From NCBI GenBank assembly GCA_963665325.3, contig CAXXWS020000003.1, positions 960,001 through 1,024,000 on the forward strand: 64,000 nucleotides of DNA. The letters run 5' to 3'. This DNA comes from Alphaproteobacteria bacterium. Lineage in GTDB: Bacteria > Pseudomonadota > Alphaproteobacteria > Bin95. The notes under the pieces are model-generated. The model was not told the origin of the DNA, did no database searches, and was given only the letters and a program-made list of their open reading frames with translations. Positions 1 through 64,000 of the stretch are shown piece by piece (position 1 is the first letter of the stretch; each line of letters opens with the position of its first letter). A program made the position numbers and the translations under genes.

Positions 1-181
1 CCTCCCCGCCCGGTCCGCTCGGCATAGCTTGCGCCCACCGTAAAGAGGAAACTCGCACCGAACGCCTGTGCCGAGCGGAACAGGTTTCCGGCGTTGAGCG
101 GCTTGCTCAGCCCCTCGACGCCGATGCCGAAATAGCCTTTCATGACAGGACCGATTCTGGACCCGGGAGGCAGGGCTGTCC

Positions 182-1192
182 ATGCGCGCCGTAGTGGTGG
201 ACGACTGGAAACCGTTCGACGAACTCGAACTCCGCGAGACGCCGCCGGCGGCGCTCGGGCCCCGCCATGTGCGCATAAGCGGGCGGGCCTGCGGCATTTC
301 CTTCGCCGCCTCGCTGGTGGTGCAGGGCCGCTACCAGCGCCGCCCGCCGCTGCCCTTCACCCCCGGCACCGAATATGCAGGCGTGGTAACCGAGGTGGGC
401 GCGGAAGTCACCCGCTTCCGGCCGGGCGACCGGGTGCTGGCGGTGCTCGACTGGGGCGGGCTGGCGGAAGAAGCCGTCGCGCTCGAGGTCAACACCTTCG
501 CGATCCCCGACAGTATGGAATTCCACCGCGCCATCCCCTTCACCAACTCCTACCACACCTCCTACGCCGCGCTCTGCTGGCCGAACATGCTGCGCCTGGC
601 GGCCGGCGAGACGCTGCTGGTGCACGGCGCGGCCGGCGGCGTCGGCATCGCCGCCGTCGAGATCGGCAAGATCCTGGGCGCGCAGGTAGTCGCGACGGCC
701 GGCTCGGCGGAGAAGCTGGCGGCCGCACGCGAGCACGGCGCGGACCATCTCATCAACTACCGCGAAGCCGATTTCCGTGAGGAGGTGCTGGCGATCACGG
801 ACGGACGCGGGGCGGACGTCATCTACGACCCCGTCGGCGGCGAAGTATTCGAGCAGTCGCTGCGCTGCATCGCCTTCGAGGGGCGCATCATGCCGGTTGG
901 CTTCGCCGGCGGCACGATCCAGCAGATCCCGGCCAATATCCTGCTGGTCAAGACCGTGACCGTGGTGGGCATGAATTTCGGCACCTATGTCGGCTGGAGC
1001 CCGAAGGATATCCGCTATGAGGTCGAGGACCGGATGCGGGCCGGCATGGACCGGCTCTTCGCCTGGTTCGAGGAAGGCCGCCTCAGGCCGAGGGTGGACC
1101 TGACCTTCCCGCTGGAGGGCTTCAAGGACGCGATGGCGGCGGTGCTCTCGCGCCGCGCCATAGGGCGGGTCGCCGTGGTGATGGAGCCGTAG
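182..1192 (+). CDS. NADPH:quinone oxidoreductase family (MDR superfamily)
   Basis: PFTPGTEYAG, LVHGAAGGVG nucleotide-binding motif, GADVIYDPVGG; 336 aa. Confidence 0.9.
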   Translation: MRAVVVDDWKPFDELELRETPPAALGPRHVRISGRACGISFAASLVVQGRYQRRPPLPFTPGTEYAGVVTEVGAEVTRFRPGDRVLAVLDWGGLAEEAVALEVNTFAIPDSMEFHRAIPFTNSYHTSYAALCWPNMLRLAAGETLLVHGAAGGVGIAAVEIGKILGAQVVATAGSAEKLAAAREHGADHLINYREADFREEVLAITDGRGADVIYDPVGGEVFEQSLRCIAFEGRIMPVGFAGGTIQQIPANILLVKTVTVVGMNFGTYVGWSPKDIRYEVEDRMRAGMDRLFAWFEEGRLRPRVDLTFPLEGFKDAMAAVLSRRAIGRVAVVMEP

Positions 1193-1194
1193 CA

Positions 1195-2268
1195 ATGGCG
1201 TGGCCGAGGGCCCTTCCCGCAGCCTTGCTGGCGCTCGCCCTTGCCGCCTGCTCCGGGGTGGACCGACCCGGCGTGCCGGCAACCGGCGCGGAGCGCCAGG
1301 AGGCGCGCCGGCTGTTGCAGGCGAGCGCCATTCCGCAGCAGAGGCAGCTCGGCGAGGCGGACCAGCATGCCTCGCTGGCGCGGGTCGTCCGCCATATCCG
1401 CCCGGCGGCCCACCGGGTCTGCCAGCGCATGAGGGGCGCGAATTGCGGCGCGATCCTCTCGCGCAGCCCCGTCCGCTCGAGAGACCGGAAAATCAACGCC
1501 CATGTCGATGGCAGCCATCGGGTGACGATGAATGCCGGCCTGCTGCGCGCCTCCGGCTCGGACGAGGAAATCGCCGCCGTGCTGGCGCACGAATACGGCC
1601 ATGTGATCGCCGACCATGTGGACAAGCGCATGAAGGATGCCAGCGCCGGCGCGCTGGGCGGGCTGCTCGCCGGCGCGCTGGTCGGGGCCGTCATCTGCGA
1701 CAGCTCCAAGAACGACTGCATGGGGCACATGGTGCGCACGGGCGGGTCGATGGGCCTCGGAATGGGCGCTCTCGCCTATTCCCAGCAGCATGAACTGGAA
1801 GCGGACTACTATTCGGCGCTCATTCTGGCGGAGGCCGGCGTGCCCCTGGAGGCGGGCGAAAAGATGCTGATGCGCCTCGCGCGCACCAAGGAGGGCCGGG
1901 AGGGCGGCTTCGGGCGGCTCGGGATGGCGATGGCCAGCACCCATCCGGCGAACGACGAGCGCATCGCCCGCTGGATCGCGAACCGCCGCGCGCTCCAGCA
2001 CGCCCTCGCCACCGGGCTCGGCACCGATGCCCAGCTGGCCTCAGAGGCGCGGCGCCGCGCGCTGGAGACCGGCGCCACCGAGACGCACTGGGCGAACCCC
2101 CGCACCGGGCACAGCGGGGCCATATCGGTGAAGAAACGGTGGCGCGCCGCCGCCGGCGAGGCATGCGTGCGGTACGGTTGGAAAAGCTGGCAGGCCGCAG
2201 GCCGTGCCGAGAGGCAAGGCGAGGAAACGGCTTGCAGACAAGCCGGCGGACCGTGGCAGGTCCGGTAG
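1195..2268 (+). CDS. M48 family Zn-metallopeptidase lipoprotein with extra C-terminal domain
   Basis: Lipobox LAAC, HEYGH zinc motif, ELEADYY, STHP; C-terminal WxNPxTGxSG segment resembles 17-kDa surface-antigen-like domains. Confidence 0.85.
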   Translation: MAWPRALPAALLALALAACSGVDRPGVPATGAERQEARRLLQASAIPQQRQLGEADQHASLARVVRHIRPAAHRVCQRMRGANCGAILSRSPVRSRDRKINAHVDGSHRVTMNAGLLRASGSDEEIAAVLAHEYGHVIADHVDKRMKDASAGALGGLLAGALVGAVICDSSKNDCMGHMVRTGGSMGLGMGALAYSQQHELEADYYSALILAEAGVPLEAGEKMLMRLARTKEGREGGFGRLGMAMASTHPANDERIARWIANRRALQHALATGLGTDAQLASEARRRALETGATETHWANPRTGHSGAISVKKRWRAAAGEACVRYGWKSWQAAGRAERQGEETACRQAGGPWQVR

Positions 2269-5180
2269 CGGCAGAACGCGGGTTCGACAGCCGGGTGGGC
2301 GATTCCCGGCTGGCGGCGCGGCTCGGCGCAGAGATCGAAGGCGAGGTGCTGTTCGACCCGTTCGAGCGCGGGCGCTATTCCACCGACGCCTCGATCTACC
2401 AGATCGAGCCTATAGGCGTGGTGCGGCCGCGCTCAGTTGCCGACGTCCAGGCGGCCATGGCGATCGCACGCGAGGAGGGCGTGCCGGTGCTGCCCCGCGG
2501 CGGCGGCACCTCGCAGGCGGGCCAGACAATCGGCGAGGCGCTGGTGCTCGACTGCTCGGCGCATCTGGACCGCATCCTGGAGATCGATGCCGCGAACCGG
2601 CGGGCGCGCGTCGAGCCGGGCGTCGTGCTGGGCCGGCTGAATGCGCGGCTCCGCCGGGACGGGCTCATGTTCCCGGTCGATATCTCCACCGCGAGCCGGG
2701 CCACGCTCGGCGGCATGGCGGCGAACAATTCCTGCGGCTCGCGCTCGATCCGCTACGGCAACATGGTCCACAACACCCACGCCATCGAGGCGATCCTGGC
2801 CGACGGCAGCCGCCACCGCTTCGCGCGCATGCCCGGCAATCTCGGCTCCGGAGGCGGCACGCCCGGCTATATCGACCTCGTGCGCAGGCTCCGCGCCATC
2901 GCCGAGCGCGAGCGCGACGCCATCGCGCGCGGCTTCCCGGACGTGCTGCGCAAGGTCGGCGGCTACAATCTCGAAAGCATCGATGCCGCCGGGCACAATA
3001 TGGCCCACCTGCTGGTCGGCTCGGAGGGCACGCTCGGCTTCTTCACCGCGATCGAGGTCGATCTCCAGCCGGTCCCGCCGCACAAGGTGCTGGGCGTGTG
3101 CCACTTCCCGCGCTTTCGCGACGCGATGGACGCCGTGCCCCGGCTTGTGGCGCTGGGTCCCGATGCGGTCGAGCTGGTGGACCGCACGATCATCGAGCTC
3201 GGGCGCGATATCCAGATGTTCCGGGAGACCGTCAGCGAGGTCGTGCAGGGGCGGCCGGACGCGCTGCTGCTGGTCGAATTCGCCGGCGAGGACCGGGCCG
3301 CGCTGCTCGCCCGGCTGGAGGCGCTCGACGATGCGATGAGCGATCTGGGCCATCCGGGCGCCGTCGTCCGCGCCGTCGATCCGGCGCTCCAGGCGCGTAT
3401 CTGGGGCGTGCGCGAGGCGGGGCTCAATATCGTCATGTCGATGAAGACCGAGGGCAAGCCGGTCTCCTTCATCGAGGATTGCGCCGTGCCGCTGGAGGAT
3501 CTGGGAGACTTCACCGACCGGCTGACAGGCGTGTTCGAGAAGCACGGCACGACGGGCACCTGGTATGCCCATGCCTCGGTCGGCCTGCTGCATGTGCGCC
3601 CGGTGCTGAACCTGAAACAGCCCAGGGGGGCGGCCGCGATGCGCGCCATCGCGGAGGAAGCCTTCGCCATGGTGCGCGAATACAAGGGCAGCCATTCCGG
3701 CGAGCATGGCGACGGCATCGTCCGCTCGGAGTTCCACGAGCGCATGTTCGGGCCGGCGCTGGCACGCGCTTTCGAGGAGGTGAAGGACACCTTCGACCCC
3801 GGGGGCCTCTTCAATCCCGGCAAGATCGTCCGCGCGCCGCGCATGGACGACCGCGCGCTCTTCCGCTTCAAGCCGGGCTATGCGGCGGCCCCGCTCGCGC
3901 CGGCGCTCGACTGGTCGGACTGGCCCGGCGGCTTCCTCGGCGCGGCCGAGATGTGCAACAACAACGGCGCCTGCCGGAAGGCCGATCCCGGCGTGATGTG
4001 CCCCTCCTTCCGGGCAACCGGGCGGGAGCGTGACCTAACGCGCGGGCGCGCCAACACGCTGCGCCTCGCGCTCTCCGGACAGCTCGGCCCGGACGCGCTC
4101 GTCTCGGACGACATGGCCCGCACCATGGAGCTCTGCGTCGGCTGCAAGGGCTGCCGGCGCGAATGCCCGACCGGGGTCGATATGGCGCGGATGAAGGTTG
4201 AGTTCCTGCATCAATACAAGGCCCGGCGCGGCCTGACGCTCCGCGACCGGCTGGTCTCCTCCCTGCCGCATTACGCGCCGATGTTCGCGCCCTTCGCCCC
4301 GCTGCTGAACGCAGCCGAGGGGGTCGCGCCGCTCCGGGCGTTGCGCGAGCGCGCAACCGGCTTCTCGCGCCGCCGCCGGCTGCCGGCCTGGCGGCGCGAC
4401 CGCTTCCGGCCGGTGGAAACCGGGGATACCTCCGGCGGCGAGCGGGAGGCCGTGCTGTTCGCCGACTGCTTCAACACCGCTTTCGAGCCGGAAAACGCGC
4501 GCGCGGCCGCGGCCGTGCTAGAGGCAGCCGGCTTCCGTGTGCGCCATCCACGCGGGTCCGATGGCGCGCGCCCACCCTGTTGCGGCCGGAGCTGGCTGGC
4601 GGCGGGCCGCATCGACCGGGCGCGGGCCGAGATGCAGCGCACCGTCGCCATGCTGCTGCCCTATGCAGAGGCCGGCACGCCCATTGTCGGCCTGGAGCCC
4701 TCCTGCCTGTTCACCTTCCGCGACGAGCTGCAGGCCGTGCTGCCGGGGCCGGAGAGTGCCCGCGTCGGCGAAAGCGCCATGATGCTGGAAAGCCTTGTTT
4801 CCGAAGGCGAAGCGGCGGAGCGGCTGGCGGAACGGCTCGGGCCGCTGCCGGAAGGGCGCGCGGTCGTCCACGCCCATTGCCACCGCAAGAGCTTTGACGG
4901 CCCGGCGGCGCTGATGGCCGCGCTCTCGCTGGTGCCGGGCCTCGAGCCCGAGCTGGTCGAGAGCTCCTGCTGCGGCATGGCCGGCAGCTTCGGCTATGAG
5001 GCCGAGCATTACGAGGTTTCGATGAAGATGGCCGAAGCCTCCCTGCTGCCGGCCGTGCGCGCGGCCGGCAAAGACGCGATCATCGCCGCGGACGGCACCA
5101 GTTGCCGCCACCAGATCGCTGACGGCGCCGGCAGACAGGCGCAACATCCCGCACGTATTCTGGAAAGGGCGCTTGCATGA
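2253..5180 (+). CDS. FAD-binding/4Fe-4S oxidoreductase (D-2-hydroxyacid dehydrogenase, GlcD-GlcF fusion/YdiJ-like)
   Basis: PRGGGTSQAGQ, GSEGTLG, SGEHGDG, CNNNGAC, CVGCKGC..ECP, CCGMAGSFG; start uncertain (GTG 2253 or 2295). Confidence 0.9.
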   Translation: MAGPVAAERGFDSRVGDSRLAARLGAEIEGEVLFDPFERGRYSTDASIYQIEPIGVVRPRSVADVQAAMAIAREEGVPVLPRGGGTSQAGQTIGEALVLDCSAHLDRILEIDAANRRARVEPGVVLGRLNARLRRDGLMFPVDISTASRATLGGMAANNSCGSRSIRYGNMVHNTHAIEAILADGSRHRFARMPGNLGSGGGTPGYIDLVRRLRAIAERERDAIARGFPDVLRKVGGYNLESIDAAGHNMAHLLVGSEGTLGFFTAIEVDLQPVPPHKVLGVCHFPRFRDAMDAVPRLVALGPDAVELVDRTIIELGRDIQMFRETVSEVVQGRPDALLLVEFAGEDRAALLARLEALDDAMSDLGHPGAVVRAVDPALQARIWGVREAGLNIVMSMKTEGKPVSFIEDCAVPLEDLGDFTDRLTGVFEKHGTTGTWYAHASVGLLHVRPVLNLKQPRGAAAMRAIAEEAFAMVREYKGSHSGEHGDGIVRSEFHERMFGPALARAFEEVKDTFDPGGLFNPGKIVRAPRMDDRALFRFKPGYAAAPLAPALDWSDWPGGFLGAAEMCNNNGACRKADPGVMCPSFRATGRERDLTRGRANTLRLALSGQLGPDALVSDDMARTMELCVGCKGCRRECPTGVDMARMKVEFLHQYKARRGLTLRDRLVSSLPHYAPMFAPFAPLLNAAEGVAPLRALRERATGFSRRRRLPAWRRDRFRPVETGDTSGGEREAVLFADCFNTAFEPENARAAAAVLEAAGFRVRHPRGSDGARPPCCGRSWLAAGRIDRARAEMQRTVAMLLPYAEAGTPIVGLEPSCLFTFRDELQAVLPGPESARVGESAMMLESLVSEGEAAERLAERLGPLPEGRAVVHAHCHRKSFDGPAALMAALSLVPGLEPELVESSCCGMAGSFGYEAEHYEVSMKMAEASLLPAVRAAGKDAIIAADGTSCRHQIADGAGRQAQHPARILERALA

Positions 5181-5821
5181 CCGCCATCCATGTCTGGGGC
5201 ATCGTCTCCACCCGCGCGCTCCGCGTCCACTGGACCCTGCAGGAACTTGGCCTGACATACGGGACGACACCGCTCCGCACGCGCACGCCGGAGCAGACGG
5301 CCCCGGCCTACCGCGCCGTCAACCTGCTGCACAAGATCCCGACGATGGAGATCGACGGCGTGCGCTACACCGAGTCCGGCGCCATCGCCCTGGAGCTGGC
5401 GTCGCGCTTCCGCGACCGGGTCGATCTCTGGCCGGAAGCCGAGCGGGCCCGCGTGCTCGAATGGTGCTTCTATGTGGCGATGGAGCTCGACGCGACCTCG
5501 CTCTACGTCATCCGCCGCCACGGAGACCTTTCGGAAATATATGGCGAGGCGCCGGTCGCGGTGTCCGGCGCGCGCGAATACTGGCTGAAACAGGCGGCGA
5601 AGGCCGAAGCGGCGCTCGCCGACGGCCGCCCCTGGCTGCTGGGCGAGACCTTCTCGGTCGCCGATATCATGCTTGGCTCGTGCCTCGGCTGGGCCGGCCG
5701 CCGCGACGTCGCCGTGCCGCAGATCCTCCAGGACTACGACGCCCGCCTCCACACCCGCCCCGGCCGCCAGCGCGCCGAGGAAGCCAACGAAGGCCGGATG
5801 GATACGACGGCGGGCGGATAG
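5177..5821 (+). CDS. Glutathione S-transferase family protein
   Basis: KIPTM..DG..ESGAI, FSVADI; overlaps the upstream stop (ATGA). Confidence 0.85.
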   Translation: MTAIHVWGIVSTRALRVHWTLQELGLTYGTTPLRTRTPEQTAPAYRAVNLLHKIPTMEIDGVRYTESGAIALELASRFRDRVDLWPEAERARVLEWCFYVAMELDATSLYVIRRHGDLSEIYGEAPVAVSGAREYWLKQAAKAEAALADGRPWLLGETFSVADIMLGSCLGWAGRRDVAVPQILQDYDARLHTRPGRQRAEEANEGRMDTTAGG

Positions 5822-5840
5822 CGCGGGACTGCCTGCGGGC

Positions 5841-6980
5841 TTACTCCGTCAGGTCGTCCCAGAGTTCGCGGACGCGGGAGAAGAAGCCCTCGGTTTCGGG
5901 GGTGCGGTTCTGGCCGCCGCCTTCCTTCTCGAACTCGCGCAGCAGCTCCGCCTGGCGGCGCGAGAGGTTGACCGGGGTCTCGACCCTGACCGTCACCAGC
6001 ATGTCGCCGCGCTGGCGGGTATTCAGCACCGTCATGCCCTTGCCGCGCAGCCTGAAGCGATTGCCGGACTGGGTGCCGGGCGGCAGGTCGATGCGCGCGC
6101 GCCTGCCCTCGACGGTCGGCACCTCAGCCGTCCCGCCCAGCGCCGCCGCCGTCATCGACACAGGGACCTCGCAATGGATATGCGGCCCGTCCCGGTCGAA
6201 CATCGGATGATCCTCGACATCGAGGAAGATATAGAGGTCGCCCGGCGGGCCGCCGCGTTCGCCGGCATCCCCCTCGCCGGCAAGGCGGATACGGTTGCCC
6301 GCCTCGACGCCTGCCGGGATGGTGACCGTGAGCGTACGGCTCCGCTGCACCCGGCCCCGGCCGGAACAGGTCCGGCAGGGGTCGCGCACCGTCTCTCCCG
6401 ACCCCTGGCAGGCCGCGCATGCGCGCTCCACGGTGAAGAAGCCCTGGCTCGCCCTTATCCGGCCGGCGCCATTGCAGGTCGAACAGGTAACGGGCGGCGC
6501 ACCGCCGGCGGAACCGGTGCCGGAACAGGAGTCGCAGGACGCCGTGCCCGGCACCTCGATCGTCGCCTGCTTGCCCTTGAAGGCTTCCTCCAGCGAGATG
6601 CGCATGTTGTAGCGCATGTCGGCGCCCTGGCGCCGGCCGCCGCGTCCGCGACGCCGGCCGGCCAGATCGCCGAACATCTCGTCGAAAATGTCGCCGAAGC
6701 TGGAGCCGAAGCCGAAATCGAACCCGGGGCTGGCGCCGCCGCCCTGGGTGCGCTGCGTGAAGGCCTCATGGCCCAGCCGGTCGTAAACCTGGCGCTGCTC
6801 CGGGTCCTTCAGGATGTCGTAGGCTTCGTTGACTTCCTTGAAGCGTGCCTCGGCGGTGGCGTCTCCCGGATTGCGGTCCGGGTGGTACTCCTTTGCGAGC
6901 CTGCGATAGGAGCGCTTCAGGTCGTCCGCACTCGCCGTCCGGGGTGCGTCCAGAACCTCGTAGAAGTCGCGTCCGGCCAT
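5841..6980 (-). CDS. dnaJ: Chaperone DnaJ
   Basis: J domain with HPD, four CxxCxGxG repeats, follows dnaK. Confidence 0.97.
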   Translation of the reverse strand: MAGRDFYEVLDAPRTASADDLKRSYRRLAKEYHPDRNPGDATAEARFKEVNEAYDILKDPEQRQVYDRLGHEAFTQRTQGGGASPGFDFGFGSSFGDIFDEMFGDLAGRRRGRGGRRQGADMRYNMRISLEEAFKGKQATIEVPGTASCDSCSGTGSAGGAPPVTCSTCNGAGRIRASQGFFTVERACAACQGSGETVRDPCRTCSGRGRVQRSRTLTVTIPAGVEAGNRIRLAGEGDAGERGGPPGDLYIFLDVEDHPMFDRDGPHIHCEVPVSMTAAALGGTAEVPTVEGRRARIDLPPGTQSGNRFRLRGKGMTVLNTRQRGDMLVTVRVETPVNLSRRQAELLREFEKEGGGQNRTPETEGFFSRVRELWDDLTE

Positions 6981-7001
6981 CGGAGCCGCTGCCGGGCCGG
7001 A

Positions 7002-8924
<1,923 letters not shown>

Positions 8925-9041
8925 TCGGTTCACCCCTACCCCGTGCGGCAAGCCCGGACCGCCCGCAAGCGCAGCGCCTGTCCCGGCTCCCTTTCATGAC
9001 ACTGAAAAAATCGGGCGCGCGCCCGACCTCCGTTGCGCGGG

Positions 9042-9071
9042 TATATATGAACGCGCTGTTGGCGCTACAAG
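9042..9071 (-). promoter_or_regulatory. Putative RpoH (sigma32) promoter of dnaKJ
   Basis: Minus strand CTTGTA-N16-CATATATA upstream of dnaK, similar to the alphaproteobacterial sigma32 consensus. Confidence 0.6.
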
Positions 9072-9123
9072 ACCCGGCGGCCCCTCGCGAGGTGCGGCAA
9101 AAGAAACCCATTCGGGCGGAAAG

Positions 9124-9948
9124 ATGACCGGCACCGTCGTTTCTGCAAGCTACCGCACGGACATCCCGGCCTTTTACGGCGACTGGTTCGCCCGCCGCCT
9201 CGCCGCCGGCTATGCACTGGTGCGCAACCCATGGTCCGGCGCGACCTACCGGGTGGACCTCACGCCGGAAGCCGTCGCCGGCTATGTCTTCTGGACCCGC
9301 AATCCCTCGCCCTTCATGCCTGTGTTGGCAGGGCTCGAGCGGCCTTTCGCCGTCCAGTTGACGATTACCGGCTACGGACGCCGGCTCGAACCTTCGGTGC
9401 CTCCGCCCGAACGCGCCGTCGAAGCCGCGCATGCCCTCGCCGCGCGCTTCGGCCCCCGATGCGTGGTCTGGCGTTACGACCCGATCCTGTCGCCGACGCA
9501 GGGCCATGTGGAGGCCGCCGGACGGCTGGCGGAATCGCTGCGGGACGCGACTGACGAATGCGTCATCTCCTTCGCTTCCTTCTACCGCAAGACGCGGCGC
9601 AACCTGGCGGCGGCCGGCTTCGCCTGGGAGGACCCGGAGCCGGATCGTCGCGTCCGGCTGGTCGAAGCGCTGGCGGATGCCGTTTCGCCCCTCCGCCTCA
9701 CCGTCTGCGCACAGCCGGAGCTGACCGCCGGCGCAGCCGAACCGGCGCGCTGCATCGATCCGGACCGCCTCGGCCTCGGCGCCCGTCCGGAGCGGGGCAA
9801 CCGGCCCGGCTGCGCTTGCGCCGCCAGCCGGGACATCGGCGCCTACGACACCTGCCCGCACGGCTGCCTCTACTGCTACGCCAACGCCTCTCCCAAAGCC
9901 GCCCGGCGCCGCTTCAAGGCGCACGACCCCGAAGCCGAGATGCTTTAG
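9124..9948 (+). CDS. DUF1848 family protein (radical-SAM-like)
   Basis: SASYRTDIPAFY N-terminus, FWTRN, WRYDP, DIGAYDTCPHGCLYCYAN. Confidence 0.85.
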   Translation: MTGTVVSASYRTDIPAFYGDWFARRLAAGYALVRNPWSGATYRVDLTPEAVAGYVFWTRNPSPFMPVLAGLERPFAVQLTITGYGRRLEPSVPPPERAVEAAHALAARFGPRCVVWRYDPILSPTQGHVEAAGRLAESLRDATDECVISFASFYRKTRRNLAAAGFAWEDPEPDRRVRLVEALADAVSPLRLTVCAQPELTAGAAEPARCIDPDRLGLGARPERGNRPGCACAASRDIGAYDTCPHGCLYCYANASPKAARRRFKAHDPEAEML

Positions 9949-10571
9949 CCGACCGCTTCCAGCATGCCCCCGACGGCGGCCTCGAACATGGCCGGGGTCA
10001 GCCGCCCGGTATTGGTGTTGTAGCGCGAGCAATGGTAGCTGTCGGCGAGCAGGCGGCCGCAGCCGAGCCGGTGCAGCGTGCCGTGGCCGAACGGCCGGGC
10101 AGCGCGCCTCTCGCCGAGCGCGGCAAGCACGGCATCGTGGGCGACGCGCCCGAGCGCCAGCACCGCGCCGCTTTCCGGCAGGTTTTCAAGTTCGCCCGCA
10201 AGGAAGGGGCGGCAGGCTGCCACTTCCGCGCCGACGGGCTTATTTTGCGGCGGGACACAGCGGACCGCATTGACGATGCGGCAGCCGGTAAGCGTGAAGC
10301 CGTCTTCGGCATGGCCGCCATAGTTTCCCTGCGCCAGGCCAAACTTCAGCAGAGTCGCGAACAGGAGGTCGCCGGCATAGTCGCCGGTGAAGGGTCTACC
10401 GGTGCGATTGGCGCCGCGCAGACCGGGCGCAAGGCCGACGATCAGCACCTTCGCGCCGCACGGCCCGAAGGCCGGCACAGGGGCATTGAACCAGCCGGGC
10501 TCCGCTTCACGCCAATGATGGCGGAATGCCCGGAGGCGGGGACAGAAGGGACAGTCCGGATCAGGCTCCAT
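9945..10571 (-). CDS. Uracil-DNA glycosylase (family 5/UdgB-like)
   Basis: CPFCPRL, GLAPGLRGANRTGRPFTGD, RCVPPQNKP, YHCSRYN. Confidence 0.92.
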   Translation of the reverse strand: MEPDPDCPFCPRLRAFRHHWREAEPGWFNAPVPAFGPCGAKVLIVGLAPGLRGANRTGRPFTGDYAGDLLFATLLKFGLAQGNYGGHAEDGFTLTGCRIVNAVRCVPPQNKPVGAEVAACRPFLAGELENLPESGAVLALGRVAHDAVLAALGERRAARPFGHGTLHRLGCGRLLADSYHCSRYNTNTGRLTPAMFEAAVGGMLEAVG

Positions 10572-11184
10572 ACTGCTCTTCGACGCCGTCCTGAGCCTCC
10601 TCGAAGCGCAGGTTTTCCCGCTGCGCGCGGCGCGCCTGGGCGGCTTCCCGCTCGTCCTGGTCGCGCATAATCGACGGCGCCAGATCGAGCAGGTCCATGA
10701 AGAAATCCGCTTGCCGGCGCAGGTCGTCGGACACCATGGGCGGCTGGCTCTTCATCGTGCTGACGACGGTGACGCGCACACCGCGGCGCTGCAGCGCCTC
10801 CACGAGACGGCGGAAGTCGCCATCGCCCGAGAACAGCACGATATGCTCCAGATTGTCGGCCATCTCCATGGCATCGACAGCGAGCTCTATATCCATGTTT
10901 CCTTTGATTTTACGGCGGCCCATGGCGTCGGTGAACTCGCGTGCCGGCTTGGTGACCATGGTGAAGCCGTTATAGTCGAGCCAGTCCACCAGCGGGCGGA
11001 TCGGCGAATACTCCTGATCCTCGATCAACGCCGTGTAATAGAAGGCGCGGATAAGCCGCCCGCGCTTCGAGAAATAGTCGAGCATCCGCTTGTAGTCGAT
11101 ATTGATGTTCAGGCCGCGCGCGGCGGCATAAAGATTGGCACCGTCGATGAACAGCGCAGTACGTTCTTCCATATATGTGCGCAT
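10561..11184 (-). CDS. NYN domain (LabA/DUF88) protein
   Basis: FIDGANL, KGNMDIELAVD, FSGDGDF, LRRQADFF. Confidence 0.92.
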   Translation of the reverse strand: MRTYMEERTALFIDGANLYAAARGLNINIDYKRMLDYFSKRGRLIRAFYYTALIEDQEYSPIRPLVDWLDYNGFTMVTKPAREFTDAMGRRKIKGNMDIELAVDAMEMADNLEHIVLFSGDGDFRRLVEALQRRGVRVTVVSTMKSQPPMVSDDLRRQADFFMDLLDLAPSIMRDQDEREAAQARRAQRENLRFEEAQDGVEEQYGA

Positions 11185-11274
11185 GGTGTGGGAAACTCCG
11201 AAAATCGCGGCAATCCGCTAAACTGATATGGCAACCTAGGCGAGAGGTCGCCGGGCGACAAGGGGCCGCCGGGG

Positions 11275-11769
11275 ATGATTCTGATCGGATTGGGGGCGAA
11301 CCTGCCGTCGCCGGAGCACGGGCCGCCGCAGGCGACGCTCGAGGCGGCGCTGGACGCGCTGGGAGCGCAGGGCGCAAATGTGCTCAGGCGCTCGCCCTGG
11401 TACGAGAGCGCGCCGGTGCCGCCGAGCGGGCAGCCCTGGTATGTCAACGCCGTGGCGCAGGTGGAGAGCGCCCTCTCCCCGCAGGCGCTGCTGGCGGCGC
11501 TGCTCGATGTCGAGGCGGGTTTGGGCCGGGTCCGCAGCATCCGCAATGCCTCCCGGACGGTCGATCTCGACCTCCTCGACTATCGCGGCCTGGTCACCGG
11601 ACCCGGCGAGAAGCCCGAACTGCCGCATCCCCGTCTCCATGAGCGCGCCTTCGTGCTGCTGCCGCTCCGCGACCTGGCGCCCAGCTGGCGCCATCCCACC
11701 TCCGGCCGGACGGTGGGTGCGCTAATCGAGGCGCTCGGCCGGCCAGGCCCGGTCCGGTGGCTGCCATAG
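11275..11769 (+). CDS. folK: 2-amino-4-hydroxy-6-hydroxymethyldihydropteridine diphosphokinase
   Basis: IGLGANL, YVNAV, RTVDLDLL, LPHPRLHERAFVLLPL. Confidence 0.95.
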   Translation: MILIGLGANLPSPEHGPPQATLEAALDALGAQGANVLRRSPWYESAPVPPSGQPWYVNAVAQVESALSPQALLAALLDVEAGLGRVRSIRNASRTVDLDLLDYRGLVTGPGEKPELPHPRLHERAFVLLPLRDLAPSWRHPTSGRTVGALIEALGRPGPVRWLP

Positions 11770-11950
11770 GATTCGTTTGCAATACTGCCGACAAGGCATT
11801 GCCGCACACGCCGCACTGGGTTAAACTGCGCACTTCTTGAGCCCTCGTCCGCCGCCCGGCGGGATTTTCGGCCCCTTCCCCTTGCGTTCGAATTTTCCGC
11901 TTTTGCGGGCGAGTTGGCTTTCAACAGCAACCGATGGACGGTCCGAGGTC

Positions 11951-13252
<1,302 letters not shown>

Positions 13253-13271
13253 CGCCGGGAGGCGCGCTGCC

Positions 13272-13610
13272 ATGTCCGACGCCGCTTCGCCGGTGGCGGG
13301 CGGAGACACCACCCGGCCCGTCCTGCTGCAAATGGCGGAACGCTATATCTGGTGGAAGACGCCGGAGGACGCCGCCCGCTATCCCGACCGGGTGCTGGCG
13401 CAGGTCATGGATATCGGCACTTTCGAGGACTGCCGGGACATGAGGGCGGCGTTCGGCGACGAGCGCCTCTGCGCGGTCATGCGCCGCGCAGAGCCCGGCT
13501 GGTTCCGCGCCCGGAGCTGGGCCTTCTGGCAGACGGCGCTCGGCATCGACGCCGGCCCCCGCCCCGTTCGCCGCAAGCTGCCGCCCGCCCCTTGGGAGCG
13601 CGGCGCATGA
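13272..13610 (+). CDS. Small putative antitoxin (DUF6922-like) partner of AbiEii toxin
   Basis: YIWW..RVLAQVMDIGT..SWAFW pattern; stop overlaps the AbiEii start (ATGA). Confidence 0.6.
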   Translation: MSDAASPVAGGDTTRPVLLQMAERYIWWKTPEDAARYPDRVLAQVMDIGTFEDCRDMRAAFGDERLCAVMRRAEPGWFRARSWAFWQTALGIDAGPRPVRRKLPPAPWERGA

Positions 13611-14254
13611 CCGGCTTCATGCCGCGCACGGACATTCTGCCCTCGGCGCAGGCCGCGCTCTGGCCTGCGCTTGCGCCGGTTGCAAGCCTCGGCTTCACGC
13701 TTTACGGCGGAACGGCCATCGCGCTCAGGCTCGGGCACCGGGTATCGGAGGATTTCGACCTCTTCAGCGCCACGCCGCTCGACAGCGATGCGCTGCGCCA
13801 GGCCTGCCCCTTCATCGCCGGCAGGCCGGCGCTGCGCGAGGATGACGACAGCTTCATCGTCAGGACGGCGGGAGGCGTGTTGCTGTCCTTCTTCGGCGGC
13901 ATCGACAACGGAAGGGTCCGATTGCCCGACACGGCGCCGGAGAACGACCTGCCGATCGCCTCCGCTCTGGACCTGCTGGCGACGAAGCTCAAGACCATCC
14001 TGCAGCGGGCGGCCGCCAGGGTCTATGCGGACATCGCGGAGCTGCTCCGGTCGGGCCTCGGGCTCGAACGAGGCCTCGGCGCGGCCCGAGCGCTATACGG
14101 GCCCGGCTACCCGCCGATGGAATCGGTGCGCGCGCTCTGCTGGTTCGGGGACGGCGACCTCGACACGCTCGTCGAAGAGGACCGCAGATTGCTTGCAGAC
14201 GCGGCCGCCGTGGCCGCAGGCCGCGCCATCCCCGCCGTGCCGCTGCTTCGGTAG
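13607..14254 (+). CDS. AbiEii/AbiGii-family nucleotidyltransferase toxin
   Basis: LYGGTAIALRLGHRVSEDFDLF signature. Confidence 0.85.
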   Translation: MTGFMPRTDILPSAQAALWPALAPVASLGFTLYGGTAIALRLGHRVSEDFDLFSATPLDSDALRQACPFIAGRPALREDDDSFIVRTAGGVLLSFFGGIDNGRVRLPDTAPENDLPIASALDLLATKLKTILQRAAARVYADIAELLRSGLGLERGLGAARALYGPGYPPMESVRALCWFGDGDLDTLVEEDRRLLADAAAVAAGRAIPAVPLLR

Positions 14255-14407
14255 TGTCCGGGCGCGGGGTATGGCGCTGCGCCGGGGACGGCGGCTTGCC
14301 TCGCCCCCCGGCTTTCCTTTCCCCCGTGCGGGTGCAAAACTGCGAACAGCTGGGCAGTGCGCCTGTTTCTGCGTCTCCGCCTCGGCAAGCCTCGAAGGGA
14401 ACGGGAT

Positions 14408-16126
14408 ATGGCATTCGATCTGGTTATCGCCGACGGCACGGTGGTGGACGGCTCGGGCATGGCGCGCTACCGCGCCGATGTCGGCGTCAAGGACGGCCGC
14501 ATCGCGGAGATCGGCAGGATACGGGCACCGGCGGAGCGGAAGATCGACGCCGAGGGCCGGATCGTCTCTCCCGGCTTCATCGACGGGCACACCCACATGG
14601 ACGCGCAGGTGGCCTGGGATTCGCTCGGCAGCTGCTCCTGCTGGCACGGCGTCACCAGCGTCGTCATGGGGAATTGCGGCTTCGCGCTCGCCCCCTGCAA
14701 GCCCGAGGAGCGGGAGTGGTACGCCGAGTGCCTGGAAGCGGTCGAGGACATTCCCAAGGACGCCATGATGGCCGGCATCGACTGGACCTGGGAGACCTTC
14801 CCGGAATATCTGGCGACGGTGGACGCACTGCCGAAAGCCATCAACTACGCCTCCTATATCGGCCATTCGGCGCTGCGCATGTATGCGATGGGCGAACGCG
14901 CGCTCGACGAGCTCGCGACCGACGACGACCTTGAGGCCATGGCCGGGATCGTCGAGGAGGCGATGCGGGCCGGCGCGGTCGGGCTCTCGACCTCGCGGTC
15001 GGTCACCCACACCCGCCCCGGTGGCGGGCCAGTGGCGAGCCGGGTTGCGGACTGGCGCGAGCTCGCGCACCTCGCGGCCGTCATGGGGCGGCTGAATACG
15101 GGCATCCTCCAGCTCGGCCCCGATGTCGCCAGCGGCGCTGCCCAACGGGCCTTCCTCGAGGAGTTGGGCCGGGTTTCGATGGACACGGGCCGGCCCGTCA
15201 TGTTCGGCGCCGTCGCGTTGAAGCAGGGCGACCGGCCCAACCACTGGCAATACCAGATGGACTGGATGGACCGGGTCTCGGAGGGCGGCGGCCGAGCCTA
15301 CGGCCAGGGGACGACGCGCTCGATCAACGCCATCTTCACGCTCAAGGCCTATCTGCCCTTCGACGGACTGCCGAGCTGGAAGACCCTTCGCCAGCGCTCC
15401 ATCGAGGAGCAGAAGGCCGGCTTCCGCGACCCCGAGCTGCGCGCCCGGCTGGTCTCTGAAGAAGCCTCCATGAAGCCCAGGGGCACCGAGCTCCAGGGCG
15501 GCGGCGCGGCCACCACCGATCCGCGCAAGCCGGACTACGCCAACCTCTTTCCGATGTTCGACGTCAACTGGGACGAACCGAGCATCGAGGAGATCGCGCG
15601 CGAGCGGTCCTGCAACCCGGTCGAGGCGATGATGGACCTCATGCTGGAGAACGAGGACCTGGTCTTCGTGCAGCCGCTGTTGAACAACGAGCCCGACGAC
15701 GTGCTGGGCCTGCTCCGCCATCCCCGCACCTTGGCGACCTTCTCCGATTCCGGCGCCCATGTCGCCCAGGAAATGGGCTCCTCGCTGCAGACCCATATGC
15801 TGAGCTACTGGGTCCGTAACAGGCAGGCCTTCACCCTGGAAGAGGCGGTCCGCAAGCTCACTTTCGAGAATGCGTCCGCCTGGAACATCGCCGACCGCGG
15901 CCTGTTGCGGACCGGCATGGCAGCCGACATCGTGGTGTTCGACGAGGCGGCGGTCAAACCGCGCCTGCCGACGGTGGAATACGACCTGCCCGGCGGCGCC
16001 CGCAGGCTGGTGCAGAAGGCCGAGGGCATCGACGCCACCATCGTCAATGGCGCGGTCACGCTGGAGAACGGCGAGAGCACCGGCGCCATCCCGGGCGCCC
16101 TCATCCGGGGGCGGCTGGCGGCTTAG
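14408..16126 (+). CDS. N-acyl-D-amino-acid deacylase family amidohydrolase
   Basis: PGFIDGHTHMD, GNCGF, SDSGAH, RGLLRTGMAADIVVFD; start at MAFDLVI. Confidence 0.9.
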   Translation: MAFDLVIADGTVVDGSGMARYRADVGVKDGRIAEIGRIRAPAERKIDAEGRIVSPGFIDGHTHMDAQVAWDSLGSCSCWHGVTSVVMGNCGFALAPCKPEEREWYAECLEAVEDIPKDAMMAGIDWTWETFPEYLATVDALPKAINYASYIGHSALRMYAMGERALDELATDDDLEAMAGIVEEAMRAGAVGLSTSRSVTHTRPGGGPVASRVADWRELAHLAAVMGRLNTGILQLGPDVASGAAQRAFLEELGRVSMDTGRPVMFGAVALKQGDRPNHWQYQMDWMDRVSEGGGRAYGQGTTRSINAIFTLKAYLPFDGLPSWKTLRQRSIEEQKAGFRDPELRARLVSEEASMKPRGTELQGGGAATTDPRKPDYANLFPMFDVNWDEPSIEEIARERSCNPVEAMMDLMLENEDLVFVQPLLNNEPDDVLGLLRHPRTLATFSDSGAHVAQEMGSSLQTHMLSYWVRNRQAFTLEEAVRKLTFENASAWNIADRGLLRTGMAADIVVFDEAAVKPRLPTVEYDLPGGARRLVQKAEGIDATIVNGAVTLENGESTGAIPGALIRGRLAA

Positions 16127-16394
16127 CCCGCATTTCTCACCAAGGTCACGGCCTGCGTCGCTGTCCAGGCGTTCGCTCCGCAAGGAGCGGGCCGAAAAGC
16201 GTAGCACAGCCTACGGTTGAGGCCCGCGACGCCGCGGGCGGACGCCTGGGCGCGACCCGAAGGGCGGCGCTGTCGGGTCGGCAGGGTGCGTCGATCCGCT
16301 TGCCCGATGCCCCGCATCGCGCTGCGCGTCTCTCCTACCCTGCCGACCCGACAGCGCCGCGCAGACCATGACCCTGGTGAGAAATGCGGGCTAG
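16124..16394. mobile_element. MITE copy 1 (non-autonomous, terminal inverted repeats)
   Basis: TAGCCCGCATTTCTCACCAAGGTCA ... TGACCCTGGTGAGAAATGCGGGCTAG; internal perfect 24-bp inverted repeat; second copy at 21846-22190. Confidence 0.85.
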
Positions 16395-16633
16395 GAGCGC
16401 GACTCGCTCCTGCCGGACCGGCTGCCTTTCGCCGGGCTGCCGCCGGCCGCGGCCCCCTCGTCGCCCCGGACTTCGATCCGGGGCCCATCCCCGGCCGGTT
16501 CGGCCTATGCCGACGCGTCATGCCAGTTTCCGAAATTGGCATTTTCGCTCGCGGCCTTCCGCCAGTAATCGCTCCGGAGCGTGGCGTTCGCAAGTCTTCC
16601 CGATCATCCGGAACGCCACCGATGGGGAAGGCC

Positions 16634-17323
16634 ATGACAATCCGGTTCCGCCTGCTGGACGCCATGGACGAAATCCCGGCTGGGCTCTGGCAGGACATCA
16701 TGCGCGAACTCGAGGCAGCCGGGCGGCGGGTCGCACAACTTATCCCGCTGGACCGCCTCGATATCGTCGCAGCGCCCGAAGCATGGGTACTTCGGGAGTG
16801 GGGGCTCTGCGGCTACGCGAACAGTCCCGGCCGAATCACGATTACCTTCGAACCCGGTTCGCCACGCTTGTACGATCCTGAGCGCTCCGAGAGGATTCTC
16901 GGCACGCTCGCCCATGAGCTGCACCATGTGGCGCGGCTTCGAACCGGCGTCGAGACCTACACTCTGGGCGGGCGTTTCGTCAGCGAGGGTCTTGCCCAGT
17001 GCTTCGAGGAAGAAGCCGGCGCGCCGACGCCCTTCTACGCCGTGTCTCTCGACCGCGAGACCATGAAGAAAATGGCGGAGCGCGCCCGCCCGCTATTGTC
17101 AGCGCCGGATTACCCGGATTACGACCACGACGCCTGGATGTTCGGCAGAAGGGGCGATCCCGACTGGCCTCGCAGCGCGGGATATTCCCTCGGCTATGCG
17201 CTGGTGAAGGCGTGGCTCCAGAGGAAAAGGATGTCGGCGGCCGACGCGGCGGGCGTTCCGGCCGACGACATCACCGACGACTGGCTCGCCGGCAGAATCT
17301 CCCTGCGGCTCCCGCCGGGGTGA
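16634..17323 (+). CDS. DUF2268-type predicted Zn-dependent protease
   Basis: AHELHHVAR, SEGLAQCF, AGYSLGY. Confidence 0.8.
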   Translation: MTIRFRLLDAMDEIPAGLWQDIMRELEAAGRRVAQLIPLDRLDIVAAPEAWVLREWGLCGYANSPGRITITFEPGSPRLYDPERSERILGTLAHELHHVARLRTGVETYTLGGRFVSEGLAQCFEEEAGAPTPFYAVSLDRETMKKMAERARPLLSAPDYPDYDHDAWMFGRRGDPDWPRSAGYSLGYALVKAWLQRKRMSAADAAGVPADDITDDWLAGRISLRLPPG

Positions 17324-17345
17324 CCGCCGTTTCGAAAGCCCTGAC

Positions 17346-18056
17346 CTACCAGGTTTCGCCGAAGGGGCGGAGTTCCACACGGAAGGACCAGGCCGAGCGG
17401 TCCTGATGCGCGACGCGGTACAGCTCCTCCGCTATCGCCGGGGGTTTTGCGAAGAAGTCGTCCGGCTTTCCGGGGGCCAGCTCCTCGCGGGTGCGCGGCG
17501 TGTCGATGGCGGCATCGATGATGAAATAGGCGACGTGGATGCCTTGAGGCCCAAACTCGCGCGCGATGGACTCCGCCAGGATGCGCTGCGCCGTCTTGGT
17601 CGAGGCGAAAAAGCCGAAATTCCTGCCCCCGCGGGTGGCCGAGGTGTTGCCGGTCACCATGATCGCGCCCTCGCCAGCCTCCAGCATAGCCGGGATCGTC
17701 TCGCGGGCGAGATAGAGCAGCGCCGTCGTGTTGACGCGGAAGTTCCTTTCCAGGTCGTCCGGGTCCAGCTCCAGGATGCCGCCCCGGGTGGAGCGGAGCG
17801 CGTTGTGGACCACGACCCGGGGCGCGCCCATCTCCGCCTTCACGCGGGCGACGGTCCCGACCAGCGCGTCGAGGTCGGCCACGTCGCAGCTATAGGCGTG
17901 CGTGTCCTCATACTTGTCGGCGAGCGCAGCCAGATTGTCCGCATTGCGGGCCAGCATGGCGACCCGGTAGCCGCCTTCGCTGAAGCGTTTGGCGGTCTCG
18001 GCGCCGGTGCCGCCTTCGGGCCCGACGCCGGTGACGAGGCAGACAGGCTTGCTCAT
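17346..18056 (-). CDS. Short-chain dehydrogenase/reductase
   Basis: LVTGVGPEGGTG, HNA, FFASTK, AREFGPQGIHV. Confidence 0.88.
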   Translation of the reverse strand: MSKPVCLVTGVGPEGGTGAETAKRFSEGGYRVAMLARNADNLAALADKYEDTHAYSCDVADLDALVGTVARVKAEMGAPRVVVHNALRSTRGGILELDPDDLERNFRVNTTALLYLARETIPAMLEAGEGAIMVTGNTSATRGGRNFGFFASTKTAQRILAESIAREFGPQGIHVAYFIIDAAIDTPRTREELAPGKPDDFFAKPPAIAEELYRVAHQDRSAWSFRVELRPFGETW

Positions 18057-18066
18057 GCCCGACGGC

Positions 18067-18699
18067 CTAGAGCTGGAAGGCCGGGCGCGCCGACACCTTC
18101 TGGAACCAGGCGTGGGTGGCGGGCCAGGACGCGCCGATATCCATTTCCAGCGCATAGGCCATGCGGAGCGTGAAGAACGCGGTGATGTCGGCCACGCTGA
18201 AGCCCGGCCCGGCGACGAATTCGTTCTGCGCCATATGCGGCTCAGCGCGGTCGAAGAGCACTCCGGCCATCTCCTTGCCGCGGCTGACCATGGCCTCAGA
18301 CTGCGGCAGGTCCGAGCGTGTGCCCGGCACGACCCTGCCGGCGAAGTTCGGCAGATGGTTGCGCAGCGCGTGCAGGAGCGGGATGAAGGCGTCCAGCTCG
18401 AAGCGGCGCATCCACATGTCGATGACGGCGCGCTCGGCCGGCGTGCGTCCGAACAGCGGCGGCTCCGGGTGCAGCTCTTCCAGATAGCTGCAGATCGACA
18501 TCGATTCCGCGATCACCGTGCCGTCATCGAGCGTCATGAACGGCACGCAGTGGAAGGGGTTCATGGACATGAACGGCTCGGCGAACAGCGCGCCCTCGCG
18601 CACGTTCACCTGTTCGGTCGGGACCTCCAGCCCCTTCTCGGCCAGATAGACGCGGACGCGCTGGGAACTGGGCGCCAGCTCAAAATCGTAGAACTTCAT
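18067..18699 (-). CDS. Glutathione S-transferase family protein
   Basis: NPFHCVP..DDG..ESMSI, FSVADITA. Confidence 0.88.
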   Translation of the reverse strand: MKFYDFELAPSSQRVRVYLAEKGLEVPTEQVNVREGALFAEPFMSMNPFHCVPFMTLDDGTVIAESMSICSYLEELHPEPPLFGRTPAERAVIDMWMRRFELDAFIPLLHALRNHLPNFAGRVVPGTRSDLPQSEAMVSRGKEMAGVLFDRAEPHMAQNEFVAGPGFSVADITAFFTLRMAYALEMDIGASWPATHAWFQKVSARPAFQL

Positions 18700-18761
18700 C
18701 TTCGTTTCCTCTCGCGCCGGCAGGGTCCGGCGCGTTCTTCGTTGTGTTTCGTCGGGTTATC

Positions 18762-19574
18762 TCAGTCGAACATGTCGGGCTGGGTGCGCACCAGATGGTC
18801 GTAGTCCGTCTGGAAGCAGAGCCATGCGGTGTAGTCGCTGCCGACATGCTCGCGGCTGTAGCGGGCCTTGTCGGCCGGAATCTCGATCGGCTCGCGGCCC
18901 GAGGCCTCGATCATGAGCTGCTGCTGACAGCAGCGCTCCAGCGCCATGAACATGAAGGCGGCGGCGTCGATGCTGTGGCGGCTTACGGTGAAGAGGCCGT
19001 GGTTCTGGTGGATCGCGGCGCGCACGCCCTTGAAGGCCGGCGCGATGCTGGCGCCCGCGCCGCGCTCGACCGCTACCTGGCCCGACTCCTCCCGGATCAC
19101 CGCATGGTCCTCGAAGAACTGGCAGGCATCCTGGGTGATCGGCGCGAGCGGACGGCCCTGCGCGGAATAGGCCGAGCCGTAGAGCGTGTGGGCATGGCAC
19201 ATCGCAAGGATGTCCGGATGCTCGGCATGGACGGCCGCGTGCAGCACGAAGCCCGCCCGGTTGACCGCATAGTCCCCCTCGACGACCCGGCCGTCATGGT
19301 CCACCAGGATGAGGTTGGACAGCTTCACCTCGGCGAAATGCACCGCCATCGGGTTGGTCCAGTAAAGCTCCGGATGCTCCGGATCGCGGATCGTCAGATG
19401 GCCGGCGAAGCCGTAATCCAGCCCCCAGCGCGCAAAGGCCCGGCAGGCGCCGACCAGATGGCGCTTGCGGTGCTCGCGCAGCTCCACCGGGTCGTTGGTG
19501 TTCAGCTCCTGGGGGAATTTCAGGCCCGCCTGCTCGGGCTGGTAAACGGATATGCGGTCTCCAAGGTCGAGCAT
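18762..19574 (-). CDS. Class II aldolase/adducin family protein
   Basis: AGHLTIRDPE, CHAHTLYG, QNHGL; start re-picked at MLDLGD. Confidence 0.9.
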   Translation of the reverse strand: MLDLGDRISVYQPEQAGLKFPQELNTNDPVELREHRKRHLVGACRAFARWGLDYGFAGHLTIRDPEHPELYWTNPMAVHFAEVKLSNLILVDHDGRVVEGDYAVNRAGFVLHAAVHAEHPDILAMCHAHTLYGSAYSAQGRPLAPITQDACQFFEDHAVIREESGQVAVERGAGASIAPAFKGVRAAIHQNHGLFTVSRHSIDAAAFMFMALERCCQQQLMIEASGREPIEIPADKARYSREHVGSDYTAWLCFQTDYDHLVRTQPDMFD

Positions 19575-20099
19575 TGCGAGCCCCCAGCGATGTTGCCAAC
19601 CGGAATGCGCGCCGGAACCATAAACGAGCGGGTTCTCCGCTCCAACCCATGGGGCCCACTCCATGTGCGTGTCATGAAATGTCATGTTTTGTCATGCTCC
19701 GCCATTGCGGAGGCCTTTCCTCCATCGCGTTTCGTTCCGTCCGCGCACCCCCCGTCCTCCAGGCCGGGGCGCGGACCCTGTTTCGCGCGTATCGCCTGCC
19801 CGCGCCCGCCCGTGTCAGCGCCGGCGCGGTTCGCGCGCCTGATTGCGCCCGCGCGAGGCAGACGCGGGGCGCACCTTTCCCGTGCGTTTCTTCGGGGTTT
19901 TTCCGCGCCGGCGCGAAAGGGAAGGAACCGGCCCCGCGGATGCCGCTTCTTCCTGCCCCATCATAGCACATTTTCTCAGTAGTCAAGTCTCAATCGGGAA
20001 TTATTTCTCTATTTCCGAATGAATCGTGTCTTCCGGCCGGAAACCGGACGCCGCCGAGGTGGATGGGTTCATCCGGCAGCCCCTGGCTCCGACGCGCCC

Positions 20100-20486
20100 T
20101 CAGGGCTCCTCCACCCTGACAGGCGCATCCCCCGCCGCCTCGATGAAGTGCCGGTCGAAAGTCAGCATGGCCTCGCAGCCGGCGGCAGCGCCGAGATGCA
20201 GCGCATCGGCGAAGTCCATGCCCTCTTCCGCCCGGGCGAGGGCTTCAGCCAGCAGGGAGGGGTTTTCCACCGAGACCCCCGGCAATCCCGCAAAGCTCCG
20301 GAGGGCTACCGCCACCTCCTTTCCGGTAAAGCCGTAAACGCTGCGCAGTACCCATTCACTTTCGAGCAGGACGGTCGTGCCCGCGAAAATACCCCCTGCG
20401 TCCACTGCCGCCCGCGCCCTTGCGGCCTGCCCCGGATCGTCGCCGATCAGGTAGCGGACCACGATATTGGTATCAACCGCCCGCAT
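20100..20486 (-). CDS. vapC: PIN-domain toxin (VapC-like)
   Basis: AVDTNIVVRYL, ESEWVL, DFADALH, TFD. Confidence 0.9.
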   Translation of the reverse strand: MRAVDTNIVVRYLIGDDPGQAARARAAVDAGGIFAGTTVLLESEWVLRSVYGFTGKEVAVALRSFAGLPGVSVENPSLLAEALARAEEGMDFADALHLGAAAGCEAMLTFDRHFIEAAGDAPVRVEEP

Positions 20487-20748
20487 GGCGCCGCTTCGCT
20501 TCCGCGAGCACCCCCGCTTCCATCTCCTCCAGAGACCTGGGCGGACCGTCGTAGGCAAGACAACCGAACACATCCTCGGGCCGGGTTTCGGCGAATGCCG
20601 GCGCGGGCCTCAGCACCACGCCGCCGGGCGTGTCCTCCACGACCAGCTGCGTACCGGCCTCCCACCCCAGCTTCCTGCGAATCGCGCTCGGCAGAACCAC
20701 CTGGCCCTTTGTCGAGACGGTAGCGGTGAGCCGTTCCTGCACCGGCAT
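20473..20748 (-). CDS. AbrB/MazE/SpoVT-family antitoxin
   Basis: VSTKGQVVLPSAIRRKLG; overlaps the PIN gene. Confidence 0.9.
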   Translation of the reverse strand: MPVQERLTATVSTKGQVVLPSAIRRKLGWEAGTQLVVEDTPGGVVLRPAPAFAETRPEDVFGCLAYDGPPRSLEEMEAGVLAEAKRRHAGG

Positions 20749-20875
20749 CGATGTCCCTCCTACAGCAGCTTGAGGTAAGACAAAAGTAAGATACTCACAT
20801 TGGGCTCCGGGGCCAAGAGCAAAACCCGAAGCATCCCCAAGACTTCAGTGAAAGGTCGGCGCGACGGCCGTACTG

Positions 20876-21823
20876 CTACTCCGCCGCCAGATCCTTCTGG
20901 TCGTCCGCGTTGTAGTTGGCGTCGTACCACCAGGCGAGGTGGTCCTCGTAGATGACGGGGGGCCATCGGGGCGGGTTGTCGGGGCCGATGCAGGTGGGGG
21001 CGCAACAGATTTCGGCGTCGAGATTGGGGCCGAAGAAGTAGGGGATGGCGTAGCGGTGGCGGTCCAGCGGCGGCTGGGCGCGGTGCGGGGTGGACTGGTA
21101 GCGCCCGTTGGTCCAGCGGTGCAGCATGTCGCCCGTGTTGACGACGAAGCTGTCCTCGACGAAGGGCACATCTTCCCAGTCCCCGCCTTCCGGGCGGATC
21201 TGCAGGCCCGGCACGTCGGACTGGGCGAGGAAGGTCAGGAAATTAGTGTCGGTATGCGGCGCGATGCCGTAGCGGCCGGGTTCGCGCTCCGCCGGCGGGT
21301 AGTGCGAGAGCCGGAACGAGAACTGGCTGCGGGTGAAATGGGGGTCGAACCAGTCCTCCGGCAGGCCGAGAGAGAGCGAGAGCGCCGGCAGCACGCTCAG
21401 CGCCAGCCGGTCCACCGTCTCGCAATAGTCGAGCACCGTCTCGCGGAAGCCCGGCAGGGTCTCCGGCCAGCGGTTGGGCCCGGCGAAGCGCCGCCCCGCC
21501 AGCGGGTCGTCGGCCCCGCGCTCGCGCTTGATGAAGAAGGCCTCGTTCATGTCGGGCTTGGCTTCGGCCTCGCTTACGCGCGAGGTGCGCACATTGTAGC
21601 GGGCCATCGCCATGTAGCCGTTATTGTGCTCGTTCATCAGCACGGCATGCTTGGCAGTCTCGGGCTGGGCGTGGAAGCGCTCGGCCTCCGCGAACATGGC
21701 CCCTATCTTCTCCTGCGGCACGCCGTGGTTCACGACGATGAAGAAGCCGACATGCTCCAGCGTGGCGGCGAGAGCTTCCGCCACGTCTTCCCGGCTCCGG
21801 GAAAGGTCGATCAACGGGATCAT
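20876..21823 (-). CDS. Isopenicillin N synthase-like 2OG-Fe(II) oxygenase
   Basis: IPLIDLS, HTD, NTGDMLHRWTNG, STPHR, RYAIPYF. Confidence 0.9.
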   Translation of the reverse strand: MIPLIDLSRSREDVAEALAATLEHVGFFIVVNHGVPQEKIGAMFAEAERFHAQPETAKHAVLMNEHNNGYMAMARYNVRTSRVSEAEAKPDMNEAFFIKRERGADDPLAGRRFAGPNRWPETLPGFRETVLDYCETVDRLALSVLPALSLSLGLPEDWFDPHFTRSQFSFRLSHYPPAEREPGRYGIAPHTDTNFLTFLAQSDVPGLQIRPEGGDWEDVPFVEDSFVVNTGDMLHRWTNGRYQSTPHRAQPPLDRHRYAIPYFFGPNLDAEICCAPTCIGPDNPPRWPPVIYEDHLAWWYDANYNADDQKDLAAE

Positions 21824-21845
21824 GGGCCTGTCTCCTTCCGTCGTC

Positions 21846-22190
21846 CTAGCCCGCATTTCTCACCAGGGTCACGGCCATCGTCGCTGTCCAGGCGTTCGCC
21901 CCGCAAGGAGTTGGGCCGAAAAGCGTAGCACAGCCTACGGTTGAGGCCCACGACGCCGCGCGCAACGCGGCAGTTTGTTTGGAGGGCGGCGTTTACGCCG
22001 CCGCGGGCGGGCGCCTGGGCGCGACCCGAAGGGCGGCGCTGTCGGGCCGGCAGGGTGCGTCCAGCCGCTTGCCCGATGCCCCGCTCCGTGCGCCCGCGCG
22101 CGTCAACGCACGATGCGCTGCGCGTCTCTCCTACCCTGCCGGCCCGACAGCGCCGCGCAGACCATGACCCTGGTGAGAAATGCGGGCTAG
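21846..22190. mobile_element. MITE copy 2
   Basis: Perfect 26-bp terminal inverted repeat CTAGCCCGCATTTCTCACCAGGGTCA; same internal sequence as copy 1 plus two insertions. Confidence 0.88.
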
Positions 22191-23578
22191 CCGGCGACCA
22201 CCGGCTCTACCGCCTCCAGCAGCCAGCGGGCGAAGCCGGTCATGCGAGCATCCGCGCCCTGCCCGCCCATCACCTGCGCCCCGACCGGCAGTCCGCCGAC
22301 CGCCATCAGCGGCATGGAGACCGCCGGCGCGAACAGGATCGAGGCGGGCGTGTTGAACACCGCATTGCCCGTCGGCCGCGCCAGGGGCGGCTCGCCCGGC
22401 CGGTCGCCCGACCAGACATGCGCCGGGCCGGGACAGCTTAGCATGAGCGCGCCATCCACGGTTTCGAGCGCGCGGGCCCACGCCGCCTGCGCCGCCTCGC
22501 GCCCGGCCAGCGCCGCGTGGTAGTCGGCGACGGTCATGGCCTCGGCGCGTTCCAGCGTGTCGCGGGCGCGGAAGCTGATCGCGTCCGGCCCCTGGTCCGC
22601 CAGCGAACGGTAAAGCCAACGGCCCTCCCAGCCGATGACGGCGTAACAGATCGCGGAGGCCCCCATGAGCTCGGCGTCGAGCGCCGCCAGCGTCGGGTCG
22701 TCCGCCGGACGCAGCACCGTCACGCCCGCCGCTTCCACGGCTTCCAGCAGGCGCCCGAACGCCTCCTTCGTGGCGTCGTCGATCATGGACCAGCCCGCGC
22801 CCTCGATGGCGAGGAGGCGGCGCGGTTTCTCCGGCGGCGGCGGGTCCGCCGGGCCGGCGAGGCCGCGATGGCCGGGGTCGCCACCGGCGCGCTTCGCGAT
22901 CTCGGCCGCCATCCGCCACATGTCCTCGACGGCGTTGGCGTGGATGCCGTTGACGCTCTGGCTGCTGGCCTGGCGCTCGCCCCGGTTGATCGCGCCCTTG
23001 CTGGGCTTCAGGGCGATATTGCCGCAATAGCCCGCCGGGCGGACGATGGAGCCGCCGACCTGGCTGCCGATGGCCGCCGGCAGCATCCCCGCCGCCACAG
23101 CCGCCGCCGAGCCGGAGGAGGAGCCGCCGGGCGTGCGCGCCGGGTCGAACGGGTTGGTGGTCGGGCCTGGATGCGCCCCGCCGAGCTCCGAGGTCACGGT
23201 CTTGGCGAGCACGACCGCGCCGGCCTCGCGGAGTGCTGCGACCGCCGCATTGTCGCGCTTCGGGAAATTGCCCCGAAAGGCTTCGCAGCCCATCTCCGTC
23301 GGCATGGTCCGCGTTTCCAGCAGGTCCTTGATGCCGACCGGCATCCCGTCGATGGGCGAGAGCGGCCGGCCCGCCCGCCAACGGTCGGCGCTGGCGTCCG
23401 CCGCCTGCCGCGAACCCTCGATATCGGTCGCAACGAGCGCCCGCAAGACCGGCTCCCGCGCCTCGATAACCTCGAGGCAACGCTCCAGGTAAGCGCGCGG
23501 CGTGTCGCTGCCCTCACGGAAGGCTGGCAGCGCATCGTGGAAGGTGAGGCTCCGGAAAGTCCTGGGATCGTATCGCAT
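22187..23578 (-). CDS. Amidase signature family enzyme
   Basis: GIKDL, GGSSSGSAAAVAAG, GSQVGGSIVRPA. Confidence 0.92.
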   Translation of the reverse strand: MRYDPRTFRSLTFHDALPAFREGSDTPRAYLERCLEVIEAREPVLRALVATDIEGSRQAADASADRWRAGRPLSPIDGMPVGIKDLLETRTMPTEMGCEAFRGNFPKRDNAAVAALREAGAVVLAKTVTSELGGAHPGPTTNPFDPARTPGGSSSGSAAAVAAGMLPAAIGSQVGGSIVRPAGYCGNIALKPSKGAINRGERQASSQSVNGIHANAVEDMWRMAAEIAKRAGGDPGHRGLAGPADPPPPEKPRRLLAIEGAGWSMIDDATKEAFGRLLEAVEAAGVTVLRPADDPTLAALDAELMGASAICYAVIGWEGRWLYRSLADQGPDAISFRARDTLERAEAMTVADYHAALAGREAAQAAWARALETVDGALMLSCPGPAHVWSGDRPGEPPLARPTGNAVFNTPASILFAPAVSMPLMAVGGLPVGAQVMGGQGADARMTGFARWLLEAVEPVVAG

Positions 23579-23652
23579 GGCGCGAGCCTAGCCCGGTTGT
23601 CTCTCCGTTGTCATGTCTTGCGCCTTCGGCATGCCGCATGTAGCCGCAGTAT

Positions 23653-23683
23653 ATTCTTTACCACTTGGCCTAAAGTAAAGAAT
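23653..23683. promoter_or_regulatory. Inverted-repeat operator upstream of TA operon
   Basis: ATTCTTTAC-N13-GTAAAGAAT in the AT-rich segment just 5' of the AbrB-type antitoxin. Confidence 0.55.
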
Positions 23684-23728
23684 CGAATAAAGTCCTCCCG
23701 GAGCAGCCATGAGAGGAAACTCAACGCC

Positions 23729-23956
23729 ATGCCCCGCGTGAGCGCGAAACGCCAGATTACGCTACCTGTCGATCAATGCAGGGAAGTCGGGATCGGGCCG
23801 GGTGACGAGTACCGCAGCTATGTCGCCGACGGACGCATCACCATCGTGCGGAAATCCTCCGGCGCGGCCAGAGGAATCCTGCGGCATATAGCCGGCGATC
23901 CCACCGTCAGCGACGAGGAGTCCCTGGAGGACGCGCTTGACGAGTCGGTGTCTTGA
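23729..23956 (+). CDS. AbrB/MazE-family antitoxin
   Basis: MPRVSAKRQITLP..IGPGD; overlaps the PIN gene. Confidence 0.85.
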   Translation: MPRVSAKRQITLPVDQCREVGIGPGDEYRSYVADGRITIVRKSSGAARGILRHIAGDPTVSDEESLEDALDESVS

Positions 23957-24387
23957 TTGCGGTCGATACCAACGTCCTGCTCCGCTATCTGCTGTATGAC
24001 GACGAGGCTCAGGCGGCGCGCGCAGACGCCCTCTTCGACGATGGCGAGGCAGTCCTGATTACGGATGTCGTGCTCGCAGAAACCGTGTGGACGCTCTCCG
24101 GCCCCAAATACCGGCTGGGCAGGGCTGAGTTAGCGGTCGTCCTCGAACGGCTGTTCGGCGAGCCGAATATCCGCTTCGAGGACGACCAAGTCGTGTGGCG
24201 CGCCCTGCAAGCCTGGAAAAACGCACCGCCGACGGCCGAAGCCGGGCGATCGAAGCGCGCCGGGTTCGCCGATGCCCTGATCGTGTTCAAGGCGGTGCAG
24301 GCTGCCTCGGACGCCAGCGAGGCGATGAAAGGCGTCTACACCTTCGACGAGGCCATGCAAAACCTGCCCCACACCGCGCCGCCCTGA
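23953..24387 (+). CDS. vapC: PIN-domain toxin (VapC-like)
   Basis: AVDTNVLLRYL, ETVWTL, GFADALI, YTFD. Confidence 0.9.
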   Translation: MIAVDTNVLLRYLLYDDEAQAARADALFDDGEAVLITDVVLAETVWTLSGPKYRLGRAELAVVLERLFGEPNIRFEDDQVVWRALQAWKNAPPTAEAGRSKRAGFADALIVFKAVQAASDASEAMKGVYTFDEAMQNLPHTAPP

Positions 24388-24535
24388 CGGCAGCCGGACG
24401 AAGGACGTCGTCCGGGGCGAGCGTCTTCGTCTTCCCGCTGCCGCATGGCGCGCCGACCCCTTTATCGCGGATACCCATGCCGCTAGGGTTCCGCCTCATT
24501 CGGCGCGTCGCACCCTTCCGGATGGAGGACACGCC

Positions 24536-25702
24536 ATGCCGCGTTTCTGGACGGCCTGCCTTGCGCTCCTTCTGGCCCCGCTCGCTGCGGCCGACGCAAA
24601 GGAGCTGAAGCCGAAGCTCGGCGATATCGGCGGGGCCTTCTATGCCGAGGTGTCGGAGAGCCGCGACGTCTGCCGGAGCGCAGTCGAGGGCAGGGTCGTC
24701 CTCTGCGGCCTGAACACGAAATTCGAAGACGATGCGGAAAACCGCGAACATGCCCGCTGCCTGCCGGTCTTCGAATGGCAGGCCGAGAGTTGCGCCGCGC
24801 ACTTCCGCCGTGAGGCCCGCAAGTGCGACGGCACCGGCCCGGCGCGCATCGAGGGCTTCACCCGCTTCGGCTGCACGGTGGCGGCGGAGGCCGGGGAGGA
24901 AAGCGGCGAGCCTGCCGTGGCGCCGGTCGACCGGGCGATGCAGGCGCGAATGCGGACCGGTATCCGCAGCGGGCCCGGACCCGGCCATGCCAGGATCGGG
25001 GTGCTGGAAGCGGGCCGGGAGGTGCGGGTCACGGGCGAAGCCGGGGCGTGGCTCAGGATCGAGGCGCCGGACGGCGGCGCGGCCTTCGTTCACGCCTCGC
25101 GGCTCGTCCCGCCCGCTCCCCGGGACCCGGCCGCCGACCTCGCGCCGAAATGTGTGGCCATGAGCCCGGGCGCCGCTTGCTGGCAGGAACTGGCCGACCG
25201 GAAGAGCTGCCGCTTCTGGTACGACTACTACAATCCCGGGGTAAGCTGGACCTGGTCGGGCCTGTGCCGGGCCGGCGTTACCGACGGGCGGGGCGTGCTG
25301 GCGGCAACCTGGGCCGGCGGGTCCGCAGAGCTCTTCGGCGCGTTCGACGGCGGCAGGATGCAGGGCCTGTGGATCGCCCGCTACGCCGGCGGCAGGCTCG
25401 AACAGGGCCATTACGTGAACGGCAGCAGGCACGGCCGATGGGTGGACCGCTATGCAAGCGGCAGGGTCGGCAAAGGCTCCTATGCGAACGGAAGGAAGCA
25501 CGGCCGGTGGGTGGACCGCTACGCCAGCGGCAACAGCCTCGAATACGAGTACCGGGACGGCTCGTTGGACGGGCAGCCGGGGGTCTATATCACCGGGGAC
25601 GGAGAACGCCACCCGGGGCGCTGGTCCGGCAATTGCTTCCTGGACGGCCAGGGCCGGCTGCTGATTTGGCGCGGCGACAGGGAGACATGCCCGCCCGGAT
25701 AG
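24536..25702 (+). CDS. Secreted Cys-rich protein with SH3-like domain and MORN-like repeats
   Basis: Signal peptide; IRSGPG..IGVL..V.V.G...WLRI..FVH SH3b pattern; tandem G.Y.NG.RHGRWVDRYASG repeats. Confidence 0.75.
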   Translation: MPRFWTACLALLLAPLAAADAKELKPKLGDIGGAFYAEVSESRDVCRSAVEGRVVLCGLNTKFEDDAENREHARCLPVFEWQAESCAAHFRREARKCDGTGPARIEGFTRFGCTVAAEAGEESGEPAVAPVDRAMQARMRTGIRSGPGPGHARIGVLEAGREVRVTGEAGAWLRIEAPDGGAAFVHASRLVPPAPRDPAADLAPKCVAMSPGAACWQELADRKSCRFWYDYYNPGVSWTWSGLCRAGVTDGRGVLAATWAGGSAELFGAFDGGRMQGLWIARYAGGRLEQGHYVNGSRHGRWVDRYASGRVGKGSYANGRKHGRWVDRYASGNSLEYEYRDGSLDGQPGVYITGDGERHPGRWSGNCFLDGQGRLLIWRGDRETCPPG

Positions 25703-25808
25703 TGGAGGACAACAAACCTTGCCCCCGCTTGCGAGCCCGGAGGCCACGCCTTGATTGGCAGGGACGGAAATGCCATGCCTTGCGGCAGTGCAAGCAGCGG
25801 GTGGCGGG

Positions 25809-27116
25809 ATGGCGGAATATCTGAAACGGGGCCGCACGGCGGCCGAGCGCGCGGAGGCGGATGCGAAGGTGCGCGCGGCCGTCGAGGGGATACTCGACGA
25901 CATCGGCGCCCGCGGCGACGAGGCGGTCCGCGCGCTCTCGGAGAAGTTCGACAACTGGTCGCCGGAAAGCTTCAGGCTGTCGGAGCAGGAGATCGAGCGG
26001 GCGCTCTCGCAGGTGGCGAAGCGCGACCTCGACGATATCCGCTTCGCTCAAGCCCAGGTGCGCGGCTTCGCGGAGCACCAGCGCGCCGCGCTCCGGGACA
26101 TAGAGGTCGAGACCTTGCCAGGCGTCGTGCTCGGGCACAGGAACATCCCGGTGAACTCGGTCGGCTGCTATGCGCCCGGCGGCAAATATCCCATCGTCGC
26201 CTCCGTGCATATGAGCGTCGTCACCGCCAAGGCCGCGGGCGTGCCGCGCATCGTGGCGGCGGCCCCGCCAGCAGCGGACGGGCCGCACGCGGCCATGGTC
26301 GCCGCAATGCATATGGGCGGGGCGGACGAAATCCTGGTGCTGGGCGGCGTGCAGGCGGTAGGCGCGATGGCGCTCGGCACGGAGACAATCTCGCCGGTGG
26401 ACATGCTGGTCGGCCCCGGCAACGCTTTCGTCGCCGAGGCCAAGCGCCAGCTCTTCGGGCGCGTCGGCATCGACCTGCTGGCAGGCCCGACGGAGACGCT
26501 GCTGATCGTCGACGAGACGGTGGACGCCGAACTCTGCGCCACTGACCTGCTGGGCCAGGCCGAACACGGGCCCGACAGCCCGGCCATTCTGGTGACGAAC
26601 TCGCGCGCGCTGGCCGAAGCCACCATGGCCGAGGTCGAGCGGCTGCTGACGATCCTGCCGACCGCTGCCAATGCGGGCGCCGCATGGCGCGACTATGGCG
26701 AAGTGATCCTCTGCGCCGGCCATGACGAGATGCTGGCCGAGGCGGAGCGCATCGCGTCGGAGCATGTGCAGGTGATGACCGACCGGGACGAGTGGTATCT
26801 GGAGAACATGACCAGCTACGGCGCGCTGTTCCTCGGGTTCCGCACCAATGTCTCCTATGGCGACAAGGTCATCGGGACCAACCACACGCTGCCGACCCGC
26901 CGCGCAGCGCGCTACACGGGCGGCCTCTGGGTCGGCAAGTTCATCAAGACGCACACCTACCAGCGCATCCTGACGGACGAGGCTTCCGCCCGGCTCGGCG
27001 AGGTCTGCTCGCGGCTCTGCATGCTGGAGGGCTTCGTCGGCCATGCCGAGCAGGCCAATATCCGCGTGCGCCGCCTCGGCGGCCGCAACATCCCCTACGG
27101 CGCGGCGGCGGAATGA
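25809..27116 (+). CDS. Histidinol dehydrogenase paralog (HisD/HpsN-like alcohol-to-acid dehydrogenase)
   Basis: [45 protein letters not shown]; not in a his operon. Confidence 0.85.
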
Positions 27117-28177
27117 CGGCCCTGCCCGCCGGCGCGATCGATTGCGACCTGCATCCGGCGCCGCCCTCTGTCTCGGCGCTAATGCCCTATCTGGAGCCGC
27201 ACTGGGCGGATGCGGCAGGGCATCGGGGGCTGCACGAGCTGGAGACCATCGCCTGGCCGCCCAATGCGCCGCTCTCCTGCCGGCCGGACTGGCGGGACGG
27301 GGAGGCGAAGCCCGGCAGCAATCCTGCACGCCTTGTTCGGGACGCGGTGGACGGCTTCGGTACCCGCTTCGCCATCCTCAACTGCCTCTACGGCGCGCCG
27401 ATGCTCTATTCCGAGGACATGGCTGCCGGCTTCTGCCGCGCGCTGAACGACTGGCTGAAGGCGGAATGGCTGGACCGCGACCCGCGCCTGCGCGCCTCCA
27501 TCCTCGTGCCGCCCCACGCGCCGGACCTTGCGGCAGAGGAAATCGAGCGCATGGCGGAAGACCGGCGCTTCGTGCAGGTGCTGCTGCCCGTCATGGGCGA
27601 GACGCCGCCCGGCCGGCGGGTCAACTGGCCGGTCTATGCCGCGGCCGAGCGGGCGGGCCTGCCGGTCGCCTTCCATGCCGGCTCCGCCTACCGCCACCCG
27701 CCGACGCCGGTCGGCTGGCCCTCCTATCTCGCCGAGGACTACGCCTCGCAGGCGACCGCCTTCCAGTCCGCGCTCACCAGCCTCATAACCGAGGGCGTGT
27801 TCCGGAAGTTCCCGGAGCTGACCGTCGTGTTCGCGGAATCGGGCGTCGCCTGGCTGCCGGCGCATCTCTGGCGGCTCACCAAATACTGGCGGGGCCTGCG
27901 CATGGAGATTCCGTGGGTGGACCGGAGCCCGGAGGAGATCGTGCGCGAGCGCGTGCGCCTGACCGTCCAGCCTTTCGACGCGCCGGAGGAGGCGGTGGCC
28001 CGCCTGCTCGAGCATCTGGGTTCCGACGACATGCTCCTGTTCGCCACCGACTACCCGCACTGGCAGTTCGACGGCATGGGCGCCCTGCCCGAAGGCTTGC
28101 CAGCCGAGCTGGTTCAGCGTATCGCAGTGGATAATCCGCTCGCTGTCTATACGCGCCTTGGGGAGGGAGAACCATGA
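27113..28177 (+). CDS. Amidohydrolase_2-fold metalloprotein (subunit 1 of a tandem pair)
   Basis: [21 protein letters not shown]; ATGA overlap with the upstream gene. Confidence 0.85.
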
Positions 28178-29292
28178 CGGCAAAGGTCCTGGAACGCCCG
28201 TCGGGGGAGGCGCCGGCCGAAGCCGCGCTCCGGATCGCCGACTGCGACATCCATCCGAGCCCGAAATCGCTCGAGCGCGAGATCTACCCCTTCCTGGAGA
28301 AGCGCTGGCAGCGCCATCTGGAGCGCTACGGCGCGCGGCCCCGCCAGCCTTTCCTCAACGGCCCGGCCTATCCGAAGGGCCAGCCCGACGCCGCCCGGCG
28401 CGACGCCTATCCGCCCGCCGGCGGCCGCCCCGGCAGCGACCTTGCTTTCATGCGCGAGCAGCATCTCGACCCGCACGATATCGGCTTCGGCGTGCTGAAC
28501 CCGCTCAAGTCCGGCCAGGGCCTGCAGAACCTCGATTTCGCCGATGCCTATTGCCGCGCGATCAACGACTGGCAGATCGCGTTGTGGACCCGGGAGGAAC
28601 CCCGGCTCAAGGCCTCCATCGTGGTCCCCTACGAGGATGCGGCCGCGTCGGTCAGCGAGATCGAACGCTGCGCCGGCGAGGAGGACTATGTCCAGGTCTT
28701 CATGTTGAACCGCACGGCCGAGCCGATGGGCCAGCGCCGCTACTGGCCGATCTACGACGCCACGGCCGCGGCCGGGCTCCCCCTGGCAGTCCATGCCTTC
28801 GGCTTCGGCGGCGCGCCGATCAGCGGCAGCGGCTGGCCCTCCTACTATATCGAGGACATGACCGGCCACGCCCAGTCCAGCCAGGCGGTGCTGACCAGCA
28901 TGATCTTCGAGGGCGTGTTCGACCGGCTGCCAGACCTCAGGATGGTGCTGATCGAGAGCGGCTTCGCCTGGCTGCCGGCGCTTTGCTGGCGGCTCGACCG
29001 GGTGTGGATGCGGATGCGGGACGAGCTCCACCGCTGCAAGCGCCGGCCGAGCGAGATCGTGCGCGAGCAGGTGTTCCTCACCACCCAGCCGATGGAGGAG
29101 CCGCGCAACCCCCGCCAGCTCGTCGAGTGCATCGATTGGATCGGCTGGGACAGGCTCCTGTTCGCGACCGACTACCCGCACTGGGACTTCGACCGGCCGG
29201 ACCGGGTGCTGCCGTCCTGGGTGGACGCGGAAAAGCGCCGGGCTTTCTTCACGGACAACGCGCTCAGGGTGTACGGCCGGCAGATGCCGTGA
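28174..29292 (+). CDS. Amidohydrolase_2-fold metalloprotein (subunit 2 of a tandem pair)
   Basis: [33 protein letters not shown]. Confidence 0.88.
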   Translation: MTAKVLERPSGEAPAEAALRIADCDIHPSPKSLEREIYPFLEKRWQRHLERYGARPRQPFLNGPAYPKGQPDAARRDAYPPAGGRPGSDLAFMREQHLDPHDIGFGVLNPLKSGQGLQNLDFADAYCRAINDWQIALWTREEPRLKASIVVPYEDAAASVSEIERCAGEEDYVQVFMLNRTAEPMGQRRYWPIYDATAAAGLPLAVHAFGFGGAPISGSGWPSYYIEDMTGHAQSSQAVLTSMIFEGVFDRLPDLRMVLIESGFAWLPALCWRLDRVWMRMRDELHRCKRRPSEIVREQVFLTTQPMEEPRNPRQLVECIDWIGWDRLLFATDYPHWDFDRPDRVLPSWVDAEKRRAFFTDNALRVYGRQMP

Positions 29293-29687
29293 CCCGCCAT
29301 GTTGTCGGTCCCGTCGCCGGGTTCCCGCCGGGCACGCGCCGCTGCGTCGTGCTGGAGGGGCGGCGGATCGCGCTGTTCAATGTCGGCGGGCGCTATTTCG
29401 GCCTGCTGGACCGCTGCCCGCACCAGGGCGGCCCGCTCTCCGAAGGGGTGCTGACCGGCCTCGTCGAGGCGGGCGCGCCCGGCGACTACAGCTTCTCGCG
29501 ACCGGGCGAAATCCTGCGCTGCCCCTGGCACGGTTGGGAGTTCGACCTCGCCACCGGCGAAAGCCGCTTCGACCCCCGCCGCCACCGAACCCGCGCCTAC
29601 CGCGTCACCGCCGCCCCGGGCGAGGAGCTCAAGGCCGAAACCGTGCCGGTCCGCATCGAGGAGGACTACGTGGTCGTGGAGACGTGA
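29289..29687 (+). CDS. Rieske [2Fe-2S] ferredoxin
   Basis: CPHQG and CPWHGWEFD; GTGA overlap with the upstream gene. Confidence 0.9.
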   Translation: MTRHVVGPVAGFPPGTRRCVVLEGRRIALFNVGGRYFGLLDRCPHQGGPLSEGVLTGLVEAGAPGDYSFSRPGEILRCPWHGWEFDLATGESRFDPRRHRTRAYRVTAAPGEELKAETVPVRIEEDYVVVET

Positions 29688-29724
29688 GGCGGGGCGGCCG
29701 TAATCCTCGAACCTGCCGACTGCC

Positions 29725-31092
29725 TCACGCTTGTCCACGGATGGCGTTTGCCACCCGGACGATGGCGGCGAGGCTTCGCTCCACGTCTTCGTCAGTCGTG
29801 GCCCATGACGAGACGCTGATGCGCATTGCGGCGCGGCCGTTCCACCGGGTGCCCCCGCACCAGCAGGTCCCTTCGCGCTGCACGCCGCGGATGACCTCCC
29901 CGGTCGTCCGGTCGTCGCCGAAAGCGACGAGCACCTGGTTCAGCACCACGTCGTTGAGGATTTCGAAGCCGGCGTCCCCCAGCCCGGCCGCGAAGCGCCG
30001 CGCCTGCCGGCAATTGCGCTCGACCAGCTCCGCCAGGCCGTCGCGGCCGAGCGACGCCAGCGCCGCCCAGACCTCGACGCCGCGCATGCGCCGGCTGGTC
30101 TCCGGCGTGAACTCGAACGGCTCCCGGTTCTCCGGATCGGGGAGATAGTCGGCCTGCACCGACATCGCGCCGCGCAACGCGCTGGCGTCGCGCACGATGG
30201 CGAGGCCGCTGTCATACGGCACGTTCAGCCACTTGTGCGCATCGGCCGCCCAGGAGTCGGCCTGCTCGATGCCCTGCGCCAGCGCCGCGAACCCCGGTGA
30301 AACCCTCGCCCAGAGGCCGAAGGCGCCGTCCACATGGACCCGGACGTCATCGGCGCGGACCGCCTCGCATATCGCGCCCACCGGATCGAACGCGCCGGTG
30401 TTCACATTCCCCGCCTGCGTGCAGACGATGGCCGGACCGTCCGGAGCGGGCAGCGCATCCACGCGCATGCGGCCCTGACCGTCTGCCGGCACCCGGACCA
30501 CCCGGTCCCGCCCGAGCCCGAGCATGCCCAGCGCCTTGAACAGCGTAGCGTGCGCCTGTTCGCCCACCACAACGGTGATTTCGGGAGCCGCATGGAGCCC
30601 GTCCCGGTCCACGTCATGGCCGTGCGCAAGCAGGACGGCGCGGCGGTCGGCGGCGAGTGCGGCGAAGTTCGCCATCGTCGCGCCGGTGACGAACGCGGTC
30701 CCGGCATCCGCCGGCAGGTCGAGCGCGTCGAGCACCCACCGCGCTGCGACCCGCTCGACCGCGGCGCCGACCGGCGAGCTGACCTCGCTGAAGGCGTTCT
30801 GGTCCCACGCGGCCGCCAGCCAGTTCGCGGCCAGCGGCGCCGGCAGGACGCCGCCGGTCACGAAGCCGAAATAGCGCGGGCCCGCGCTCGCAACCACGCC
30901 CTGATCGCCGATCTCGTCGAGGCGGGAGAGAATCTCAGAGGCCGGCAGCCCCGCTTTCGGCAGCGCCCCGCCCAGCGCCGCCACCAGTTCGCCCGCCCCG
31001 CGCGCCGCAACCACAGGGCGCTCCGGAAGCGAGTCCAGAAACCGGGCCGCGCGCCGGACCGTCTCGTCCAGCAACTCCCGCATGCCGTTCAT
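29725..31092 (-). CDS. PLP-dependent group II amino-acid decarboxylase
   Basis: PRYFGFV, FVTGATMAN, HVDGAFG, DAHKWLNVPYD. Confidence 0.9.
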   Translation of the reverse strand: MNGMRELLDETVRRAARFLDSLPERPVVAARGAGELVAALGGALPKAGLPASEILSRLDEIGDQGVVASAGPRYFGFVTGGVLPAPLAANWLAAAWDQNAFSEVSSPVGAAVERVAARWVLDALDLPADAGTAFVTGATMANFAALAADRRAVLLAHGHDVDRDGLHAAPEITVVVGEQAHATLFKALGMLGLGRDRVVRVPADGQGRMRVDALPAPDGPAIVCTQAGNVNTGAFDPVGAICEAVRADDVRVHVDGAFGLWARVSPGFAALAQGIEQADSWAADAHKWLNVPYDSGLAIVRDASALRGAMSVQADYLPDPENREPFEFTPETSRRMRGVEVWAALASLGRDGLAELVERNCRQARRFAAGLGDAGFEILNDVVLNQVLVAFGDDRTTGEVIRGVQREGTCWCGGTRWNGRAAMRISVSSWATTDEDVERSLAAIVRVANAIRGQA

Positions 31093-31207
31093 GCCGCATC
31101 CGCTCCCGGTGCGCCTACGAATCGTGCGCCCTTGCGCGCGTGAGGCGCCGCAAAACAGCCTGCCCATCATATCCGCAGGCGAGTCGCCGCGACAGCTCTC
31201 AACCGGG

Positions 31208-32581
31208 TCAGGAAACTGCGAACTCCAGGCTCACCCTGAGGCCGGGTGGGCTCCCGCCGGGCGCCGCGTCGGCCAGCACCAGCCGGGCGTTGTGCCGGCG
31301 GGCGGCGGCGGCGGCGAGCGCCAGGCCGAGCCCGTTGCCGGGCAGGTGGCGGCTCGGGTCGAGGCGCACGAAGCGCTCGAGCACGCGCTCCCGGTCTTCC
31401 GGCGCGATACCGGGGCCGCTGTCGGCCACGGTCACGCCGGACGGGCCGACGGTCACCGAGACCTGGCCGCCTTCCGGCGTGTATTTGACCGCATTGTCGA
31501 TGAGGTTGGAGAGCGCCTGGGCCAGCAGTTCCGGCTGACCCTGGATTTCCGGCGGGGCTCCGTCCTGCGCGAATTCGAGTTCGATGCCTCGTTCCGCCGC
31601 CGAGGGTTGATGGAGCTCCGTCAGGTCTTCCCCGAGTCCGGCCAGATCGACAGGGAGGGTCGGGGCGGGGCCGGAGTCCGCCCGCGCGATGGCAAGCAGG
31701 GTGTTGAAGGTGTCCATGAGTTCCCGCACCTCGGCGACCGTGCGCTCCAGCGCGTCCCGGTAGGCGCCGGCCTCGGCGGGCCCCCGCAGCACGTCCTCCA
31801 GCCGCGCATGCAGGCGCGCCAGCGGCCGGCGGAGGTCGTGGGCGACATTGTCCGTCACTTCGCGCAGCTCGTTCATCAGCAGCTCGATGCGCGCCAGCAT
31901 CCGGTTCACGCTCGTCGCGAGGTCGTCGAACTCATCGCCGCGCCCCGTCACCTGCACCCGGCGCGACAGGTCCCCGTCCTGCATGATCCGCCGCCCGGTT
32001 TCGTCCACCGCCTCCGCCCGACGGCGCAGGTCGCGGGAAACGAGCGTGCCGGCCGCAAGCCCCGCCAGCAGGATCAACCCCCCGGCCGCCGTGCCGAACA
32101 CGACGATCCGGCGGCTGAGCGCGATTTCCTCGTCGATGTCGTGAGCGACCAGAAGCCGGAATCCGTCGGGGAGGTTGGCGACATAAGCGCGAGCCGTGTG
32201 CCGGTGGGAAGGCTCGCCGTCATGCGCGCGGCGATAGTGGAAATCGTGCCACCGGCCGGGCTGTTGCGCTGCCTCCGGCCATGATGCGAGGTTGCCGGCC
32301 GCCTTGCGCCCGCGGCGGTCCACCAGCAGGTAAAGCGACCGGCCCTCGCGCCTGCTTCGCCCGTCTATGACGGCGCTGAGCCGGAGCGGCCCGAACGCCC
32401 GGTAATGCTCCGCCAGCCCTTCCAGTTCCGCCCGCACGATCTGCCGGCTCTCCTCCTGCAGCGCCTGCAGGGACTCGCTGTAGAGAAAGCGGAAGCCGGC
32501 GAAGCCGAAGACCCCCAGCACGGCCAGATAGACCAACGTCAGCCGGAAGGCCGAGGTACGCAGCAGGTCAGTCGGGCGCAA
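31208..32581 (-). CDS. Sensor histidine kinase
   Basis: Two TM segments, HAMP, AHDLRRPL H-box, NLIDNAVKY, DSGPG, GNGLGL. Confidence 0.93.
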   Translation of the reverse strand: MRPTDLLRTSAFRLTLVYLAVLGVFGFAGFRFLYSESLQALQEESRQIVRAELEGLAEHYRAFGPLRLSAVIDGRSRREGRSLYLLVDRRGRKAAGNLASWPEAAQQPGRWHDFHYRRAHDGEPSHRHTARAYVANLPDGFRLLVAHDIDEEIALSRRIVVFGTAAGGLILLAGLAAGTLVSRDLRRRAEAVDETGRRIMQDGDLSRRVQVTGRGDEFDDLATSVNRMLARIELLMNELREVTDNVAHDLRRPLARLHARLEDVLRGPAEAGAYRDALERTVAEVRELMDTFNTLLAIARADSGPAPTLPVDLAGLGEDLTELHQPSAAERGIELEFAQDGAPPEIQGQPELLAQALSNLIDNAVKYTPEGGQVSVTVGPSGVTVADSGPGIAPEDRERVLERFVRLDPSRHLPGNGLGLALAAAAARRHNARLVLADAAPGGSPPGLRVSLEFAVS

Positions 32582-33251
32582 GGCGGTATCCGACTCCCCT
32601 GACGGTATGCAGCAACGGCCGGTCGAAGCCCTTGTCGATCTTGGCCCTCAGCCGCGAAATCTGGGCGTCGATCACATTGGTTCCCGGATCGAAGCGGATA
32701 TCCCAGACCTGCTCCAGCAGCATGGTCCGCGTGACCACGCGCCCGGCATGTTCGGCCAGCACTTCAAGCAGGCGGAACTCCTTGGGCTTGAGCGGCACCG
32801 GCAGCGGCTTTCCCGCCCGGTAAACCCGGCGCTCAAGGCGGTGGATTTCCAGATCGCCGATGGCGATGTCGGTCTCGGCCGCTGCCGGGGCGCGCCGCCG
32901 GGCGAGCGCCTCGATGCGCGCGCGCAGCTCCGCAAAGGCGAACGGCTTGGCCAGATAGTCGTCGCCTCCGGCGTCCAGCCCCTTCACCCGGTTGCCGACG
33001 CTGCCGAGCGCGGTGAGGAACAGGACTGGCGTGCGGTCGCCGGCCGCGCGCAGTTCCCGGACCAGCGTAAGGCCGTCCAGCTCCGGCAGCATCCGGTCCA
33101 CCACCAGCACATCGAAATCGCCTTCGAGCGCGATCTCCAGCCCGTCGCGCCCGTCTTCCGCGGTTTCGACGCGATGTCCCTCTTCGCGCAGGCCCTTGGC
33201 CGTATAGGCCGCCGTCTCGCTTTCGTCTTCGACGATGAGGATGTTGAGCAT
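32568..33251 (-). CDS. OmpR-family response regulator
   Basis: ILIVED, DRMLP, GGDDYLAKPF, LHTVRGVGY. Confidence 0.95.
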   Translation of the reverse strand: MLNILIVEDESETAAYTAKGLREEGHRVETAEDGRDGLEIALEGDFDVLVVDRMLPELDGLTLVRELRAAGDRTPVLFLTALGSVGNRVKGLDAGGDDYLAKPFAFAELRARIEALARRRAPAAAETDIAIGDLEIHRLERRVYRAGKPLPVPLKPKEFRLLEVLAEHAGRVVTRTMLLEQVWDIRFDPGTNVIDAQISRLRAKIDKGFDRPLLHTVRGVGYRLAPD

Positions 33252-33340
33252 GGCGCCGTAATCCTAACACGGAGTTGGCAAGGGAAAGAGCCGGACGCCC
33301 GCCGGGGGGAGGAGAAACCGGCGGGCGTCCGGGGGCGGGG

Positions 33341-34762
33341 TCAGGCCGTGCCGAGCGGCAATGCCACGAACCGGTCCCGGTTCTCCCGCCTGAGGAGCAT
33401 GACGACCGCCTTGCGGCCGGCGGTCTTGAGCTCGGCGACGATCCCGTCCACGTCGGCGGGCGTCTCGACGGCGCGCCGGTCCACCGACAGCAGCACATCG
33501 CCCTTCTTCACGCCCTTGCGGGCCGCGGGGCTGCCCGGCGCGACATCCGCGACCACAACCTTGCCGTCCGCCTTGCCGAGATCGAGCCCGGCGAAACCGC
33601 CGGCCGGGGCGGCGGCCTCGGCGGTCCGGTCGCTTGCAGGCATGGCGGCAAGCGTCACCTCGGCGCTCGCTTCCGCGCCGTCCCGCCAGAACCCGAGCGC
33701 CACGGTCTCGCCCGGGTCCCGCTCGGCGATCATGCGCGGCAGGCGGCGCATCTCGCCGATGCGCTTGCCGTCCACCTCCAGGATCACATCGCCGGGCTGG
33801 ATGCCCGCGCCCGCCGCCGGCCCGGAGGGATCGACCGATGCCACCAGCGCGCCTTCGGCCTTGTCGAGGCCGAGGCCGGCCGCAAGGTCGTCGCCGACAT
33901 GCTGGATGTGCACGCCGAGGCGCCCGCGCTCGACCGCGCCGCTTGCCTTCAGCTCCGCCACGATATCGCCTGCCAGCTCTGCCGGAACGGCGAAGCCGAT
34001 GCCGACGCTGCCGCCATTCGGCGAGAAGATCGCCGTGTTCACGCCGATGACCTCACCCTGGAGGTTGAAGGTCGGGCCGCCGGAATTGCCGCGGTTGATC
34101 GGGGCGGAAATCTGGAGGAAGTCGTCATAAGGACCGGCTCCGATCTGGCGCCCGCGCGCCGAGACGATACCGGCCGTGGCGGAATGGCCGAGGCCGAAGG
34201 GGTTGCCGACAGCCACGACCCAGTCGCCGACCCGCACTTGCCCGGAGTCCGCGAATGCGACATGCGGCAGCGCCTCCTCCGCCTCGACCTTCAGGAGCGC
34301 GAGGTCGGTTTTCGGGTCCGCGCCGACCAGGCGGGCGGGCAGCTTCCGCTTGTCATGGAAGGTGACGGCGATCTCCTTCGCGCCCGCCACGACATGGTGG
34401 TTGGTGACGATGTGGCCGTCAGCCGAGATGACGAAGCCGGAGCCCACGCCCGTTGCCGGCTGCCACTCGCGCCATTTCTCCGGCCAGGGCGCGCGGTCGC
34501 CGAAGAAGCGGCGCATGAACTCCTGCGGGCCCGCAGGCATGGCCGCCTTGACGCTCTTTTCGACGCGGATGTTCACCACGGCGGGCGTCACCCTCTCGAT
34601 GGTCCCGGCAAGGCTCGGCAGCGCGGCGGCTGCGGCATCGGGTGGCCCGGAGCTCTGGAGCGCACCCACATGGTAGGCGCCGCCGGCCGCAAGCGCGCCG
34701 CCGAGCAGGATCGCGGCGAGCGCGCGCCGGGCCGGCGGACGAACGAACAGTCTGGTTTGCAT
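33341..34762 (-). CDS. DegP/HtrA (Do) serine endoprotease with two PDZ domains
   Basis: TNHHV, DLALLK, INRGNSGGP. Confidence 0.93.
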   Translation of the reverse strand: MQTRLFVRPPARRALAAILLGGALAAGGAYHVGALQSSGPPDAAAAALPSLAGTIERVTPAVVNIRVEKSVKAAMPAGPQEFMRRFFGDRAPWPEKWREWQPATGVGSGFVISADGHIVTNHHVVAGAKEIAVTFHDKRKLPARLVGADPKTDLALLKVEAEEALPHVAFADSGQVRVGDWVVAVGNPFGLGHSATAGIVSARGRQIGAGPYDDFLQISAPINRGNSGGPTFNLQGEVIGVNTAIFSPNGGSVGIGFAVPAELAGDIVAELKASGAVERGRLGVHIQHVGDDLAAGLGLDKAEGALVASVDPSGPAAGAGIQPGDVILEVDGKRIGEMRRLPRMIAERDPGETVALGFWRDGAEASAEVTLAAMPASDRTAEAAAPAGGFAGLDLGKADGKVVVADVAPGSPAARKGVKKGDVLLSVDRRAVETPADVDGIVAELKTAGRKAVVMLLRRENRDRFVALPLGTA

Positions 34763-34848
34763 GAAGTCTTCCCTTCTGCTGACGGTGCGGCGCAAGCCGC
34801 GTTCCGCAGAAGATAGGGGGCCCGCCTTACCGGGACCTTGCCGCCGCC

Positions 34849-35829
34849 TTACGATCCGGCAAGGAAACGGGCCAGCAGGCGCCGGGCGGCCGCGGCCGGC
34901 GCGGCGCGGCCGGCTTCCACTTCATGCTCCAGCTTTTCCGCAAGTTCGCGCAGACCCTCATCGCGCCGGACGGCCGACAGTGCGCCCTCGGAAACCTCAT
35001 TCCACATCCACGCCCTGGCCTGCCGGGTCCGGCGTTCCTCGAGCCCGCTGCCCAGCGCCTCGCGGAAGGCTGCGACCGCCTCCCAGGCCTCCGCGATCCC
35101 CTCCCCGGTCAGCGCCGAGCAGGTTTGCACCCGCGCTGTCCAGCCGGGCACGGCTGGGCGCAACAGATGCATCGCCGCGTCATAGTCGGCCGCCGTCCGC
35201 CGCGCCTGCGCGGCAAGATCGCCGTCGGCCTTGTTGACCAGCACCATGTCGGCAAGCTCGACAATGCCGCGCTTGATGCCCTGCAGCTCGTCGCCGCCGG
35301 CCGGCAGCAGCAGCAGCAGGAACATGTCCACCATGTCGGCAACGGCCGTTTCCGACTGGCCGACACCGACCGTCTCCACCAGCACCACGTCGAACCCGGC
35401 AGCCTCGCACGCCAGCATCGCCTCTCGCGTGCGCCGTGCTACGCCGCCTAGCGTCTCGCCGGCCGGCGAGGGACGGATGAAGGCGGCAGCGTCACGCGCG
35501 AGCGCCTCCATGCGCGTCTTGTCCCCGAGGATGGAGCCGCCCGAGCGCTTCGAGCTCGGATCGACCGCAAGCACGGCGACACGGTGCCCTGCGTCGATGA
35601 CATGCCGACCGAACGACTCGATGAAGGTCGATTTGCCGACCCCCGGCGCACCGCTGATGCCGAGCCGCACCGAGCGACCGGCTTCCGGCAGCAGCATCTC
35701 CAGAAGCGCATCGGCCCGGCCCCGATGGTCGGGACGCGAGGACTCGATCAGCGTGATCGCGCGCGCCAGCGCCCGGCGTTCACCCGACAGCACGGCCGCC
35801 GCAAGGCGGGGAGGGTCGTTCTCCTCCAT
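34849..35829 (-). CDS. meaB: Methylmalonyl-CoA mutase-associated GTPase
   Basis: GAPGVGKST, AVDPSS, GDKTRM, ETVGVGQSE, NKAD. Confidence 0.95.
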   Translation of the reverse strand: MEENDPPRLAAAVLSGERRALARAITLIESSRPDHRGRADALLEMLLPEAGRSVRLGISGAPGVGKSTFIESFGRHVIDAGHRVAVLAVDPSSKRSGGSILGDKTRMEALARDAAAFIRPSPAGETLGGVARRTREAMLACEAAGFDVVLVETVGVGQSETAVADMVDMFLLLLLPAGGDELQGIKRGIVELADMVLVNKADGDLAAQARRTAADYDAAMHLLRPAVPGWTARVQTCSALTGEGIAEAWEAVAAFREALGSGLEERRTRQARAWMWNEVSEGALSAVRRDEGLRELAEKLEHEVEAGRAAPAAAARRLLARFLAGS

Positions 35830-35852
35830 GCGTCCCGCAGCCGCAGCGCCGC

Positions 35853-38003
<2,151 letters not shown>

Positions 38004-38082
38004 GGCAGCCTCTCCGTTCCGTCCGGCGGGGAGGCCATTTTACAGCGACTCGGCGGCAGGGCGGGAGTCCGCCTGTCCGGCC

Positions 38083-38373
38083 TCAGTCCGCCCCTTCGAC
38101 CGCAACGAATTCGCCGATGCCGGCATGCTCCCTGAGCGCCTTGATCTCGGTGTATTCCGGCGAGTTGTAGAACTCCTTCGCCCGTTCCATCGAGGGGAAC
38201 TCGATGATGACCATCCGGTCCTTGAATTCGGGGCCTTCGAGCGTCACGGCCTCGCCGCCCCGGGCGATGAAGCGTCCGCCGAAGGAAGCGACGCAATCGG
38301 GCGTGCGGGCGGCATAGCGCTTGTACCGCTCGGGATCGGTCACCTTCATGCGGACCACGATATAGGCGCTCAT
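38083..38373 (-). CDS. DUF1330 family protein
   Basis: GGRFIARGG..LEG, IIEFPS, YNSPEY. Confidence 0.88.
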   Translation of the reverse strand: MSAYIVVRMKVTDPERYKRYAARTPDCVASFGGRFIARGGEAVTLEGPEFKDRMVIIEFPSMERAKEFYNSPEYTEIKALREHAGIGEFVAVEGAD

Positions 38374-38434
38374 CGGGGGCTTCTCCTTCTTGCCGGCGGG
38401 TTTCGATTGCCGTCCACTCTACCGCAGCTCCGGT

Positions 38435-39001
38435 TCAGGGGACATGAGCCCGGGGCACCATGTCCGTGCCGGCTTCGCGGTCGGTGAGGGCCGGGTAACG
38501 GCGCGGGCGGAAGAGCTGGTAATGCCACCATTCGCGCATGTAGAAGTCCCAGCCGGCGGCGCTCATCAGGCCGAGGAGGAGCGCGCGGTTGCGCTGCGCT
38601 TCCGGGGAGACGGCCGCCGAGCCGTGGTGCGAGGCCGGCGTCAGGTCGTCGAAGCCTGTGCCCATGTCGAGCGGCGCGCCATCCCCGCCGGTCAGCGTCA
38701 GATCGACGGCGACGCCGCGCGTGTGGATGCCGCCCCGACGCGGGTCGCTGATGTATTCGGGGTCGGGGATGGCGCGCCAGAGCGCCCATTGCGCCTCCAG
38801 CGGCCGAAAGGCGTCGAAGAGCAGGAGACCCAGCCCCTGCGCCCGCGAGAGTTCCGCCGCCCGGACCAGCGCCGCTTCCGCCTCCGGCACGAGCCAGGCG
38901 GCCGGGCGGGCATAGATGGGCTTGCCTGCGACATTGTCCGCCCGTGCATAGGCGATGTCGAAGGCGACGCCGTGGCGCTCCGGCGATATCTCGACAAGCA
39001 T
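38435..39001 (-). CDS. ddpX: D-alanyl-D-alanine dipeptidase (M15D)
   Basis: DAFRP, HTRGVAVDLTL, DMGTGFDD, EWWHY. Confidence 0.92.
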   Translation of the reverse strand: MLVEISPERHGVAFDIAYARADNVAGKPIYARPAAWLVPEAEAALVRAAELSRAQGLGLLLFDAFRPLEAQWALWRAIPDPEYISDPRRGGIHTRGVAVDLTLTGGDGAPLDMGTGFDDLTPASHHGSAAVSPEAQRNRALLLGLMSAAGWDFYMREWWHYQLFRPRRYPALTDREAGTDMVPRAHVP

Positions 39002-39023
39002 GGCGACAGACTCTACCGGCGTC

Positions 39024-39497
39024 TCACCGGACCGCACCGGGTTCGAGGAAGATCAGGACGATCCCGGCCGCGATCATGGCGGCTCCGGCGAATTGCCGCC
39101 ACCCGAAGGCTTCGCCGAAGACTACCGCCGAAGCGATCGTTGCGATTGCGACGGTGCCCGCGACGATCACCGGAATCGCCACCCCGGCCCGCATGGGCCT
39201 GTCCAGGCCTATCCCGCCGAAGAGGTAGAAATATCCGATCTCCGCAACGCCGATGCATATGCCGGCCAGCACGGCCCAGAGATACGCCCGCGGCGCGAGC
39301 GAGAAGACGTGGCCGCCCTGCGCCGCCAGAAATCCCAGAAACAGGACCGAGGTCGAAAGAGCCGCCACTTGCAGGCAAACGGTTGCCAGCACGGTGGTCG
39401 TCGCGGTCGCCGGGACATGGCCTCCCGACAGCTTGATGAGAAGGTTGTAGCCCGCGTAGAGCAGCGTCACCGCAGCCAGAAGCATCGCAGCGACCAT
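39024..39497 (-). CDS. EamA/DMT-like small membrane protein
   Basis: About five hydrophobic helices, ending FGE.FGWRQFAGAAMIAAGIVLI. Confidence 0.7.
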   Translation of the reverse strand: MVAAMLLAAVTLLYAGYNLLIKLSGGHVPATATTTVLATVCLQVAALSTSVLFLGFLAAQGGHVFSLAPRAYLWAVLAGICIGVAEIGYFYLFGGIGLDRPMRAGVAIPVIVAGTVAIATIASAVVFGEAFGWRQFAGAAMIAAGIVLIFLEPGAVR

Positions 39498-39539
39498 GAG
39501 CGCTCTCCATCCGGTTTCTCTCAGGGCCAGCCGGATCGT

Positions 39540-39728
39540 TCAGGCGGCCCTGCTCCTGCCGTAGCTGTCCATCGCGGCCAGTACCTCGTCCAGCGACCGG
39601 CGGGCGCCGGTCTGCAGATATTCCATCGCCCGCAATGCAGCTTCATGCGCCTCCGGGCCGGACCCCGCAACGCAATCCTCGATCACGCGGCAGAAATAGT
39701 CGCCCTGATGGCCGTCGACGAAGGTGTG
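39540..39728 (-). pseudogene. 3' remnant of a cysteine hydrolase (isochorismatase family) gene
   Basis: Minus frame reads HTFVDGHQGDYFCRVIEDCVAGSGPEAHEAALRAMEYLQTGARRSLDEV...stop; an in-frame TAG lies a few codons upstream and there is no start codon. Confidence 0.7.
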
Positions 39729-40050
39729 CCTGACGAACTCGATCTAATTCGCTTGTAGGCATTGTTGGGGCGCTTGCGTTTCCTCGTAGGAAAGGACAGT
39801 ATAGCAACAAGTTGGGGGAACGGCAAGGTCGAAAGGCAAGGGAACTATCTTGTATGAATGGCGAGCCTGTGTTCCACCAATTTGCATCGTGGGGCGCTTC
39901 GATGGCATATAATACGGTGAATGGAGGAAATGGCGGGGTTCCAGCAGTTGTCGATTGCTTGCTGTAGTAGTGCTCATATGAATGAACCATGGGTTTTGAC
40001 TATATGAAACTGTATATAACCGGACCGGGGCGCGGCTCACGGAGGGACCG

Positions 40051-40362
40051 ATGCAGGGTGGCGGCACTGTCGAAAAGCGCAAGGGGCGCTGCATCATGGC
40101 GACCGACACGGAATGGCGGCGCATCACCGAGCGCGCCGGCAAGGCCGGACTGCCGATCTCGCGCTTTGCGGTGCAGCGCCTGCTCGAACCGGCCGGCGGG
40201 ACGGCCGCGCCGCCGAGCCTGCCGCGGCAGGTAGCGCGGGACCTCCGGGTGCTGGTCGCGATCGAGGAGCGGCGCTTCCGCGCGGACAATGCCGGGACGG
40301 ACTGGGAGGAGCTGGTCGCCGGGGCGGAGGCGGAACTGGACGGCGAGGAGGCGATGGGGTGA
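40051..40362 (+). CDS. Ribbon-helix-helix (MobC/NikA-like) protein 1
   Basis: RCIMATDTEWRRITERAGKAGLPISRF; start uncertain. Confidence 0.65.
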   Translation: MQGGGTVEKRKGRCIMATDTEWRRITERAGKAGLPISRFAVQRLLEPAGGTAAPPSLPRQVARDLRVLVAIEERRFRADNAGTDWEELVAGAEAELDGEEAMG

Positions 40363-40691
40363 GGCGCCATCACCAGCATTGCGTGTCCTGCACGGACAGC
40401 GAGTGGCGGGCGATCAAGTCGCGGGCGGAAGAGGCGGGCATGAGCCTCTCGCAGTTCGTCGTCGGCTGCGCGCTGGGCGATGATGAAACGGTCACGCCGC
40501 TTGTGCTGACGGAGGAGGAGCAGCGCCGTCTCTACAGCCGGGTGAACCGGTTGCTGCTGGCCTGCCTCGACCTGACGGCGCCGCTGCCAGGAACGGCGGT
40601 GACGCTCAGGGAGGCGGTGGAGTTCCTGTGGCGGGCAGGCGGTGGGCCGGACCAGGCCGGGCTGCGCGAGCCTGGAGGGGAAGCGGGATGA
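40359..40691 (+). CDS. Ribbon-helix-helix (MobC/NikA-like) protein 2
   Basis: CVSCTDSEWRAIKSRAEEAGMSLSQFV; GTGA overlap. Confidence 0.7.
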   Translation: MRRHHQHCVSCTDSEWRAIKSRAEEAGMSLSQFVVGCALGDDETVTPLVLTEEEQRRLYSRVNRLLLACLDLTAPLPGTAVTLREAVEFLWRAGGGPDQAGLREPGGEAG

Positions 40692-41119
40692 GGCCGCCAC
40701 GGGAGAGGGTGAGGAACCGCTCGATCTCGTGCAGCCGGCTGGACTGGCTGCGGATCGGGGAGCGGGCCGGCGAGGCGGGCCAGCCGATATCCCGCTATGT
40801 CGTAGCGCGGGCATTGTCGGGGACGCCGGCGCCGAAGCCTTCGGCGGCGCAGCCGCTGGTGCTGGACGCGGAGGAGCAGCGCCGGCTTCTGGACGGCGTG
40901 CTGCGCATGGCGGACCTGCTGTCGGGCGCCATGGCCCCGGAGGGTGAGGACAGGCCCGGTCTGCCGGGGGCGGTCGGGGCGCTGTTCGCGGCGAAGCTCG
41001 ACGAGATGGCGCGCACGGGCCGCTACGCCGAGATGAGGGCGCTTCTGGACCGGGTTCTGGGGGAGGAGCGCGCCGAGGGCATTGCGGACGATGTCTATGC
41101 GCGCGCCCGGCGGCGATGA
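40688..41119 (+). CDS. Ribbon-helix-helix (MobC/NikA-like) protein 3
   Basis: RSISCSRLDWLRIGERAGEAGQPISRYV; ATGA overlap. Confidence 0.7.
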   Translation: MRPPRERVRNRSISCSRLDWLRIGERAGEAGQPISRYVVARALSGTPAPKPSAAQPLVLDAEEQRRLLDGVLRMADLLSGAMAPEGEDRPGLPGAVGALFAAKLDEMARTGRYAEMRALLDRVLGEERAEGIADDVYARARRR

Positions 41120-41136
41120 AGGCCGCTGCTGCCGAT

Positions 41137-41382
41137 CTTGTGATAAGCTTATGTCACAGACTGTGATATTCTTGTGATATCCGAACGAGTTGGCCGCCGA
41201 AATCTTTTTGTGGCTTTCTTGTGTTAATTGTGATATTCTTATGATACAGCTTGGGCCGAATTCTCTTGTGATAAAATTATGCTTCTTGTTCTATTTTTAT
41301 GATGCTAACCATTGTGGGCCGCCAGCGCCCCAATGGGGCGGTGGCGTGCCGGAGGGGCAGCATATCATAAGAACATCATAAG
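41137..41382. repeat. AT-rich array of YTTRTGATR-like motifs (candidate protein-binding array, oriT-like)
   Basis: TGTGATA/TATGATR copies near 41139, 41162, 41173, 41229, 41240, 41267 and 41298; inverted copies at 41363 and 41374. Confidence 0.65.
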
Positions 41383-41456
41383 ATTTCGTCAGACCATTTC
41401 CGCTTCTCATCGCATTTCGGTGCGTGGCGATGAAGGCCCGGGGAGGCTGAGCCGGC

Positions 41457-42236
41457 ATGATCGGGAAGCGTGCGCGAGGCTTCTACTGCACGCGGGAAGA
41501 GCGGTCTGCGATCGGGGCGCGGGCAGCCGCGGCGGGGCTGTCCGTCTCCCGCCTGGTGCTCGACCTCGTGCATGACGACATTGCCGACGGCCCCGATTCG
41601 GGGCTCACGGCGGAGGAGATGGTGGAACTGCTCGACGGCCTCCGGGTGCTTGCGGCGTATGTGCGGGGCCTGCGCGACAGGACGGCGGAGGACGGCGCTC
41701 CCCGGACCGTTCCCGGAAGCGACGGGAGGCATCATGGGGATGTCGGGGATCGCGCCTGCGGAACGCCGGCGGACCGGGTGCGCCTGTCGGTCTCGGCGAC
41801 GGACGGAGAGTGGGCGGCTGTCCATGAGCGGGCGCGGCAGGGCGGTCTGTCTATCTCGCGCTATCTCGGTGGCCTCCTGTTGCCGGACGCCGCTGTCGAG
41901 GGTCCGCTGCCGGCGCTCAGCGGCGTGGAGCAGCGCGAAGTGCTGGAGGCGGTGCGGCACATGCGTTTGCTGCTTTCCGAAGCGGAAGCGCCCGGCGCCG
42001 GTTCGACCGGAATGCCGGACCGGTTTTCGGCTTCGCTCGATGCCGGAGGGTCTGTGCTCGACGAAGACGGCCGGGAGGAAAGGTCCGGCGCTCGACCTTC
42101 CGCCAGCCCTGACGGCGGGCATGTCGAAACAGGCGATGCCGGACCCCGTTCGCCGCCGCTCGCAGCCGAGAGTTCGAAACCGGCGGAAACGGCCGAGACC
42201 GATCCGGACCCGTCCGACCAGGGCGCCCTGTTCTGA
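41457..42236 (+). CDS. Protein with two tandem RHH (MobC-like) domains
   Basis: GFYCTREERSAIGARAAAAGLSVSRLV and LSVSATDGEWAAVHERARQGGLSISRYL. Confidence 0.7.
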   Translation: MIGKRARGFYCTREERSAIGARAAAAGLSVSRLVLDLVHDDIADGPDSGLTAEEMVELLDGLRVLAAYVRGLRDRTAEDGAPRTVPGSDGRHHGDVGDRACGTPADRVRLSVSATDGEWAAVHERARQGGLSISRYLGGLLLPDAAVEGPLPALSGVEQREVLEAVRHMRLLLSEAEAPGAGSTGMPDRFSASLDAGGSVLDEDGREERSGARPSASPDGGHVETGDAGPRSPPLAAESSKPAETAETDPDPSDQGALF

Positions 42237-42326
42237 ACCGGAGCGTCGGCTCGATTGCCCTCTCGCGGTTCGGCGGTCCGCCGACTTTCGGGCTCGCCGG
42301 AACGCTGCGGTCGTCTTTGCCCGGGT

Positions 42327-43664
42327 TCACTCAACCGGCGCCGGCACTTTCTCTTCGCGAAAGATGCAGGGAAACGGGTCATCCGCCGGAACCTGCAACG
42401 ACCCGGATCGAAGACAGAACGGCAATGCCCATAGCCGCAGCCCCTCCGCCCCTGAAAACAGGAACGGCGGCAGGGGCCGGTCGAACGCGTCCGTTTTCGG
42501 ATAGACCAGGGCCATGTCACCCCGCCCCCCGTCGAGATAGTTCAGGCCGTAGGCCAGCATCTGGTAGAAGTCGCGCTCCGACAGGCCGTATTTCTGCCTG
42601 GGGTCGTCGAGCCGGGCGTCCAGAAGCTTCCATTTCGTATCCAGAACCAGCCGGTTGCGATTGCCCTCGCGCACCAGAATGTCCGGGACGAGCCGGAACC
42701 AGTCCCGTTCGCGATGGCGCACCAGATGGCGGCCCCGGGACTGCGTCCTGACGTACCGCGGCCGGATGACCTGCCGCAACAGGCGTGCAGCTACGAACGC
42801 CTCGAACAGGGCTTCCATCGGGAACAACAGCGAGGGAGCCGGATGCGAACCGGCGCCGGTCAGGGGCGACAGACCGCCAAGGATCAGGCGGGCCCAGCCG
42901 AGCGCATCGCCATAGTGGGTCATCGTGCGGTCGGGTCTCAAGCGCCGGAAGTCGCCCGCCGGGGCCTGGGACAGAGGAACATCCGCAAACACCGAGCCGA
43001 GTTCTCGAGCCGACCGCTGGTTGGCCGGTAAGCCGGACAGCGCCAGCACCCGGCGCAATGCCGTATGCACAAGCCGGTTCTCCGGCCGGTCTGCCGAGAA
43101 CTCGTCGTGCTCCGTGAAGAAGCGGTCCATGCGAAACATGTTCCGCCGCAGATGCGGCCCCGTCAGCAGCTTGCCGCGCAAGGCCGCAACGTCGTCCTGA
43201 AGGTCGATGTAGTCGCTGCGCAGTCCGTGCTTGACGATGCGCTCGACCGCCCGGAGAAACTCCGAGACGAAGATATCCGGCAAGGGCATGCGCGCGGCCA
43301 GCAGCCTGGCCCTGTCCGTCACGATATGGCGAAAGCCCGGCAGGCACCGGAGCATGTCGATCAGCAATTGCCTTGCCTCTCCGTGTCCTCCGGCGATGAC
43401 CTTGCCGACCTTGGGCAGCACCTCGATCTGGAAACCGTCCGGCGCCTGCACCACGCCGGCGAAACTCGTGACCCGCACGGCTGGACGGCCCCGGTGGCCG
43501 GTCAGGCGGAGCCAGGCGGCTTCGTCTCTGTCCGCGAGAGCCGCGCACTGTCCTTCGAGCCACCGGTACACGCCGGCAGGGACGCTGCGCACAGTCCCGG
43601 TCTCCGGCAAGTCGGGCGGCCCGGCGCACAGCGTATCGAACTCATGGATCGTTATGCCCTTCAT
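42327..43664 (-). CDS. mcrC: McrC-family restriction endonuclease subunit
   Basis: IEVLPK, DRPENRL, FPMEALFEAFV, PDI..LDTKWK, DFYQMLAY. Confidence 0.92.
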   Translation of the reverse strand: MKGITIHEFDTLCAGPPDLPETGTVRSVPAGVYRWLEGQCAALADRDEAAWLRLTGHRGRPAVRVTSFAGVVQAPDGFQIEVLPKVGKVIAGGHGEARQLLIDMLRCLPGFRHIVTDRARLLAARMPLPDIFVSEFLRAVERIVKHGLRSDYIDLQDDVAALRGKLLTGPHLRRNMFRMDRFFTEHDEFSADRPENRLVHTALRRVLALSGLPANQRSARELGSVFADVPLSQAPAGDFRRLRPDRTMTHYGDALGWARLILGGLSPLTGAGSHPAPSLLFPMEALFEAFVAARLLRQVIRPRYVRTQSRGRHLVRHRERDWFRLVPDILVREGNRNRLVLDTKWKLLDARLDDPRQKYGLSERDFYQMLAYGLNYLDGGRGDMALVYPKTDAFDRPLPPFLFSGAEGLRLWALPFCLRSGSLQVPADDPFPCIFREEKVPAPVE

Positions 43665-43679
43665 GCCGGGGACCGCAAG

Positions 43680-46160
43680 TTACTGCGGCTGGTAGATTCC
43701 GACATAGGCGAGCGGATTGCCGAACGCCTCTTGCTGAACCGTGTAGAGAGGCCTCGCGGCCTCGCTTTCGAGACCGTGATCGTCGCCGAACAGGTCGTGC
43801 AGGTCGCGGTCGGGCGCACTGTCCTCAAGGATGAACTGCTCCGGTCCCGGTTTCCGGTTGTCCGCCAGCACCAGCCGGATCTTCCGCCAGTCCTCGAAGA
43901 AATATTCCTCCAGCAAGGGCAGGACACGCCTGCGGAACACGAGCTCCAGCGCCTTCATCCGCGCGGGACCGTCCTCTGCATCGCCGAGCGCCATGAAGTA
44001 TGTGTGTCCGATGCAGTGGTCGCGGTCGTACAGGGCCTCGATGCGCCGGTTGATCGCCGCCAGCATCCGCGGAATCTCGATCTCATGGTCCTCCGTGGTC
44101 ACCCGCAGGCCGGCGAGCGGCGCGCCGGGCGCATCGCGCGTGTCCGGCATCATCGCCACGAACTCGAACCGTCTTCGAAGCGCGGTGTCCAGCAGCGCCA
44201 GGGACCGGTCCGCCGTGTTCATCGTGCCGACGATGTCGATATTGCCCGGCACGGAAAAATCATCGCCCGAATAGGGCAGTGTCACCATAAGGGCATTGGT
44301 GGCGTTCTGGCGCTTGTCGGGCTCGGCAAGGGTAATCAGCTCGCCGAAAATCTTGCTGATATTGCCACGGTTGATCTCGTCGATGACCATGGCGTAGCGA
44401 TGGCCTGGGTTCCGGCGCGCCCTGTCGCATAGCTCCTTGAAGGCTCCGTCGCGGATTTCGTAGCGGACCTGGCCGGTGTCGGCCTCTTCATCGAGTACCG
44501 GCCTCAGACCTTCCACGAACTCCTCATAGCCGTAGGACTGGTGGAAGGTGACGAAGGTGAACCGGTCCTCGTAGTCGCTCCGCAGAAGTTCGGACAATCT
44601 GTGGGTCTTGCCCGTCCCCGGCGGGCCGTAATAGATCCGGTTGAGTGCCGGGCGCTTTGCTGCAGTATCCTGTTCCTCAGCATTATCCATGTCCGAATCC
44701 GGCCGGACGGGGTCTTGCTGCAATTGGTCCGGCCATAACGCCGGGCGTGCGGTCCGCCACTCGTCCGGGAAGTGCGGTTCTGCCGCCAACTCGCCCTCGA
44801 TCTGCGCGACAAGTTGCTCCGTCAGCGGTTGGTATTTGGCCCGCTGAATGGTGCCGATCGGCAGCGTTAATCGAATTTCTCGGTCGCGTTTTCCCCGGAC
44901 TGTGCCAAGAACTCCCTTCGCGTTCGTCCTGTCGGGGTCCTTGCGACCGAAACAGACCTTTACTCCGTTCCCACGGTGCCACCAGTCCAGACCGGCTTCA
45001 TGCGTAGCTCGGGCCAATCTGCAGAACAGTGACTTCTCGTCCGGTTTCCACCTGAGACGAAAATCCCTGAATGCCGGTTTTCCGTCGAAATGGGCCAGCA
45101 GGTTCTCATCGTCCGTATCCAGGTCTCTTTCATCCCAGGCTGCCAATGACAGTTCGGGAAAGCTATGAACCGGGGCGTCGTCCTGGCGAAAACGATCATT
45201 GAGACTGTCGAGCAGTTCCAGATATGCTTCCGGTTTGCCGGGCTCCCGGGGAACGTCGAGGTCCAGGCGGACCTCAATGTATTTCCGTGCTAGGCCGTCA
45301 AGCGACACGAAGTTCCATGGGCGTGCCCAGAAGAGACCTATGGCCAGCTTCCGGGAGACGCCTCCCAGATTGGCGGCGGTGCGGTACGCCTGCGCGAACT
45401 CGGCGCGGTTCTCCGGAAGACCGGAATCCGCGAGCCGGACCGCTGCCTCGAAACATCTCCACAAGGCCCCGATGTCGCCCTCGCCGCGGTCGCGGGTCGT
45501 TCCGAAGAACCATGAATTCCGGTTGTCGAGAACGGGGATGCCTGGAAACTCTTCCGGCACCGAAACCTCGATACCCAGCATTTCGGCGAGCGCGGCAGCA
45601 ATCTTCCTCCGGTTATCGTCCTTGATGCCCCGATTGAACATGCCTGTCACGGTAAACGGACAGATATCCGTCAGCGGTCCTACTGTGCCGTCCGCAAACC
45701 TGTCCTTCTGGAGATATGACAAGAGAGGTTCTGTCGCAGCGAGTTCGTGTATGCCCTTGACCAGCGACGTTCGATCCTCCCGATAGTCCATGAGCCTGTC
45801 TGCGAGCGCCCGGTAGAACTCCAGGCCGCGAAACCGGCTGTCTTCACTGACGGCCATGGCATTCGTCTCCCGGTACTCACGATATTTCCTGACAGCCGTG
45901 CTGTAGGCAGCGAGCCCCTTGTAGAGATCGCCGCCTATGGGAATCCTGGAGGGGTTATCAGCCTTCGCGTCCCTGTCAGCCGCCGAATAATGGAGTCCGT
46001 CAAGAACCCCTTCGAGGCGATCCTCGTCGTAAAGCCCGTCAAGGTCGCCATAGTGCTCTTCGACCCTCTTGGTGTCCGAGACATATGTACTGACCGACGA
46101 CTCAAGTAGCTCGCTCTGTTTGAGCCAGTCTCTGTACTTGTCCGCTCTCAACTCCCCCAT
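43680..46160 (-). CDS. mcrB: McrB-family AAA+ GTPase with long multi-domain N-terminus
   Basis: GPPGTGKT, FHQSYGYEEFVEG, IDEINRGN, MNTADRS, ALRRRF; start re-picked at MGELRADK. Confidence 0.92.
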   Translation of the reverse strand: MGELRADKYRDWLKQSELLESSVSTYVSDTKRVEEHYGDLDGLYDEDRLEGVLDGLHYSAADRDAKADNPSRIPIGGDLYKGLAAYSTAVRKYREYRETNAMAVSEDSRFRGLEFYRALADRLMDYREDRTSLVKGIHELAATEPLLSYLQKDRFADGTVGPLTDICPFTVTGMFNRGIKDDNRRKIAAALAEMLGIEVSVPEEFPGIPVLDNRNSWFFGTTRDRGEGDIGALWRCFEAAVRLADSGLPENRAEFAQAYRTAANLGGVSRKLAIGLFWARPWNFVSLDGLARKYIEVRLDLDVPREPGKPEAYLELLDSLNDRFRQDDAPVHSFPELSLAAWDERDLDTDDENLLAHFDGKPAFRDFRLRWKPDEKSLFCRLARATHEAGLDWWHRGNGVKVCFGRKDPDRTNAKGVLGTVRGKRDREIRLTLPIGTIQRAKYQPLTEQLVAQIEGELAAEPHFPDEWRTARPALWPDQLQQDPVRPDSDMDNAEEQDTAAKRPALNRIYYGPPGTGKTHRLSELLRSDYEDRFTFVTFHQSYGYEEFVEGLRPVLDEEADTGQVRYEIRDGAFKELCDRARRNPGHRYAMVIDEINRGNISKIFGELITLAEPDKRQNATNALMVTLPYSGDDFSVPGNIDIVGTMNTADRSLALLDTALRRRFEFVAMMPDTRDAPGAPLAGLRVTTEDHEIEIPRMLAAINRRIEALYDRDHCIGHTYFMALGDAEDGPARMKALELVFRRRVLPLLEEYFFEDWRKIRLVLADNRKPGPEQFILEDSAPDRDLHDLFGDDHGLESEAARPLYTVQQEAFGNPLAYVGIYQPQ

Positions 46161-46248
46161 CCCCCCGAAACCGGCTCGGGCAGAATGCCATTCCGTCGCC
46201 GGTCTGTCTGCCTGGCCGGATGGCGGCATCCGGCCGTCGCGGGCCGGA

Positions 46249-49200
46249 TCACATGCTCCGGCCCTGGTCGATGTCCCGGCTGAGCGTCCTCTCCTGCTGG
46301 CGGTGGCGGCGCAATCTTTCGATATGCGCGTCGCGTTCGGCGGCGATATTGAGGAAGGTCTGCTTCTGTGTCTGCGAGAGGTGGAGGCTGGTGGCGAGTT
46401 CGCGCATGTCCTCGATGATGTTCGCGCCGGCGATGATGTCGAAGCGGCCGATGCGCCGGGTCTTCGCCTCCTCGCGTATCTCCTTCCATTGCGCCAGCAA
46501 CTCTCCGTAGCGCCTGACGGCCAGCGGCCACGCGATGTCGTGGTCGTGGACGTTCCCGTCGAGCTCCTTCTTCGCTGCGGCGCCGATATGCGGATTCCGG
46601 GAAAGCTTGCGGGCGCGCTCGACAAGCGGCCCGCAGCCCCGGTCCGCAAATGCCACCAGCCCCTTCGCCTCGACAGGCCCCCTGAATGCGTCCCAGTCGA
46701 GGCGCCACTTCTCGAAATCGTCGTGCGCGGCCGCGCGCTTGCGGGCGTTGTCGACCGCCGTATCGAGGCGCGTGCGGTGCTCCTCGCCGAGTTTCGGGTC
46801 GCGCGCCACCGCCTCCGCGCGGGAGAGCAGGGCATGGGGCCACGGGTCTGCGGGGTCCAGCGTCCGGACGGCCTGGAGCAGTGCGGTCGCCCGGCGCTCG
46901 CGCTCCCGGCCCAGGGCCTCTTCCAGCCGCCGGCGTTCTGTCCCGGAGAGGTCCCGGCTCCCGGTAAGCCTCTCGCCGCTCGCAAGCAGGCCGTTCATCT
47001 CGTCTGCCTCCCGCGTCCAGTTCCCGGTGCGAAGGCGGAACGCGATATCGTCGGCCTCCCGGCGCGCGGCGGTCGCGGCCTCGCGCGCCCGGTTGCGGCG
47101 GGCCTCGCGCTCCGCCCGTTCCGCCTCGACCCCGTCATGCGCGCGGAGCGCATCGAGAAGGTCCTGCCGCAGCGCCGGCGGCATGGCCGGGTCGGCGGAG
47201 AGCGAACGGCCCTTGCCGAGAGTGTCTTCGCTGCGCTCCGCCCTCTCTTCTTCTCCATCGCCGTTCCATGCCGCGAGCCATGCGGCGCCGGCCGTTTCCG
47301 CCTCCCCCCTCGCCTTCCAGTCGGCAAGCCTGATTTCGACATGGCGCCTGTTCAGGTTGCCGAGGTCCGGGTCGTCCATGATCGGCCTTGCCAGCCCGGC
47401 GAGACGGTCCGGTTCCTCCGCCCCGCCCGGCTCGTCAACGCGTTCCATGGCCTTCGTCCACCGGCCGTGCCAGTCGCGCACCCGCGCGTCGGCGGTCCGG
47501 GCGCGGAACAGTTCGTCGTCGCTGGAAAGCCGCAAGTCCGCGCGGGAGAGCATCGTCTTCAGCTCCTTCCTGCCGTCATCGCCGGGTAACGCAGGCGGGC
47601 CGTCGTCGGCCAGGACGGCACGCGCGGCCGTCGCGGCACTCTCCAGCTCCCGGCGCCACTCCGCATAGCCCGGACGGTCGACCGTGCGGCTCCTTTCCGC
47701 GCCGGGTAGAAGCGTGCCGCGCGCCTCCAGCCGCTGGCGAAGTTCCTGCAGGCAGGCGCTCACCCGCCCGGCGTCCATGTCCGCCAGCGCCGCCTCGACC
47801 GCCGCCCGCGTTTCGGGGGCCGCATCCTCGACCTCCGCGAGCGTCCACAGCTCCGCCAGCAGCCCGTCATGGCCGGCATGCAATGCGGGAAACACGCCCG
47901 CCTCCGCCGCCTCCCCGTCATGGCGGGCCTTCGACGCCCGCCACGCCTCGAAACGCCGTTCGGCGTCCTGAGCGGGCGCGAGCGCATCCGCCATTTCGGC
48001 GCGGACAGTCTCTTCCTGCGCCTCCGGCTTCAGCACCGGCGCCAGGGGCTGTTTTGCCGGAACCCGCAGCGGCGCGCGTACGGCGGTCTCCTCCTCCGGC
48101 AGGGCGATGTCCTCGCCGAGCGCCTCCAGCGCCGTCAGCCGCTCGCCGCTGTCCGCCTCCAGCGCCGCCGCCAGGCTCTCCCGGTCGTCGGTCAGCACCA
48201 CGGCGTTGTCCCGCGCCCGGCTGATCTGCACGTAGAAACTCTGCAGGCCGCCCAGATGACCGTGGCCCGCATCGGCGACCGCGATTACCCGGTCCCGCGT
48301 CATCCCCTGCGCGGCATGCACCGTCGAGGCCCAGGCATGCAGGATATGCCTGAGCTGCGGGTCGTCATGGCGCCATTCGAGCTCGCGCCCGTCCTCGGTC
48401 AGCAGCCGCAGCTTGCGGGGACCGATGGAGAGGATTTCGGCCGTGGCGCCATTGTCCAGGCCGCGCGCCCTGTCATTGCGGGTCCAGCGGATGCAGTCGC
48501 CGGCCCGGATGGAGATCGTCTGCGTCTCGTGCAGGTCCAGCCGGTAGCGGATCTCGCCCGCGGGCCGGATGCGCCGCGTCCTGCCGTCCGGATGCTCCAG
48601 CACCGCCCGGTCGCCCTCGAACCCCGTCACCGTGCAGGCGTCGCCGGCGCGGATCCGGAAGGGATAGATGTCCCTGTGGAAGACGGCGACGTCGCCCTCG
48701 CTCCAGTTGCGGATGTCGCCGGTCTCGGCGCGCGTCATGCGCAGCTTCGCCAGCGTCTCGATCTCCAGCACCCGCCCGTGCAGGACGCCCTCCACCTCCA
48801 GCCCCTCGCGCACCTCCTCCACGATCCCGCGCCGGAGTTCGTGCGTGGGCGCCAGTAGCAGCGTTTCCCTGCGCTCCTCCGGCGAGAGCTCCAGCCAGAG
48901 CCGCGCCGCCGTCTCCGCCAGCTCGTCGGCCGGCAACTCCACGACATTCTCCCCCAGAAGGTCGAGCGCCCGGCGCGGCTCGCCGGCCGCCGTGTGGACC
49001 ACGGCCCCCTTCAGGACCGGGTTGCGCTGCCGGCGGATGTCGTCCATCAGCGCCGTCGCCATGCCGGCCTCCTGGAGCTGCCGGAAGGGCTGGCCCGCCT
49101 CGACAGCCCTCAGCTGCTTGCGGTCTCCGACCAGCACCAGCCGTCCGACGCCGAGCTTCGCCGCGATCTTCATCAGCGCATGGGCCTGCGCCGTCGATAC

Positions 49201-50781
49201 CATCGACATCTCGTCGGCGACCAGGATGGTACCCTCGAAGCGTTTCCTGAGTTCCGCCAGCGCCCGGTCGTCGAGCAGGTTGTCGCCGGCATCGCGGTAG
49301 CGGGCGAGGAACCATTGCAGCGTGCGCACCGGGATGCCGGCCTCCCGGCCCAGCACGCCCGCCGCCACCGCCGACGGCGCCAGGCCGAACACGCGCCGGT
49401 CGCCCGCAAGCGCCGCCGCCTCCCTCAGCATGGTGGTCTTGCCCGTGCCGGCATAGCCCTGCACGCCCACCACGAGATCGTCATGCAGCAGAATGGTGCG
49501 CACCGCCTCTTTCTGCCCGTCGGTCAGCACCGATGCCGCCAGCCGGGCCTCGACCGGCTCTGCTTCGGTCAACGGTCCGCCTGCGCCCGCGCCTTCCCCG
49601 AGCAGCGCCAGCATGCCGCGCTCCGTCCTGACCGTCCGGTCGGTGACGAAGGCGCGCCCGCTCACCCCCCGGCGCACCGTCTCCAGCAGATGGCCGTCGC
49701 GCAGGAGCTGCGCGATCGCCTCGTCCACGTCCCGGATGGTGTAGCGGCCCGGCGAGTGGGCGAGGCAGCGCGTGACAAGGTCGTTGGCCGCAAACACCGA
49801 GCGGCGTTCCTCCAGATGCGCTGCGGCCCGGCAGGCGATCTCCAGCATCGAGAGCACGGGCGGCGGCTGCGTCCGCCGCTTGCGCGGCCTCGCGAGACCG
49901 AGTTCCTTCGCCCGCCCCCGCCAGAGCTCCTCCAGCGCCGCCCGGCCCGGCTCGTTCTTGCGCGCCCTGGTCGCCAGCGCCGCCTGCTGCGCCCGCGCCG
50001 CATTGTAGTTCCAGCCCTTCTCGCGGATATATTTCAGGATCGCCCGGCGCCGCTTGGAGAACACGAACACCTCGGCGCGCCTGTAGCCCGCAATCTCGAA
50101 GCTCGGCACCCCGCCCGCCATCGAGGGCGAGAGCGTATAGCCCCGCTCCATCAGCCGCCGCGCCAGCTCGTTGCGGTAAAAGGCTCCGATCGTCATCTCG
50201 GCCGACTTCAGCCGGCCCGTGTCGAGGCTCCGCCAGCGCCCCTCCGCGTCCTGCGTCATGTTGGCGACAACGGCATGCGTGTGCAGCTGCGGGTCCAGGT
50301 CCCGGCTCGCTATGTGCCGGAACGTCGCCGCCACCATCGAGGGCGAAGGCGCGCGCCGCATGCGCCTGAACTCCCGGTCCCACACGCGCGTCTCCAGCAG
50401 CCGCGCCTCGATGAAATCGAGTGTCGCCTTCACCGCCCCGTCATGCGCGCGCACCACGTCGTCACGGCCCCACAGCAGGCCCTCCAGCGAAACGGATTTC
50501 GGCGCCGAGAAGGTGATGTCGTGGCCGGGCTCGTGCTCCGTCTCGCCCTCGCGCGTCCGCCGCCCGAGGCGGATGTCCGTCTTCGGGACCTTCCCTTCCA
50601 GGATCGAGCGAAACCGTTTCGCGTCGACGCGGCCCTTCAGGCCCAGCGCCGCCGCGCCCGTCCCGTGCCAGCGGCTCGCCCGACGGTGCTCGGGATCGTT
50701 GCGCGCATAGTAGCCGCCCTCGCGCTCGAAATAGCGAACCGAGGCGGCCGCCGACCCCAGCCTGTTGACCTTGGCTACCAT
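46249..50781 (-). CDS. MOBF (TrwC/TraI-type) relaxase-helicase
   Basis: N-terminal YF..GGYY tyrosines, DITFSAPKSVS, H...RDLDPQLHTH, GYAGTGKT, DEMSM, GDRKQL, TVHAAQG, YVQISRAR. Confidence 0.95.
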   Translation of the reverse strand: MVAKVNRLGSAAASVRYFEREGGYYARNDPEHRRASRWHGTGAAALGLKGRVDAKRFRSILEGKVPKTDIRLGRRTREGETEHEPGHDITFSAPKSVSLEGLLWGRDDVVRAHDGAVKATLDFIEARLLETRVWDREFRRMRRAPSPSMVAATFRHIASRDLDPQLHTHAVVANMTQDAEGRWRSLDTGRLKSAEMTIGAFYRNELARRLMERGYTLSPSMAGGVPSFEIAGYRRAEVFVFSKRRRAILKYIREKGWNYNAARAQQAALATRARKNEPGRAALEELWRGRAKELGLARPRKRRTQPPPVLSMLEIACRAAAHLEERRSVFAANDLVTRCLAHSPGRYTIRDVDEAIAQLLRDGHLLETVRRGVSGRAFVTDRTVRTERGMLALLGEGAGAGGPLTEAEPVEARLAASVLTDGQKEAVRTILLHDDLVVGVQGYAGTGKTTMLREAAALAGDRRVFGLAPSAVAAGVLGREAGIPVRTLQWFLARYRDAGDNLLDDRALAELRKRFEGTILVADEMSMVSTAQAHALMKIAAKLGVGRLVLVGDRKQLRAVEAGQPFRQLQEAGMATALMDDIRRQRNPVLKGAVVHTAAGEPRRALDLLGENVVELPADELAETAARLWLELSPEERRETLLLAPTHELRRGIVEEVREGLEVEGVLHGRVLEIETLAKLRMTRAETGDIRNWSEGDVAVFHRDIYPFRIRAGDACTVTGFEGDRAVLEHPDGRTRRIRPAGEIRYRLDLHETQTISIRAGDCIRWTRNDRARGLDNGATAEILSIGPRKLRLLTEDGRELEWRHDDPQLRHILHAWASTVHAAQGMTRDRVIAVADAGHGHLGGLQSFYVQISRARDNAVVLTDDRESLAAALEADSGERLTALEALGEDIALPEEETAVRAPLRVPAKQPLAPVLKPEAQEETVRAEMADALAPAQDAERRFEAWRASKARHDGEAAEAGVFPALHAGHDGLLAELWTLAEVEDAAPETRAAVEAALADMDAGRVSACLQELRQRLEARGTLLPGAERSRTVDRPGYAEWRRELESAATAARAVLADDGPPALPGDDGRKELKTMLSRADLRLSSDDELFRARTADARVRDWHGRWTKAMERVDEPGGAEEPDRLAGLARPIMDDPDLGNLNRRHVEIRLADWKARGEAETAGAAWLAAWNGDGEEERAERSEDTLGKGRSLSADPAMPPALRQDLLDALRAHDGVEAERAEREARRNRAREAATAARREADDIAFRLRTGNWTREADEMNGLLASGERLTGSRDLSGTERRRLEEALGRERERRATALLQAVRTLDPADPWPHALLSRAEAVARDPKLGEEHRTRLDTAVDNARKRAAAHDDFEKWRLDWDAFRGPVEAKGLVAFADRGCGPLVERARKLSRNPHIGAAAKKELDGNVHDHDIAWPLAVRRYGELLAQWKEIREEAKTRRIGRFDIIAGANIIEDMRELATSLHLSQTQKQTFLNIAAERDAHIERLRRHRQQERTLSRDIDQGRSM

Positions 50782-50852
50782 GTGCTTCTACCGGAACCCG
50801 GCATACCCGATCGCCGGGGCCGGCGCTACCGCGAAGCAGGGGGAAGGGGTCC

Positions 50853-51467
50853 ATGACGGAACGCGACGAGGACAGGCGGATCGAGGAAGAACTCCAGCGC
50901 CGCGAGCGGCCCGCCGGGCAGCCGCAGGCCCCGGAACCCGCCAGGACGCCGGCAGCGCCGGGGCGGCAGGCGGGGACCGGGGGCAGCCCCGCGCCGCAAC
51001 CGCCCGATGTCGAGGCCCTGTTCCTCAGGCTGGAAGCCCAGCTCGACGAGATGGAGGGCCGTGTGGCCGCCGGTATCGATGCCGTGGCGGAACAGGTCGC
51101 CCCGGTGCCGGGCGCGGCGGCGGACCTCGCCGAATGGGTCCGGCGCGCGACGGCCAGGGGCGAGGCCGTCGACCGCCTGACGCCCCTGCTGGAGGAATCC
51201 GTCGACCGCGAGAACCGCCTCCACCGCCCCGCCCGAAGGCGCGCCAGGGCGGCGGGGTTCGTCCTGGCGCTCGCGCTCACGGCCGCAGTCGTCCTGTTCG
51301 TCCAGTGGCGCTTCGCCGTCATCGAGACCGCCGACCCCACGGACGGATGGCGCGGCCTTCTCTGGGAACGCTACGGAGCCGAACTGCGCGGCTGCGTCCT
51401 CCGCGCCGAACAGCAGGGCAAGGCCATGCTCTGCCAGGTCTTCGACCCCGAGCCCGCCCTACCGTAG
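50853..51467 (+). CDS. Relaxase-associated hypothetical membrane protein (reminiscent of DUF6118)
   Basis: Divergent from the relaxase; coiled coil, single TM helix, C-terminal ADP..W...C......C pattern. Confidence 0.5.
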   Translation: MTERDEDRRIEEELQRRERPAGQPQAPEPARTPAAPGRQAGTGGSPAPQPPDVEALFLRLEAQLDEMEGRVAAGIDAVAEQVAPVPGAAADLAEWVRRATARGEAVDRLTPLLEESVDRENRLHRPARRRARAAGFVLALALTAAVVLFVQWRFAVIETADPTDGWRGLLWERYGAELRGCVLRAEQQGKAMLCQVFDPEPALP

Positions 51468-52385
51468 CGCCCCACGATCCGGATGCGGCCGCGGAACCGG
51501 CGGCAACGGCGCGGTCCCGGCATAGCGGCCCTCCCGGTAAAGCCGGCCCTCCGCCGGCCCCTCCGGGTGACGAATGACCGTCACGCCGTCGAGCGCGCCG
51601 TCCTCGTACATCGCCTCCACCCGCCGCCCGTCCGGCCACGCGATCCGCCACAGCCCGTGCCGCCTGTCCTCGCGGTAGATGCCCGTCTCCGAATAGCCGT
51701 CCGGCCAGCGATGCGCCCATCGTCCGACCTGCTTTCCGTTGACCTGCCGGCCCTCGTCGACCCGCCCGCCGGCGTAGATATGCTTCCAGCGGCCGGTCGC
51801 CTTGCCGTGAACGAACGCGCCGTCGATCCGCGCGCCGCTGCGGTAATCGAAAACCCACACTCCATGCTTCATGCCCTTGCGGAACTCGCCGCGGCTTACA
51901 TCCCCGTCCGGCTTTTCGACCGTCCAGATCCCGACCGTCTCGCCCTGCTCGTAGCGCCCGCTCAACCGCTCGCCGTTCGGGATCGCGATGGTCCAGAAAC
52001 CCTGCTCCCCGCCAGGCCCGAACGACCCCTCCCGGCGTGTGCCGTCGACCTGCTCCAGCACCCACCCTCCCTGGCGCAGCCCGGCCGTGAACCGTCCCGT
52101 CTGCCGGTTGCCCTCCCGGTCCTCCAGAGCGCCCTCGCCCTCGGCCAGACCCTCCCGGCATGCCCCCGACCAGGTGAACGGCGCCTTGCCCCAGCGCGCG
52201 AACCGGCTCCGGAAATGGCAACCCGCGATGTTCTCCACCGGCGTCAGGCAGCCGGCCCCCGCAGGCGCTCCCGCATCTGTGCAGAGCGGCAAAGGCTCCG
52301 CGGCGCGCGCCATGCCGATCCAGACAAAAAGCGCCGAAACCGCCAGCAGCGCCGGAACGGCAGTTCGGAGGCTTCCATGGATCAT
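51459..52385 (-). CDS. Secreted MORN-like repeat protein
   Basis: Signal peptide, WSGACREGLAEGEG, about eight G.(F/Y)..G...G.W repeats. Confidence 0.75.
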   Translation of the reverse strand: MIHGSLRTAVPALLAVSALFVWIGMARAAEPLPLCTDAGAPAGAGCLTPVENIAGCHFRSRFARWGKAPFTWSGACREGLAEGEGALEDREGNRQTGRFTAGLRQGGWVLEQVDGTRREGSFGPGGEQGFWTIAIPNGERLSGRYEQGETVGIWTVEKPDGDVSRGEFRKGMKHGVWVFDYRSGARIDGAFVHGKATGRWKHIYAGGRVDEGRQVNGKQVGRWAHRWPDGYSETGIYREDRRHGLWRIAWPDGRRVEAMYEDGALDGVTVIRHPEGPAEGRLYREGRYAGTAPLPPVPRPHPDRGALR

Positions 52386-52837
52386 CGGGGCAAGGTTGCG
52401 TTCGGGCGCGGCGCTATGGTTCGGGACGACAGCGTAGCGGGGCCGGGCGACCCATGCGAGCGCCCGCTCGGCATGGCGCGCAGGCCGGAACCGGACAGGC
52501 ATGCGCCGTTTCCGGCCGTCGCCAGGCGGACAATGCACAAGAGAGGCAAACCCGGCGAGTTGCGTTGAGCGTCGGTTCGAACCAGCTCGCGCTCCCGGTT
52601 CACCACTCGGCCAGCTTTGAAGGGAGGCTCGACGGCTCGCTCTCAGTGAGTATCGAGCACAATCGGGCCGACTAGCGTGCTCGACGCTCGTTGAGATCGG
52701 ACGCGGCAAGTTAAGGGTATAAGCCCCCTAGATTAGGTGCTGACCGGCGTCGAAGCGGCGCGCAACGCAATACCATTTCCGCATGGAGGTGGGGCGCCCG
52801 CACCGTGCGCATCGTGCATACAGCTACAATATCTTGG

Positions 52838-53761
52838 TCATGATTCGTCCCCTCGGTCGACCCCATTGGCGAAATACGCGAGGGCCTTCTGGAGATGGTC
52901 AGCCATTGCGTTTCCGGCTACGGTAGGTACGCGTTCTGCCGGAGCGACCAAGCAGAGTCGCAGCTCGGACATCCGCTTTCCTTCCAAGGGAACTGCGATC
53001 AGGCTCCCGTCTGCCAATGCTTCGGAGAACTCCAGCTTTGTAGAAAATGCAATCCCGGCACCTTGCAGTAGAAGGCGCTTGACCATCGCCCGGGTGTTGG
53101 AGACCGCTGCTGGCTTGTGCACCCTCCTGAATGCTTCCATCTCATTACCGACAACCAGCTCCATCGTGTCGACAGGGTCCTGGTAGATCAGACGGTGGGT
53201 GCCGCACTCCTCAAGACTGACGGAGGCGCGCGACGCAAGTTCGTGGTCCGGCCTCATAACGGCGCACATCGGACAATCGATGCGCTTGAGTACGGTGATG
53301 CCACGGCGGCAGACCGGGGAGAACGTCAAGCCGAGATCCGCGGTGCCCTGGCAGACAGAGTGCATGGCTTCAATCGAATCGCAGGCGGACACGCGGACCT
53401 GAGCCTTCGGATGCAGAGCAACGAATTGCGCTATCGCTTCGGGCAGAAACTGCACAGTGGGGTTGTCCAAGGTCGCAATACTCACGCCGCCGCTCACGAT
53501 GCCGCGCAGGTTGTCAATATCGCCGCGCAGCCGCGCGAAGTCGTGCAGCGTATCCCGTGCGTGGCGCAGCACCAACTTGCCTGCCTCGGTCAGCCGCATG
53601 CCCTCCGGGTGCCGTTCGAACAACAGCACGCCGAACTGATCCTCCAGCTTCAGGATTTGGCGGTTCACAGCCGACGCCGAAATATGAACCCTTTCCGACG
53701 CACGGCGGATCGACCCGTCCTCGGCCACCGCTTCGAAATAACGCAACACTGCTGCATGCAT
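52838..53761 (-). CDS. LysR-family transcriptional regulator
   Basis: LRYF..VA..GSIRRA..HISASAVNRQILKLE..G..LFER. Confidence 0.95.
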   Translation of the reverse strand: MHAAVLRYFEAVAEDGSIRRASERVHISASAVNRQILKLEDQFGVLLFERHPEGMRLTEAGKLVLRHARDTLHDFARLRGDIDNLRGIVSGGVSIATLDNPTVQFLPEAIAQFVALHPKAQVRVSACDSIEAMHSVCQGTADLGLTFSPVCRRGITVLKRIDCPMCAVMRPDHELASRASVSLEECGTHRLIYQDPVDTMELVVGNEMEAFRRVHKPAAVSNTRAMVKRLLLQGAGIAFSTKLEFSEALADGSLIAVPLEGKRMSELRLCLVAPAERVPTVAGNAMADHLQKALAYFANGVDRGDES

Positions 53762-53767
53762 CCTGCG

Positions 53768-54397
53768 TCAGCCCCCGTTGTCTTTGCTTGCAATGCCCGC
53801 AACTCTTTCAACCAACCAGTGGTATTCTTGAGGGCTGCGATTCAGCAAATGTCTAGTGGCTGCAATGCGATCTGTCAATCCCTTCTCCTGAGACATTTTC
53901 ACCCGACCCTCAATATCGTCGACGACAATTGTCACGCGACGGATCAAAGTTGACAACTGCCGAACTCGATTTTCAGTCTTGTCAAAAGTCCATCCCGCTA
54001 TGGCAGGCTCCAGTTGCCGTGTGAGGTGTTCGATATCCTCGAGAATTTCTGACCCTGGATTCTCGATCCTTGCGTGTCCCGTTACATGAACAGAAATATA
54101 ATTCCAGGTTGGCAACTGCCGCGTCGCGTACACAGTAGGGGAGACGTATGCATTGGGGCCAGAAAACACGACATAAACCGGACTCCCCTCCAATAACTCA
54201 ATTTGAGGATTAGATTGGTCCATATGTCCGAGGAGTTTCACCACTCCCGAACATTCACTGCTTACAATAAGCGGAATATGGCTAGCGGCGAACTCCTTGC
54301 CACTCCAAGTGACAATGAGGCCCAAGGGAAAGGCTTGTATGATCGACACCAAACAGTCCAAGTCTTCTTCTCGGTACACGTCGTAATGATAAGCCAC
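53768..54397 (-). CDS. PaiB-family heme protein, piperazate synthase (KtzT/PzbB)-like
   Basis: SHIPL, GHMDQSNPQ, FSGPNAYVSPTVY, PTWNY, KMSQE. Confidence 0.75.
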   Translation of the reverse strand: MAYHYDVYREEDLDCLVSIIQAFPLGLIVTWSGKEFAASHIPLIVSSECSGVVKLLGHMDQSNPQIELLEGSPVYVVFSGPNAYVSPTVYATRQLPTWNYISVHVTGHARIENPGSEILEDIEHLTRQLEPAIAGWTFDKTENRVRQLSTLIRRVTIVVDDIEGRVKMSQEKGLTDRIAATRHLLNRSPQEYHWLVERVAGIASKDNGG

Positions 54398-54585
54398 CTA
54401 CTTCCACCCTCTTCGTTGCTACGTTTTCCGACTAATCCGGCTCTCATGCTCAGACCTCAATTCTCAACTAACCTCGCCATTCCTTGACCATAATGTTAGT
54501 CCTCCTTCGAATCCAATAGATCGCAGCGGCCCTCGTCTCCCAGCCGATCCATAATACAGTTCAGCCCGGGCTTGACACTTTTCTT

Positions 54586-55605
54586 CTAGTCAGTGCAATA
54601 TCCCATAACCTCCTTATACAACCAATCTGGAACACACACACCATTTTCCCGAGTATAGTTTCTTACCGCATAACGTCTATCGGAGGGCAAGCGCGTCCCC
54701 TCTTCTTCCAGGATCTTCTCAAACAGCGACTCCGCATGCTGGAGATTGACAGAACCATCGTACGAATCTCCGAAGTGGGCCGGGTCCATCGCAATAATCA
54801 ATTCACCTCCTTCCGACGGCCCGCCATCGCTGTCATCGTCCTGGGCCGACTCGAAGCCGAACTTGCCTCCGCTGAGCCCAACCGCCAATAGCTCCACCAT
54901 CATTGCAATAGCGGCGCCCTTGTAGCCGCCGAAGGGCAACTGCGCACCTTCGAGGGCGGCGCCCGGGTCCGTCGTCGGCCGGCCATTGGCGTCAATGGCC
55001 CAGCCCTCCGGAACTCGTGCCCCATCGCGTTCCCGAATTTGAATTTCACCGCGCGCCGCGACGCTGGAAGACTGGTCGAAGATCATTGGCGCCTTGTCAG
55101 GCCGCGGCCACCCGAACGCCATGGGATTTGTCCCAAAAACTTTGTTGGTACCTCCCGCTGCGGCGACGAAGGAGCGAGAGTTCACGAACGCAAATGCTAC
55201 CAACCCCTCGCAAACTAGCGTATCGATATCGTACCACAGCACTCCGGACTGATATGCATTCGTGATCGGCATTGCCGCGACCCCTTGAGATCGTGCCTTG
55301 GCAGCCAAGAGCGGCCGCCCGACTACCATCGCCGCAGCTGCAAAGCCACGATGGGCGTCCACCTGGACAACGCCGGGAGACTTGTCATGCAATGTCGGCA
55401 CGGCTTTCCCGTTTGCGCGCCCACTTTTGACACAGGCGCAGTAGCCTGGCATCCTGAAAAGACCGTGCGTCTTGCAGCCATCCTGCTCCGCCAAGGTCAT
55501 TACATCGGCGAGCACGATGGCGTTCTCCTCGGAGAGGCCGGATTTGGTCAGTCCGCGCATGGCGATATCGCGAACCTCGTCGAGCGTCAGACTTACGCTA
55601 GTCAC
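54586..55605 (-). CDS. Ldh_2-family oxidoreductase (DpkA-like cyclic imine reductase/sulfolactate dehydrogenase family)
   Basis: THGLFRMPGY, FGTNPMAF, LPFGGYKG, RLPSDRRY. Confidence 0.88.
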   Translation of the reverse strand: MTSVSLTLDEVRDIAMRGLTKSGLSEENAIVLADVMTLAEQDGCKTHGLFRMPGYCACVKSGRANGKAVPTLHDKSPGVVQVDAHRGFAAAAMVVGRPLLAAKARSQGVAAMPITNAYQSGVLWYDIDTLVCEGLVAFAFVNSRSFVAAAGGTNKVFGTNPMAFGWPRPDKAPMIFDQSSSVAARGEIQIRERDGARVPEGWAIDANGRPTTDPGAALEGAQLPFGGYKGAAIAMMVELLAVGLSGGKFGFESAQDDDSDGGPSEGGELIIAMDPAHFGDSYDGSVNLQHAESLFEKILEEEGTRLPSDRRYAVRNYTRENGVCVPDWLYKEVMGYCTD

Positions 55606-55644
55606 TGCATTCTCTCCAATGGGTAGCGGGGTGCGGAATCCTGC

Positions 55645-56529
55645 CTAGCGTGGGCTAGTCTCTAATCTGCGGTTGAACGACTTGCCCGGTTTCGGTTTTG
55701 CATTTGCTGTCGGCTCGTCAATCAGATTTTGAAACTGGGAAGGCTTATAGTGGGTTGCATAGATCATGACACCGACAAAAGTAAGCCCACCTACGAGATT
55801 GCCGATCAAGGTCGGAATCTCATTCCAGAGGAGGTAATCCACCCAAGTGTAACTGCCGCCGAGCATGATACCAGAAGGGAAAAGGTACATGTTTACAATG
55901 GAGTGTTCGAAACCAAGATAGAAGAAAATTAAAATTGGCATCCACATGCCGATTACTTTTCCGGAAACGGACGTAGACATCATCGCGGCGACAACACCTG
56001 TCGAAACCATCCAGTTGCACATGATAGCCCGAACAAACAGGGTCAACATTCCCGCGTAGTCGGCGTCGGCGTATCCAAGCGTACGCATTTCCCCGATCCT
56101 ACCAATTTTCTGACCTACTGCATTCGGGTCTTTGCTGAACCCCATCGTGAATACAACTGCCATCAAGGACGCAGTTGTGAGCGCTCCAGCGAGGTTTCCG
56201 AGGAAGACCAATGTCCAATTTCGTAGTAGCTTGGGAAAGGTTACACCGGGACGACGTGCAAAGAGAGCAAGTGGCACCAACGTAAACACGCCTGTCAACA
56301 AATCATAACCCAGAAGATAGATCATACAGAACCCAACCGGGAAGAGCAGAGATCCGAGTAAGAAACTACCAGTGTCAACCGCAATCGTTATGGCAAATGC
56401 CGCAGCTAGAGCTAAAATCGCACCGGCCATATATGCTCTGATAAGGGTATCCTTGGTCGACATAAATGCCTTGGATTCACCTGCCTCGATCATTCTTGTG
56501 GCAATTTCCCGGGGCGTGACATAGGACAT
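55645..56529 (-). CDS. Formate/nitrite transporter (FNT) family
   Basis: LFPVGF, DLLTG, GNLAG, CNWMV, GFEHSIVNM, GNLVGG. Confidence 0.93.
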   Translation of the reverse strand: MSYVTPREIATRMIEAGESKAFMSTKDTLIRAYMAGAILALAAAFAITIAVDTGSFLLGSLLFPVGFCMIYLLGYDLLTGVFTLVPLALFARRPGVTFPKLLRNWTLVFLGNLAGALTTASLMAVVFTMGFSKDPNAVGQKIGRIGEMRTLGYADADYAGMLTLFVRAIMCNWMVSTGVVAAMMSTSVSGKVIGMWMPILIFFYLGFEHSIVNMYLFPSGIMLGGSYTWVDYLLWNEIPTLIGNLVGGLTFVGVMIYATHYKPSQFQNLIDEPTANAKPKPGKSFNRRLETSPR

Positions 56530-56657
56530 GGGGAGTGCTTCTCCAATTAAAGCAAGGCGGCACTTGCTTCCTGTGTTCGTGGTAGCCGGCTGGCCATTGA
56601 AAGGCGGATGTTCTGAAGTTTGCGCCGGGAACCGGCATTGCTTCGCACCTCGGCAAG

Positions 56658-57860
56658 TTATCGGCGGGCTCGATAAGAAAGGTACGCTGCGCTCAATGCG
56701 AGGGCGGCCGCAGCAAGCTGGAAAGCGTGGTTGATTCCGTTTACTTGAGATACCAGGAGCGCAACTAGCACTGATGGCACCACCGGGCCGGTCAGTTGTC
56801 CGATCGCGAAAGCGGCAGTCATATAACCCAGTACCTCGGTCGCGCGTCCCCGTGCGCGCGACCGCACTTCCTGTAGCGCGACTGTGGTCGTGACCATGAA
56901 AGTGCCGCCCACGAATAGCGCGGTAATTGCGATCGAGGTTGGCGTCAGCCAGATGCTCGGCATGAGAACGCCGAGCGCCATGATGAGGTGGGTGACGGCC
57001 CACACGCGCAGGCGGTTCATCCGCTTGAGTACGCGTGCGGCTACGATAGTGGAAACTAGGGATGCCAACCCGAACAATGGCCAAGCGAGGCCGAATATTC
57101 GCGGCTCATCAACAATGTTGCGGGCAAGCGTGGGAAGGAATGTGGCTGGCAGGATATAGCCGAGCCCCATGACCCCATAGCAGACTACGAGACCTGCAGT
57201 GCTGCTACCGGGTCCAGTTGAAGCGCCTACCCCCCGGAGGGCGCCGGTGGAGGGAACCCGGGGACCTCTACTCAGCAATAGCGACGGCACGATGGCGACC
57301 GCCGCCAAGGCTCCCAGCCCGAGCCAAAGCCATTGCGTCGAGACGCCCGGGCCGGCGGCAACGACACAGTAGAGGCCTACTGTCGCAATGCCGAGGCCGG
57401 TGCCGCCATAGATCACTCCGGCGAGGTCCGAGCGTTGCGCCGACGCCAACCGATCCAACGCCCACGCGCTGGTCAGGACAAAAGCCCAAGCGCTAAAGAC
57501 ACCCGCCGCGAACCGCAAGACAAGCCATGCCGCCATATCCAGGCTGTCGGAGCCCCCCATGGCAGTTGTGACGGCAACGATAGCGGCCAGACTGCCGCGC
57601 AGCAGAATCTGCGGCTTGACGCGAACCCAGCTCACCGTTAGCGCGCCGAGCACGTAGCCGAAGTAATTGCTACCGGCCAACCATGCGCCGGCGTTCAGGT
57701 CAAGCAGGTCATCCCGGATCATGAGGGGCAACAGGGGCGTGAACGCGAATCGGCCAATACCCATCGAGACTGCGACCTCTACCATTGCAAGAAGGCAGAC
57801 GGCAGCAGCAGTACGCGTTCCCAAGCGCGTCTGTCGGATAAAATCCAGGTTTATGCGCAT
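56658..57860 (-). CDS. MFS transporter (YbfB/YjiJ-like)
   Basis: MGIGRFAFTPLLP, NYFGY, GLGYILPATFLP, GGTFM. Confidence 0.9.
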   Translation of the reverse strand: MRINLDFIRQTRLGTRTAAAVCLLAMVEVAVSMGIGRFAFTPLLPLMIRDDLLDLNAGAWLAGSNYFGYVLGALTVSWVRVKPQILLRGSLAAIVAVTTAMGGSDSLDMAAWLVLRFAAGVFSAWAFVLTSAWALDRLASAQRSDLAGVIYGGTGLGIATVGLYCVVAAGPGVSTQWLWLGLGALAAVAIVPSLLLSRGPRVPSTGALRGVGASTGPGSSTAGLVVCYGVMGLGYILPATFLPTLARNIVDEPRIFGLAWPLFGLASLVSTIVAARVLKRMNRLRVWAVTHLIMALGVLMPSIWLTPTSIAITALFVGGTFMVTTTVALQEVRSRARGRATEVLGYMTAAFAIGQLTGPVVPSVLVALLVSQVNGINHAFQLAAAALALSAAYLSYRARR

Positions 57861-57917
57861 GTTTACTCGGCCTCGGACCAACGTTTCACACACCACCGAT
57901 TCGGCTCTTCACGAAAT

Positions 57918-59636
57918 TCAGGCCACCCCGGCTCCTTGGTCCTTCAGGATCGTCGCGAACTTGGTGCGCAATTCGCGCTTGAGCACTTTCCCTGTGACCC
58001 CGACCGGGAAATTCTGCGGCTCCAACGCCACTTGGACGGCTGCCAGAGGCTCGAGGCCGGCCGTCGAGAGTTGCTCGTTAAAGTACGCGAGCAACCGATG
58101 TTCCGATGGAACCTCTGGGCCTTTCCGGGGACGGATGATGGCAATCGGCTTTTGTCCGAAGCCATTATGGCTCGGGACGCCGACGACGGCGCAATCGTGA
58201 ACGATGTCCCCGCAGTCGGCCAACAGCACTTCTTCGATCAGCAAGCTGTAGACCGCCTCGAACGCGCCATCTATGACATCGACTGTGCGATCCAGGTGAT
58301 AGAAGCGGCCGTCTTCGTCCCGGCGGGCCACATCCCCCGTCAACCAGTATCCGCCAAGCTCGAACCTCCCGGTCAGCTCCCGGTCGTTCCAATATCCCGG
58401 CGTAAGGCTCGGTGTCTTGAGAGCTAGCAGGCCCGGTGCTCCGACAGGCAGCTCCGCTCCGGTTTCGTCAACGACCGTGGCGTGCTCGACCACGCCGATA
58501 GGCACTCCGATACAGCGATCGTTTCGTTCGGTCTCCATCGTGAACAGCTGCCCGAACAGGGACAGCCCCAGTTCCGACGAGCCGAAGCCGTCGATGAACT
58601 GGGAACCCGGCTGCGCCGCATCGCCCGCGTCGCCCTCTGTAAGCAGCGCCGGCTTTATCAGGCCGGCCGGCCGCTGGCCCATCGTGACGAGCCGCCGGAT
58701 ATGCCCATAGTGCGCGCTGTCCCCCATGTTGATCCAGGTATGGACCGAGGCGCAGGCCTCGGCGGGCAACGGATCGGCCGACAGTTCGACAAAAGTGCGT
58801 GGGAATGACAGCACGATTGTCGGCTCGAATACCATCATGACGGGCTCGACGACCACGCGCCGCCAATCCGACATGACGACTGTCGGCAAGCCCATGAGAA
58901 CCGCCGTCATGAAGTAGCTCAGCCCGCCCGCGTGTGTATGCGGCACGAGTGACATCAAGCGGTCGTACGGCTCTGCGGGCAAACGGATTAACCGGGGCTC
59001 CTTCCCAATCCAGAACTGCTTGTGGCCGGCCATGGTGGGCTTCGGCACTCCCGTCGTGCCGGACGAGTGGACGAGTGCAACGATGTCGTCTTCCTCGTGC
59101 AACACGGGAAATGGCGATGGCAGCGCTCCCTGTTCCTGGTGCGCGTTTAACTCCGACAGTGCCGAAATGAATCGCGGCCGGTAACGCTGTCTGCTGCGAA
59201 ATGCGGCCTTGAAGCCCGTCGGGTCGTCACACACCAGCCCAACCGCGCCCACATTCTCCAGATAGCTGCACGCCGCGGCGAGAGGCATGGCATTGTTGAT
59301 CAGGCCACAGATGGCGCCCAAGGCGGAGACCGCCAGGCACTGGAGCATCGGGTCGACGCCTTCGCTGACATACACCCCGACAACGTCGCCCTTCCGGACG
59401 CCATTGGCGTGGTACCATCGGGCATACCGGTCGCGCACGGCCACGAGGTCATCGAGGCTATACCCCGTCAGGTCGACACGGCCATGAGAGTCGAATCGGT
59501 GCCTGAAAATGAACGGCACGCTACGGTTCGGATTGAGCCGGACCGCCCAATCCAGAAAGTTCCCCGTGCCGAGAGCGGGTTCCTCCACCAACTGGCGTCG
59601 AACTTCGATCGGCGCAATCGAGCTATGCTGTGCCAT
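57918..59636 (-). CDS. Stand-alone class I adenylate-forming (ANL) ligase
   Basis: HSSGTTGVPK, GFGSSE, TGD, LDR, PVGVTGKVLKR. Confidence 0.9.
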   Translation of the reverse strand: MAQHSSIAPIEVRRQLVEEPALGTGNFLDWAVRLNPNRSVPFIFRHRFDSHGRVDLTGYSLDDLVAVRDRYARWYHANGVRKGDVVGVYVSEGVDPMLQCLAVSALGAICGLINNAMPLAAACSYLENVGAVGLVCDDPTGFKAAFRSRQRYRPRFISALSELNAHQEQGALPSPFPVLHEEDDIVALVHSSGTTGVPKPTMAGHKQFWIGKEPRLIRLPAEPYDRLMSLVPHTHAGGLSYFMTAVLMGLPTVVMSDWRRVVVEPVMMVFEPTIVLSFPRTFVELSADPLPAEACASVHTWINMGDSAHYGHIRRLVTMGQRPAGLIKPALLTEGDAGDAAQPGSQFIDGFGSSELGLSLFGQLFTMETERNDRCIGVPIGVVEHATVVDETGAELPVGAPGLLALKTPSLTPGYWNDRELTGRFELGGYWLTGDVARRDEDGRFYHLDRTVDVIDGAFEAVYSLLIEEVLLADCGDIVHDCAVVGVPSHNGFGQKPIAIIRPRKGPEVPSEHRLLAYFNEQLSTAGLEPLAAVQVALEPQNFPVGVTGKVLKRELRTKFATILKDQGAGVA

Positions 59637-59670
59637 AGCGCTCTCTCCTCTTTGGTCGGGATTGTCCGCC

Positions 59671-60948
59671 TCAGGCGGCCGGACTTAACTGTCTTCTCGA
59701 AAGCTCGCCGGTGACAGCTTCAGCAATTCGGGAAAGGCCATCCGACAGCGCCGCCTCCGTGATCGTCAGGGGCGGCATAACCTTCAGGACCTCGTCCCGC
59801 GCGCCGCATAACTCCACGATCACCCCGGCGCGATATGCGCGTTCGGCCGCCCCTTTCGCCATGCTCGGGTCGTTGGGCCACGCCAGCCCCTGCAGCATGC
59901 CCTTGCCACGGACCTCCGCATCACCGGCCTGGACCGCGACCTCCGATAACCGCGACCGGATCAGGGCGCCCTTTTGGTGCACGCTGGCTTCGAAGTCGGG
60001 ATTCCGCCAAAAACGTAACGCTTCAGCGCCGGCGACAAACGCCAGGTTGTTTCCGCGAAACGTACCATTGTGCTGCCCCGGTTCCCACACGTCCACTTCC
60101 GGCCGGATCAACAGCATCGCCATGGGCAAGCCAAAACCGCTGATCGACTTCGCCAAGCATACAATGTCGGGCTCGAGGTCAGCGCGTTCGAAGCTGAAGA
60201 ACGGTCCGGTTCGGCCGCAACCGGTCTGGATCTCGTCGACGATCAGCAACGCCCCTTGCTTTCTCGCCAACGCCTGAAGGCGCTGAAGCCAGTCAACGCT
60301 CGCCTCGTTGAGCCCTCCTTCCGCCTGCAGTGTTTCGACTATGATTGCCGCAGGCGGGTCGATCCCACTGCCCGGGTCGTCCAACAGCGTCTCGACGTAC
60401 TCCAGCGTATCCACATTGGAACCCAAATAGCCATCGAAAGGCACCCGGTCCACTGCCGCGTACGGCACTCCCCCACCGCTTCGCTTCCGTCGCGCACCGG
60501 AAACGGCAAGCGCACCCAACGTCATCCCGTGAAAACTGTTCGTAAACGCCAGAATGTTCGTTCTTGATGTAACGCGTCGAGCCAGCTTCAAAGCTGCTTC
60601 GACAGCGTTCGTACCCGTGGGGCCGGTGAACTGCATCTTGTAGTCAAGTCCACGGGGCGAAAGAACTCCATCTTGCAGTTCCTGCATGAACTCTCGTTTT
60701 GCCTCCGTGTGCAGGTCCAGCGAATGCGTTATACCGTCCGTAATCATGTAGCCGACGATTTTGCTACGTATCTGCCGATTGTTATGTCCATAATTCAAAG
60801 CGCCTGCGCCCGACAGAAAATCCAAATAGGAAGTTCCGTCGACATCGATTAGAGTATGTCCGGTCGCCTTTTGAAAGAGCGCCGGAAAATCCCGACAGTA
60901 AGACCGAACCACCGATTCAAGTTGGTCGAAGATCACCGTGCCGTCCAT
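59671..60948 (-). CDS. ectB: Diaminobutyrate--2-oxoglutarate transaminase (EctB-like), without ectA/ectC
   Basis: ESVVRSYCR, DFLSGAGALNYGHN, GPTGTNAVEAALK, QAEGG, DEIQTGCGRTG, AKS, HNGTFRGNN. Confidence 0.9.
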   Translation of the reverse strand: MDGTVIFDQLESVVRSYCRDFPALFQKATGHTLIDVDGTSYLDFLSGAGALNYGHNNRQIRSKIVGYMITDGITHSLDLHTEAKREFMQELQDGVLSPRGLDYKMQFTGPTGTNAVEAALKLARRVTSRTNILAFTNSFHGMTLGALAVSGARRKRSGGGVPYAAVDRVPFDGYLGSNVDTLEYVETLLDDPGSGIDPPAAIIVETLQAEGGLNEASVDWLQRLQALARKQGALLIVDEIQTGCGRTGPFFSFERADLEPDIVCLAKSISGFGLPMAMLLIRPEVDVWEPGQHNGTFRGNNLAFVAGAEALRFWRNPDFEASVHQKGALIRSRLSEVAVQAGDAEVRGKGMLQGLAWPNDPSMAKGAAERAYRAGVIVELCGARDEVLKVMPPLTITEAALSDGLSRIAEAVTGELSRRQLSPAA

Positions 60949-61550
60949 TTGGGCCTCAGCCTCCCTTTTTTTCCCAGGTATGCTACCCAACTTTTCTGTT
61001 TGCGTAGCTGAACCATCATTTACCACTCATCCGGTCTTCGTCGAGCCACATCTTCGCGCTTCCAATCATGACCCGATGAACTTCATTCCCACAGTCTCTA
61101 GTGCGCCGTAGGCGTCTTCATCTCTACTTTCCAAGTGTGCTTATGGTCCGAAGTTGGCGTGAACGCCATAACCTTAATTGGCTCGCCCCCCTCCCTGCCG
61201 TCGACTTAATTGCGACAACCTCCGCAGAGGCTCGATGATACTCGCCCGAACAGGCGGTTCCGAGCCCATCCATCCGCGAGCCTCATCGCTGCCCTCCTCG
61301 ACCCAAGTTCGACTGGCCGTCGTGGGGAACCCGCCCAGGGGTCCGAACTATCTTGTCACGATGAACTCCCATCCCGTTGCGAAAAATGTAACGCTGTGAA
61401 GAGCGCTTTGTATTGCATTAGACCGGCCCAATGTGCTTCGATGGGCTTGGCGGGCTTCACGCAGGGGAAGCTCTGCTGTGCTGCAACATCAATTGGTGAA
61501 TGCCCGCCGGACTGCTAGTCGGCCGGCGTTGAAAACAGTGGGAGACGAAA

Positions 61551-62888
61551 TTGGAAGCTTCCTCAACACGGCCTATCTTCGATGTTGTGGGCATTGGTTT
61601 TGGACCGGCGAACATCGCGCTTGCTATTGCGCTCCAGGAGCGACGCGACCCGCTGTCGGTGTTGTTTTTGGAAAAATCCAGCGAACCCGGTTGGCAAGCC
61701 GCGATGTTGCTGGACGGTTCAGACATTCAAAACAGCGCTCTGCGCGACCTTGTCACCCCGCGCAATCCGAGAAGCCGATACTCGTTCACAAATTTCTTGT
61801 TTGAGCAGGGGCGACTATTCGAATATCTCAACCTGGGCCTCGAGTTCCCGCTGAGAAAGGAATACGCTCAGTATGTTTCATGGGTGGCTCGCCAGTTTGA
61901 CGGACAGGTTTGCTATCGAGAGGAAGTGCGGCATCTTAGTATAGCAGGCACAGGCGGATCCGCGTGCTTTTCCATAACCACAGCAGGAGGCAGGACCTTC
62001 TTAGCCCGAAGCCTAGTTGCCGCGCCCGGCCGTACGCCGCTTATTCCGGAGGTGTTTAGAGGAACGGAAGGCGAGCGAGTATTCCACTTCACGCAGTATG
62101 CTCCGATGTTGAAGAAGTTAAAGCTGGGGACGGGCGAAGGTAAGCGTGCCGGTGTCGTAGGAGGAAGTCAAAGTGCTGTGGAGATCATTCTCGACCTGGC
62201 GTCTCGGTATCCGGAGATCGAGATCGTTAATGTACAGCGAGGGTTCGGGTTTTCTCTGAAAGATACAAGCCCTTTTAGCGACCATGTGTATTTCCCGGAG
62301 CATGTTGACTATTATTTTAATGCATCACAGAAAAGCAAGGCAAGCATTGATGCCCAGTTGAGGCGCACAAATTACTCGTCTGCAGACGGAGATGTGATTC
62401 GCCAACTGTATCTCGCCATTTATGAACAGAAATTGGACGGAAGGGAGAGGATACAGGTATTGAACAATACAAAAGTTAGTGGGGTGAAGAAAGGAGAAGA
62501 CGGTCTTGTGATTCAGGTGGAGGAAATTCACCAGGGGCAACTCGCTTCGGTTGAGCTTGATTTTGCGGTACTCGCAACAGGATTCCGTAATCTTGGACCG
62601 GCGGAGAATCAAGAGTTAGTTCCGCCTTTGCTCCTGCCGGTTGAAGGCTACCTGAGCAAGAGCCCACAGGGAGTACTTGAAATATCTCGGGATTACAGGT
62701 TGCTCGCCGCGAATCCAGAAGACCCGTTGCCACCGCTGTACCTGAATGGATTGTGTGAAACAACACACGGAATGGGAGATGCAGGGTCCTTTAGTTTGTT
62801 GTCGCTTCGAAGCGAACTCATTGCCCGGTCCGTTAGTGATGCTCTGACTGATTGTTCGCTGGTAGGCTCCTCTCCTTTAGGCTCCTGA
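61551..62888 (+). CDS. Flavin-dependent amine N-hydroxylase (SidA/IucD/PvdA/KtzI family)
   Basis: GIGFGPANIALA FAD motif, DLVTPRNPRSRYSF, GGSQSAVE NADPH motif, TNYS, LATGF; TTG start. Confidence 0.93.
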   Translation: MEASSTRPIFDVVGIGFGPANIALAIALQERRDPLSVLFLEKSSEPGWQAAMLLDGSDIQNSALRDLVTPRNPRSRYSFTNFLFEQGRLFEYLNLGLEFPLRKEYAQYVSWVARQFDGQVCYREEVRHLSIAGTGGSACFSITTAGGRTFLARSLVAAPGRTPLIPEVFRGTEGERVFHFTQYAPMLKKLKLGTGEGKRAGVVGGSQSAVEIILDLASRYPEIEIVNVQRGFGFSLKDTSPFSDHVYFPEHVDYYFNASQKSKASIDAQLRRTNYSSADGDVIRQLYLAIYEQKLDGRERIQVLNNTKVSGVKKGEDGLVIQVEEIHQGQLASVELDFAVLATGFRNLGPAENQELVPPLLLPVEGYLSKSPQGVLEISRDYRLLAANPEDPLPPLYLNGLCETTHGMGDAGSFSLLSLRSELIARSVSDALTDCSLVGSSPLGS

Positions 62889-63541
62889 ATAACTGTCCTG
62901 GTTTTAAGGCACGAGAGCGGTAGCAGCTCGGTAGGAGGCGTAGGGGGGAGTCATCGGATCGTGTCGTCAGGGGCCGGCGATGGAACCAACAGAGCTAAGG
63001 TCGGAAGGCGGACGGGTGGCTCTGAGGGGCCCTGACAATGCGGGCGGGCTAGGTGGCCAGTTCCTGCTGGTGAGACCGCATTGGCGAGGTGGCGGTTATG
63101 ATCGGAGTGTTGCAATGAGGGAGAAGGAGTGGGCGCGATGTCAGGACAAGGGCAGGTTCTACTGGCGGCAAGCATTTGCTGTGCTCTCTCTGGCGCGTAC
63201 GTAGTCATCGCTAAAGTGGATACGAATGCAGGCTTCGTTGATAAAATGGGCGCATTAGCGGGACCTTATATCGCTGGCGGACTAGTCGGTTGGGTAACAC
63301 CCTTGGTACGGACCGAATCTGTGGACAATTCCCTACCATAGGTGACGTTGTCGTACACTTTTCCCGCCGAAGACGACGGGGCAGTGCAACAGAAGTTAGA
63401 CGGCTGTATGAATGAGGTAAATAGCCTAGGGGATTCGGTCTACGCGGTGTAGTCGAGCCGGTGGTGCCCAGGGGGCGATAGGCGGCACCGTTGTCGACAT
63501 GGAGGCGCTGTGGCAGGCCGCGCCGGATCGGCGCGTTCCTG

Positions 63542-63944
63542 AACGCCTATCGCATCGACCTCACCGGCGAGTCACAGCGAAAGCGCAACAAGCTGACCTC
63601 GCTCGAAGGCGGCAACAAGAAATGAGGGAGCCCCGGCCTGGCGGCCGGGGTCCAGCGGTGCCTGCGGCGCCGGACCCGGCCGCAACACCGTGCAAGCGCC
63701 CCGGCATGCCCTATGAAGGGGCTTGCCGGGGCGTAGGATACGCCTTTGCATGACAAACAGGGCTCGCTTACGCTCGCAACCGGCTGGCCTCCGGCCAGCC
63801 CCCTGAAACCACCAACGGAGACCCACAGACCCACACACCAAGACACGGGAGAGACCCAAAACCGGCGCCGCACCGGCCGTCAAATGGCCAGGAACCGCAG
63901 TCAAATAAAATAGGAATCCGCTGTCAAGTCCGCAGGAATGCGCA
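63542..63944 (+). mobile_element. IS21-family remnant (istB 3' end and right terminus)
   Basis: 63542-63625 reads NAYRIDLTGESQRKR..., the IstB C-terminal pattern; three GTCAA..AGGAA repeats at 63879-63944 ending GGAATGCGCA. Confidence 0.75.
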
Positions 63945-64000
63945 AGCGGCGGCCTCGACTGGCGATCCGTCGCCGCCGCGCGCGCCGAAGCGGCCTCGGG

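Follow-up and report, generated by a model that had tools for sequence, protein, structure and literature searches.

Gene content and setting of the locus

The window, i.e. the whole stretch of 64,000 nucleotides that was analysed, carries eight genes between positions 52838 and 62888. Profile searches showed that all eight are intact and of full length relative to their family models, which bears out the eight-gene set claimed in an earlier note on this DNA. The features are as follows:

46249..50781, minus strand: TrwC/MobF relaxase-helicase, island context, outside the pathway (PF08751, 249.1 bits; NF041492 MobF, 257.6 bits, cut-off 100)
52838..53761, minus strand: LysR-family regulator (PF00126, 74.1 bits; PF03466, 105.3 bits)
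53768..54397, minus strand: PF04299 (PaiB/KtzT/NohD superfamily) protein, predicted heme enzyme (PF04299, 125.2 bits)
54586..55605, minus strand: Ldh_2-family NAD(P)H oxidoreductase, DpkA type by closest solved relative (PF02615, 301.4 bits)
55645..56529, minus strand: FNT-family anion channel (PF01226, 217.4 bits)
56658..57896, minus strand: MFS_4 (YbfB-like) transporter, putative exporter (PF06779, 223.3 bits)
57918..59636, minus strand: ANL-superfamily enzyme, assigned to the Tri17/AvaA6/CmaA6/Mco01_40450 clade (PF00501, 113.5 bits; AvaA6 model NF058622, 311.4 bits)
59671..61026, minus strand: EctB-type diaminobutyrate--2-oxoglutarate transaminase (TIGR02407, 594.2 bits; NF006733, 617.4 bits)
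61027..61550, no strand: divergent intergenic region between the EctB and N-hydroxylase genes, presumed promoter region from the gene positions
61551..62888, plus strand: SidA/PvdA/KtzI-family flavin N-hydroxylase, putative DAB N4-hydroxylase (PF13434, 286.8 bits)

Within the cluster, the spacing between the seven minus-strand genes ranges from 6 to 188 bases, and the LysR gene forms the end of this co-oriented run, 6 bases past the PF04299 gene. The LysR protein reached the cut-off of no NCBIfam model. As listed, the open reading frame of the FNT gene extends to 57084, into the MFS gene; its start is likely to be the ATG at 56529, which is preceded by GGAGAA. In the intergenic region, scans for consensus promoters and terminators stayed at chance level, and no Rfam match was obtained.

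The GC content of the cluster is 0.50-0.64; that of the 46-52 kb segment is 0.71-0.74, and the replicons have 0.67-0.68. This low-GC block is flanked by the TrwC relaxase on one side and, 5-7.5 kb beyond the window end, by two tyrosine integrases on the other (L001 8111-10408). No type IV secretion genes were found from 39.5 kb to the integrases, and neither a tRNA nor a flanking repeat of at least 16 bases was detected. The ANL gene was present in none of 40 related genomes (16 of the same genus, 8 of the same family and 16 of the same class). The host is a soil-type alphaproteobacterium, and the cluster probably travels as horizontally acquired cargo on a mobile island, in agreement with the island that had been proposed for the lower-GC block.

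Within the cluster the GC content is mosaic, with some genes at 0.50-0.53 and others at 0.62-0.64, and on a contig of a close relative the ANL enzyme shows 98% identity, compared with 87% for the PF04299 protein. Both observations would be compatible with silent or decaying cargo, or with catabolic or detoxifying genes that have no dedicated product. We regard this as very improbable, since none of the eight reading frames is broken or truncated, near-identical copies occur in 9 runs from 3 studies, and another genus keeps the gene set, with proteins that are 50-77% identical.

A conserved unit of transaminase, N-hydroxylase and PF04299 protein

The EctB protein scored above the equivalog cut-offs of both family models (594.2 against 552.2 bits for TIGR02407, and 617.4 against 438 bits for NF006733), and on this family assignment it is predicted to supply L-2,4-diaminobutyrate (DAB). 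An ectoine pathway was rejected, because no members of the ectA or ectC families are found among the genes neighbouring ectB. The N-hydroxylase, which is the sole PF13434 gene of the genome, matched 5cqf (9.3e-72), PvdA (1.1e-70), MbtG (1.6e-68) and KtzI (2.9e-60) in the PDB.

Rhizobactin-type NIS siderophore genes of an alphaproteobacterium combine the RhbA DAB transaminase with the RhbE N-hydroxylase, and the adjacency of an EctB-like transaminase and a SidA-family N-hydroxylase in the present alphaproteobacterium resembles that arrangement. However, the cluster lacks a DAB decarboxylase, an acyltransferase and IucA/IucC, and it contains no siderophore receptor or uptake genes. When the whole genome (100% complete) was searched at E<=1e-10, no NRPS condensation domain and no IucA/IucC (NIS) synthetase was detected; the control searches gave matches in 2 of 14 genomes for each. 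Nor do the window genes include a carrier protein, a condensation domain or any gene that would form an acceptor. These results rule against an NRPS- or NIS-made hydroxamate siderophore cluster. The absence of an NRPS, first noted for the window, thus extends to the entire genome, and the suggestion that an NRPS or siderophore synthetase just outside the window might explain the genes found no candidate of either type.

The PF04299 match (125.2 bits, cut-off 22.4) covers profile positions 2-167 of 168. By PDB score the protein is about equidistant from PaiB (79.8 bits), NohD (72.7) and four piperazate synthases (LnzB 73.5, SbPZS 71.4, KtzT 69.7, PipS 63.2). The axial heme ligand His58 and the Thr97/Lys167 dyad align with those of LnzB, NohD and PaiB and are invariant in 17 aligned relatives; pocket residues Tyr8, Tyr90, Glu171 and Leu148 are shared with the piperazate cassette as well. 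PaiB has the His/Thr/Lys set, yet it makes no piperazate. Since the set is common to PaiB and NohD, it does not define synthase activity. The discriminating positions are different: Asp60 occupies the PipS Asn68 position (site HP2, two residues past the axial His; Asp in 16 of the 17 relatives), Leu95 the PipS Ala105 position (site AS2, two residues before the catalytic Thr; Leu in 16 of 17), and Arg144 the PipS Tyr155/LnzB Tyr161 position (site AS1; Arg in 14 of 17, as read by eye from the alignment). In PipS, Asn68 flips a heme propionate upward, and Tyr155, contributed by the partner monomer, contacts the substrate carboxylate. For NohD to form any N-N bond, the residue at the Ala105 position had to be small.

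With Asp/Leu/Arg in place of Asn/Ala/Tyr, a KtzT/PzbB-type piperazate synthase was rejected, and the protein represents a separate clade rather than a KtzT orthologue. The earlier note had read the N-hydroxylase and the PF04299 protein as the piperazic-acid pair; the pairing stands and is conserved, whereas the assignment to the KtzT/PzbB type is contradicted by the signature residues. With NohD, the N-hydroxylamine dehydratase of Actinomadura luzonensis, the protein shares the PF04299 fold family, a bulky AS2 residue and the Arg at AS1, but NohD has Ala at HP2 where Asp is found here. In addition, no N-hydroxylase belongs to the NohD cluster; in the present one it is a conserved neighbour, and so is the amine supply.

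To what extent the genes co-occur elsewhere, as the earlier note had asked, is answered by three distinct loci besides the window: L010 (counted once with L024, which is the same locus), L025 and L023. The EctB, N-hydroxylase and PF04299 genes are found together in all four loci, with identities of 67-70%, 62% and 50-54%, respectively. These three genes are a conserved unit, and the most conserved part of the cluster. The dedicated diamino-acid supply that had been claimed thus passes the family cut-offs and also remains beside its two partners. The ANL gene is present in 3 of the 4 loci (77% identity in L025) and absent from L023, and FNT is present in only one of the three ANL-bearing loci. 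A DAO-type oxidase occurs in the three other loci, but not in the window.

The best PDB match of the Ldh_2 protein was delta1-piperideine-2-carboxylate reductase (1wtj/2cwf/2cwh; E 2.3e-69), with the next match at 5.1e-38; this wide margin points to a DpkA-type cyclic imino-acid reductase. The Ldh_2 protein of L025 comes from another subfamily than that of the window.

The ANL enzyme and the nitrite question

The best NCBIfam model for the ANL protein was AvaA6 (311.4 bits), and the runner-up scored 152.3. The equivalog cut-off of the AvaA6 model is 975 bits, far above this score, so the protein is not an AvaA6 orthologue. Only four PDB entries matched at E<=1e-20, namely 9xb8 (1.6e-85), the Tri17 entries 8tf7 and 9bq0 (1.9e-72) and 8ztz (1.9e-71). 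We infer that 8ztz is CmaA6 and 9xb8 is Mco01_40450, because a constant offset of 16 fits all three published residues. His235, Phe278 and Lys550 align with CmaA6 H224, F267 and K533, i.e. with the His, Phe 'steric wall' and Lys of a nitrite site established by mutagenesis, and do not vary in any of the 8 aligned homologues. By its models, structural matches and site residues, the enzyme belongs to the clade of nitrite-activating type Ib diazotases/N-nitrosylases, which would make it the second N-N-forming family of the cluster; reading it as a generic ligase, as had been done before, is not supported.

Nitrite use by this particular sub-clade is a prediction from homology, and the protein differs from its characterized relatives in several respects. 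A conserved loop (residues 322-332) is specific to its clade, and Leu stands where Mco01_40450 has Trp341 in the pocket. No CreE/CreD (aspartate-nitrosuccinate) nitrite-making genes lie in the cluster or its flanks, in contrast to Tri17 and the type Ib diazotases, and an FNT channel is present instead. The published diazotase survey, which was limited to actinomycetes, used neighbouring CreE/CreD genes as its criterion. The proteins closest to it come from actinomycetes (about 60% identity) and adjoin amine oxidases, KamA-like aminomutases and PKS genes; in 2 of 3 of these genomes, the contig whose number corresponds to that of the ANL record gave no Lyase_1 (CreD-type) match.

The channel is the only FNT of the genome and lies inside the cluster. 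Its nearest solved relatives are LCIA (104.9 bits), FocA (68.7) and NirC (24.5); against NCBIfam models it scored 109.9 bits with FocA and 28.7 with NirC. The host encodes NarG (2188.9 bits) and NirK (494.8 bits) according to a genome profile search, and hence makes and handles nitrite. Given the clade of the ANL enzyme, FNT is best read as a predicted nitrite channel. A second N-N-forming family together with such a channel suggests that the N-N chemistry is probably richer than a piperazate-like cyclisation alone.

Two other readings of the ANL and FNT genes have to be weighed here. In the first, which follows the earlier note, the N-hydroxylase and PF04299 protein would make a cyclic hydrazino acid as the end product or nearly so, the ANL enzyme would be a carboxylate-adenylating ligase forming an amide or CoA ester, and FNT would be unrelated or move formate or bicarbonate. 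L023, with the three conserved genes, an MFS domain and a DAO oxidase, indicates that a product formed without an ANL step exists; moreover, the ANL His and Lys also occur in carboxylate-using ANL enzymes as general features of the superfamily, and LCIA and FocA are the nearest solved relatives of FNT. Nevertheless, we hold this reading to be improbable, since all PDB matches of the ANL enzyme at E<=1e-20 are of the diazotase/nitrosylase type, the 'steric wall' Phe is invariant, and carrier protein, condensation domain and acceptor-forming gene are all missing.

Formate resembles nitrite in shape and charge, and could enter through a FocA-like FNT, be adenylated by the ANL enzyme and N-formylate N4-hydroxy-DAB to give a hydroxamate metal chelator. 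The higher FocA than NirC scores and an N-hydroxylase family typical of hydroxamate siderophores are in keeping with this. However, formate use by this ANL clade has no report that we could find in the literature, the PF04299 and Ldh_2 genes would have no role, and the lack of siderophore receptor, uptake, NIS and NRPS genes described above also speaks against it; we give this variant a very small probability.

A proposed pathway and its relation to known systems

The reading that we favour, with a probability of roughly 0.45, is a route from DAB through N4-hydroxy-DAB and a heme-made five-membered cyclic hydrazine to an ATP- and nitrite-dependent N-nitrosation, followed by export. EctB would convert aspartate semialdehyde into DAB, and the SidA-type flavoenzyme would hydroxylate its N4, as its conserved neighbourhood and the precedent of Apy11 suggest. 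The PF04299 enzyme may then activate the hydroxylamine on the heme iron, as in KtzT, PipS and NohD, the most likely step being ring closure to pyrazolidine-3-carboxylate. Piperazate synthases reportedly accept a DAB-length substrate in vitro and form five-membered alpha-hydrazino acids (PMC12150314). If the protein were a mere N4-hydroxy-DAB dehydratase, it would return aspartate semialdehyde and undo the work of EctB; the conserved unit therefore seems to favour a non-hydrolytic outcome. The DpkA-like reductase might interconvert the C=N and C-N forms of the ring (pyrazoline and pyrazolidine). The Tri17/AvaA6-type enzyme would adenylate nitrite, delivered by the FNT channel or by the host's own nitrate respiration, and pass on the nitroso group, with a ring nitrogen or the hydroxylamine as acceptor. 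Since L023 carries the conserved unit without ANL, nitrosation would be an optional tailoring step. The product, bearing an N-N-N(=O) or N(OH)-N=O group, would need no NRPS.

The main rival is a homoalanosine-like diazeniumdiolate, homoalanosine being a known natural product. Here the ANL enzyme would nitrosate the hydroxylamine of N4-hydroxy-DAB directly with nitrite and ATP, the exported product would be 2-amino-4-(N-hydroxy-N-nitrosoamino)butanoate, and the PF04299 protein would be an accessory hydroxylamine dehydratase clearing surplus N-hydroxy-DAB, or have some other side role. The ANL clade, the FNT gene within the cluster and the two signature sites that resemble NohD, one with a bulky residue and one with Arg, are consistent with this. 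The logic is also that of the L-alanosine (ala/aln) cluster, which is reported to couple a diamino-acid supply of its own with an N-hydroxylase and to take the distal nitrogen from nitrite (bioRxiv 10.1101/763607), as proposed here. That pathway starts from L-Dap and depends on a carrier protein, an A domain, a thioesterase and CreE/CreD, and it is described with no ANL nitrosylase or KtzT homologue. On the other hand, this route would leave the PF04299 and Ldh_2 genes without a real role; the conserved unit, not ANL, is what all four loci share; a dehydratase acting on a pathway intermediate would be futile; and in the literature consulted this ANL family is not reported to N-nitrosate hydroxylamines. 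We thus consider it possible but unlikely.

The cyclic-hydrazine route has partial precedents. A SidA-family N-hydroxylase adjoins a PF04299 heme protein in the KtzI/KtzT cassette (also PipS, LnzB and SbPZS; EC 4.8.1.1), but the supply is ornithine there and DAB here, no NRPS is present to use the product, and the host is an alphaproteobacterium. Apy11/Apy9 of actinopyridazinone enter N-N bond formation by N4-hydroxylation of L-DAB, as proposed here; there, the bond is intermolecular and made by a cupin/MetRS-like hydrazine synthetase, a gene with no counterpart in this cluster. Tri17, the N-hydroxytriazene synthase of triacsin, acts after Tri28, and the ANL enzyme would likewise follow another N-N-forming enzyme, with the difference that its proposed amine partner is aliphatic and DAB-derived instead of an aniline or acyl hydrazone.

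The gene combination, which the earlier note did not recognise, was not described in the literature searched either. Its product is probably a small amino-acid derivative, rich in nitrogen, that is exported and represents a type not described before. Judged from sequence, the cluster would pair two different N-N-joining enzyme families, making it a strong lead for genome mining. Of the exported N-N heterocycle that had been postulated to arise without an NRPS, the conserved unit, the exporters and the missing NRPS uphold the outline; a KtzT-type enzyme has to be dropped from it, and the nitrite-type ANL enzyme, which had been missed, added.

LysR would regulate the operon, and the product would leave through the MFS protein. 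The putative exporter that had been pointed out in the window has counterparts, as an exporter gene is present in every locus with the conserved unit, encoding MFS_4, EamA or, in L023, an MFS domain that shares one open frame with the PF04299 domain.

Gene content and enzyme assignments

All eight genes that the earlier note had claimed for the block are present, and each is full length relative to its family model. The GC content of the block is 0.50-0.64, against 0.71-0.74 at 46-52 kb; the host genome comprises five contigs (5.58 Mb) with a GC content of 0.67-0.68.

Genes of the cluster, with positions in the window
52838-53761, minus strand: LysR regulator
53768-54397, minus strand: PF04299 protein (PaiB/KtzT/NohD-superfamily heme enzyme)
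54586-55605, minus strand: Ldh_2 reductase
55645-56529, minus strand: FNT channel, start re-set to the ATG at 56529
56658-57896, minus strand: MFS_4 transporter, proposed exporter
57918-59636, minus strand: ANL enzyme
59671-61026, minus strand: EctB
61551-62888, plus strand: SidA/PvdA-family N-hydroxylase

As listed, the FNT frame extends to 57084 and overlaps the MFS gene. Its start was placed at the ATG at 56529 because the listed frame enters the family domain only at residue 193 and GGAGAA lies ahead of that ATG. Gaps of 6 to 188 bases separate the seven genes on the minus strand. No regulatory RNA was matched in Rfam at E<=0.1, and in a signal scan promoter-like and terminator-like sites occurred at chance frequency.

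EctB scored 594.2 bits against TIGR02407, over the equivalog cut-off of 552.2, and is accordingly a transaminase forming L-2,4-diaminobutyrate (DAB). An ectoine pathway was rejected, ectA and ectC both being absent near EctB. The N-hydroxylase is the only PF13434 gene of the genome, and its PDB matches (E 9e-72 to 3e-60) were lysine N6-monooxygenase (5cqf), PvdA, MbtG and KtzI. The best solved relative of the Ldh_2 protein is DpkA, a delta1-piperideine-2-carboxylate reductase (E 2.3e-69; runner-up 5.1e-38). The possibility, named in the earlier note, that an NRPS or siderophore synthetase just outside the window explains these genes was rejected: the whole genome contains no condensation domain and no IucA/IucC protein at E<=1e-10, in searches that each matched in 2 of 14 control genomes.

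The main correction to the earlier note concerns ANL, described there simply as a ligase. Against NCBIfam, the best model was AvaA6 (3-aminoavenalumate diazotase; 311.4 bits), followed by a generic acyl-CoA ligase (152.3 bits); the protein falls short of the AvaA6 cut-off (975) and is accordingly a relative rather than an orthologue. Only four PDB entries matched at E<=1e-20, all of the diazotase/nitrosylase type: 9xb8 (1.6e-85), 8tf7 and 9bq0 (1.9e-72 each) and 8ztz (1.9e-71). Entries 8tf7 and 9bq0 both show Tri17, which in triacsin biosynthesis acts as an N-nitrosylase using ATP and nitrite (PMC11705231). In our reading 8ztz is CmaA6 and 9xb8 is Mco01_40450, since a constant offset of 16 puts the three published nitrite-site residues of each, H224/F267/K533 in CmaA6 (PMC12207350) and H236/F279/K527 in Mco01_40450 (PMC13674236), on His, Phe and Lys. 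Replacing any one of these residues left CmaA6 with almost no diazotisation activity and lowered that of Mco01_40450 (PMC12207350, PMC13674236). The window ANL carries His235, Phe278 and Lys550 at these positions, and all three are invariant in the eight aligned homologues. An ordinary ligase is a lesser rival: the His and Lys are common to 4-chlorobenzoate-CoA ligase as well, a caveat raised in the CmaA6 paper (PMC12207350), but the top model, the PDB matches and the retained His/Phe/Lys set do not bear out a generic ligase.

Nitrite belongs to the physiology of the host, in which NarG (2188.9 bits) and NirK (494.8 bits) each exceed the model cut-off; neither NapA nor NirB reached its cut-off in the host genome, and the search for NirS, which matched in no control genome, is uninformative. 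The FNT gene of the cluster is the only one in the genome. Among solved relatives its product is nearest to LCIA (104.9 bits) and FocA (68.7 bits), with NirC weakest (24.5 bits). The FNT family transports formate, nitrite, hydrosulfide, lactate and bicarbonate. Given these scores and this broad range, nitrite is a candidate substrate and not a settled one. Formate lies within the same range, and in another lesser rival ANL would be a formate-activating enzyme yielding a hydroxamate; the closest solved relatives of ANL are the nitrite-using enzymes.

The PF04299 protein scored nearly equally against all characterised PDB members: PaiB, which binds heme and makes no piperazate (79.8 bits; PMC12603108, PMC13274692), the dehydratase NohD (72.7 bits), and the piperazate synthases LnzB (73.5 bits), SbPZS (71.4 bits), KtzT (69.7 bits) and PipS (63.2 bits), the names of the PDB proteins being those used in PMC12603108 and PMC13274692. 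It retains the axial His58 and the Thr/Lys dyad (Thr97 and Lys167), and the LnzB pocket residues Tyr7, Tyr105, Glu188 and Leu165 are kept as Tyr8, Tyr90, Glu171 and Leu148. According to Higgins et al., three sites mark the piperazate-synthase cluster, with Asn68, Ala105 and Tyr155 in PipS (PMC12576811); the window protein has Asp60, Leu95 and Arg144 there. Of the piperazate cassette proposed earlier, the N-hydroxylase and the heme protein are both present with His, Thr and Lys kept, but the signature Asn/Ala/Tyr is replaced by Asp/Leu/Arg.

A search of a large protein collection at E<=1e-20 returned 23 relatives, including the window's own protein (P0002); 13 others share 50% identity or more. 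Metagenomes account for most, and one is named Bradyrhizobium prioriisuperbiae. Seventeen sequences were aligned, P0001 as the query together with 16 of the 23 relatives (P0002, P0006, the 133-residue fragment P0015, P0019-P0021 and P0024 being left out); Asp60 and Leu95 are each found in 16 and Arg144 in 14. Judged by sequence, the protein belongs to a distinct conserved clade whose reaction is not readable from similarity. Asp, Leu and Arg could be adaptations to a substrate shorter by one carbon: the carboxylate would have a longer partner, the pocket would be filled and an acid would sit close to the alpha-amine.

Conservation of the cluster and of the ANL clade

A pattern scan with ANL over one genome per species gave 11 relatives in 39 pattern matches, and other cluster genes accompanied it only at L010, a locus in an alphaproteobacterial MAG. 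A metagenome pattern scan gave 3 relatives in 38 pattern matches, none with other cluster genes. The PF04299 protein was matched at E<=1e-35 in none of 400 sampled genomes of the phylum, and a member of its clade was found in 3 of 401 genomes of one large genus of the same class; L024, from one of these three, gave the same matches as L010, and the two were counted once.

In L025 and L010 the gene order is EctB (67-70% identical to the window protein), N-hydroxylase (62%), PF04299 protein (50-51%), a DAO-type oxidase, an EamA exporter on the opposite strand, ANL and an Ldh_2-family gene, with an AraC regulator a few genes further. ANL is 77% identical in L025 and 59-76% identical, with frame breaks, in L010. 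At a further locus, L023, EctB is divergent from the N-hydroxylase, which is followed by the PF04299 gene and then DAO; neither ANL nor Ldh_2 was found within 10 kb. Here an open frame of 706 residues (8336-10453, minus strand) spans both the PF04299 domain (37-196) and a whole MFS_1 domain (281-644), uninterrupted by a stop; either the enzyme is fused to an exporter or the draft genome is misassembled at this point.

The earlier note had looked to co-occurrence of all eight genes in other genomes, and this held in part. EctB, the N-hydroxylase and the PF04299 protein occur with an exporter at all four loci (window, L010, L025 and L023), and ANL at three; FNT, MFS_4 and LysR are found in the window only. 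A PF02615-family dehydrogenase is present at three of the four, from two subfamilies, that of L025 being nearest to archaeal malate/sulfolactate dehydrogenases and not to DpkA. DAO is present in L010, L025 and L023 and absent from the window.

The ANL clade itself is large, with 432 relatives at E<=1e-100 among 8000 candidates scored in the protein collection. Among the best 120 of these 432, the top five are 77-98% identical (one is named Bradyrhizobium algeriense by NCBI) and the others at most 63%; most of the named ones are from actinomycetes (Kitasatospora, Streptomyces, Streptosporangium and others). At three annotated actinomycete loci with ANL ∼60% identical (L002, L006 and L009), the genes alongside encode flavin amine oxidases, KamA-like aminomutases, adenylation enzymes and a PKS, and none of the other seven window genes was found. 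A search of the three genomes for Lyase_1 (CreD-type) gave one match, on a contig numbered like the L002 record and ∼39 kb from the locus if the contig is the same, and none on contigs numbered like the L006 and L009 records. With such neighbours, and a Lyase_1 match for L002 at most, context does not back nitrite use, which for the sub-clade of the window ANL is suggested by the conserved site together with homology. Type I diazotases have been surveyed among actinomycete proteins only, within 40 kb of creE, and the survey has groups nearly inactive on anilines (PMC13674236).

Fourteen plasmid records carry ANL relatives (33-39.5% identity). On the two inspected, plasmids of Sinorhizobium medicae (L013) and Klebsiella michiganensis (L014), an ANL 33-37% identical adjoins 3-dehydroquinate synthase II, in Klebsiella additionally with 2-amino-3,7-dideoxy-D-threo-hept-6-ulosonate synthase. 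Such genes are of the 3,4-AHBA type known from diazotase clusters resembling that of avenalumate, and both plasmid loci were rejected as examples of the same pathway.

A proposed route and its rival

The best-supported reading is the one that uses every gene. EctB would supply DAB, and the flavoenzyme would make N4-hydroxy-DAB from it, for which Apy11 is a precedent as a DAB N4-hydroxylase (PMC11705231, PMC13755311). The heme enzyme would then bind the hydroxylamine nitrogen, water would be lost, and attack by the alpha-amine would close a five-membered ring; piperazate synthases reportedly accept a DAB-length substrate in vitro (PMC12150314). Mere dehydration would give back aspartate semialdehyde and undo the work of EctB, and so would not explain the conserved three genes and exporter. 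The DpkA-like enzyme would act on the pair cyclic hydrazone/cyclic hydrazine, aza-analogues of pyrroline-2-carboxylate and proline, and ANL would add a nitroso group from adenylated nitrite. The natural substrate of Tri17 is a hydrazone, and hydrazines are also accepted (PMC11705231). In the main rival, N4-hydroxy-DAB would be N-nitrosated directly, giving a homoalanosine-like diazeniumdiolate; this parallels the logic of alanosine (bioRxiv 10.1101/763607) but leaves no role for the heme enzyme or the reductase.

The most novel version of this reading goes further: an N-N-N chain would be built from a single amino acid plus nitrite of the environment; a new PF04299 clade would turn N4-hydroxy-DAB into pyrazolidine- or pyrazoline-3-carboxylate, the first five-membered analogue of piperazate from nature; a proteobacterial Tri17-type enzyme would N-nitrosate the cyclic hydrazine or hydrazone, with nitrite entering via the cluster's own FNT, to yield an amino acid of the cyclic N-nitrosohydrazine or triazene type; and aspartate-nitrosuccinate genes would be unneeded, the pathway being carried between strains by a mobile element. 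It would be the first pathway of its sort outside actinomycetes. We put the chance of this version at about one in four.

The cluster would give a defined natural substrate to the uncharacterised PF04299 clade and likewise to the large uncharacterised diazotase-like ANL clade, and would connect secondary metabolism with nitrite from denitrification in an alphaproteobacterium of plant or soil type. Few N-N-joining enzymes are available, and they are wanted as catalysts and as genome-mining markers. Two reviews searched by term assign heme piperazate synthases and ATP/nitrite N-nitrosylases to separate pathways, mostly of actinomycetes (PMC11705231, PMC13755311). Here both families stand, without an NRPS, among eight genes that also provide substrate supply, an anion channel, an exporter and a regulator, and this compact, self-contained set should be easy to express and test. 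The earlier note had not recognised the gene combination. The literature searched, which took in few subscription journals and no supplements, likewise yielded no cluster with both enzyme families and no natural five-membered piperazate analogue; by term, the available text of reviews of 2024 and 2026 (PMC11705231, PMC13755311) contains neither. This is an absence from the sources searched and not proof of absence. Overall, the observation made in the earlier note is confirmed and its interpretation partly right: with two N-N-forming families the cluster is more interesting than first stated, and it is less certain because the heme enzyme departs from the piperazate-synthase signature.

Island context and mobility

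Housekeeping genes (dnaK, dnaJ, rho, histidinol dehydrogenase and methylmalonyl-CoA mutase) extend as far as ∼39.5 kb. An AbiEii-type toxin domain and two PIN-domain genes lie amid them in the left half of the window (13253-14251, plus; 20103-20609, minus; 23941-24384, plus). Beyond ∼39.5 kb there follow genes without a family match, an McrBC component, a TrwC/MobF relaxase and the cluster. Past the window end (L001) lie an endonuclease/exonuclease/phosphatase-family gene, two tyrosine integrases, and then FtsK and other core genes.

Island features beside the cluster
39747-41153, minus strand: frame without Pfam match; third-position GC 0.66, lower than its neighbours
41379-42326, minus strand: frame without Pfam match
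42330-43679, minus strand: McrBC restriction component, just before the relaxase
43680-46985, minus strand: 1101-residue frame adjoining the McrBC component
46249-50781: TrwC/MobF relaxase
50769-51464, plus strand: frame without Pfam match
51462-52727, minus strand: frame without Pfam match
L001 8111-10408, past the window end: two tyrosine integrases

No type IV secretion genes were seen between 39.5 kb and the integrases, no tRNA was found at its ends, the two ends share no direct repeat of at least 16 bases, and no repeats flank the block. The element has the look of one that can be mobilised but does not transfer itself. None of 40 related genomes contained the ANL gene (16 of the same genus, 8 of the family and 16 of the class), and megablast of the 11-kb block against 72,556 plasmid records gave no match. 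At least 0.84 of the cluster's sampled words were present in nine public runs from three studies under two organism labels, and this distribution agrees with movable cargo; none of the public runs listed as carrying the cluster is an RNA run. That the cargo is silent is a lesser rival, to be set beside the recurrence of its three core genes with an exporter at all four loci.

One run yielded a contig of exactly 11,215 letters that maps to window 52357-63571 with 10 differences. In run X10, under a third organism label, a 14,222-letter contig links 50332 to 63543 with 6,621 other letters between, so the island backbone is shared and carries different cargo elsewhere; the X10 pieces listed for the cluster span 53525-59560 only. 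Two proteins of the collection, P0003 and P0026, are an ANL 98% identical to that of the window and a PF04299 protein 87% identical, one each, and the longest contig listed is 21,467 bases for both. If they have one contig in common, the cluster is a mosaic.

Follow-up and report, generated by a model that had tools for sequence, protein, structure and literature searches.

A PaiB-like protein encoded beside an N-hydroxylase and a diaminobutyrate transaminase as a candidate heme-dependent N-N cyclase

Described heme proteins of the PaiB/piperazate-synthase superfamily

Few enzymes form N-N bonds, and those that do are in demand as biocatalysts. Among them, the canonical piperazate synthases KtzT, PipS, LnzB, and SbPZS contain heme b and convert N5-hydroxy-ornithine to piperazate. 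KtzT and PAI2 also convert N4-hydroxy-diaminobutyrate to a five-membered ring, 5-azaproline, as a side activity (PMC11705231, PMC12150314). Piperazate formation in vitro is also reported for natural NMO-PZS chimeras, in which both domains lie in one chain (Hu et al. 2019, cited in PMC11705231). In the literature searched, which lacks most subscription journals, we found no native pathway to azaproline (pyrazolidine-3-carboxylate).

NohD of Actinomadura luzonensis has His57, Thr98, Lys167, and YVSPTVY, yet it dehydrates N5-hydroxy-ornithine without cyclising it; most PF04299 members retain the Thr/Lys pair (Higgins et al., PMC12576811). Geobacillus PaiB, with its His, Thr, and Lys, was reported to bind heme b and made no piperazate in vitro (Huang et al., PMC12603108), and PMC13274692 agrees with this on PaiB. 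Higgins et al. found sites that shift NohD towards piperazate synthesis: NohD formed piperazate only when it carried V96A, and A105V lowered piperazate formation by PipS. They argued that the Asn of the synthases brings the heme propionate closer to the amine of the substrate (PMC12576811). The Tyr that binds the substrate carboxylate is Y155 in PipS and Y161 in LnzB. The published cyclase rules for PaiB-fold heme proteins (Asn, Ala, and Tyr) rest on a single actinobacterial clade.

Motifs and phylogenetic placement of the PaiB-like protein

We analysed a stretch of DNA of 64,000 nucleotides (the window), which contains the following gene.

53768..54397 (including stop), minus strand: PaiB/PF04299-family gene, 209 aa (P0001)

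The open reading frame starts with GTG, directly preceded by an in-frame TAG, and a purine-rich GAGGG/GGTGGAAG stretch upstream of the GTG resembles a Shine-Dalgarno sequence. The protein belongs to Pfam PF04299 (FMN_bind_2; E 2.9e-36, 125 bits, residues 3-160), and given this score its motif set is, on sequence grounds, no chance match. No NCBIfam model matched the protein. The AF2 model had a pLDDT of 93.6, and its comparison with heme-bound LnzB, SbPZS, PipS, KtzT, NohD, and PaiB gave TM scores of 0.73-0.83 throughout, so that the fold did not separate cyclases, dehydratase, and PaiB. By analogy, with the His conserved and heme present in every solved member, the PaiB-like protein would be expected to bind heme b.

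An earlier note on this DNA had read the protein as more probably a heme N-N cyclase from four motifs, and had expected automated annotation to call it a transcriptional regulator. Source names of its relatives bear out the latter: they are "FMN-binding negative transcriptional regulator" or "transcriptional regulator", even for relatives of the canonical synthases. Since the tight clade of the PaiB-like protein is uniformly annotated as regulator, genome mining misses it. A script located the motifs where the note had placed them: GHMDQSNP at 57-64 (His58), YVSPTVY at 84-90, PTWNY at 96-100 (Thr97), and KMSQE at 167-171. The family forms given in the note also proved right, Geobacillus PaiB (2ol5) having GHFARSNP, YISPSWY, PTWNY, and KLSQN, and LnzB (9kea) having GHLNLMNP, YVSPTVY, PTWDF, and KLSQE. 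At H+2 the PaiB-like protein departs from the synthase motif, with Asp in place of Asn.

Column counts were made over 420 aligned rows, of which 141 were generic PaiB and 120 synthase-like; the "generic" and "D/L" groups were set by positions 60 and 95, so that counts at these two columns are circular for both groups. His58 and Tyr90 were found in all 141 generic rows, and Thr97 and Lys167 in 140 each. In an 86-row alignment, His58 and Lys167 were invariant and Thr97 was at least 90% conserved. The His/Thr/Lys set, universal in PF04299 and present in heme-binding true PaiB as well, is therefore not diagnostic of synthases. Position 89 was Trp in 105/141 generic rows, against Val, Leu, Ile, Ala, or Thr in 109/120 synthase-like rows; K+4 was Asn in 131/141 generic rows versus Glu in 115/120 synthase-like rows. 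Tyr at the position of Y8 in the N-terminal loop, which the PaiB-like protein shares, occurred in 120/120 synthase-like rows. Judged by these counts, only SPxVY and Glu at K+4 set the protein apart from generic PaiB. The motif argument of the earlier note thus stands for these two motifs and falls for the His and Thr motifs, which are near-invariant in generic PaiB.

In sequence score, the PaiB-like protein appeared about equally distant from all solved members (63-80 bits): PaiB 2ol5, 79.8; LnzB 9kea, 73.4; NohD 9oqs, 72.8; SbPZS 9qlk, 71.3; KtzT 9jn4, 69.7; and PipS 9ebk, 63.2. We compared the sites of Higgins et al. using HMMER alignments to LnzB and NohD together with the column counts. 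Its residues pair with those of LnzB, whose catalytic roles are described in PMC12603108, as His58-His72, Thr97-Thr113, Lys167-Lys184, Tyr90-Tyr105, Tyr8-Tyr7, and Glu171-Glu188.

HP1 (N-terminus): PipS MFVPSY; NohD MHVFPR; PaiB-like protein MAYHYD
HP2: PipS Asn68; NohD Ala59; PaiB-like protein Asp60 (synthase-like rows: Asn 119/120)
AS1: PipS Tyr155; NohD Arg144; PaiB-like protein Arg144, aligned to LnzB Tyr161 and NohD Arg144
AS2: PipS Ala105; NohD Val96; PaiB-like protein Leu95 (synthase-like rows: Ala 110/120, Ser 9/120)
AS3: PipS EQPAEV; NohD DLDAER; PaiB-like protein EKGLTD
Key residues of the PaiB-like protein: H58 (predicted axial ligand), D60, Y8, Y90, L95, T97, R144, K167, E171

The protein thus departs from three published synthase determinants, with Asp60 in place of Asn, Leu95 in place of Ala, and Arg144 in place of Tyr. 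It shares with the canonical synthases the Pfam family, the split-barrel fold, the His ligand, the Thr/Lys dyad, the N-terminal-loop Tyr (Y8), the SPxVY Tyr, Glu at K+4 (E171), and a flavin N-hydroxylase partner, whereas it scores 63-73 bits against them (their relative P0206 scores 154-184), begins with MAYHY and not MFVP, and has a proteobacterial host, no NRPS, and a precursor gene that points to diaminobutyrate, not ornithine. With NohD it has in common a nearly identical numbering (H57, T98, R144, and K167 in NohD), YVSPTVY, and a bulky residue before Pro-Thr, but Arg144 is the only determinant shared; the MHVF start (MHVFPR), Ala59, Val96, and Asp171 are those of NohD only, NohD falls in another clade, and its cluster has no N-hydroxylase (PMC12576811). 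PaiB of Bacillus/Geobacillus (2ol5, 9vyc) resembles the protein in fold and in His/Thr/Lys, and binds heme b (PMC12603108). The generic signature, namely Ala/Ser at H+2 (Ala in PaiB), Val before Pro-Thr, SPxWY (SPSWY in PaiB), and Asn at K+4, is absent from the PaiB-like protein, which has D60, L95, V89, and E171 there, and PaiB has no N-hydroxylase partner. Leu95 was also considered as an adaptation to the shorter diaminobutyrate; this was set aside because NRPS-linked fusions and flavobacterial orphans have Leu95 too.

For the phylogeny, we collected 75 word-index homologues of the protein, the best 150 of the 4066 representatives of the family in a library of 1.84 billion proteins, 80 genome loci, and 120 relatives of P0206, a Nocardia protein (154-184 bits to four solved synthases) that anchored the canonical clade. 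The search pattern for the loci contained QLPTWN, so that Leu95 in their rows is present by construction. A quick tree of 157 rows held all rows of the clade of the PaiB-like protein, along with the Burkholderiales-type rows, the fusion proteins, and the remaining D/L representatives. From the flavobacterial loci, the generic rows, and the synthase-like rows, 12, 35, and 25, respectively, were drawn at random; P0002 (identical to the PaiB-like protein) and fragments shorter than 150 aa were omitted. A careful tree of 75 rows (LG+G4, ultrafast bootstrap and SH-aLRT) also omitted the long or fragmentary P0088, P0123, P0159, P0133, and P0080, and L074 (identical to P0108).

The two trees agreed on the main groups; the supports given are those of the careful tree. 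The canonical synthase-like rows formed a clade (100/96) sister to the NohD-like rows (joined at 100/99). The PaiB-like protein lay outside this KtzT/PipS/NohD clade and inside a separate supergroup (100/98), which we call HxD/LPT after its marks, His-x-Asp and Leu-Pro-Thr (Leu, Phe, or Tyr precedes Pro-Thr); the protein has both. Its own clade (99/94) and a Burkholderiales-type clade (100/99) were sisters, joined at 99/97, and a flavobacterial clade and an N-hydroxylase-fusion clade made up the second half of the supergroup. A tree joining the clade of the protein to the canonical synthases was rejected by the AU test (delta lnL 64.6, p 0.0046). The label "KtzT-type" given in the earlier note is thus contradicted by the Asn/Ala/Tyr determinants, by both trees, and by the AU test. 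The outcome that the note had named as contrary to its reading, a grouping with non-catalytic PaiB proteins, was not seen either: in neither tree did the protein fall among the generic PaiB rows. By alignment and trees it groups with neither, and belongs to an unstudied branch apart from the known piperazate synthases. The distant synthases AwPZS and PspPZS were tested earlier, and two distant synthases reject N5-hydroxy-ornithine (PMC12150314); earlier assays may thus have included a member of the HxD/LPT supergroup.

Members of the tight clade are rare. Among the 75 word-index homologues, 12 full-length relatives and one 133-aa fragment had at least 50% identity, after which identity dropped to 39% or less, and only 5 of the 4066 library representatives matched at E <= 1e-30. 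The closest relatives, P0003 (87% identity) and P0004 (72%), are both metagenomic.

Gene neighbourhood in the window and in related loci

The PaiB-like gene lies in a minus-strand operon, from which the N-hydroxylase gene is divergently oriented.

61551..62888, plus strand: flavin N-hydroxylating monooxygenase (Lys/Orn N-monooxygenase family; PF13434 E 3e-85)
59671..61026, minus strand: EctB-type L-2,4-diaminobutyrate:2-oxoglutarate transaminase (NF006733 617 bits, cutoff 438; TIGR02407 594 bits, cutoff 552)
57918..59636, minus strand: ANL-superfamily enzyme of the nitrite-activating diazotase/N-nitrosylase group (Tri17, CmaA6, AvaA6, CreM)
56658..57896, minus strand: MFS_4 (YbfB-type) transporter (PF06779 E 7.6e-66)
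55645..56529, minus strand: formate/nitrite transporter (FNT) family channel (PF01226 E 2.4e-64; TIGR00790)
54586..55605, minus strand: DpkA-like Ldh_2-family oxidoreductase (PF02615 E 1e-89)
52838..53761, minus strand: LysR-family regulator, 6 bp downstream of the PaiB-like gene

On the minus strand the order is transaminase, ANL enzyme, MFS_4 transporter, FNT channel, DpkA-like gene, a 188-bp gap, PaiB-like gene, and LysR gene. The start of the FNT channel was re-set to the ATG at 56529 because the longest open reading frame overlaps the MFS gene. A promoter and terminator scan gave no excess over shuffled sequences (6 vs 4.5 +/- 2.0 and 8 vs 10.7 +/- 3.0, respectively), and we therefore claim no promoter within the 188 bp that precede the PaiB-like gene.

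The best PDB matches of the N-hydroxylase were the NbtG-type lysine N6-monooxygenase, PvdA, MbtG, and KtzI (208-246 bits). The Ldh_2-family oxidoreductase was closest to DpkA, a delta1-piperideine-2-carboxylate / delta1-pyrroline-2-carboxylate reductase (1wtj/2cwh, 237.5 bits; next match, 134.5). The ANL enzyme scored 311 bits with the NCBIfam AvaA6 diazotase model, below its cutoff of 975, and 152 with the next model. Among PDB chains it matched 9xb8 (291 bits), Tri17 8tf7/9bq0 (248), and 8ztz/9ijf (245), which we take to be CmaA6, with ordinary CoA ligases at 76 bits or less. According to PMC11705231, 8tf7/9bq0 are Tri17, and the nitrite-activating ANL group uses nitrite and ATP to diazotise amines, Tri17 instead N-nitrosating hydrazones and hydrazines. 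Pfam and NCBIfam scans found no decarboxylase, NRPS, ornithine-related, or IucA/IucC-type gene in the operon. A rhizobactin-type siderophore route, which would combine the transaminase and the N-hydroxylase, was rejected on the lack of the decarboxylase and the IucA/IucC-type gene.

An N-hydroxylase lay within 10 kb of the PaiB-like gene in 14 of the 80 related loci. The 11 loci nearest to the window (L001-L011) had readable flanks in ten cases, L008 being a 2-kb contig. In all ten (L001-L007 and L009-L011), which come from Alpha- and Betaproteobacteria, an N-hydroxylase (44-62% identity to that of the window) and a diaminobutyrate transaminase adjoin the PaiB-like gene. The transaminase is of the EctB type in the window, L001 (Bradyrhizobium), and L002 (Denitrobaculum), and of the dat/PRK06938 type in both Burkholderiales loci scanned (L006 and L009; TIGR00709, 505-520 bits, cutoff 401.6). 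Two transaminase subfamilies have thus been recruited for one substrate, which indicates diaminobutyrate as the precursor. This conserved neighbourhood is the strongest evidence for the role of the PaiB-like protein.

A Rieske/VanA_C oxygenase was also present in 10/10 of these loci, its identity to the L001 and L002 oxygenases being 48-65%. The Rieske and HpaB genes of the relatives are absent from the whole window, and because this conserved oxygenase is missing, the pathway of the window differs from that of the relatives. Conversely, no Tri17-like ligase, FNT channel, or DpkA-like gene was found beside the core genes in the related loci. L001 encodes a pipecolate-oxidase-like DAO (190 bits to AmaA, below the cutoff), and L002 a related DAO.

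The other 65 full-flank loci contained an N-hydroxylase in four cases (L034, L043, L074, and L080) and none within 10 kb in the remaining 61. In three of the four, L034, L043, and L074, the N-hydroxylase and the PaiB domain form a single protein, and NRPS genes follow. Six N-hydroxylase-PaiB fusions occurred among the best 150 of the 4066 library representatives, one of which (P0124, 2336 aa) runs on into adenylation, condensation, and carrier domains. All of the fusions (P0085, P0099, P0103, P0108/L074, P0124, P0179, L034, and L043) share the supergroup and the HxD/LPT signature with the PaiB-like protein, whereas they belong to another sub-clade, are fused and NRPS-linked, and have Asp at K+4 and a YPP N-terminus, against a separate gene, Glu171, and YHY in the window. 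The chimeras of Hu et al. assayed in vitro may or may not belong to this supergroup. The 12 sampled flavobacterial loci, which form their own clade, show the Asp/Leu/Arg signature too, so that it is not confined to loci with an N-hydroxylase. Three flavobacterial loci were scanned (L013, L025, and L050), and their neighbours were unrelated and varied.

Proposed reaction and alternative readings

We put at about even the chance that the PaiB-like protein is a heme enzyme, and not a regulator, that cyclises N4-hydroxy-diaminobutyrate to 5-azaproline, a reading built on analogy with the solved synthases and on the neighbouring genes. Of the claim in the earlier note of a heme N-N cyclase instead of a regulator, the part that survives is an enzyme with an N-hydroxylase partner, to which the neighbourhood and the fusions point; the KtzT-type assignment does not survive, and the motifs lend partial support.

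The steps of the proposed reaction are modelled on PipS, KtzT, and LnzB (PMC12603108, PMC11705231). The PaiB-like protein, a member of the PaiB/piperazate-synthase superfamily, would work as a homodimer that depends on heme b. The EctB-type transaminase would convert aspartate semialdehyde to L-2,4-diaminobutyrate, and the divergently transcribed flavin monooxygenase would hydroxylate its N4; this substrate of the N-hydroxylase is suggested by the neighbouring transaminase. The hydroxylamine nitrogen would then bind the heme iron on the side opposite His58, and the leaving hydroxyl would be protonated by the Thr97/Lys167 dyad of the partner subunit, with departure of water. Attack of the alpha-amine on the activated nitrogen would close a five-membered N-N ring, giving 5-aza-L-proline (pyrazolidine-3-carboxylate). 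Asp60, which has the size of the synthase Asn, is consistent with such closure, and enzymes of cyclic imino acids near the gene (the DpkA-like enzyme here, DAO in L001 and L002) lend it indirect support. On the other side, the residues found by experiment in PipS and NohD to tip the reaction from dehydration towards N-N closure are missing from the protein.

Dehydration is the main rival; we consider it rather unlikely. The protein would then be a NohD-like heme N-hydroxylamine dehydratase, whose product passes through an imine to an aldehyde and ammonia, or is a cyclic imine reduced by the DpkA-like enzyme, and no N-N bond would form. Arg144 is as in NohD, the bulky Leu95 resembles NohD Val96 more than PipS Ala105, an imine reductase homologue is encoded next door, and PipS itself only dehydrates several non-native hydroxylamines (PMC11705231). 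Leu95 and Arg144, however, also occur in the NRPS-linked fusions, Asp60 matches in size the Asn of the synthases and not Ala59 of NohD, and the protein lies outside the NohD clade, the NohD-like rows and canonical synthases standing apart at 100/99. The NohD cluster also has no N-hydroxylase (PMC12576811), whereas one is present here in 10/10 readable loci. Moreover, dehydration of N4-hydroxy-diaminobutyrate would presumably be futile, because it would return aspartate semialdehyde, the substrate of the transaminase itself.

N-N cyclisation of a different substrate, either N5-hydroxy-ornithine to piperazate or N-hydroxy-1,3-diaminopropane to pyrazolidine, with the transaminase serving another step, seems quite improbable to us. 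The best solved relatives of the N-hydroxylase act on lysine and ornithine, and piperazate synthases accept several N-hydroxy-diamines (PMC12150314); against this, diaminobutyrate transaminases of two subfamilies are conserved beside the gene pair, and genes for a decarboxylase, an NRPS, or an ornithine-related function are absent from the operon. That an ordinary PaiB-type protein, regulatory or otherwise in role, lies by chance beside a LysR gene is highly improbable. PaiB 2ol5 is the best solved sequence match (79.8 bits), sources name the relatives regulators, and the flavobacterial members of the supergroup have varying, unrelated neighbours. Yet PaiB, LnzB, NohD, and PipS all score alike (63-80 bits), the generic Ala/Val/Asn and SPxWY signature is absent, both trees place the protein outside generic PaiB, and the synteny is kept across two proteobacterial classes; Geobacillus PaiB is moreover itself a heme protein (PMC12603108). 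A modest remaining chance falls to some chemistry outside these readings.

If the azaproline reading is true, a native five-ring synthase becomes available. The branch is a second N-hydroxylase-coupled lineage with Asp, Leu, and Arg at the rule sites; hence, if the PaiB-like protein cyclises its substrate, the Asn/Ala/Tyr rules are not general. Beyond ring closure we can only speculate. The DpkA-like enzyme might carry out redox chemistry at a ring C=N, and the Tri17-like ligase might N-nitrosate the product with nitrite entering through the FNT channel; in this way a cyclic hydrazine or hydrazone made by the operon may enter a second N-N step that depends on nitrite. With the Tri17-like ligase and nitrite channel alongside, it is a concrete candidate for new N-N-N chemistry. 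The full scheme strikes us as improbable: a horizontally acquired proteobacterial operon with two N-N systems in series, in which a dedicated, previously unrecognised azaproline synthase, native to N4-hydroxy-diaminobutyrate and of a lineage apart from KtzT, would give a cyclic hydrazine, the DpkA-like enzyme a hydrazone, and Tri17-like N-nitrosation with FNT-supplied nitrite a product with three contiguous nitrogens (N-nitroso-pyrazoline or triazene type), exported by the MFS transporter.

Megablast of the cluster (52800-63000) against a plasmid collection found nothing. Rfam and tRNA scans of the window were empty as well, and accordingly no tRNA-linked island border was found. The window is chromosomal, holding dnaK, dnaJ, rho, and a methylmalonyl-CoA mutase gene. 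Up to 52 kb its GC content stays at 65-73%, except in one 2-kb interval (44-46 kb, 61%); from 52 to 64 kb it drops to 54-63%. A TrwC relaxase gene and an McrBC system lie just left of the cluster, which, from these neighbours and its low GC content, looks horizontally acquired.

Candidate enzymes and possible nitrite supply in the cluster

Beside the PaiB-like gene, three further genes may bear on the chemistry of the cluster.

54586–55605, minus strand: Ldh_2-family protein, DpkA-like by solved-structure match
55645–56529, minus strand: formate/nitrite-family channel, two genes from the ANL enzyme gene
57918–59636, minus strand: ANL enzyme, nitrite-activating-group-like by bit scores against solved chains

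The closest solved match to the Ldh_2-family protein was DpkA, a delta1-piperideine/pyrroline-2-carboxylate reductase, and it was the only close one (237.5 bits vs 134.5 for the next match). This likeness in sequence agrees with a cyclic imino-acid intermediate. As for the ANL enzyme, the nitrite-activating chains 9xb8, Tri17 (8tf7/9bq0), and 8ztz/9ijf scored 245–291 bits, whereas CoA ligases were far below this group at 76 bits or less. No CreE/CreD-type nitrite-making genes were seen in the window; accordingly, nitrite import would be required.

Putative mobile-element setting and cluster edges

The GC content falls from 65–73% to 54–63% at 52–64 kb of the window. The following genes lie directly left of this low-GC region.

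42327–43664 and 43680–46985: McrBC pair
46249–50781: TrwC relaxase-helicase

The stretch 42327–64000 looks like an integrated mobile element with the cluster as cargo, and no tRNA or Rfam match marking a border of this putative element was found in the window. Past the N-hydroxylase gene, the last 1.1 kb (62900–64000) contained only short ORFs with composition-driven translations and gave no Pfam, tRNA, or Rfam match; hence, this interval may hold the cluster's right end.

In the left part of the window, 10 of the 11 consecutive called long ORFs of 17989–28134 had no Pfam family. Spurious long ORFs are common in high-GC DNA, and part of these may be spurious.

23953–24387: PIN domain, the only Pfam match among the eleven
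13352–14254: AbiEii-type toxin gene, further left

Related loci and fusions of the PaiB-like domain

A Rieske/VanA_C oxygenase was kept in all ten related loci (L001–L007 and L009–L011), and the Burkholderiales loci (e.g., L006, 3699–12076) add an HpaB-type monooxygenase, a ZapE/AFG1-like ATPase, a tautomerase, and a TauE-type exporter. The window contains no homologue of any of these genes.

In Bradyrhizobium sp. BR 10289 (L001, 10004–12016, plus strand), the PaiB-like domain and an MFS transporter form a single ORF, and the library representative P0077 (665 aa) is likewise fused, which physically ties the enzyme to an exporter or importer. Furthermore, NRPS modules follow, or are fused to, N-hydroxylase-PaiB didomain proteins (representative P0124, 2336 aa; loci L034, 8687–19793, and L074, 3014–14913). 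The didomain locus of Pseudoalteromonas luteoviolacea also contains heme-oxygenase-like, PhzF-like, and cupin genes.

What the first reader, a model, noticed from the sequence alone, without database searches (positions are those of the whole stretch)
59671..62888. Orphan ectB opposite the N-hydroxylase suggests a DAB-derived five-membered N-N ring
Seen: a complete EctB-like transaminase heads the operon, with no ectA, ectC or DAB decarboxylase in the cluster. Established: EctB makes L-2,4-diaminobutyrate, one carbon shorter than ornithine. Inference: N4-hydroxylation and then cyclisation would give pyrazolidine-3-carboxylate (an aza-proline) instead of piperazate, which would be a dedicated route to a rare scaffold. 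The hydroxylase C-terminus (HGMGDAGSFSLL) also differs from what I recall of the usual ornithine hydroxylases.
Basis: inference. Interest (0 to 1): 0.75.

Follow-up and report, generated by a model that had tools for sequence, protein, structure and literature searches.

The report
Mobile diaminobutyrate-based nitrogen-nitrogen bond gene cluster
A small gene cluster carried on a mobile DNA island pairs an enzyme that makes the unusual amino acid diaminobutyrate with three enzymes of families known to build nitrogen-nitrogen bonds, so it probably makes an undescribed nitrogen-rich small molecule.

Summary
A complete EctB-type diaminobutyrate (DAB) transaminase (59671-61026, -) faces a SidA/PvdA-family N-hydroxylase (61551-62888, +). 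I found no ectA or ectC, and no DAB decarboxylase above its model's cut-off, in the cluster or the genome.

The hydroxylase belongs to a distinct clade. Two ornithine-contact residues are changed and one residue is inserted at the C-terminus. A DAB transaminase lies within about 10 kb in 18 of 19 clade loci examined, against 0 of 20 PvdA-type controls.

The operon also holds a formate/nitrite channel, a DpkA-like cyclic imino-acid reductase and a PaiB/piperazate-synthase-family heme protein.

The trio of transaminase, hydroxylase and PaiB-like protein recurs in three other proteobacterial loci with different tailoring genes.

Best reading (about 0.45): DAB is N4-hydroxylated, cyclised to a five-membered hydrazine, then N-nitrosated with nitrite. 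The heme protein keeps the catalytic His/Thr/Lys but lacks the residues that mark true piperazate synthases, so the ring closure is inferred, not shown.

I score it as a new variant of known N-N logic and a good lead for experiment.

The parts
52838..53761 (-). LysR-family transcriptional regulator, last gene of the minus-strand run, 6 bp after the PaiB-like gene
   Evidence: PF00126 and PF03466. No NCBIfam model reached its cut-off.
53768..54397 (-). PaiB/piperazate-synthase-family (PF04299) putative heme enzyme, 209 aa. Proposed to act on N4-hydroxy-DAB.
   Evidence: PF04299 at 125 bits. Solved relatives are PaiB, NohD and piperazate synthase. His58, Thr97 and Lys167 are conserved. It has Asp60, Leu95 and Arg144 at the sites that separate piperazate synthases from NohD (PMC12576811).
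54586..55605 (-). DpkA-like Ldh_2-family NAD(P)H oxidoreductase (cyclic alpha-imino-acid reductase type)
   Evidence: PF02615 at 301 bits. Best solved match is delta1-piperideine-2-carboxylate reductase 1wtj/2cwf/2cwh at 237.5 bits; the next family scores 134.5.
55645..56529 (-). Formate/nitrite transporter (FNT) family channel, about 294 aa. The start at 56529 is inferred; the listed ORF runs up to 57084 and overlaps the MFS gene.
   Evidence: PF01226 at 217 bits over residues 193-442 of the long ORF. TIGR00790 at 141.8 bits, below its cut-off of 232. Start position.
56658..57896 (-). MFS_4 (YbfB-like) transporter, probable exporter
   Evidence: PF06779 at 223 bits.
57918..59636 (-). ANL-superfamily ligase of the type Ib diazotase / Tri17 N-nitrosylase family (ATP + nitrite)
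   Evidence: Best NCBIfam match is the AvaA6 diazotase model at 311 bits (cut-off 975, not met); the next family scores 152. Solved matches are 9xb8 at 291 bits, 9bq0 (Tri17) at 248 and 8ztz at 245, then a gap to 76 bits. His235, Phe278 and Lys550 align with the published nitrite-site triad.
59671..61026 (-). EctB-type L-2,4-diaminobutyrate:2-oxoglutarate transaminase, first gene of the operon
   Evidence: TIGR02407 at 594 bits, above its cut-off of 552. 6rl5 at 451 bits.
61027..61550 (.). Divergent intergenic region between ectB and the N-hydroxylase gene (presumed shared control region)
   Evidence: Coordinates. The promoter scan found nothing above chance.
61551..62888 (+). SidA/PvdA-family flavin N-hydroxylase of a distinct clade, proposed L-DAB N4-hydroxylase
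   Evidence: PF13434 at 287 bits. Clade signature: Arg65, Asp244 and the GSFS insertion. DAB transaminase linkage in 18 of 19 clade loci against 0 of 20 controls.

Best explanation
This is an eight-gene cargo cluster of about 10 kb, with low G+C, on an integrative or conjugative island. I read it as a pathway to a DAB-derived compound with nitrogen-nitrogen bonds. The proposed steps are as follows.

1. EctB makes L-2,4-diaminobutyrate from aspartate semialdehyde. The family assignment is shown; the direction is inferred.
2. The divergent flavin monooxygenase hydroxylates N4 of DAB. This is inferred from clade-specific contact residues and gene linkage.
3. The PaiB-family heme enzyme uses the hydroxylamine to close an N-N bond onto the alpha-amine. 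This gives pyrazolidine-3-carboxylate, the five-membered homologue of piperazate. This step rests on context alone and is the weakest link.
4. The DpkA-like oxidoreductase interconverts that ring with its cyclic hydrazone, 2-pyrazoline-3-carboxylate, which is the aza-analogue of its family's substrate pyrroline-2-carboxylate. This is inferred.
5. The Tri17-type ligase activates nitrite with ATP and N-nitrosates the ring hydrazine or hydrazone. That adds a third nitrogen. It is inferred from family membership and from Tri17's published hydrazone specificity.
6. The FNT channel would bring in nitrite, in place of the aspartate-nitrosuccinate genes that usually accompany such ligases in actinomycetes. 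The MFS protein would export the product and LysR would regulate.
For: Family assignments:
- EctB passes its equivalog cut-off.
- The ligase matches solved Tri17 and diazotases at 245-291 bits, with the next family at 76 bits. 9BQ0 is Tri17 (PMC12207350). The three nitrite-site residues are kept.
- The Ldh_2 protein matches DpkA at 237.5 bits against 134.5 for the next family.

Hydroxylase substrate:
- 18 of 18 clade sequences have Arg and Asp/Glu where SidA's ornithine-binding Lys107 and Asn293 lie, plus a one-residue insertion before the Ser469 equivalent. 20 of 20 PvdA-type controls keep Lys and Asn.
- A DAB transaminase homologue lies within about 10 kb in the window, L012, L030, L031 and L075, and in 13 of 14 motif-bearing loci of an actinomycete genus sample. 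It lies near 0 of 20 controls.
- All three actinomycete loci that I annotated carry a MetRS-like hydrazine-synthetase gene; two of the three gave a cupin hit and two a strong DAO hit. This is the Apy9/10/11 layout, whose hydroxylase Apy11 is reported as DABA-specific (reviews).

Trio:
- Transaminase, hydroxylase and PaiB-like genes are adjacent or in one cluster in the window, in an alphaproteobacterial MAG (L012), on Mycetohabitans plasmids (L030, genes overlapping) and in G948 (L075). Downstream genes differ.
- L075 and L030 have no other candidate N-N enzyme.
- Simple dehydration of N4-hydroxy-DAB would only regenerate EctB's own substrate.

Heme protein:
- The PaiB clade keeps the axial His and the Thr/Lys dyad. 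Asp at the position two residues after the His is invariant, isosteric with the Asn that flips the heme propionate in piperazate synthases (PMC12576811).
- Piperazate synthases make five-membered hydrazines in vitro.

Ligase step:
- L012 shares all five enzymes.
- Tri17 N-nitrosates a hydrazone with ATP-activated nitrite.
Against: - The PaiB-like protein carries none of the three single-residue marks of piperazate synthases. It has Asp not Asn, Leu not Ala and Arg not Tyr. Its Arg and its bulky aliphatic residue resemble the dehydratase NohD.
- A profile of the clade scores higher on PaiB (155 bits) than on a piperazate-synthase-like chain (129) or PipS (108).
- The ligase is below the AvaA6 equivalog cut-off (311 against 975). 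Its nucleophile is unknown.
- Its closest relatives (56-63% identity) sit in actinomycete loci without the hydroxylase, transaminase or PaiB-like genes.
- The FNT channel cannot be assigned to nitrite rather than formate.
- I saw no natural product with this ring in the literature I searched.
- No expression or chemical data exist.
- I could not obtain Apy11's sequence to place it in the clade.
Confidence: 0.45

Rival explanations
1. There is no heme-made ring. The only N-N bond comes from the Tri17-type ligase, which nitrosates N4-hydroxy-DAB to a diazeniumdiolate amino acid. That product would be a homologue of alanosine; 'homoalanosine' from Streptomyces is recalled from memory, not from a call. 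Alternatively the ligase acts on DAB itself. The PaiB-like protein would be a NohD-type hydroxylamine dehydratase, or would have a protective or salvage role.
For: The PaiB clade has Arg and a bulky aliphatic residue at two sites where NohD has Arg and Val. The ligase family is firmly assigned. A hydroxylamine is a plausible nucleophile for AMP-nitrite.
Against: The trio recurs without any ligase in L030 and L075, so the heme protein has a ligase-independent substrate. Dehydrating N4-hydroxy-DAB would return aspartate semialdehyde, which is a futile cycle with EctB. Asp at the position two residues after the axial His is invariant in 20 of 20 clade members, where NohD and PaiB have Ala. This reading leaves the DpkA-like reductase without a role. 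Tri17 was reported as hydrazone-specific.
Confidence: 0.25
2. This is an ordinary piperazate pathway. The hydroxylase takes L-ornithine, the heme enzyme makes six-membered piperazate, and EctB supplies DAB for an unrelated step.
For: The best solved relatives of the hydroxylase are annotated as lysine or ornithine enzymes. Hydroxylase plus PF04299 pairs are the classical piperazate signature.
Against: Two of SidA's four ornithine-contact residues are changed throughout the clade, and there is an insertion beside a third. DAB transaminase linkage is 18 of 19 against 0 of 20. The heme protein lacks the piperazate-synthase marks. Ornithine needs no dedicated supply gene.
Confidence: 0.07
3. This is not N-N chemistry. 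The cluster would make a hydroxamate siderophore built on N-hydroxy-DAB or on 1,3-diaminopropane, or it would be a DAB or ectoine catabolic or nitrogen-scavenging operon.
For: DAB transaminase plus N-hydroxylase also occurs in rhizobactin-type siderophore clusters (recalled). EctB homologues serve ectoine catabolism (recalled).
Against: Among the cluster's genes scanned there is no IucA/IucC synthetase, acyltransferase, NRPS, decarboxylase or receptor gene, and no ectoine hydrolase or deacetylase. The ligase is of the nitrite-activating family. The hydroxylase keeps a basic residue (Arg) where SidA's carboxylate-binding Lys107 lies, which fits an amino-acid rather than a diamine substrate.
Confidence: 0.07
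4. The cluster is silent or decaying cargo of the island and has no product in this host.
For: It is foreign in composition: G+C is 0.54-0.63 against about 0.70, and GC3 is 0.52-0.77 against roughly 0.70-0.94 for most other called genes. No close homologue of the ligase or of the PaiB-like protein was found in sampled relatives. There are no expression data.
Against: All eight frames are intact and full length against their families. Catalytic residues are kept. The same five enzymes are kept at 31-70% identity in L012 (lowest for the DpkA-like gene, which is fragmented there) despite rearrangement.
Confidence: 0.05

Closest known systems
Piperazate pathway KtzI/KtzT (PzbA/PzbB; PipS)
   Same: A SidA/PvdA-family N-hydroxylase is paired with a PF04299 heme protein. 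The axial His and the Thr/Lys dyad are conserved. The logic is hydroxylate a side-chain amine, then close N-N onto the alpha-amine. In vitro these synthases accept N4-hydroxy-DAB and N-hydroxy-1,3-diamines and give five-membered rings.
   Different: The substrate is one carbon shorter and has its own supply gene (ectB). The hydroxylase belongs to another clade (Arg and Asp/Glu replace Lys and Asn, with a GSFS insertion). The heme protein has Asp, Leu and Arg instead of Asn, Ala and Tyr. The host is a proteobacterium, no NRPS is present, and the cluster sits on a mobile island.
Triacsin N-hydroxytriazene pathway (Tri28 then Tri17, with Tri16/Tri21 for nitrite)
   Same: Two different enzymes make two consecutive N-N bonds, first a hydrazine and then an ATP- and nitrite-dependent N-nitrosation. 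The window's ligase matches solved Tri17 at 248 bits.
   Different: The first N-N bond would come from a heme PaiB-family enzyme, not a cupin/MetRS hydrazine synthetase. No aspartate-nitrosuccinate genes are seen in the cluster; an FNT channel is present instead. There is no polyketide part. The nucleophile would be a ring nitrogen, so a true N-hydroxytriazene tautomer could not form.
Actinopyridazinone genes Apy9/Apy10/Apy11
   Same: N4-hydroxy-L-DAB serves as the hydroxylamine donor for N-N bond formation, with a DABA-specific hydroxylase (reviews). Actinomycete members of the window's hydroxylase clade sit in Apy-like layouts with a DAB transaminase.
   Different: Apy9 couples N4-hydroxy-DAB to alanine intermolecularly. 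The window has no cupin or MetRS-like gene and uses a PaiB-family protein.
NohD, heme-dependent N-hydroxylamine dehydratase (Actinomadura luzonensis)
   Same: Same fold and catalytic residues. Arg at the AS1 site and a bulky aliphatic residue at the AS2 site.
   Different: NohD has Ala two residues after the axial His and an MHVF N-terminus, and its cluster lacks any N-hydroxylase. The window's clade has an invariant Asp and an MYHY-type N-terminus, and is always found beside a hydroxylase and a DAB transaminase.

Membership tests
EctB, DAB-2-oxoglutarate transaminase (TIGR02407) | Score above the curated equivalog cut-off over the full length | tested here: met
   594.2 bits against a cut-off of 552.2, model positions 2-410 of 412. 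6rl5 at 451.5 bits.
Ectoine biosynthesis operon (ectABC) | ectA and ectC present with ectB | tested here: not met
   None in the cluster. No TIGR02406 or PF06339 match in the genome; the PF06339 control rang in no genome.
SidA/PvdA/IucD flavin N-hydroxylases (PF13434) | Full-length PF13434 domain with the FAD and NADPH glycine motifs | tested here: met
   286.8 bits, positions 2-338 of 339. GIGFGPAN and GGSQSA are visible in the translation.
Ornithine N5-hydroxylases of the PvdA/SidA/KtzI type | SidA ornithine contacts Lys107, Asn293, Asn323 and Ser469 (PMC7347517, passage) and the HGLSD-LLS C-terminus | tested here: not met
   The window has Arg65, Asp244, Asn274 and Ser415, with one inserted residue before the Ser. 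20 of 20 controls keep Lys and Asn.
DAB N4-hydroxylase (Apy11-like) | Activity on L-DAB, and a dedicated DAB supply gene nearby | tested here: inconclusive
   Linkage to a DAB transaminase in 18 of 19 clade loci against 0 of 20 controls.
Piperazate synthase (KtzT/PipS) | PF04299 fold with an axial His and a catalytic Thr/Lys pair | tested here: met
   His58, Thr97 and Lys167 are invariant in the clade and align with the solved chains.
Piperazate synthase (KtzT/PipS) | Asn two residues after the axial His (HP2), Ala two before the Thr (AS2), and Tyr at AS1 (PMC12576811) | tested here: not met
   Asp60, Leu95 and Arg144. Asp is isosteric with Asn, which is my own argument, not a test.
Piperazate synthase (KtzT/PipS) | N-N cyclisation of an N-hydroxy diamino acid | not testable with these tools
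   Needs an enzyme assay.
NohD hydroxylamine dehydratase | Ala at HP2, Val at AS2, Arg at AS1, MHVF N-terminus, no hydroxylase in the cluster | tested here: not met
   Only the Arg at AS1 matches. The other sites read Asp, Leu and MAYHY, and a hydroxylase is present.
Type Ib ATP-dependent diazotase / Tri17 N-nitrosylase | Closest relatives are characterised nitrite-activating ANL enzymes, clearly apart from CoA ligases | tested here: met
   9xb8 at 290.9 bits, 9bq0 (Tri17) at 247.8 and 8ztz at 244.5, with the next family at 75.8. NF058622 at 311 bits against 152 for the next model.
Type Ib ATP-dependent diazotase / Tri17 N-nitrosylase | Nitrite-site His, Phe and Lys (H236, F279, K527 of Mco01_40450; H224, F267, K533 of CmaA6) | tested here: met
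   His235, Phe278 and Lys550 align with chain positions 252, 295 and 543 of 9xb8 (residues). The 16-residue numbering offset is my inference. The His and the Lys are also common in other ANL enzymes.
AvaA6 3-aminoavenalumate diazotase (NF058622 equivalog) | Score above the equivalog cut-off | tested here: not met
   311.4 bits against a cut-off of 975. It is a relative, not an orthologue.
Nitrite supply by the aspartate-nitrosuccinate pathway (CreE/CreD) | creE and creD homologues near the ligase | tested here: inconclusive
   None among the eight cluster genes. Only one full-length PF13434 gene in the genome. No dedicated CreD search was run.
DpkA, pyrroline-/piperideine-2-carboxylate reductase (Ldh_2) | Closest to characterised DpkA rather than to malate, sulfolactate or ureidoglycolate dehydrogenases | tested here: met
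   1wtj/2cwf/2cwh at 237.5 bits against 134.5 for sulfolactate dehydrogenase. No NCBIfam model reached its cut-off.

The most novel reading that the evidence does not exclude
Two different N-N bond-forming enzymes act in series. A PaiB-family heme cyclase and a Tri17-type nitrite ligase would build a chain of three nitrogens on a DAB-derived five-membered ring, giving an N-nitroso-pyrazolidine or N-nitroso-pyrazoline carboxylate, with nitrite taken up through a dedicated channel. That would be the first natural five-membered homologue of piperazate. It would also be a second natural route to three linked nitrogens, after the triacsins.
Probability: 0.22. Interest if true: 0.85.

Novelty: new variant of a known kind. 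Interest (0 to 1): 0.68.

Why it matters
N-N bonds are rare in natural products and useful in drugs, and the few enzyme families that make them are sought as biocatalysts. The finding gives three testable leads.

1. A sequence signature (Arg, Asp/Glu and a GSFS insertion) marks a widespread clade of probable DAB N4-hydroxylases. Automated annotation currently names them lysine or ornithine enzymes.
2. There is an undescribed clade of PaiB-family heme proteins with an invariant Asp beside the heme ligand, always found next to such a hydroxylase and a DAB transaminase. If it cyclises N4-hydroxy-DAB, nature has a dedicated route to pyrazolidine-3-carboxylate, which so far is known only as an in-vitro side product of piperazate synthases.
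3. A Tri17-type nitrite ligase occurs in Proteobacteria next to an FNT channel instead of nitrite-making genes. This hints that environmental nitrite can feed secondary metabolism.

The whole set is small (about 10 kb, no NRPS or PKS) and mobile. Heterologous expression with 15N-nitrite is therefore straightforward.

Tried and rejected
- Ectoine pathway: rejected. There is no ectA or ectC.
- DAB decarboxylase route to 1,3-diaminopropane: rejected for the cluster. The decarboxylase at 29725-31170 scores 104 bits against a cut-off of 900 and lies outside the island.
- Hydroxylase-PaiB fusion among two long hydroxylase homologues (P0011, P0016): rejected. The extra length is an N-terminal extension, probably a mis-called start.
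- Promoter and terminator scan of 52500-63600: counts at chance level (6 against 4.8 expected; 8 against 9.7). No use.
- Island ends: there is no tRNA in the 18 kb beyond the window. Only chance-length repeats of 15 bp or less link the two flanks. The ends are not resolved.
- More copies of the full cluster: the genome-collection scan with the ligase gave 11 loci, of which only L012 shares the other genes. The metagenome scan gave one close ligase homologue without the other genes.
- Close homologues in samples: no close ligase homologue in 400 other genomes of the class; no close hydroxylase in 400 of the phylum; the PaiB clade in 1 of 301 genomes of one genus.
- Context of the actinomycete ligase relatives: it gave no clue to the nucleophile. 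Three of those genomes lack the clade hydroxylase.
- Earlier notes of this scan: nothing for this place or this sequence.
- Literature: I saw no natural pyrazolidine or pyrazoline carboxylate pathway and no description of the Mycetohabitans or Ralstonia loci. A November 2026 review has no occurrence of either word. The library holds open-access papers only.
- Not attempted: structure prediction and complex prediction. The tools return no coordinates, so the pocket could not be inspected.

Full report
**What is at the coordinates**

The finding spans two divergent genes. ORF 59671-61026 (-), 451 aa, is a class-III aminotransferase. It passes NCBI's equivalog cut-off for EctB (TIGR02407, 594.2 bits against 552.2; NF006733, 617.4 against 438). 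Its best solved relatives are DAB-2-oxoglutarate transaminases (6rl5, 451.5 bits). ORF 61551-62888 (+), 445 aa, is a full-length SidA/PvdA-family flavin N-hydroxylase (PF13434, 286.8 bits). The two are separated by 524 bp.

The genome is 100% complete by marker genes. It gave no match to ectA or ectC. The ectC control rang in none of the 14 control genomes, so that negative is weak. No DAB decarboxylase reaches its cut-off: the best match is 163 bits against 900. No second gene passes the EctB cut-off.

**The operon around it**

On the minus strand, with gaps of 6 to 188 bp, ectB is followed by six genes:

| Coordinates | Gene product |
|---|---|
| 57918-59636 | AMP-binding ligase |
| 56658-57896 | MFS_4 transporter |
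| 55645 to about 56529 | formate/nitrite-family (FNT) channel |
| 54586-55605 | Ldh_2 oxidoreductase |
| 53768-54397 | PF04299 (PaiB/KtzT family) protein |
| 52838-53761 | LysR regulator |

The cluster has G+C of 0.54-0.63 in a window that is otherwise about 0.70. Its GC3 is 0.52-0.77, while most other called genes of the window lie higher (about 0.70-0.94). It lies between a TrwC relaxase (46249-50781; a NikA-like gene and a McrBC gene lie further upstream) and two phage-type integrases 6-8 kb beyond the window's end. It is therefore cargo of an integrative or conjugative island. I could not find the island's ends.

**The 'ligase' is a nitrite-activating N-N enzyme**

Its best NCBIfam match is the AvaA6 diazotase model (311 bits; below the equivalog cut-off of 975). 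The next family scores 152.

Among solved structures, four sequences score 245-291 bits and everything else 76 or less. One of the four, 9BQ0, is Tri17. [quoted passage not shown]

Published mutagenesis names a His, a Phe and a Lys at the nitrite site (PMC13674236, passage). In the printed alignment to 9xb8, the window's His235, Phe278 and Lys550 fall on the matching residues if the chain numbering is offset by 16. That offset is my inference. The His and the Lys are also common in other ANL enzymes.

More distant homologues (33-37% identity) on Sinorhizobium and Klebsiella plasmids sit beside 3-dehydroquinate synthase II genes of the kind used to make 3-amino-4-hydroxybenzoate (the Klebsiella locus also has the partner aldolase-type synthase). 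That is the classical diazotase context.

An FNT channel in the same operon fits nitrite uptake. Its family scores do not separate nitrite from formate.

**The oxidoreductase is DpkA-like**

Its best solved match is delta1-piperideine-2-carboxylate/pyrroline-2-carboxylate reductase (1wtj, 2cwf, 2cwh; 237.5 bits). The next family, sulfolactate dehydrogenase, scores 134.5. This points to a cyclic alpha-imino acid somewhere in the pathway.

**The hydroxylase belongs to a separate clade tied to DAB**

HMMER aligns it with one inserted residue relative to PvdA, KtzI, MbtG and SidA. Only 5cqf, a Pseudomonas syringae protein labelled lysine monooxygenase, shares the insertion.

SidA binds ornithine through Lys107, Asn293, Asn323 and Ser469 (PMC7347517, passage). 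I compared two groups:

| Group | n | Lys107 position | Asn293 position | Insertion before Ser469 equivalent |
|---|---|---|---|---|
| Clade sequences | 18 | Arg in 18 | Asp or Glu in 18 | GSFS in 18 |
| PvdA-type controls | 20 | Lys in 20 | Asn in 20 | none seen (motif readable in 18) |

The 18 clade sequences were the window, L012, one Ralstonia, one Mycetohabitans, and 14 that I picked for taxonomic spread from the 120 best hits. The 20 controls came from a 400-genome sample of the phylum: 20 of the 21 hits were fetched, because only 20 regions fit in one call.

Gene linkage agrees with the residue signature.

- A DAB transaminase homologue lies within about 10 kb of the hydroxylase in the window, L012, L030 (Mycetohabitans plasmid), L031 (Ralstonia megaplasmid) and L075.
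- It lies near 13 of 15 loci fetched from an actinomycete genus sample. In that sample 16 of 301 genomes had a hit, and one hit on a 2.3-kb contig was left out.
- Of the two loci without it, one has a different C-terminal motif. That makes 13 of 14 motif-bearing loci.
- It lies near 0 of 20 controls.

All three actinomycete loci that I annotated (3 of the 15) carry a MetRS-like hydrazine-synthetase gene. Two of them gave a cupin hit and two a strong DAO hit. This is the layout of Apy9/Apy10/Apy11, whose hydroxylase Apy11 is reported to be specific for L-DABA (PMC11705231 and PMC13755311, passages). I could not obtain Apy11's sequence to confirm that it carries the signature. I put DAB as the substrate at about 0.85.

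**The PaiB-family protein**

The transaminase, the hydroxylase and a PaiB-like gene occur together in four places:

- the window;
- L012, an alphaproteobacterial MAG with frameshifted assembly, 51-70% identity, order ectB-hydroxylase-PaiB;
- L030, Mycetohabitans rhizoxinica pBRH01, where the three genes overlap; eight more Mycetohabitans plasmids gave the same match and annotation;
- L075, genome G948, the only hit among 301 genomes of one genus.

Four further pairs of hydroxylase and PaiB homologues in the protein searches list the same longest-contig length. This suggests, but does not show, that each pair lies on one contig.

Downstream genes differ between these loci.

- L012 has a DAO-type oxidase, the ligase and a DpkA-like gene.
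- L075 has the same DAO (72% identity), an HpaB-like gene and a Rieske oxygenase.
- L030 has the HpaB-like gene and the Rieske oxygenase (62-64% identity to L075), a ZapE-like gene and a tautomerase.

The trio therefore behaves as a portable module feeding different tailoring steps.

L030 and L075 hold no other candidate N-N enzyme. A plain NohD-type dehydration of N4-hydroxy-DAB would return aspartate semialdehyde, which is EctB's own substrate. These two arguments from context are the main support for ring closure.

**Does the heme protein pass as a piperazate synthase?**

It passes only in part. The axial His, the Thr and the Lys are invariant (His58, Thr97, Lys167).

The study that turned NohD into a piperazate synthase names the separating sites (PMC12576811; I read parts 1-3 of 5):

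| Site | Piperazate synthase (PipS) | NohD (and most of the family) | Window's clade |
|---|---|---|---|
| HP2, two residues after the axial His | Asn68 | Ala | Asp, invariant |
| AS2, two residues before the Thr | Ala105 | Val | Leu, invariant |
| AS1 | Tyr155 | Arg144 | Arg, at least 90% |

Asp and Leu occur together in 20 of the 22 aligned sequences. The two that lack them have Ala and Val together. A paralogue elsewhere in the same genome also has Ala and Val.

A profile of the clade scores 155 bits on PaiB, 129 on a chain with the piperazate-synthase residues (9qlk), 128 on NohD and 108 on PipS.

Asp is the same size as Asn and would also push the heme propionate out of its flat position. 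That is my argument, not a test. The clade is best described as a third lineage of unknown activity.

**Most likely mechanism**

1. EctB makes DAB.
2. The hydroxylase makes N4-hydroxy-DAB.
3. The heme enzyme closes N4 onto the alpha-amine and gives pyrazolidine-3-carboxylate.
4. The DpkA-like enzyme interconverts this with 2-pyrazoline-3-carboxylate, the aza-analogue of pyrroline-2-carboxylate.
5. The Tri17-type ligase N-nitrosates the ring hydrazine or hydrazone with ATP-activated nitrite brought in by the FNT channel.
6. The MFS protein exports the product.

Family assignments and linkage are shown. Substrates, order and product are inferred. I give the whole chain 0.45. The main rival (0.25) has the ligase acting on N4-hydroxy-DAB to give a diazeniumdiolate, with the heme protein in another role.

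**Novelty**

Piperazate synthases make five-membered hydrazines in vitro (PMC12150314 and PMC11705231, passages). In the open-access library I found no natural pathway to such a ring and no description of these loci (searches; review check). The clusters are rare in the samples searched. I rate it a new variant of known N-N logic. Its value lies in two unannotated enzyme clades and in a compact cluster that can be expressed and tested.

Noticed in passing
window 40000-52800, and L002 6111-8408 (window-equivalent 68111-70408): The cluster is cargo of a mobile island. The island holds a NikA-like gene (41457-42236), McrBC (42327-43664), a 1510-aa TrwC relaxase-helicase (46249-50781) and two tandem phage-type integrases just beyond the window's end. 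Neither a tRNA nor flanking direct repeats were found.
   Followed up: partly
L031 (Ralstonia solanacearum megaplasmid CP076122.1), 1862-17283: A hydroxylase of the same clade (54% identity) sits next to ectB, a small cupin protein, FAD oxidoreductases and adenylation-domain proteins. 96 Ralstonia records carry the hydroxylase. This may be an undescribed DAB-based hydrazine pathway in a plant pathogen.
   Followed up: partly
L030 (Mycetohabitans rhizoxinica pBRH01) 2532-10076, and L075 (G948) 2725-17801: There is a second cluster type. The transaminase, hydroxylase and PaiB-like trio is joined to an HpaB-like flavin monooxygenase, a Rieske oxygenase and a tautomerase, and has no nitrite ligase. 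The product is unknown.
   Followed up: partly
L075 8233-10245 (-): The PaiB-like domain and an MFS transporter lie in one 670-aa open frame with no stop between them. This is either a real fusion or an assembly artefact.
   Followed up: no
L003, L006, L008, L011, L025 (actinomycete loci): The closest relatives of the nitrite ligase (56-63% identity) lie beside a flavin amine oxidase in the three of five loci where the scanned ORFs showed one (L003, L006, L011). Other neighbours in some of the loci are a stand-alone adenylation enzyme with a carrier protein, a 460-490-aa protein with no Pfam family, and ATP-grasp or PKS genes. The scanned ORFs within 10 kb showed no fumarase/aspartase-type lyase (as CreD is) and no N-hydroxylase. 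This looks like an uncharacterised group of Tri17-like enzymes.
   Followed up: partly
L028 (Sinorhizobium medicae plasmid) and L029 (Klebsiella michiganensis plasmid): Diazotase-family ligases (33-37% identity to the window's) sit next to 3-dehydroquinate synthase II genes of the 3-amino-4-hydroxybenzoate type on proteobacterial plasmids. Diazo-type chemistry may therefore be more common outside actinomycetes than the literature I read suggests.
   Followed up: no
L100 and L102 (actinomycete loci): Two PF13434 hydroxylase genes lie in the same Apy-like hydrazine cluster, together with a DAB transaminase. L100 also has a PLP decarboxylase 6 kb away.
   Followed up: no
window 51459-52709 (-) and 50853-51467 (+): Two ORFs of 416 aa and 204 aa lie between the relaxase and the cluster. 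Neither has a Pfam or NCBIfam match.
   Followed up: no
PDB 5cqf: This solved Pseudomonas syringae protein is deposited as L-lysine 6-monooxygenase. It shares the clade's C-terminal insertion and the Arg at the carboxylate-binding position, but keeps Asn at the second site. Its annotated substrate may deserve a second look.
   Followed up: no
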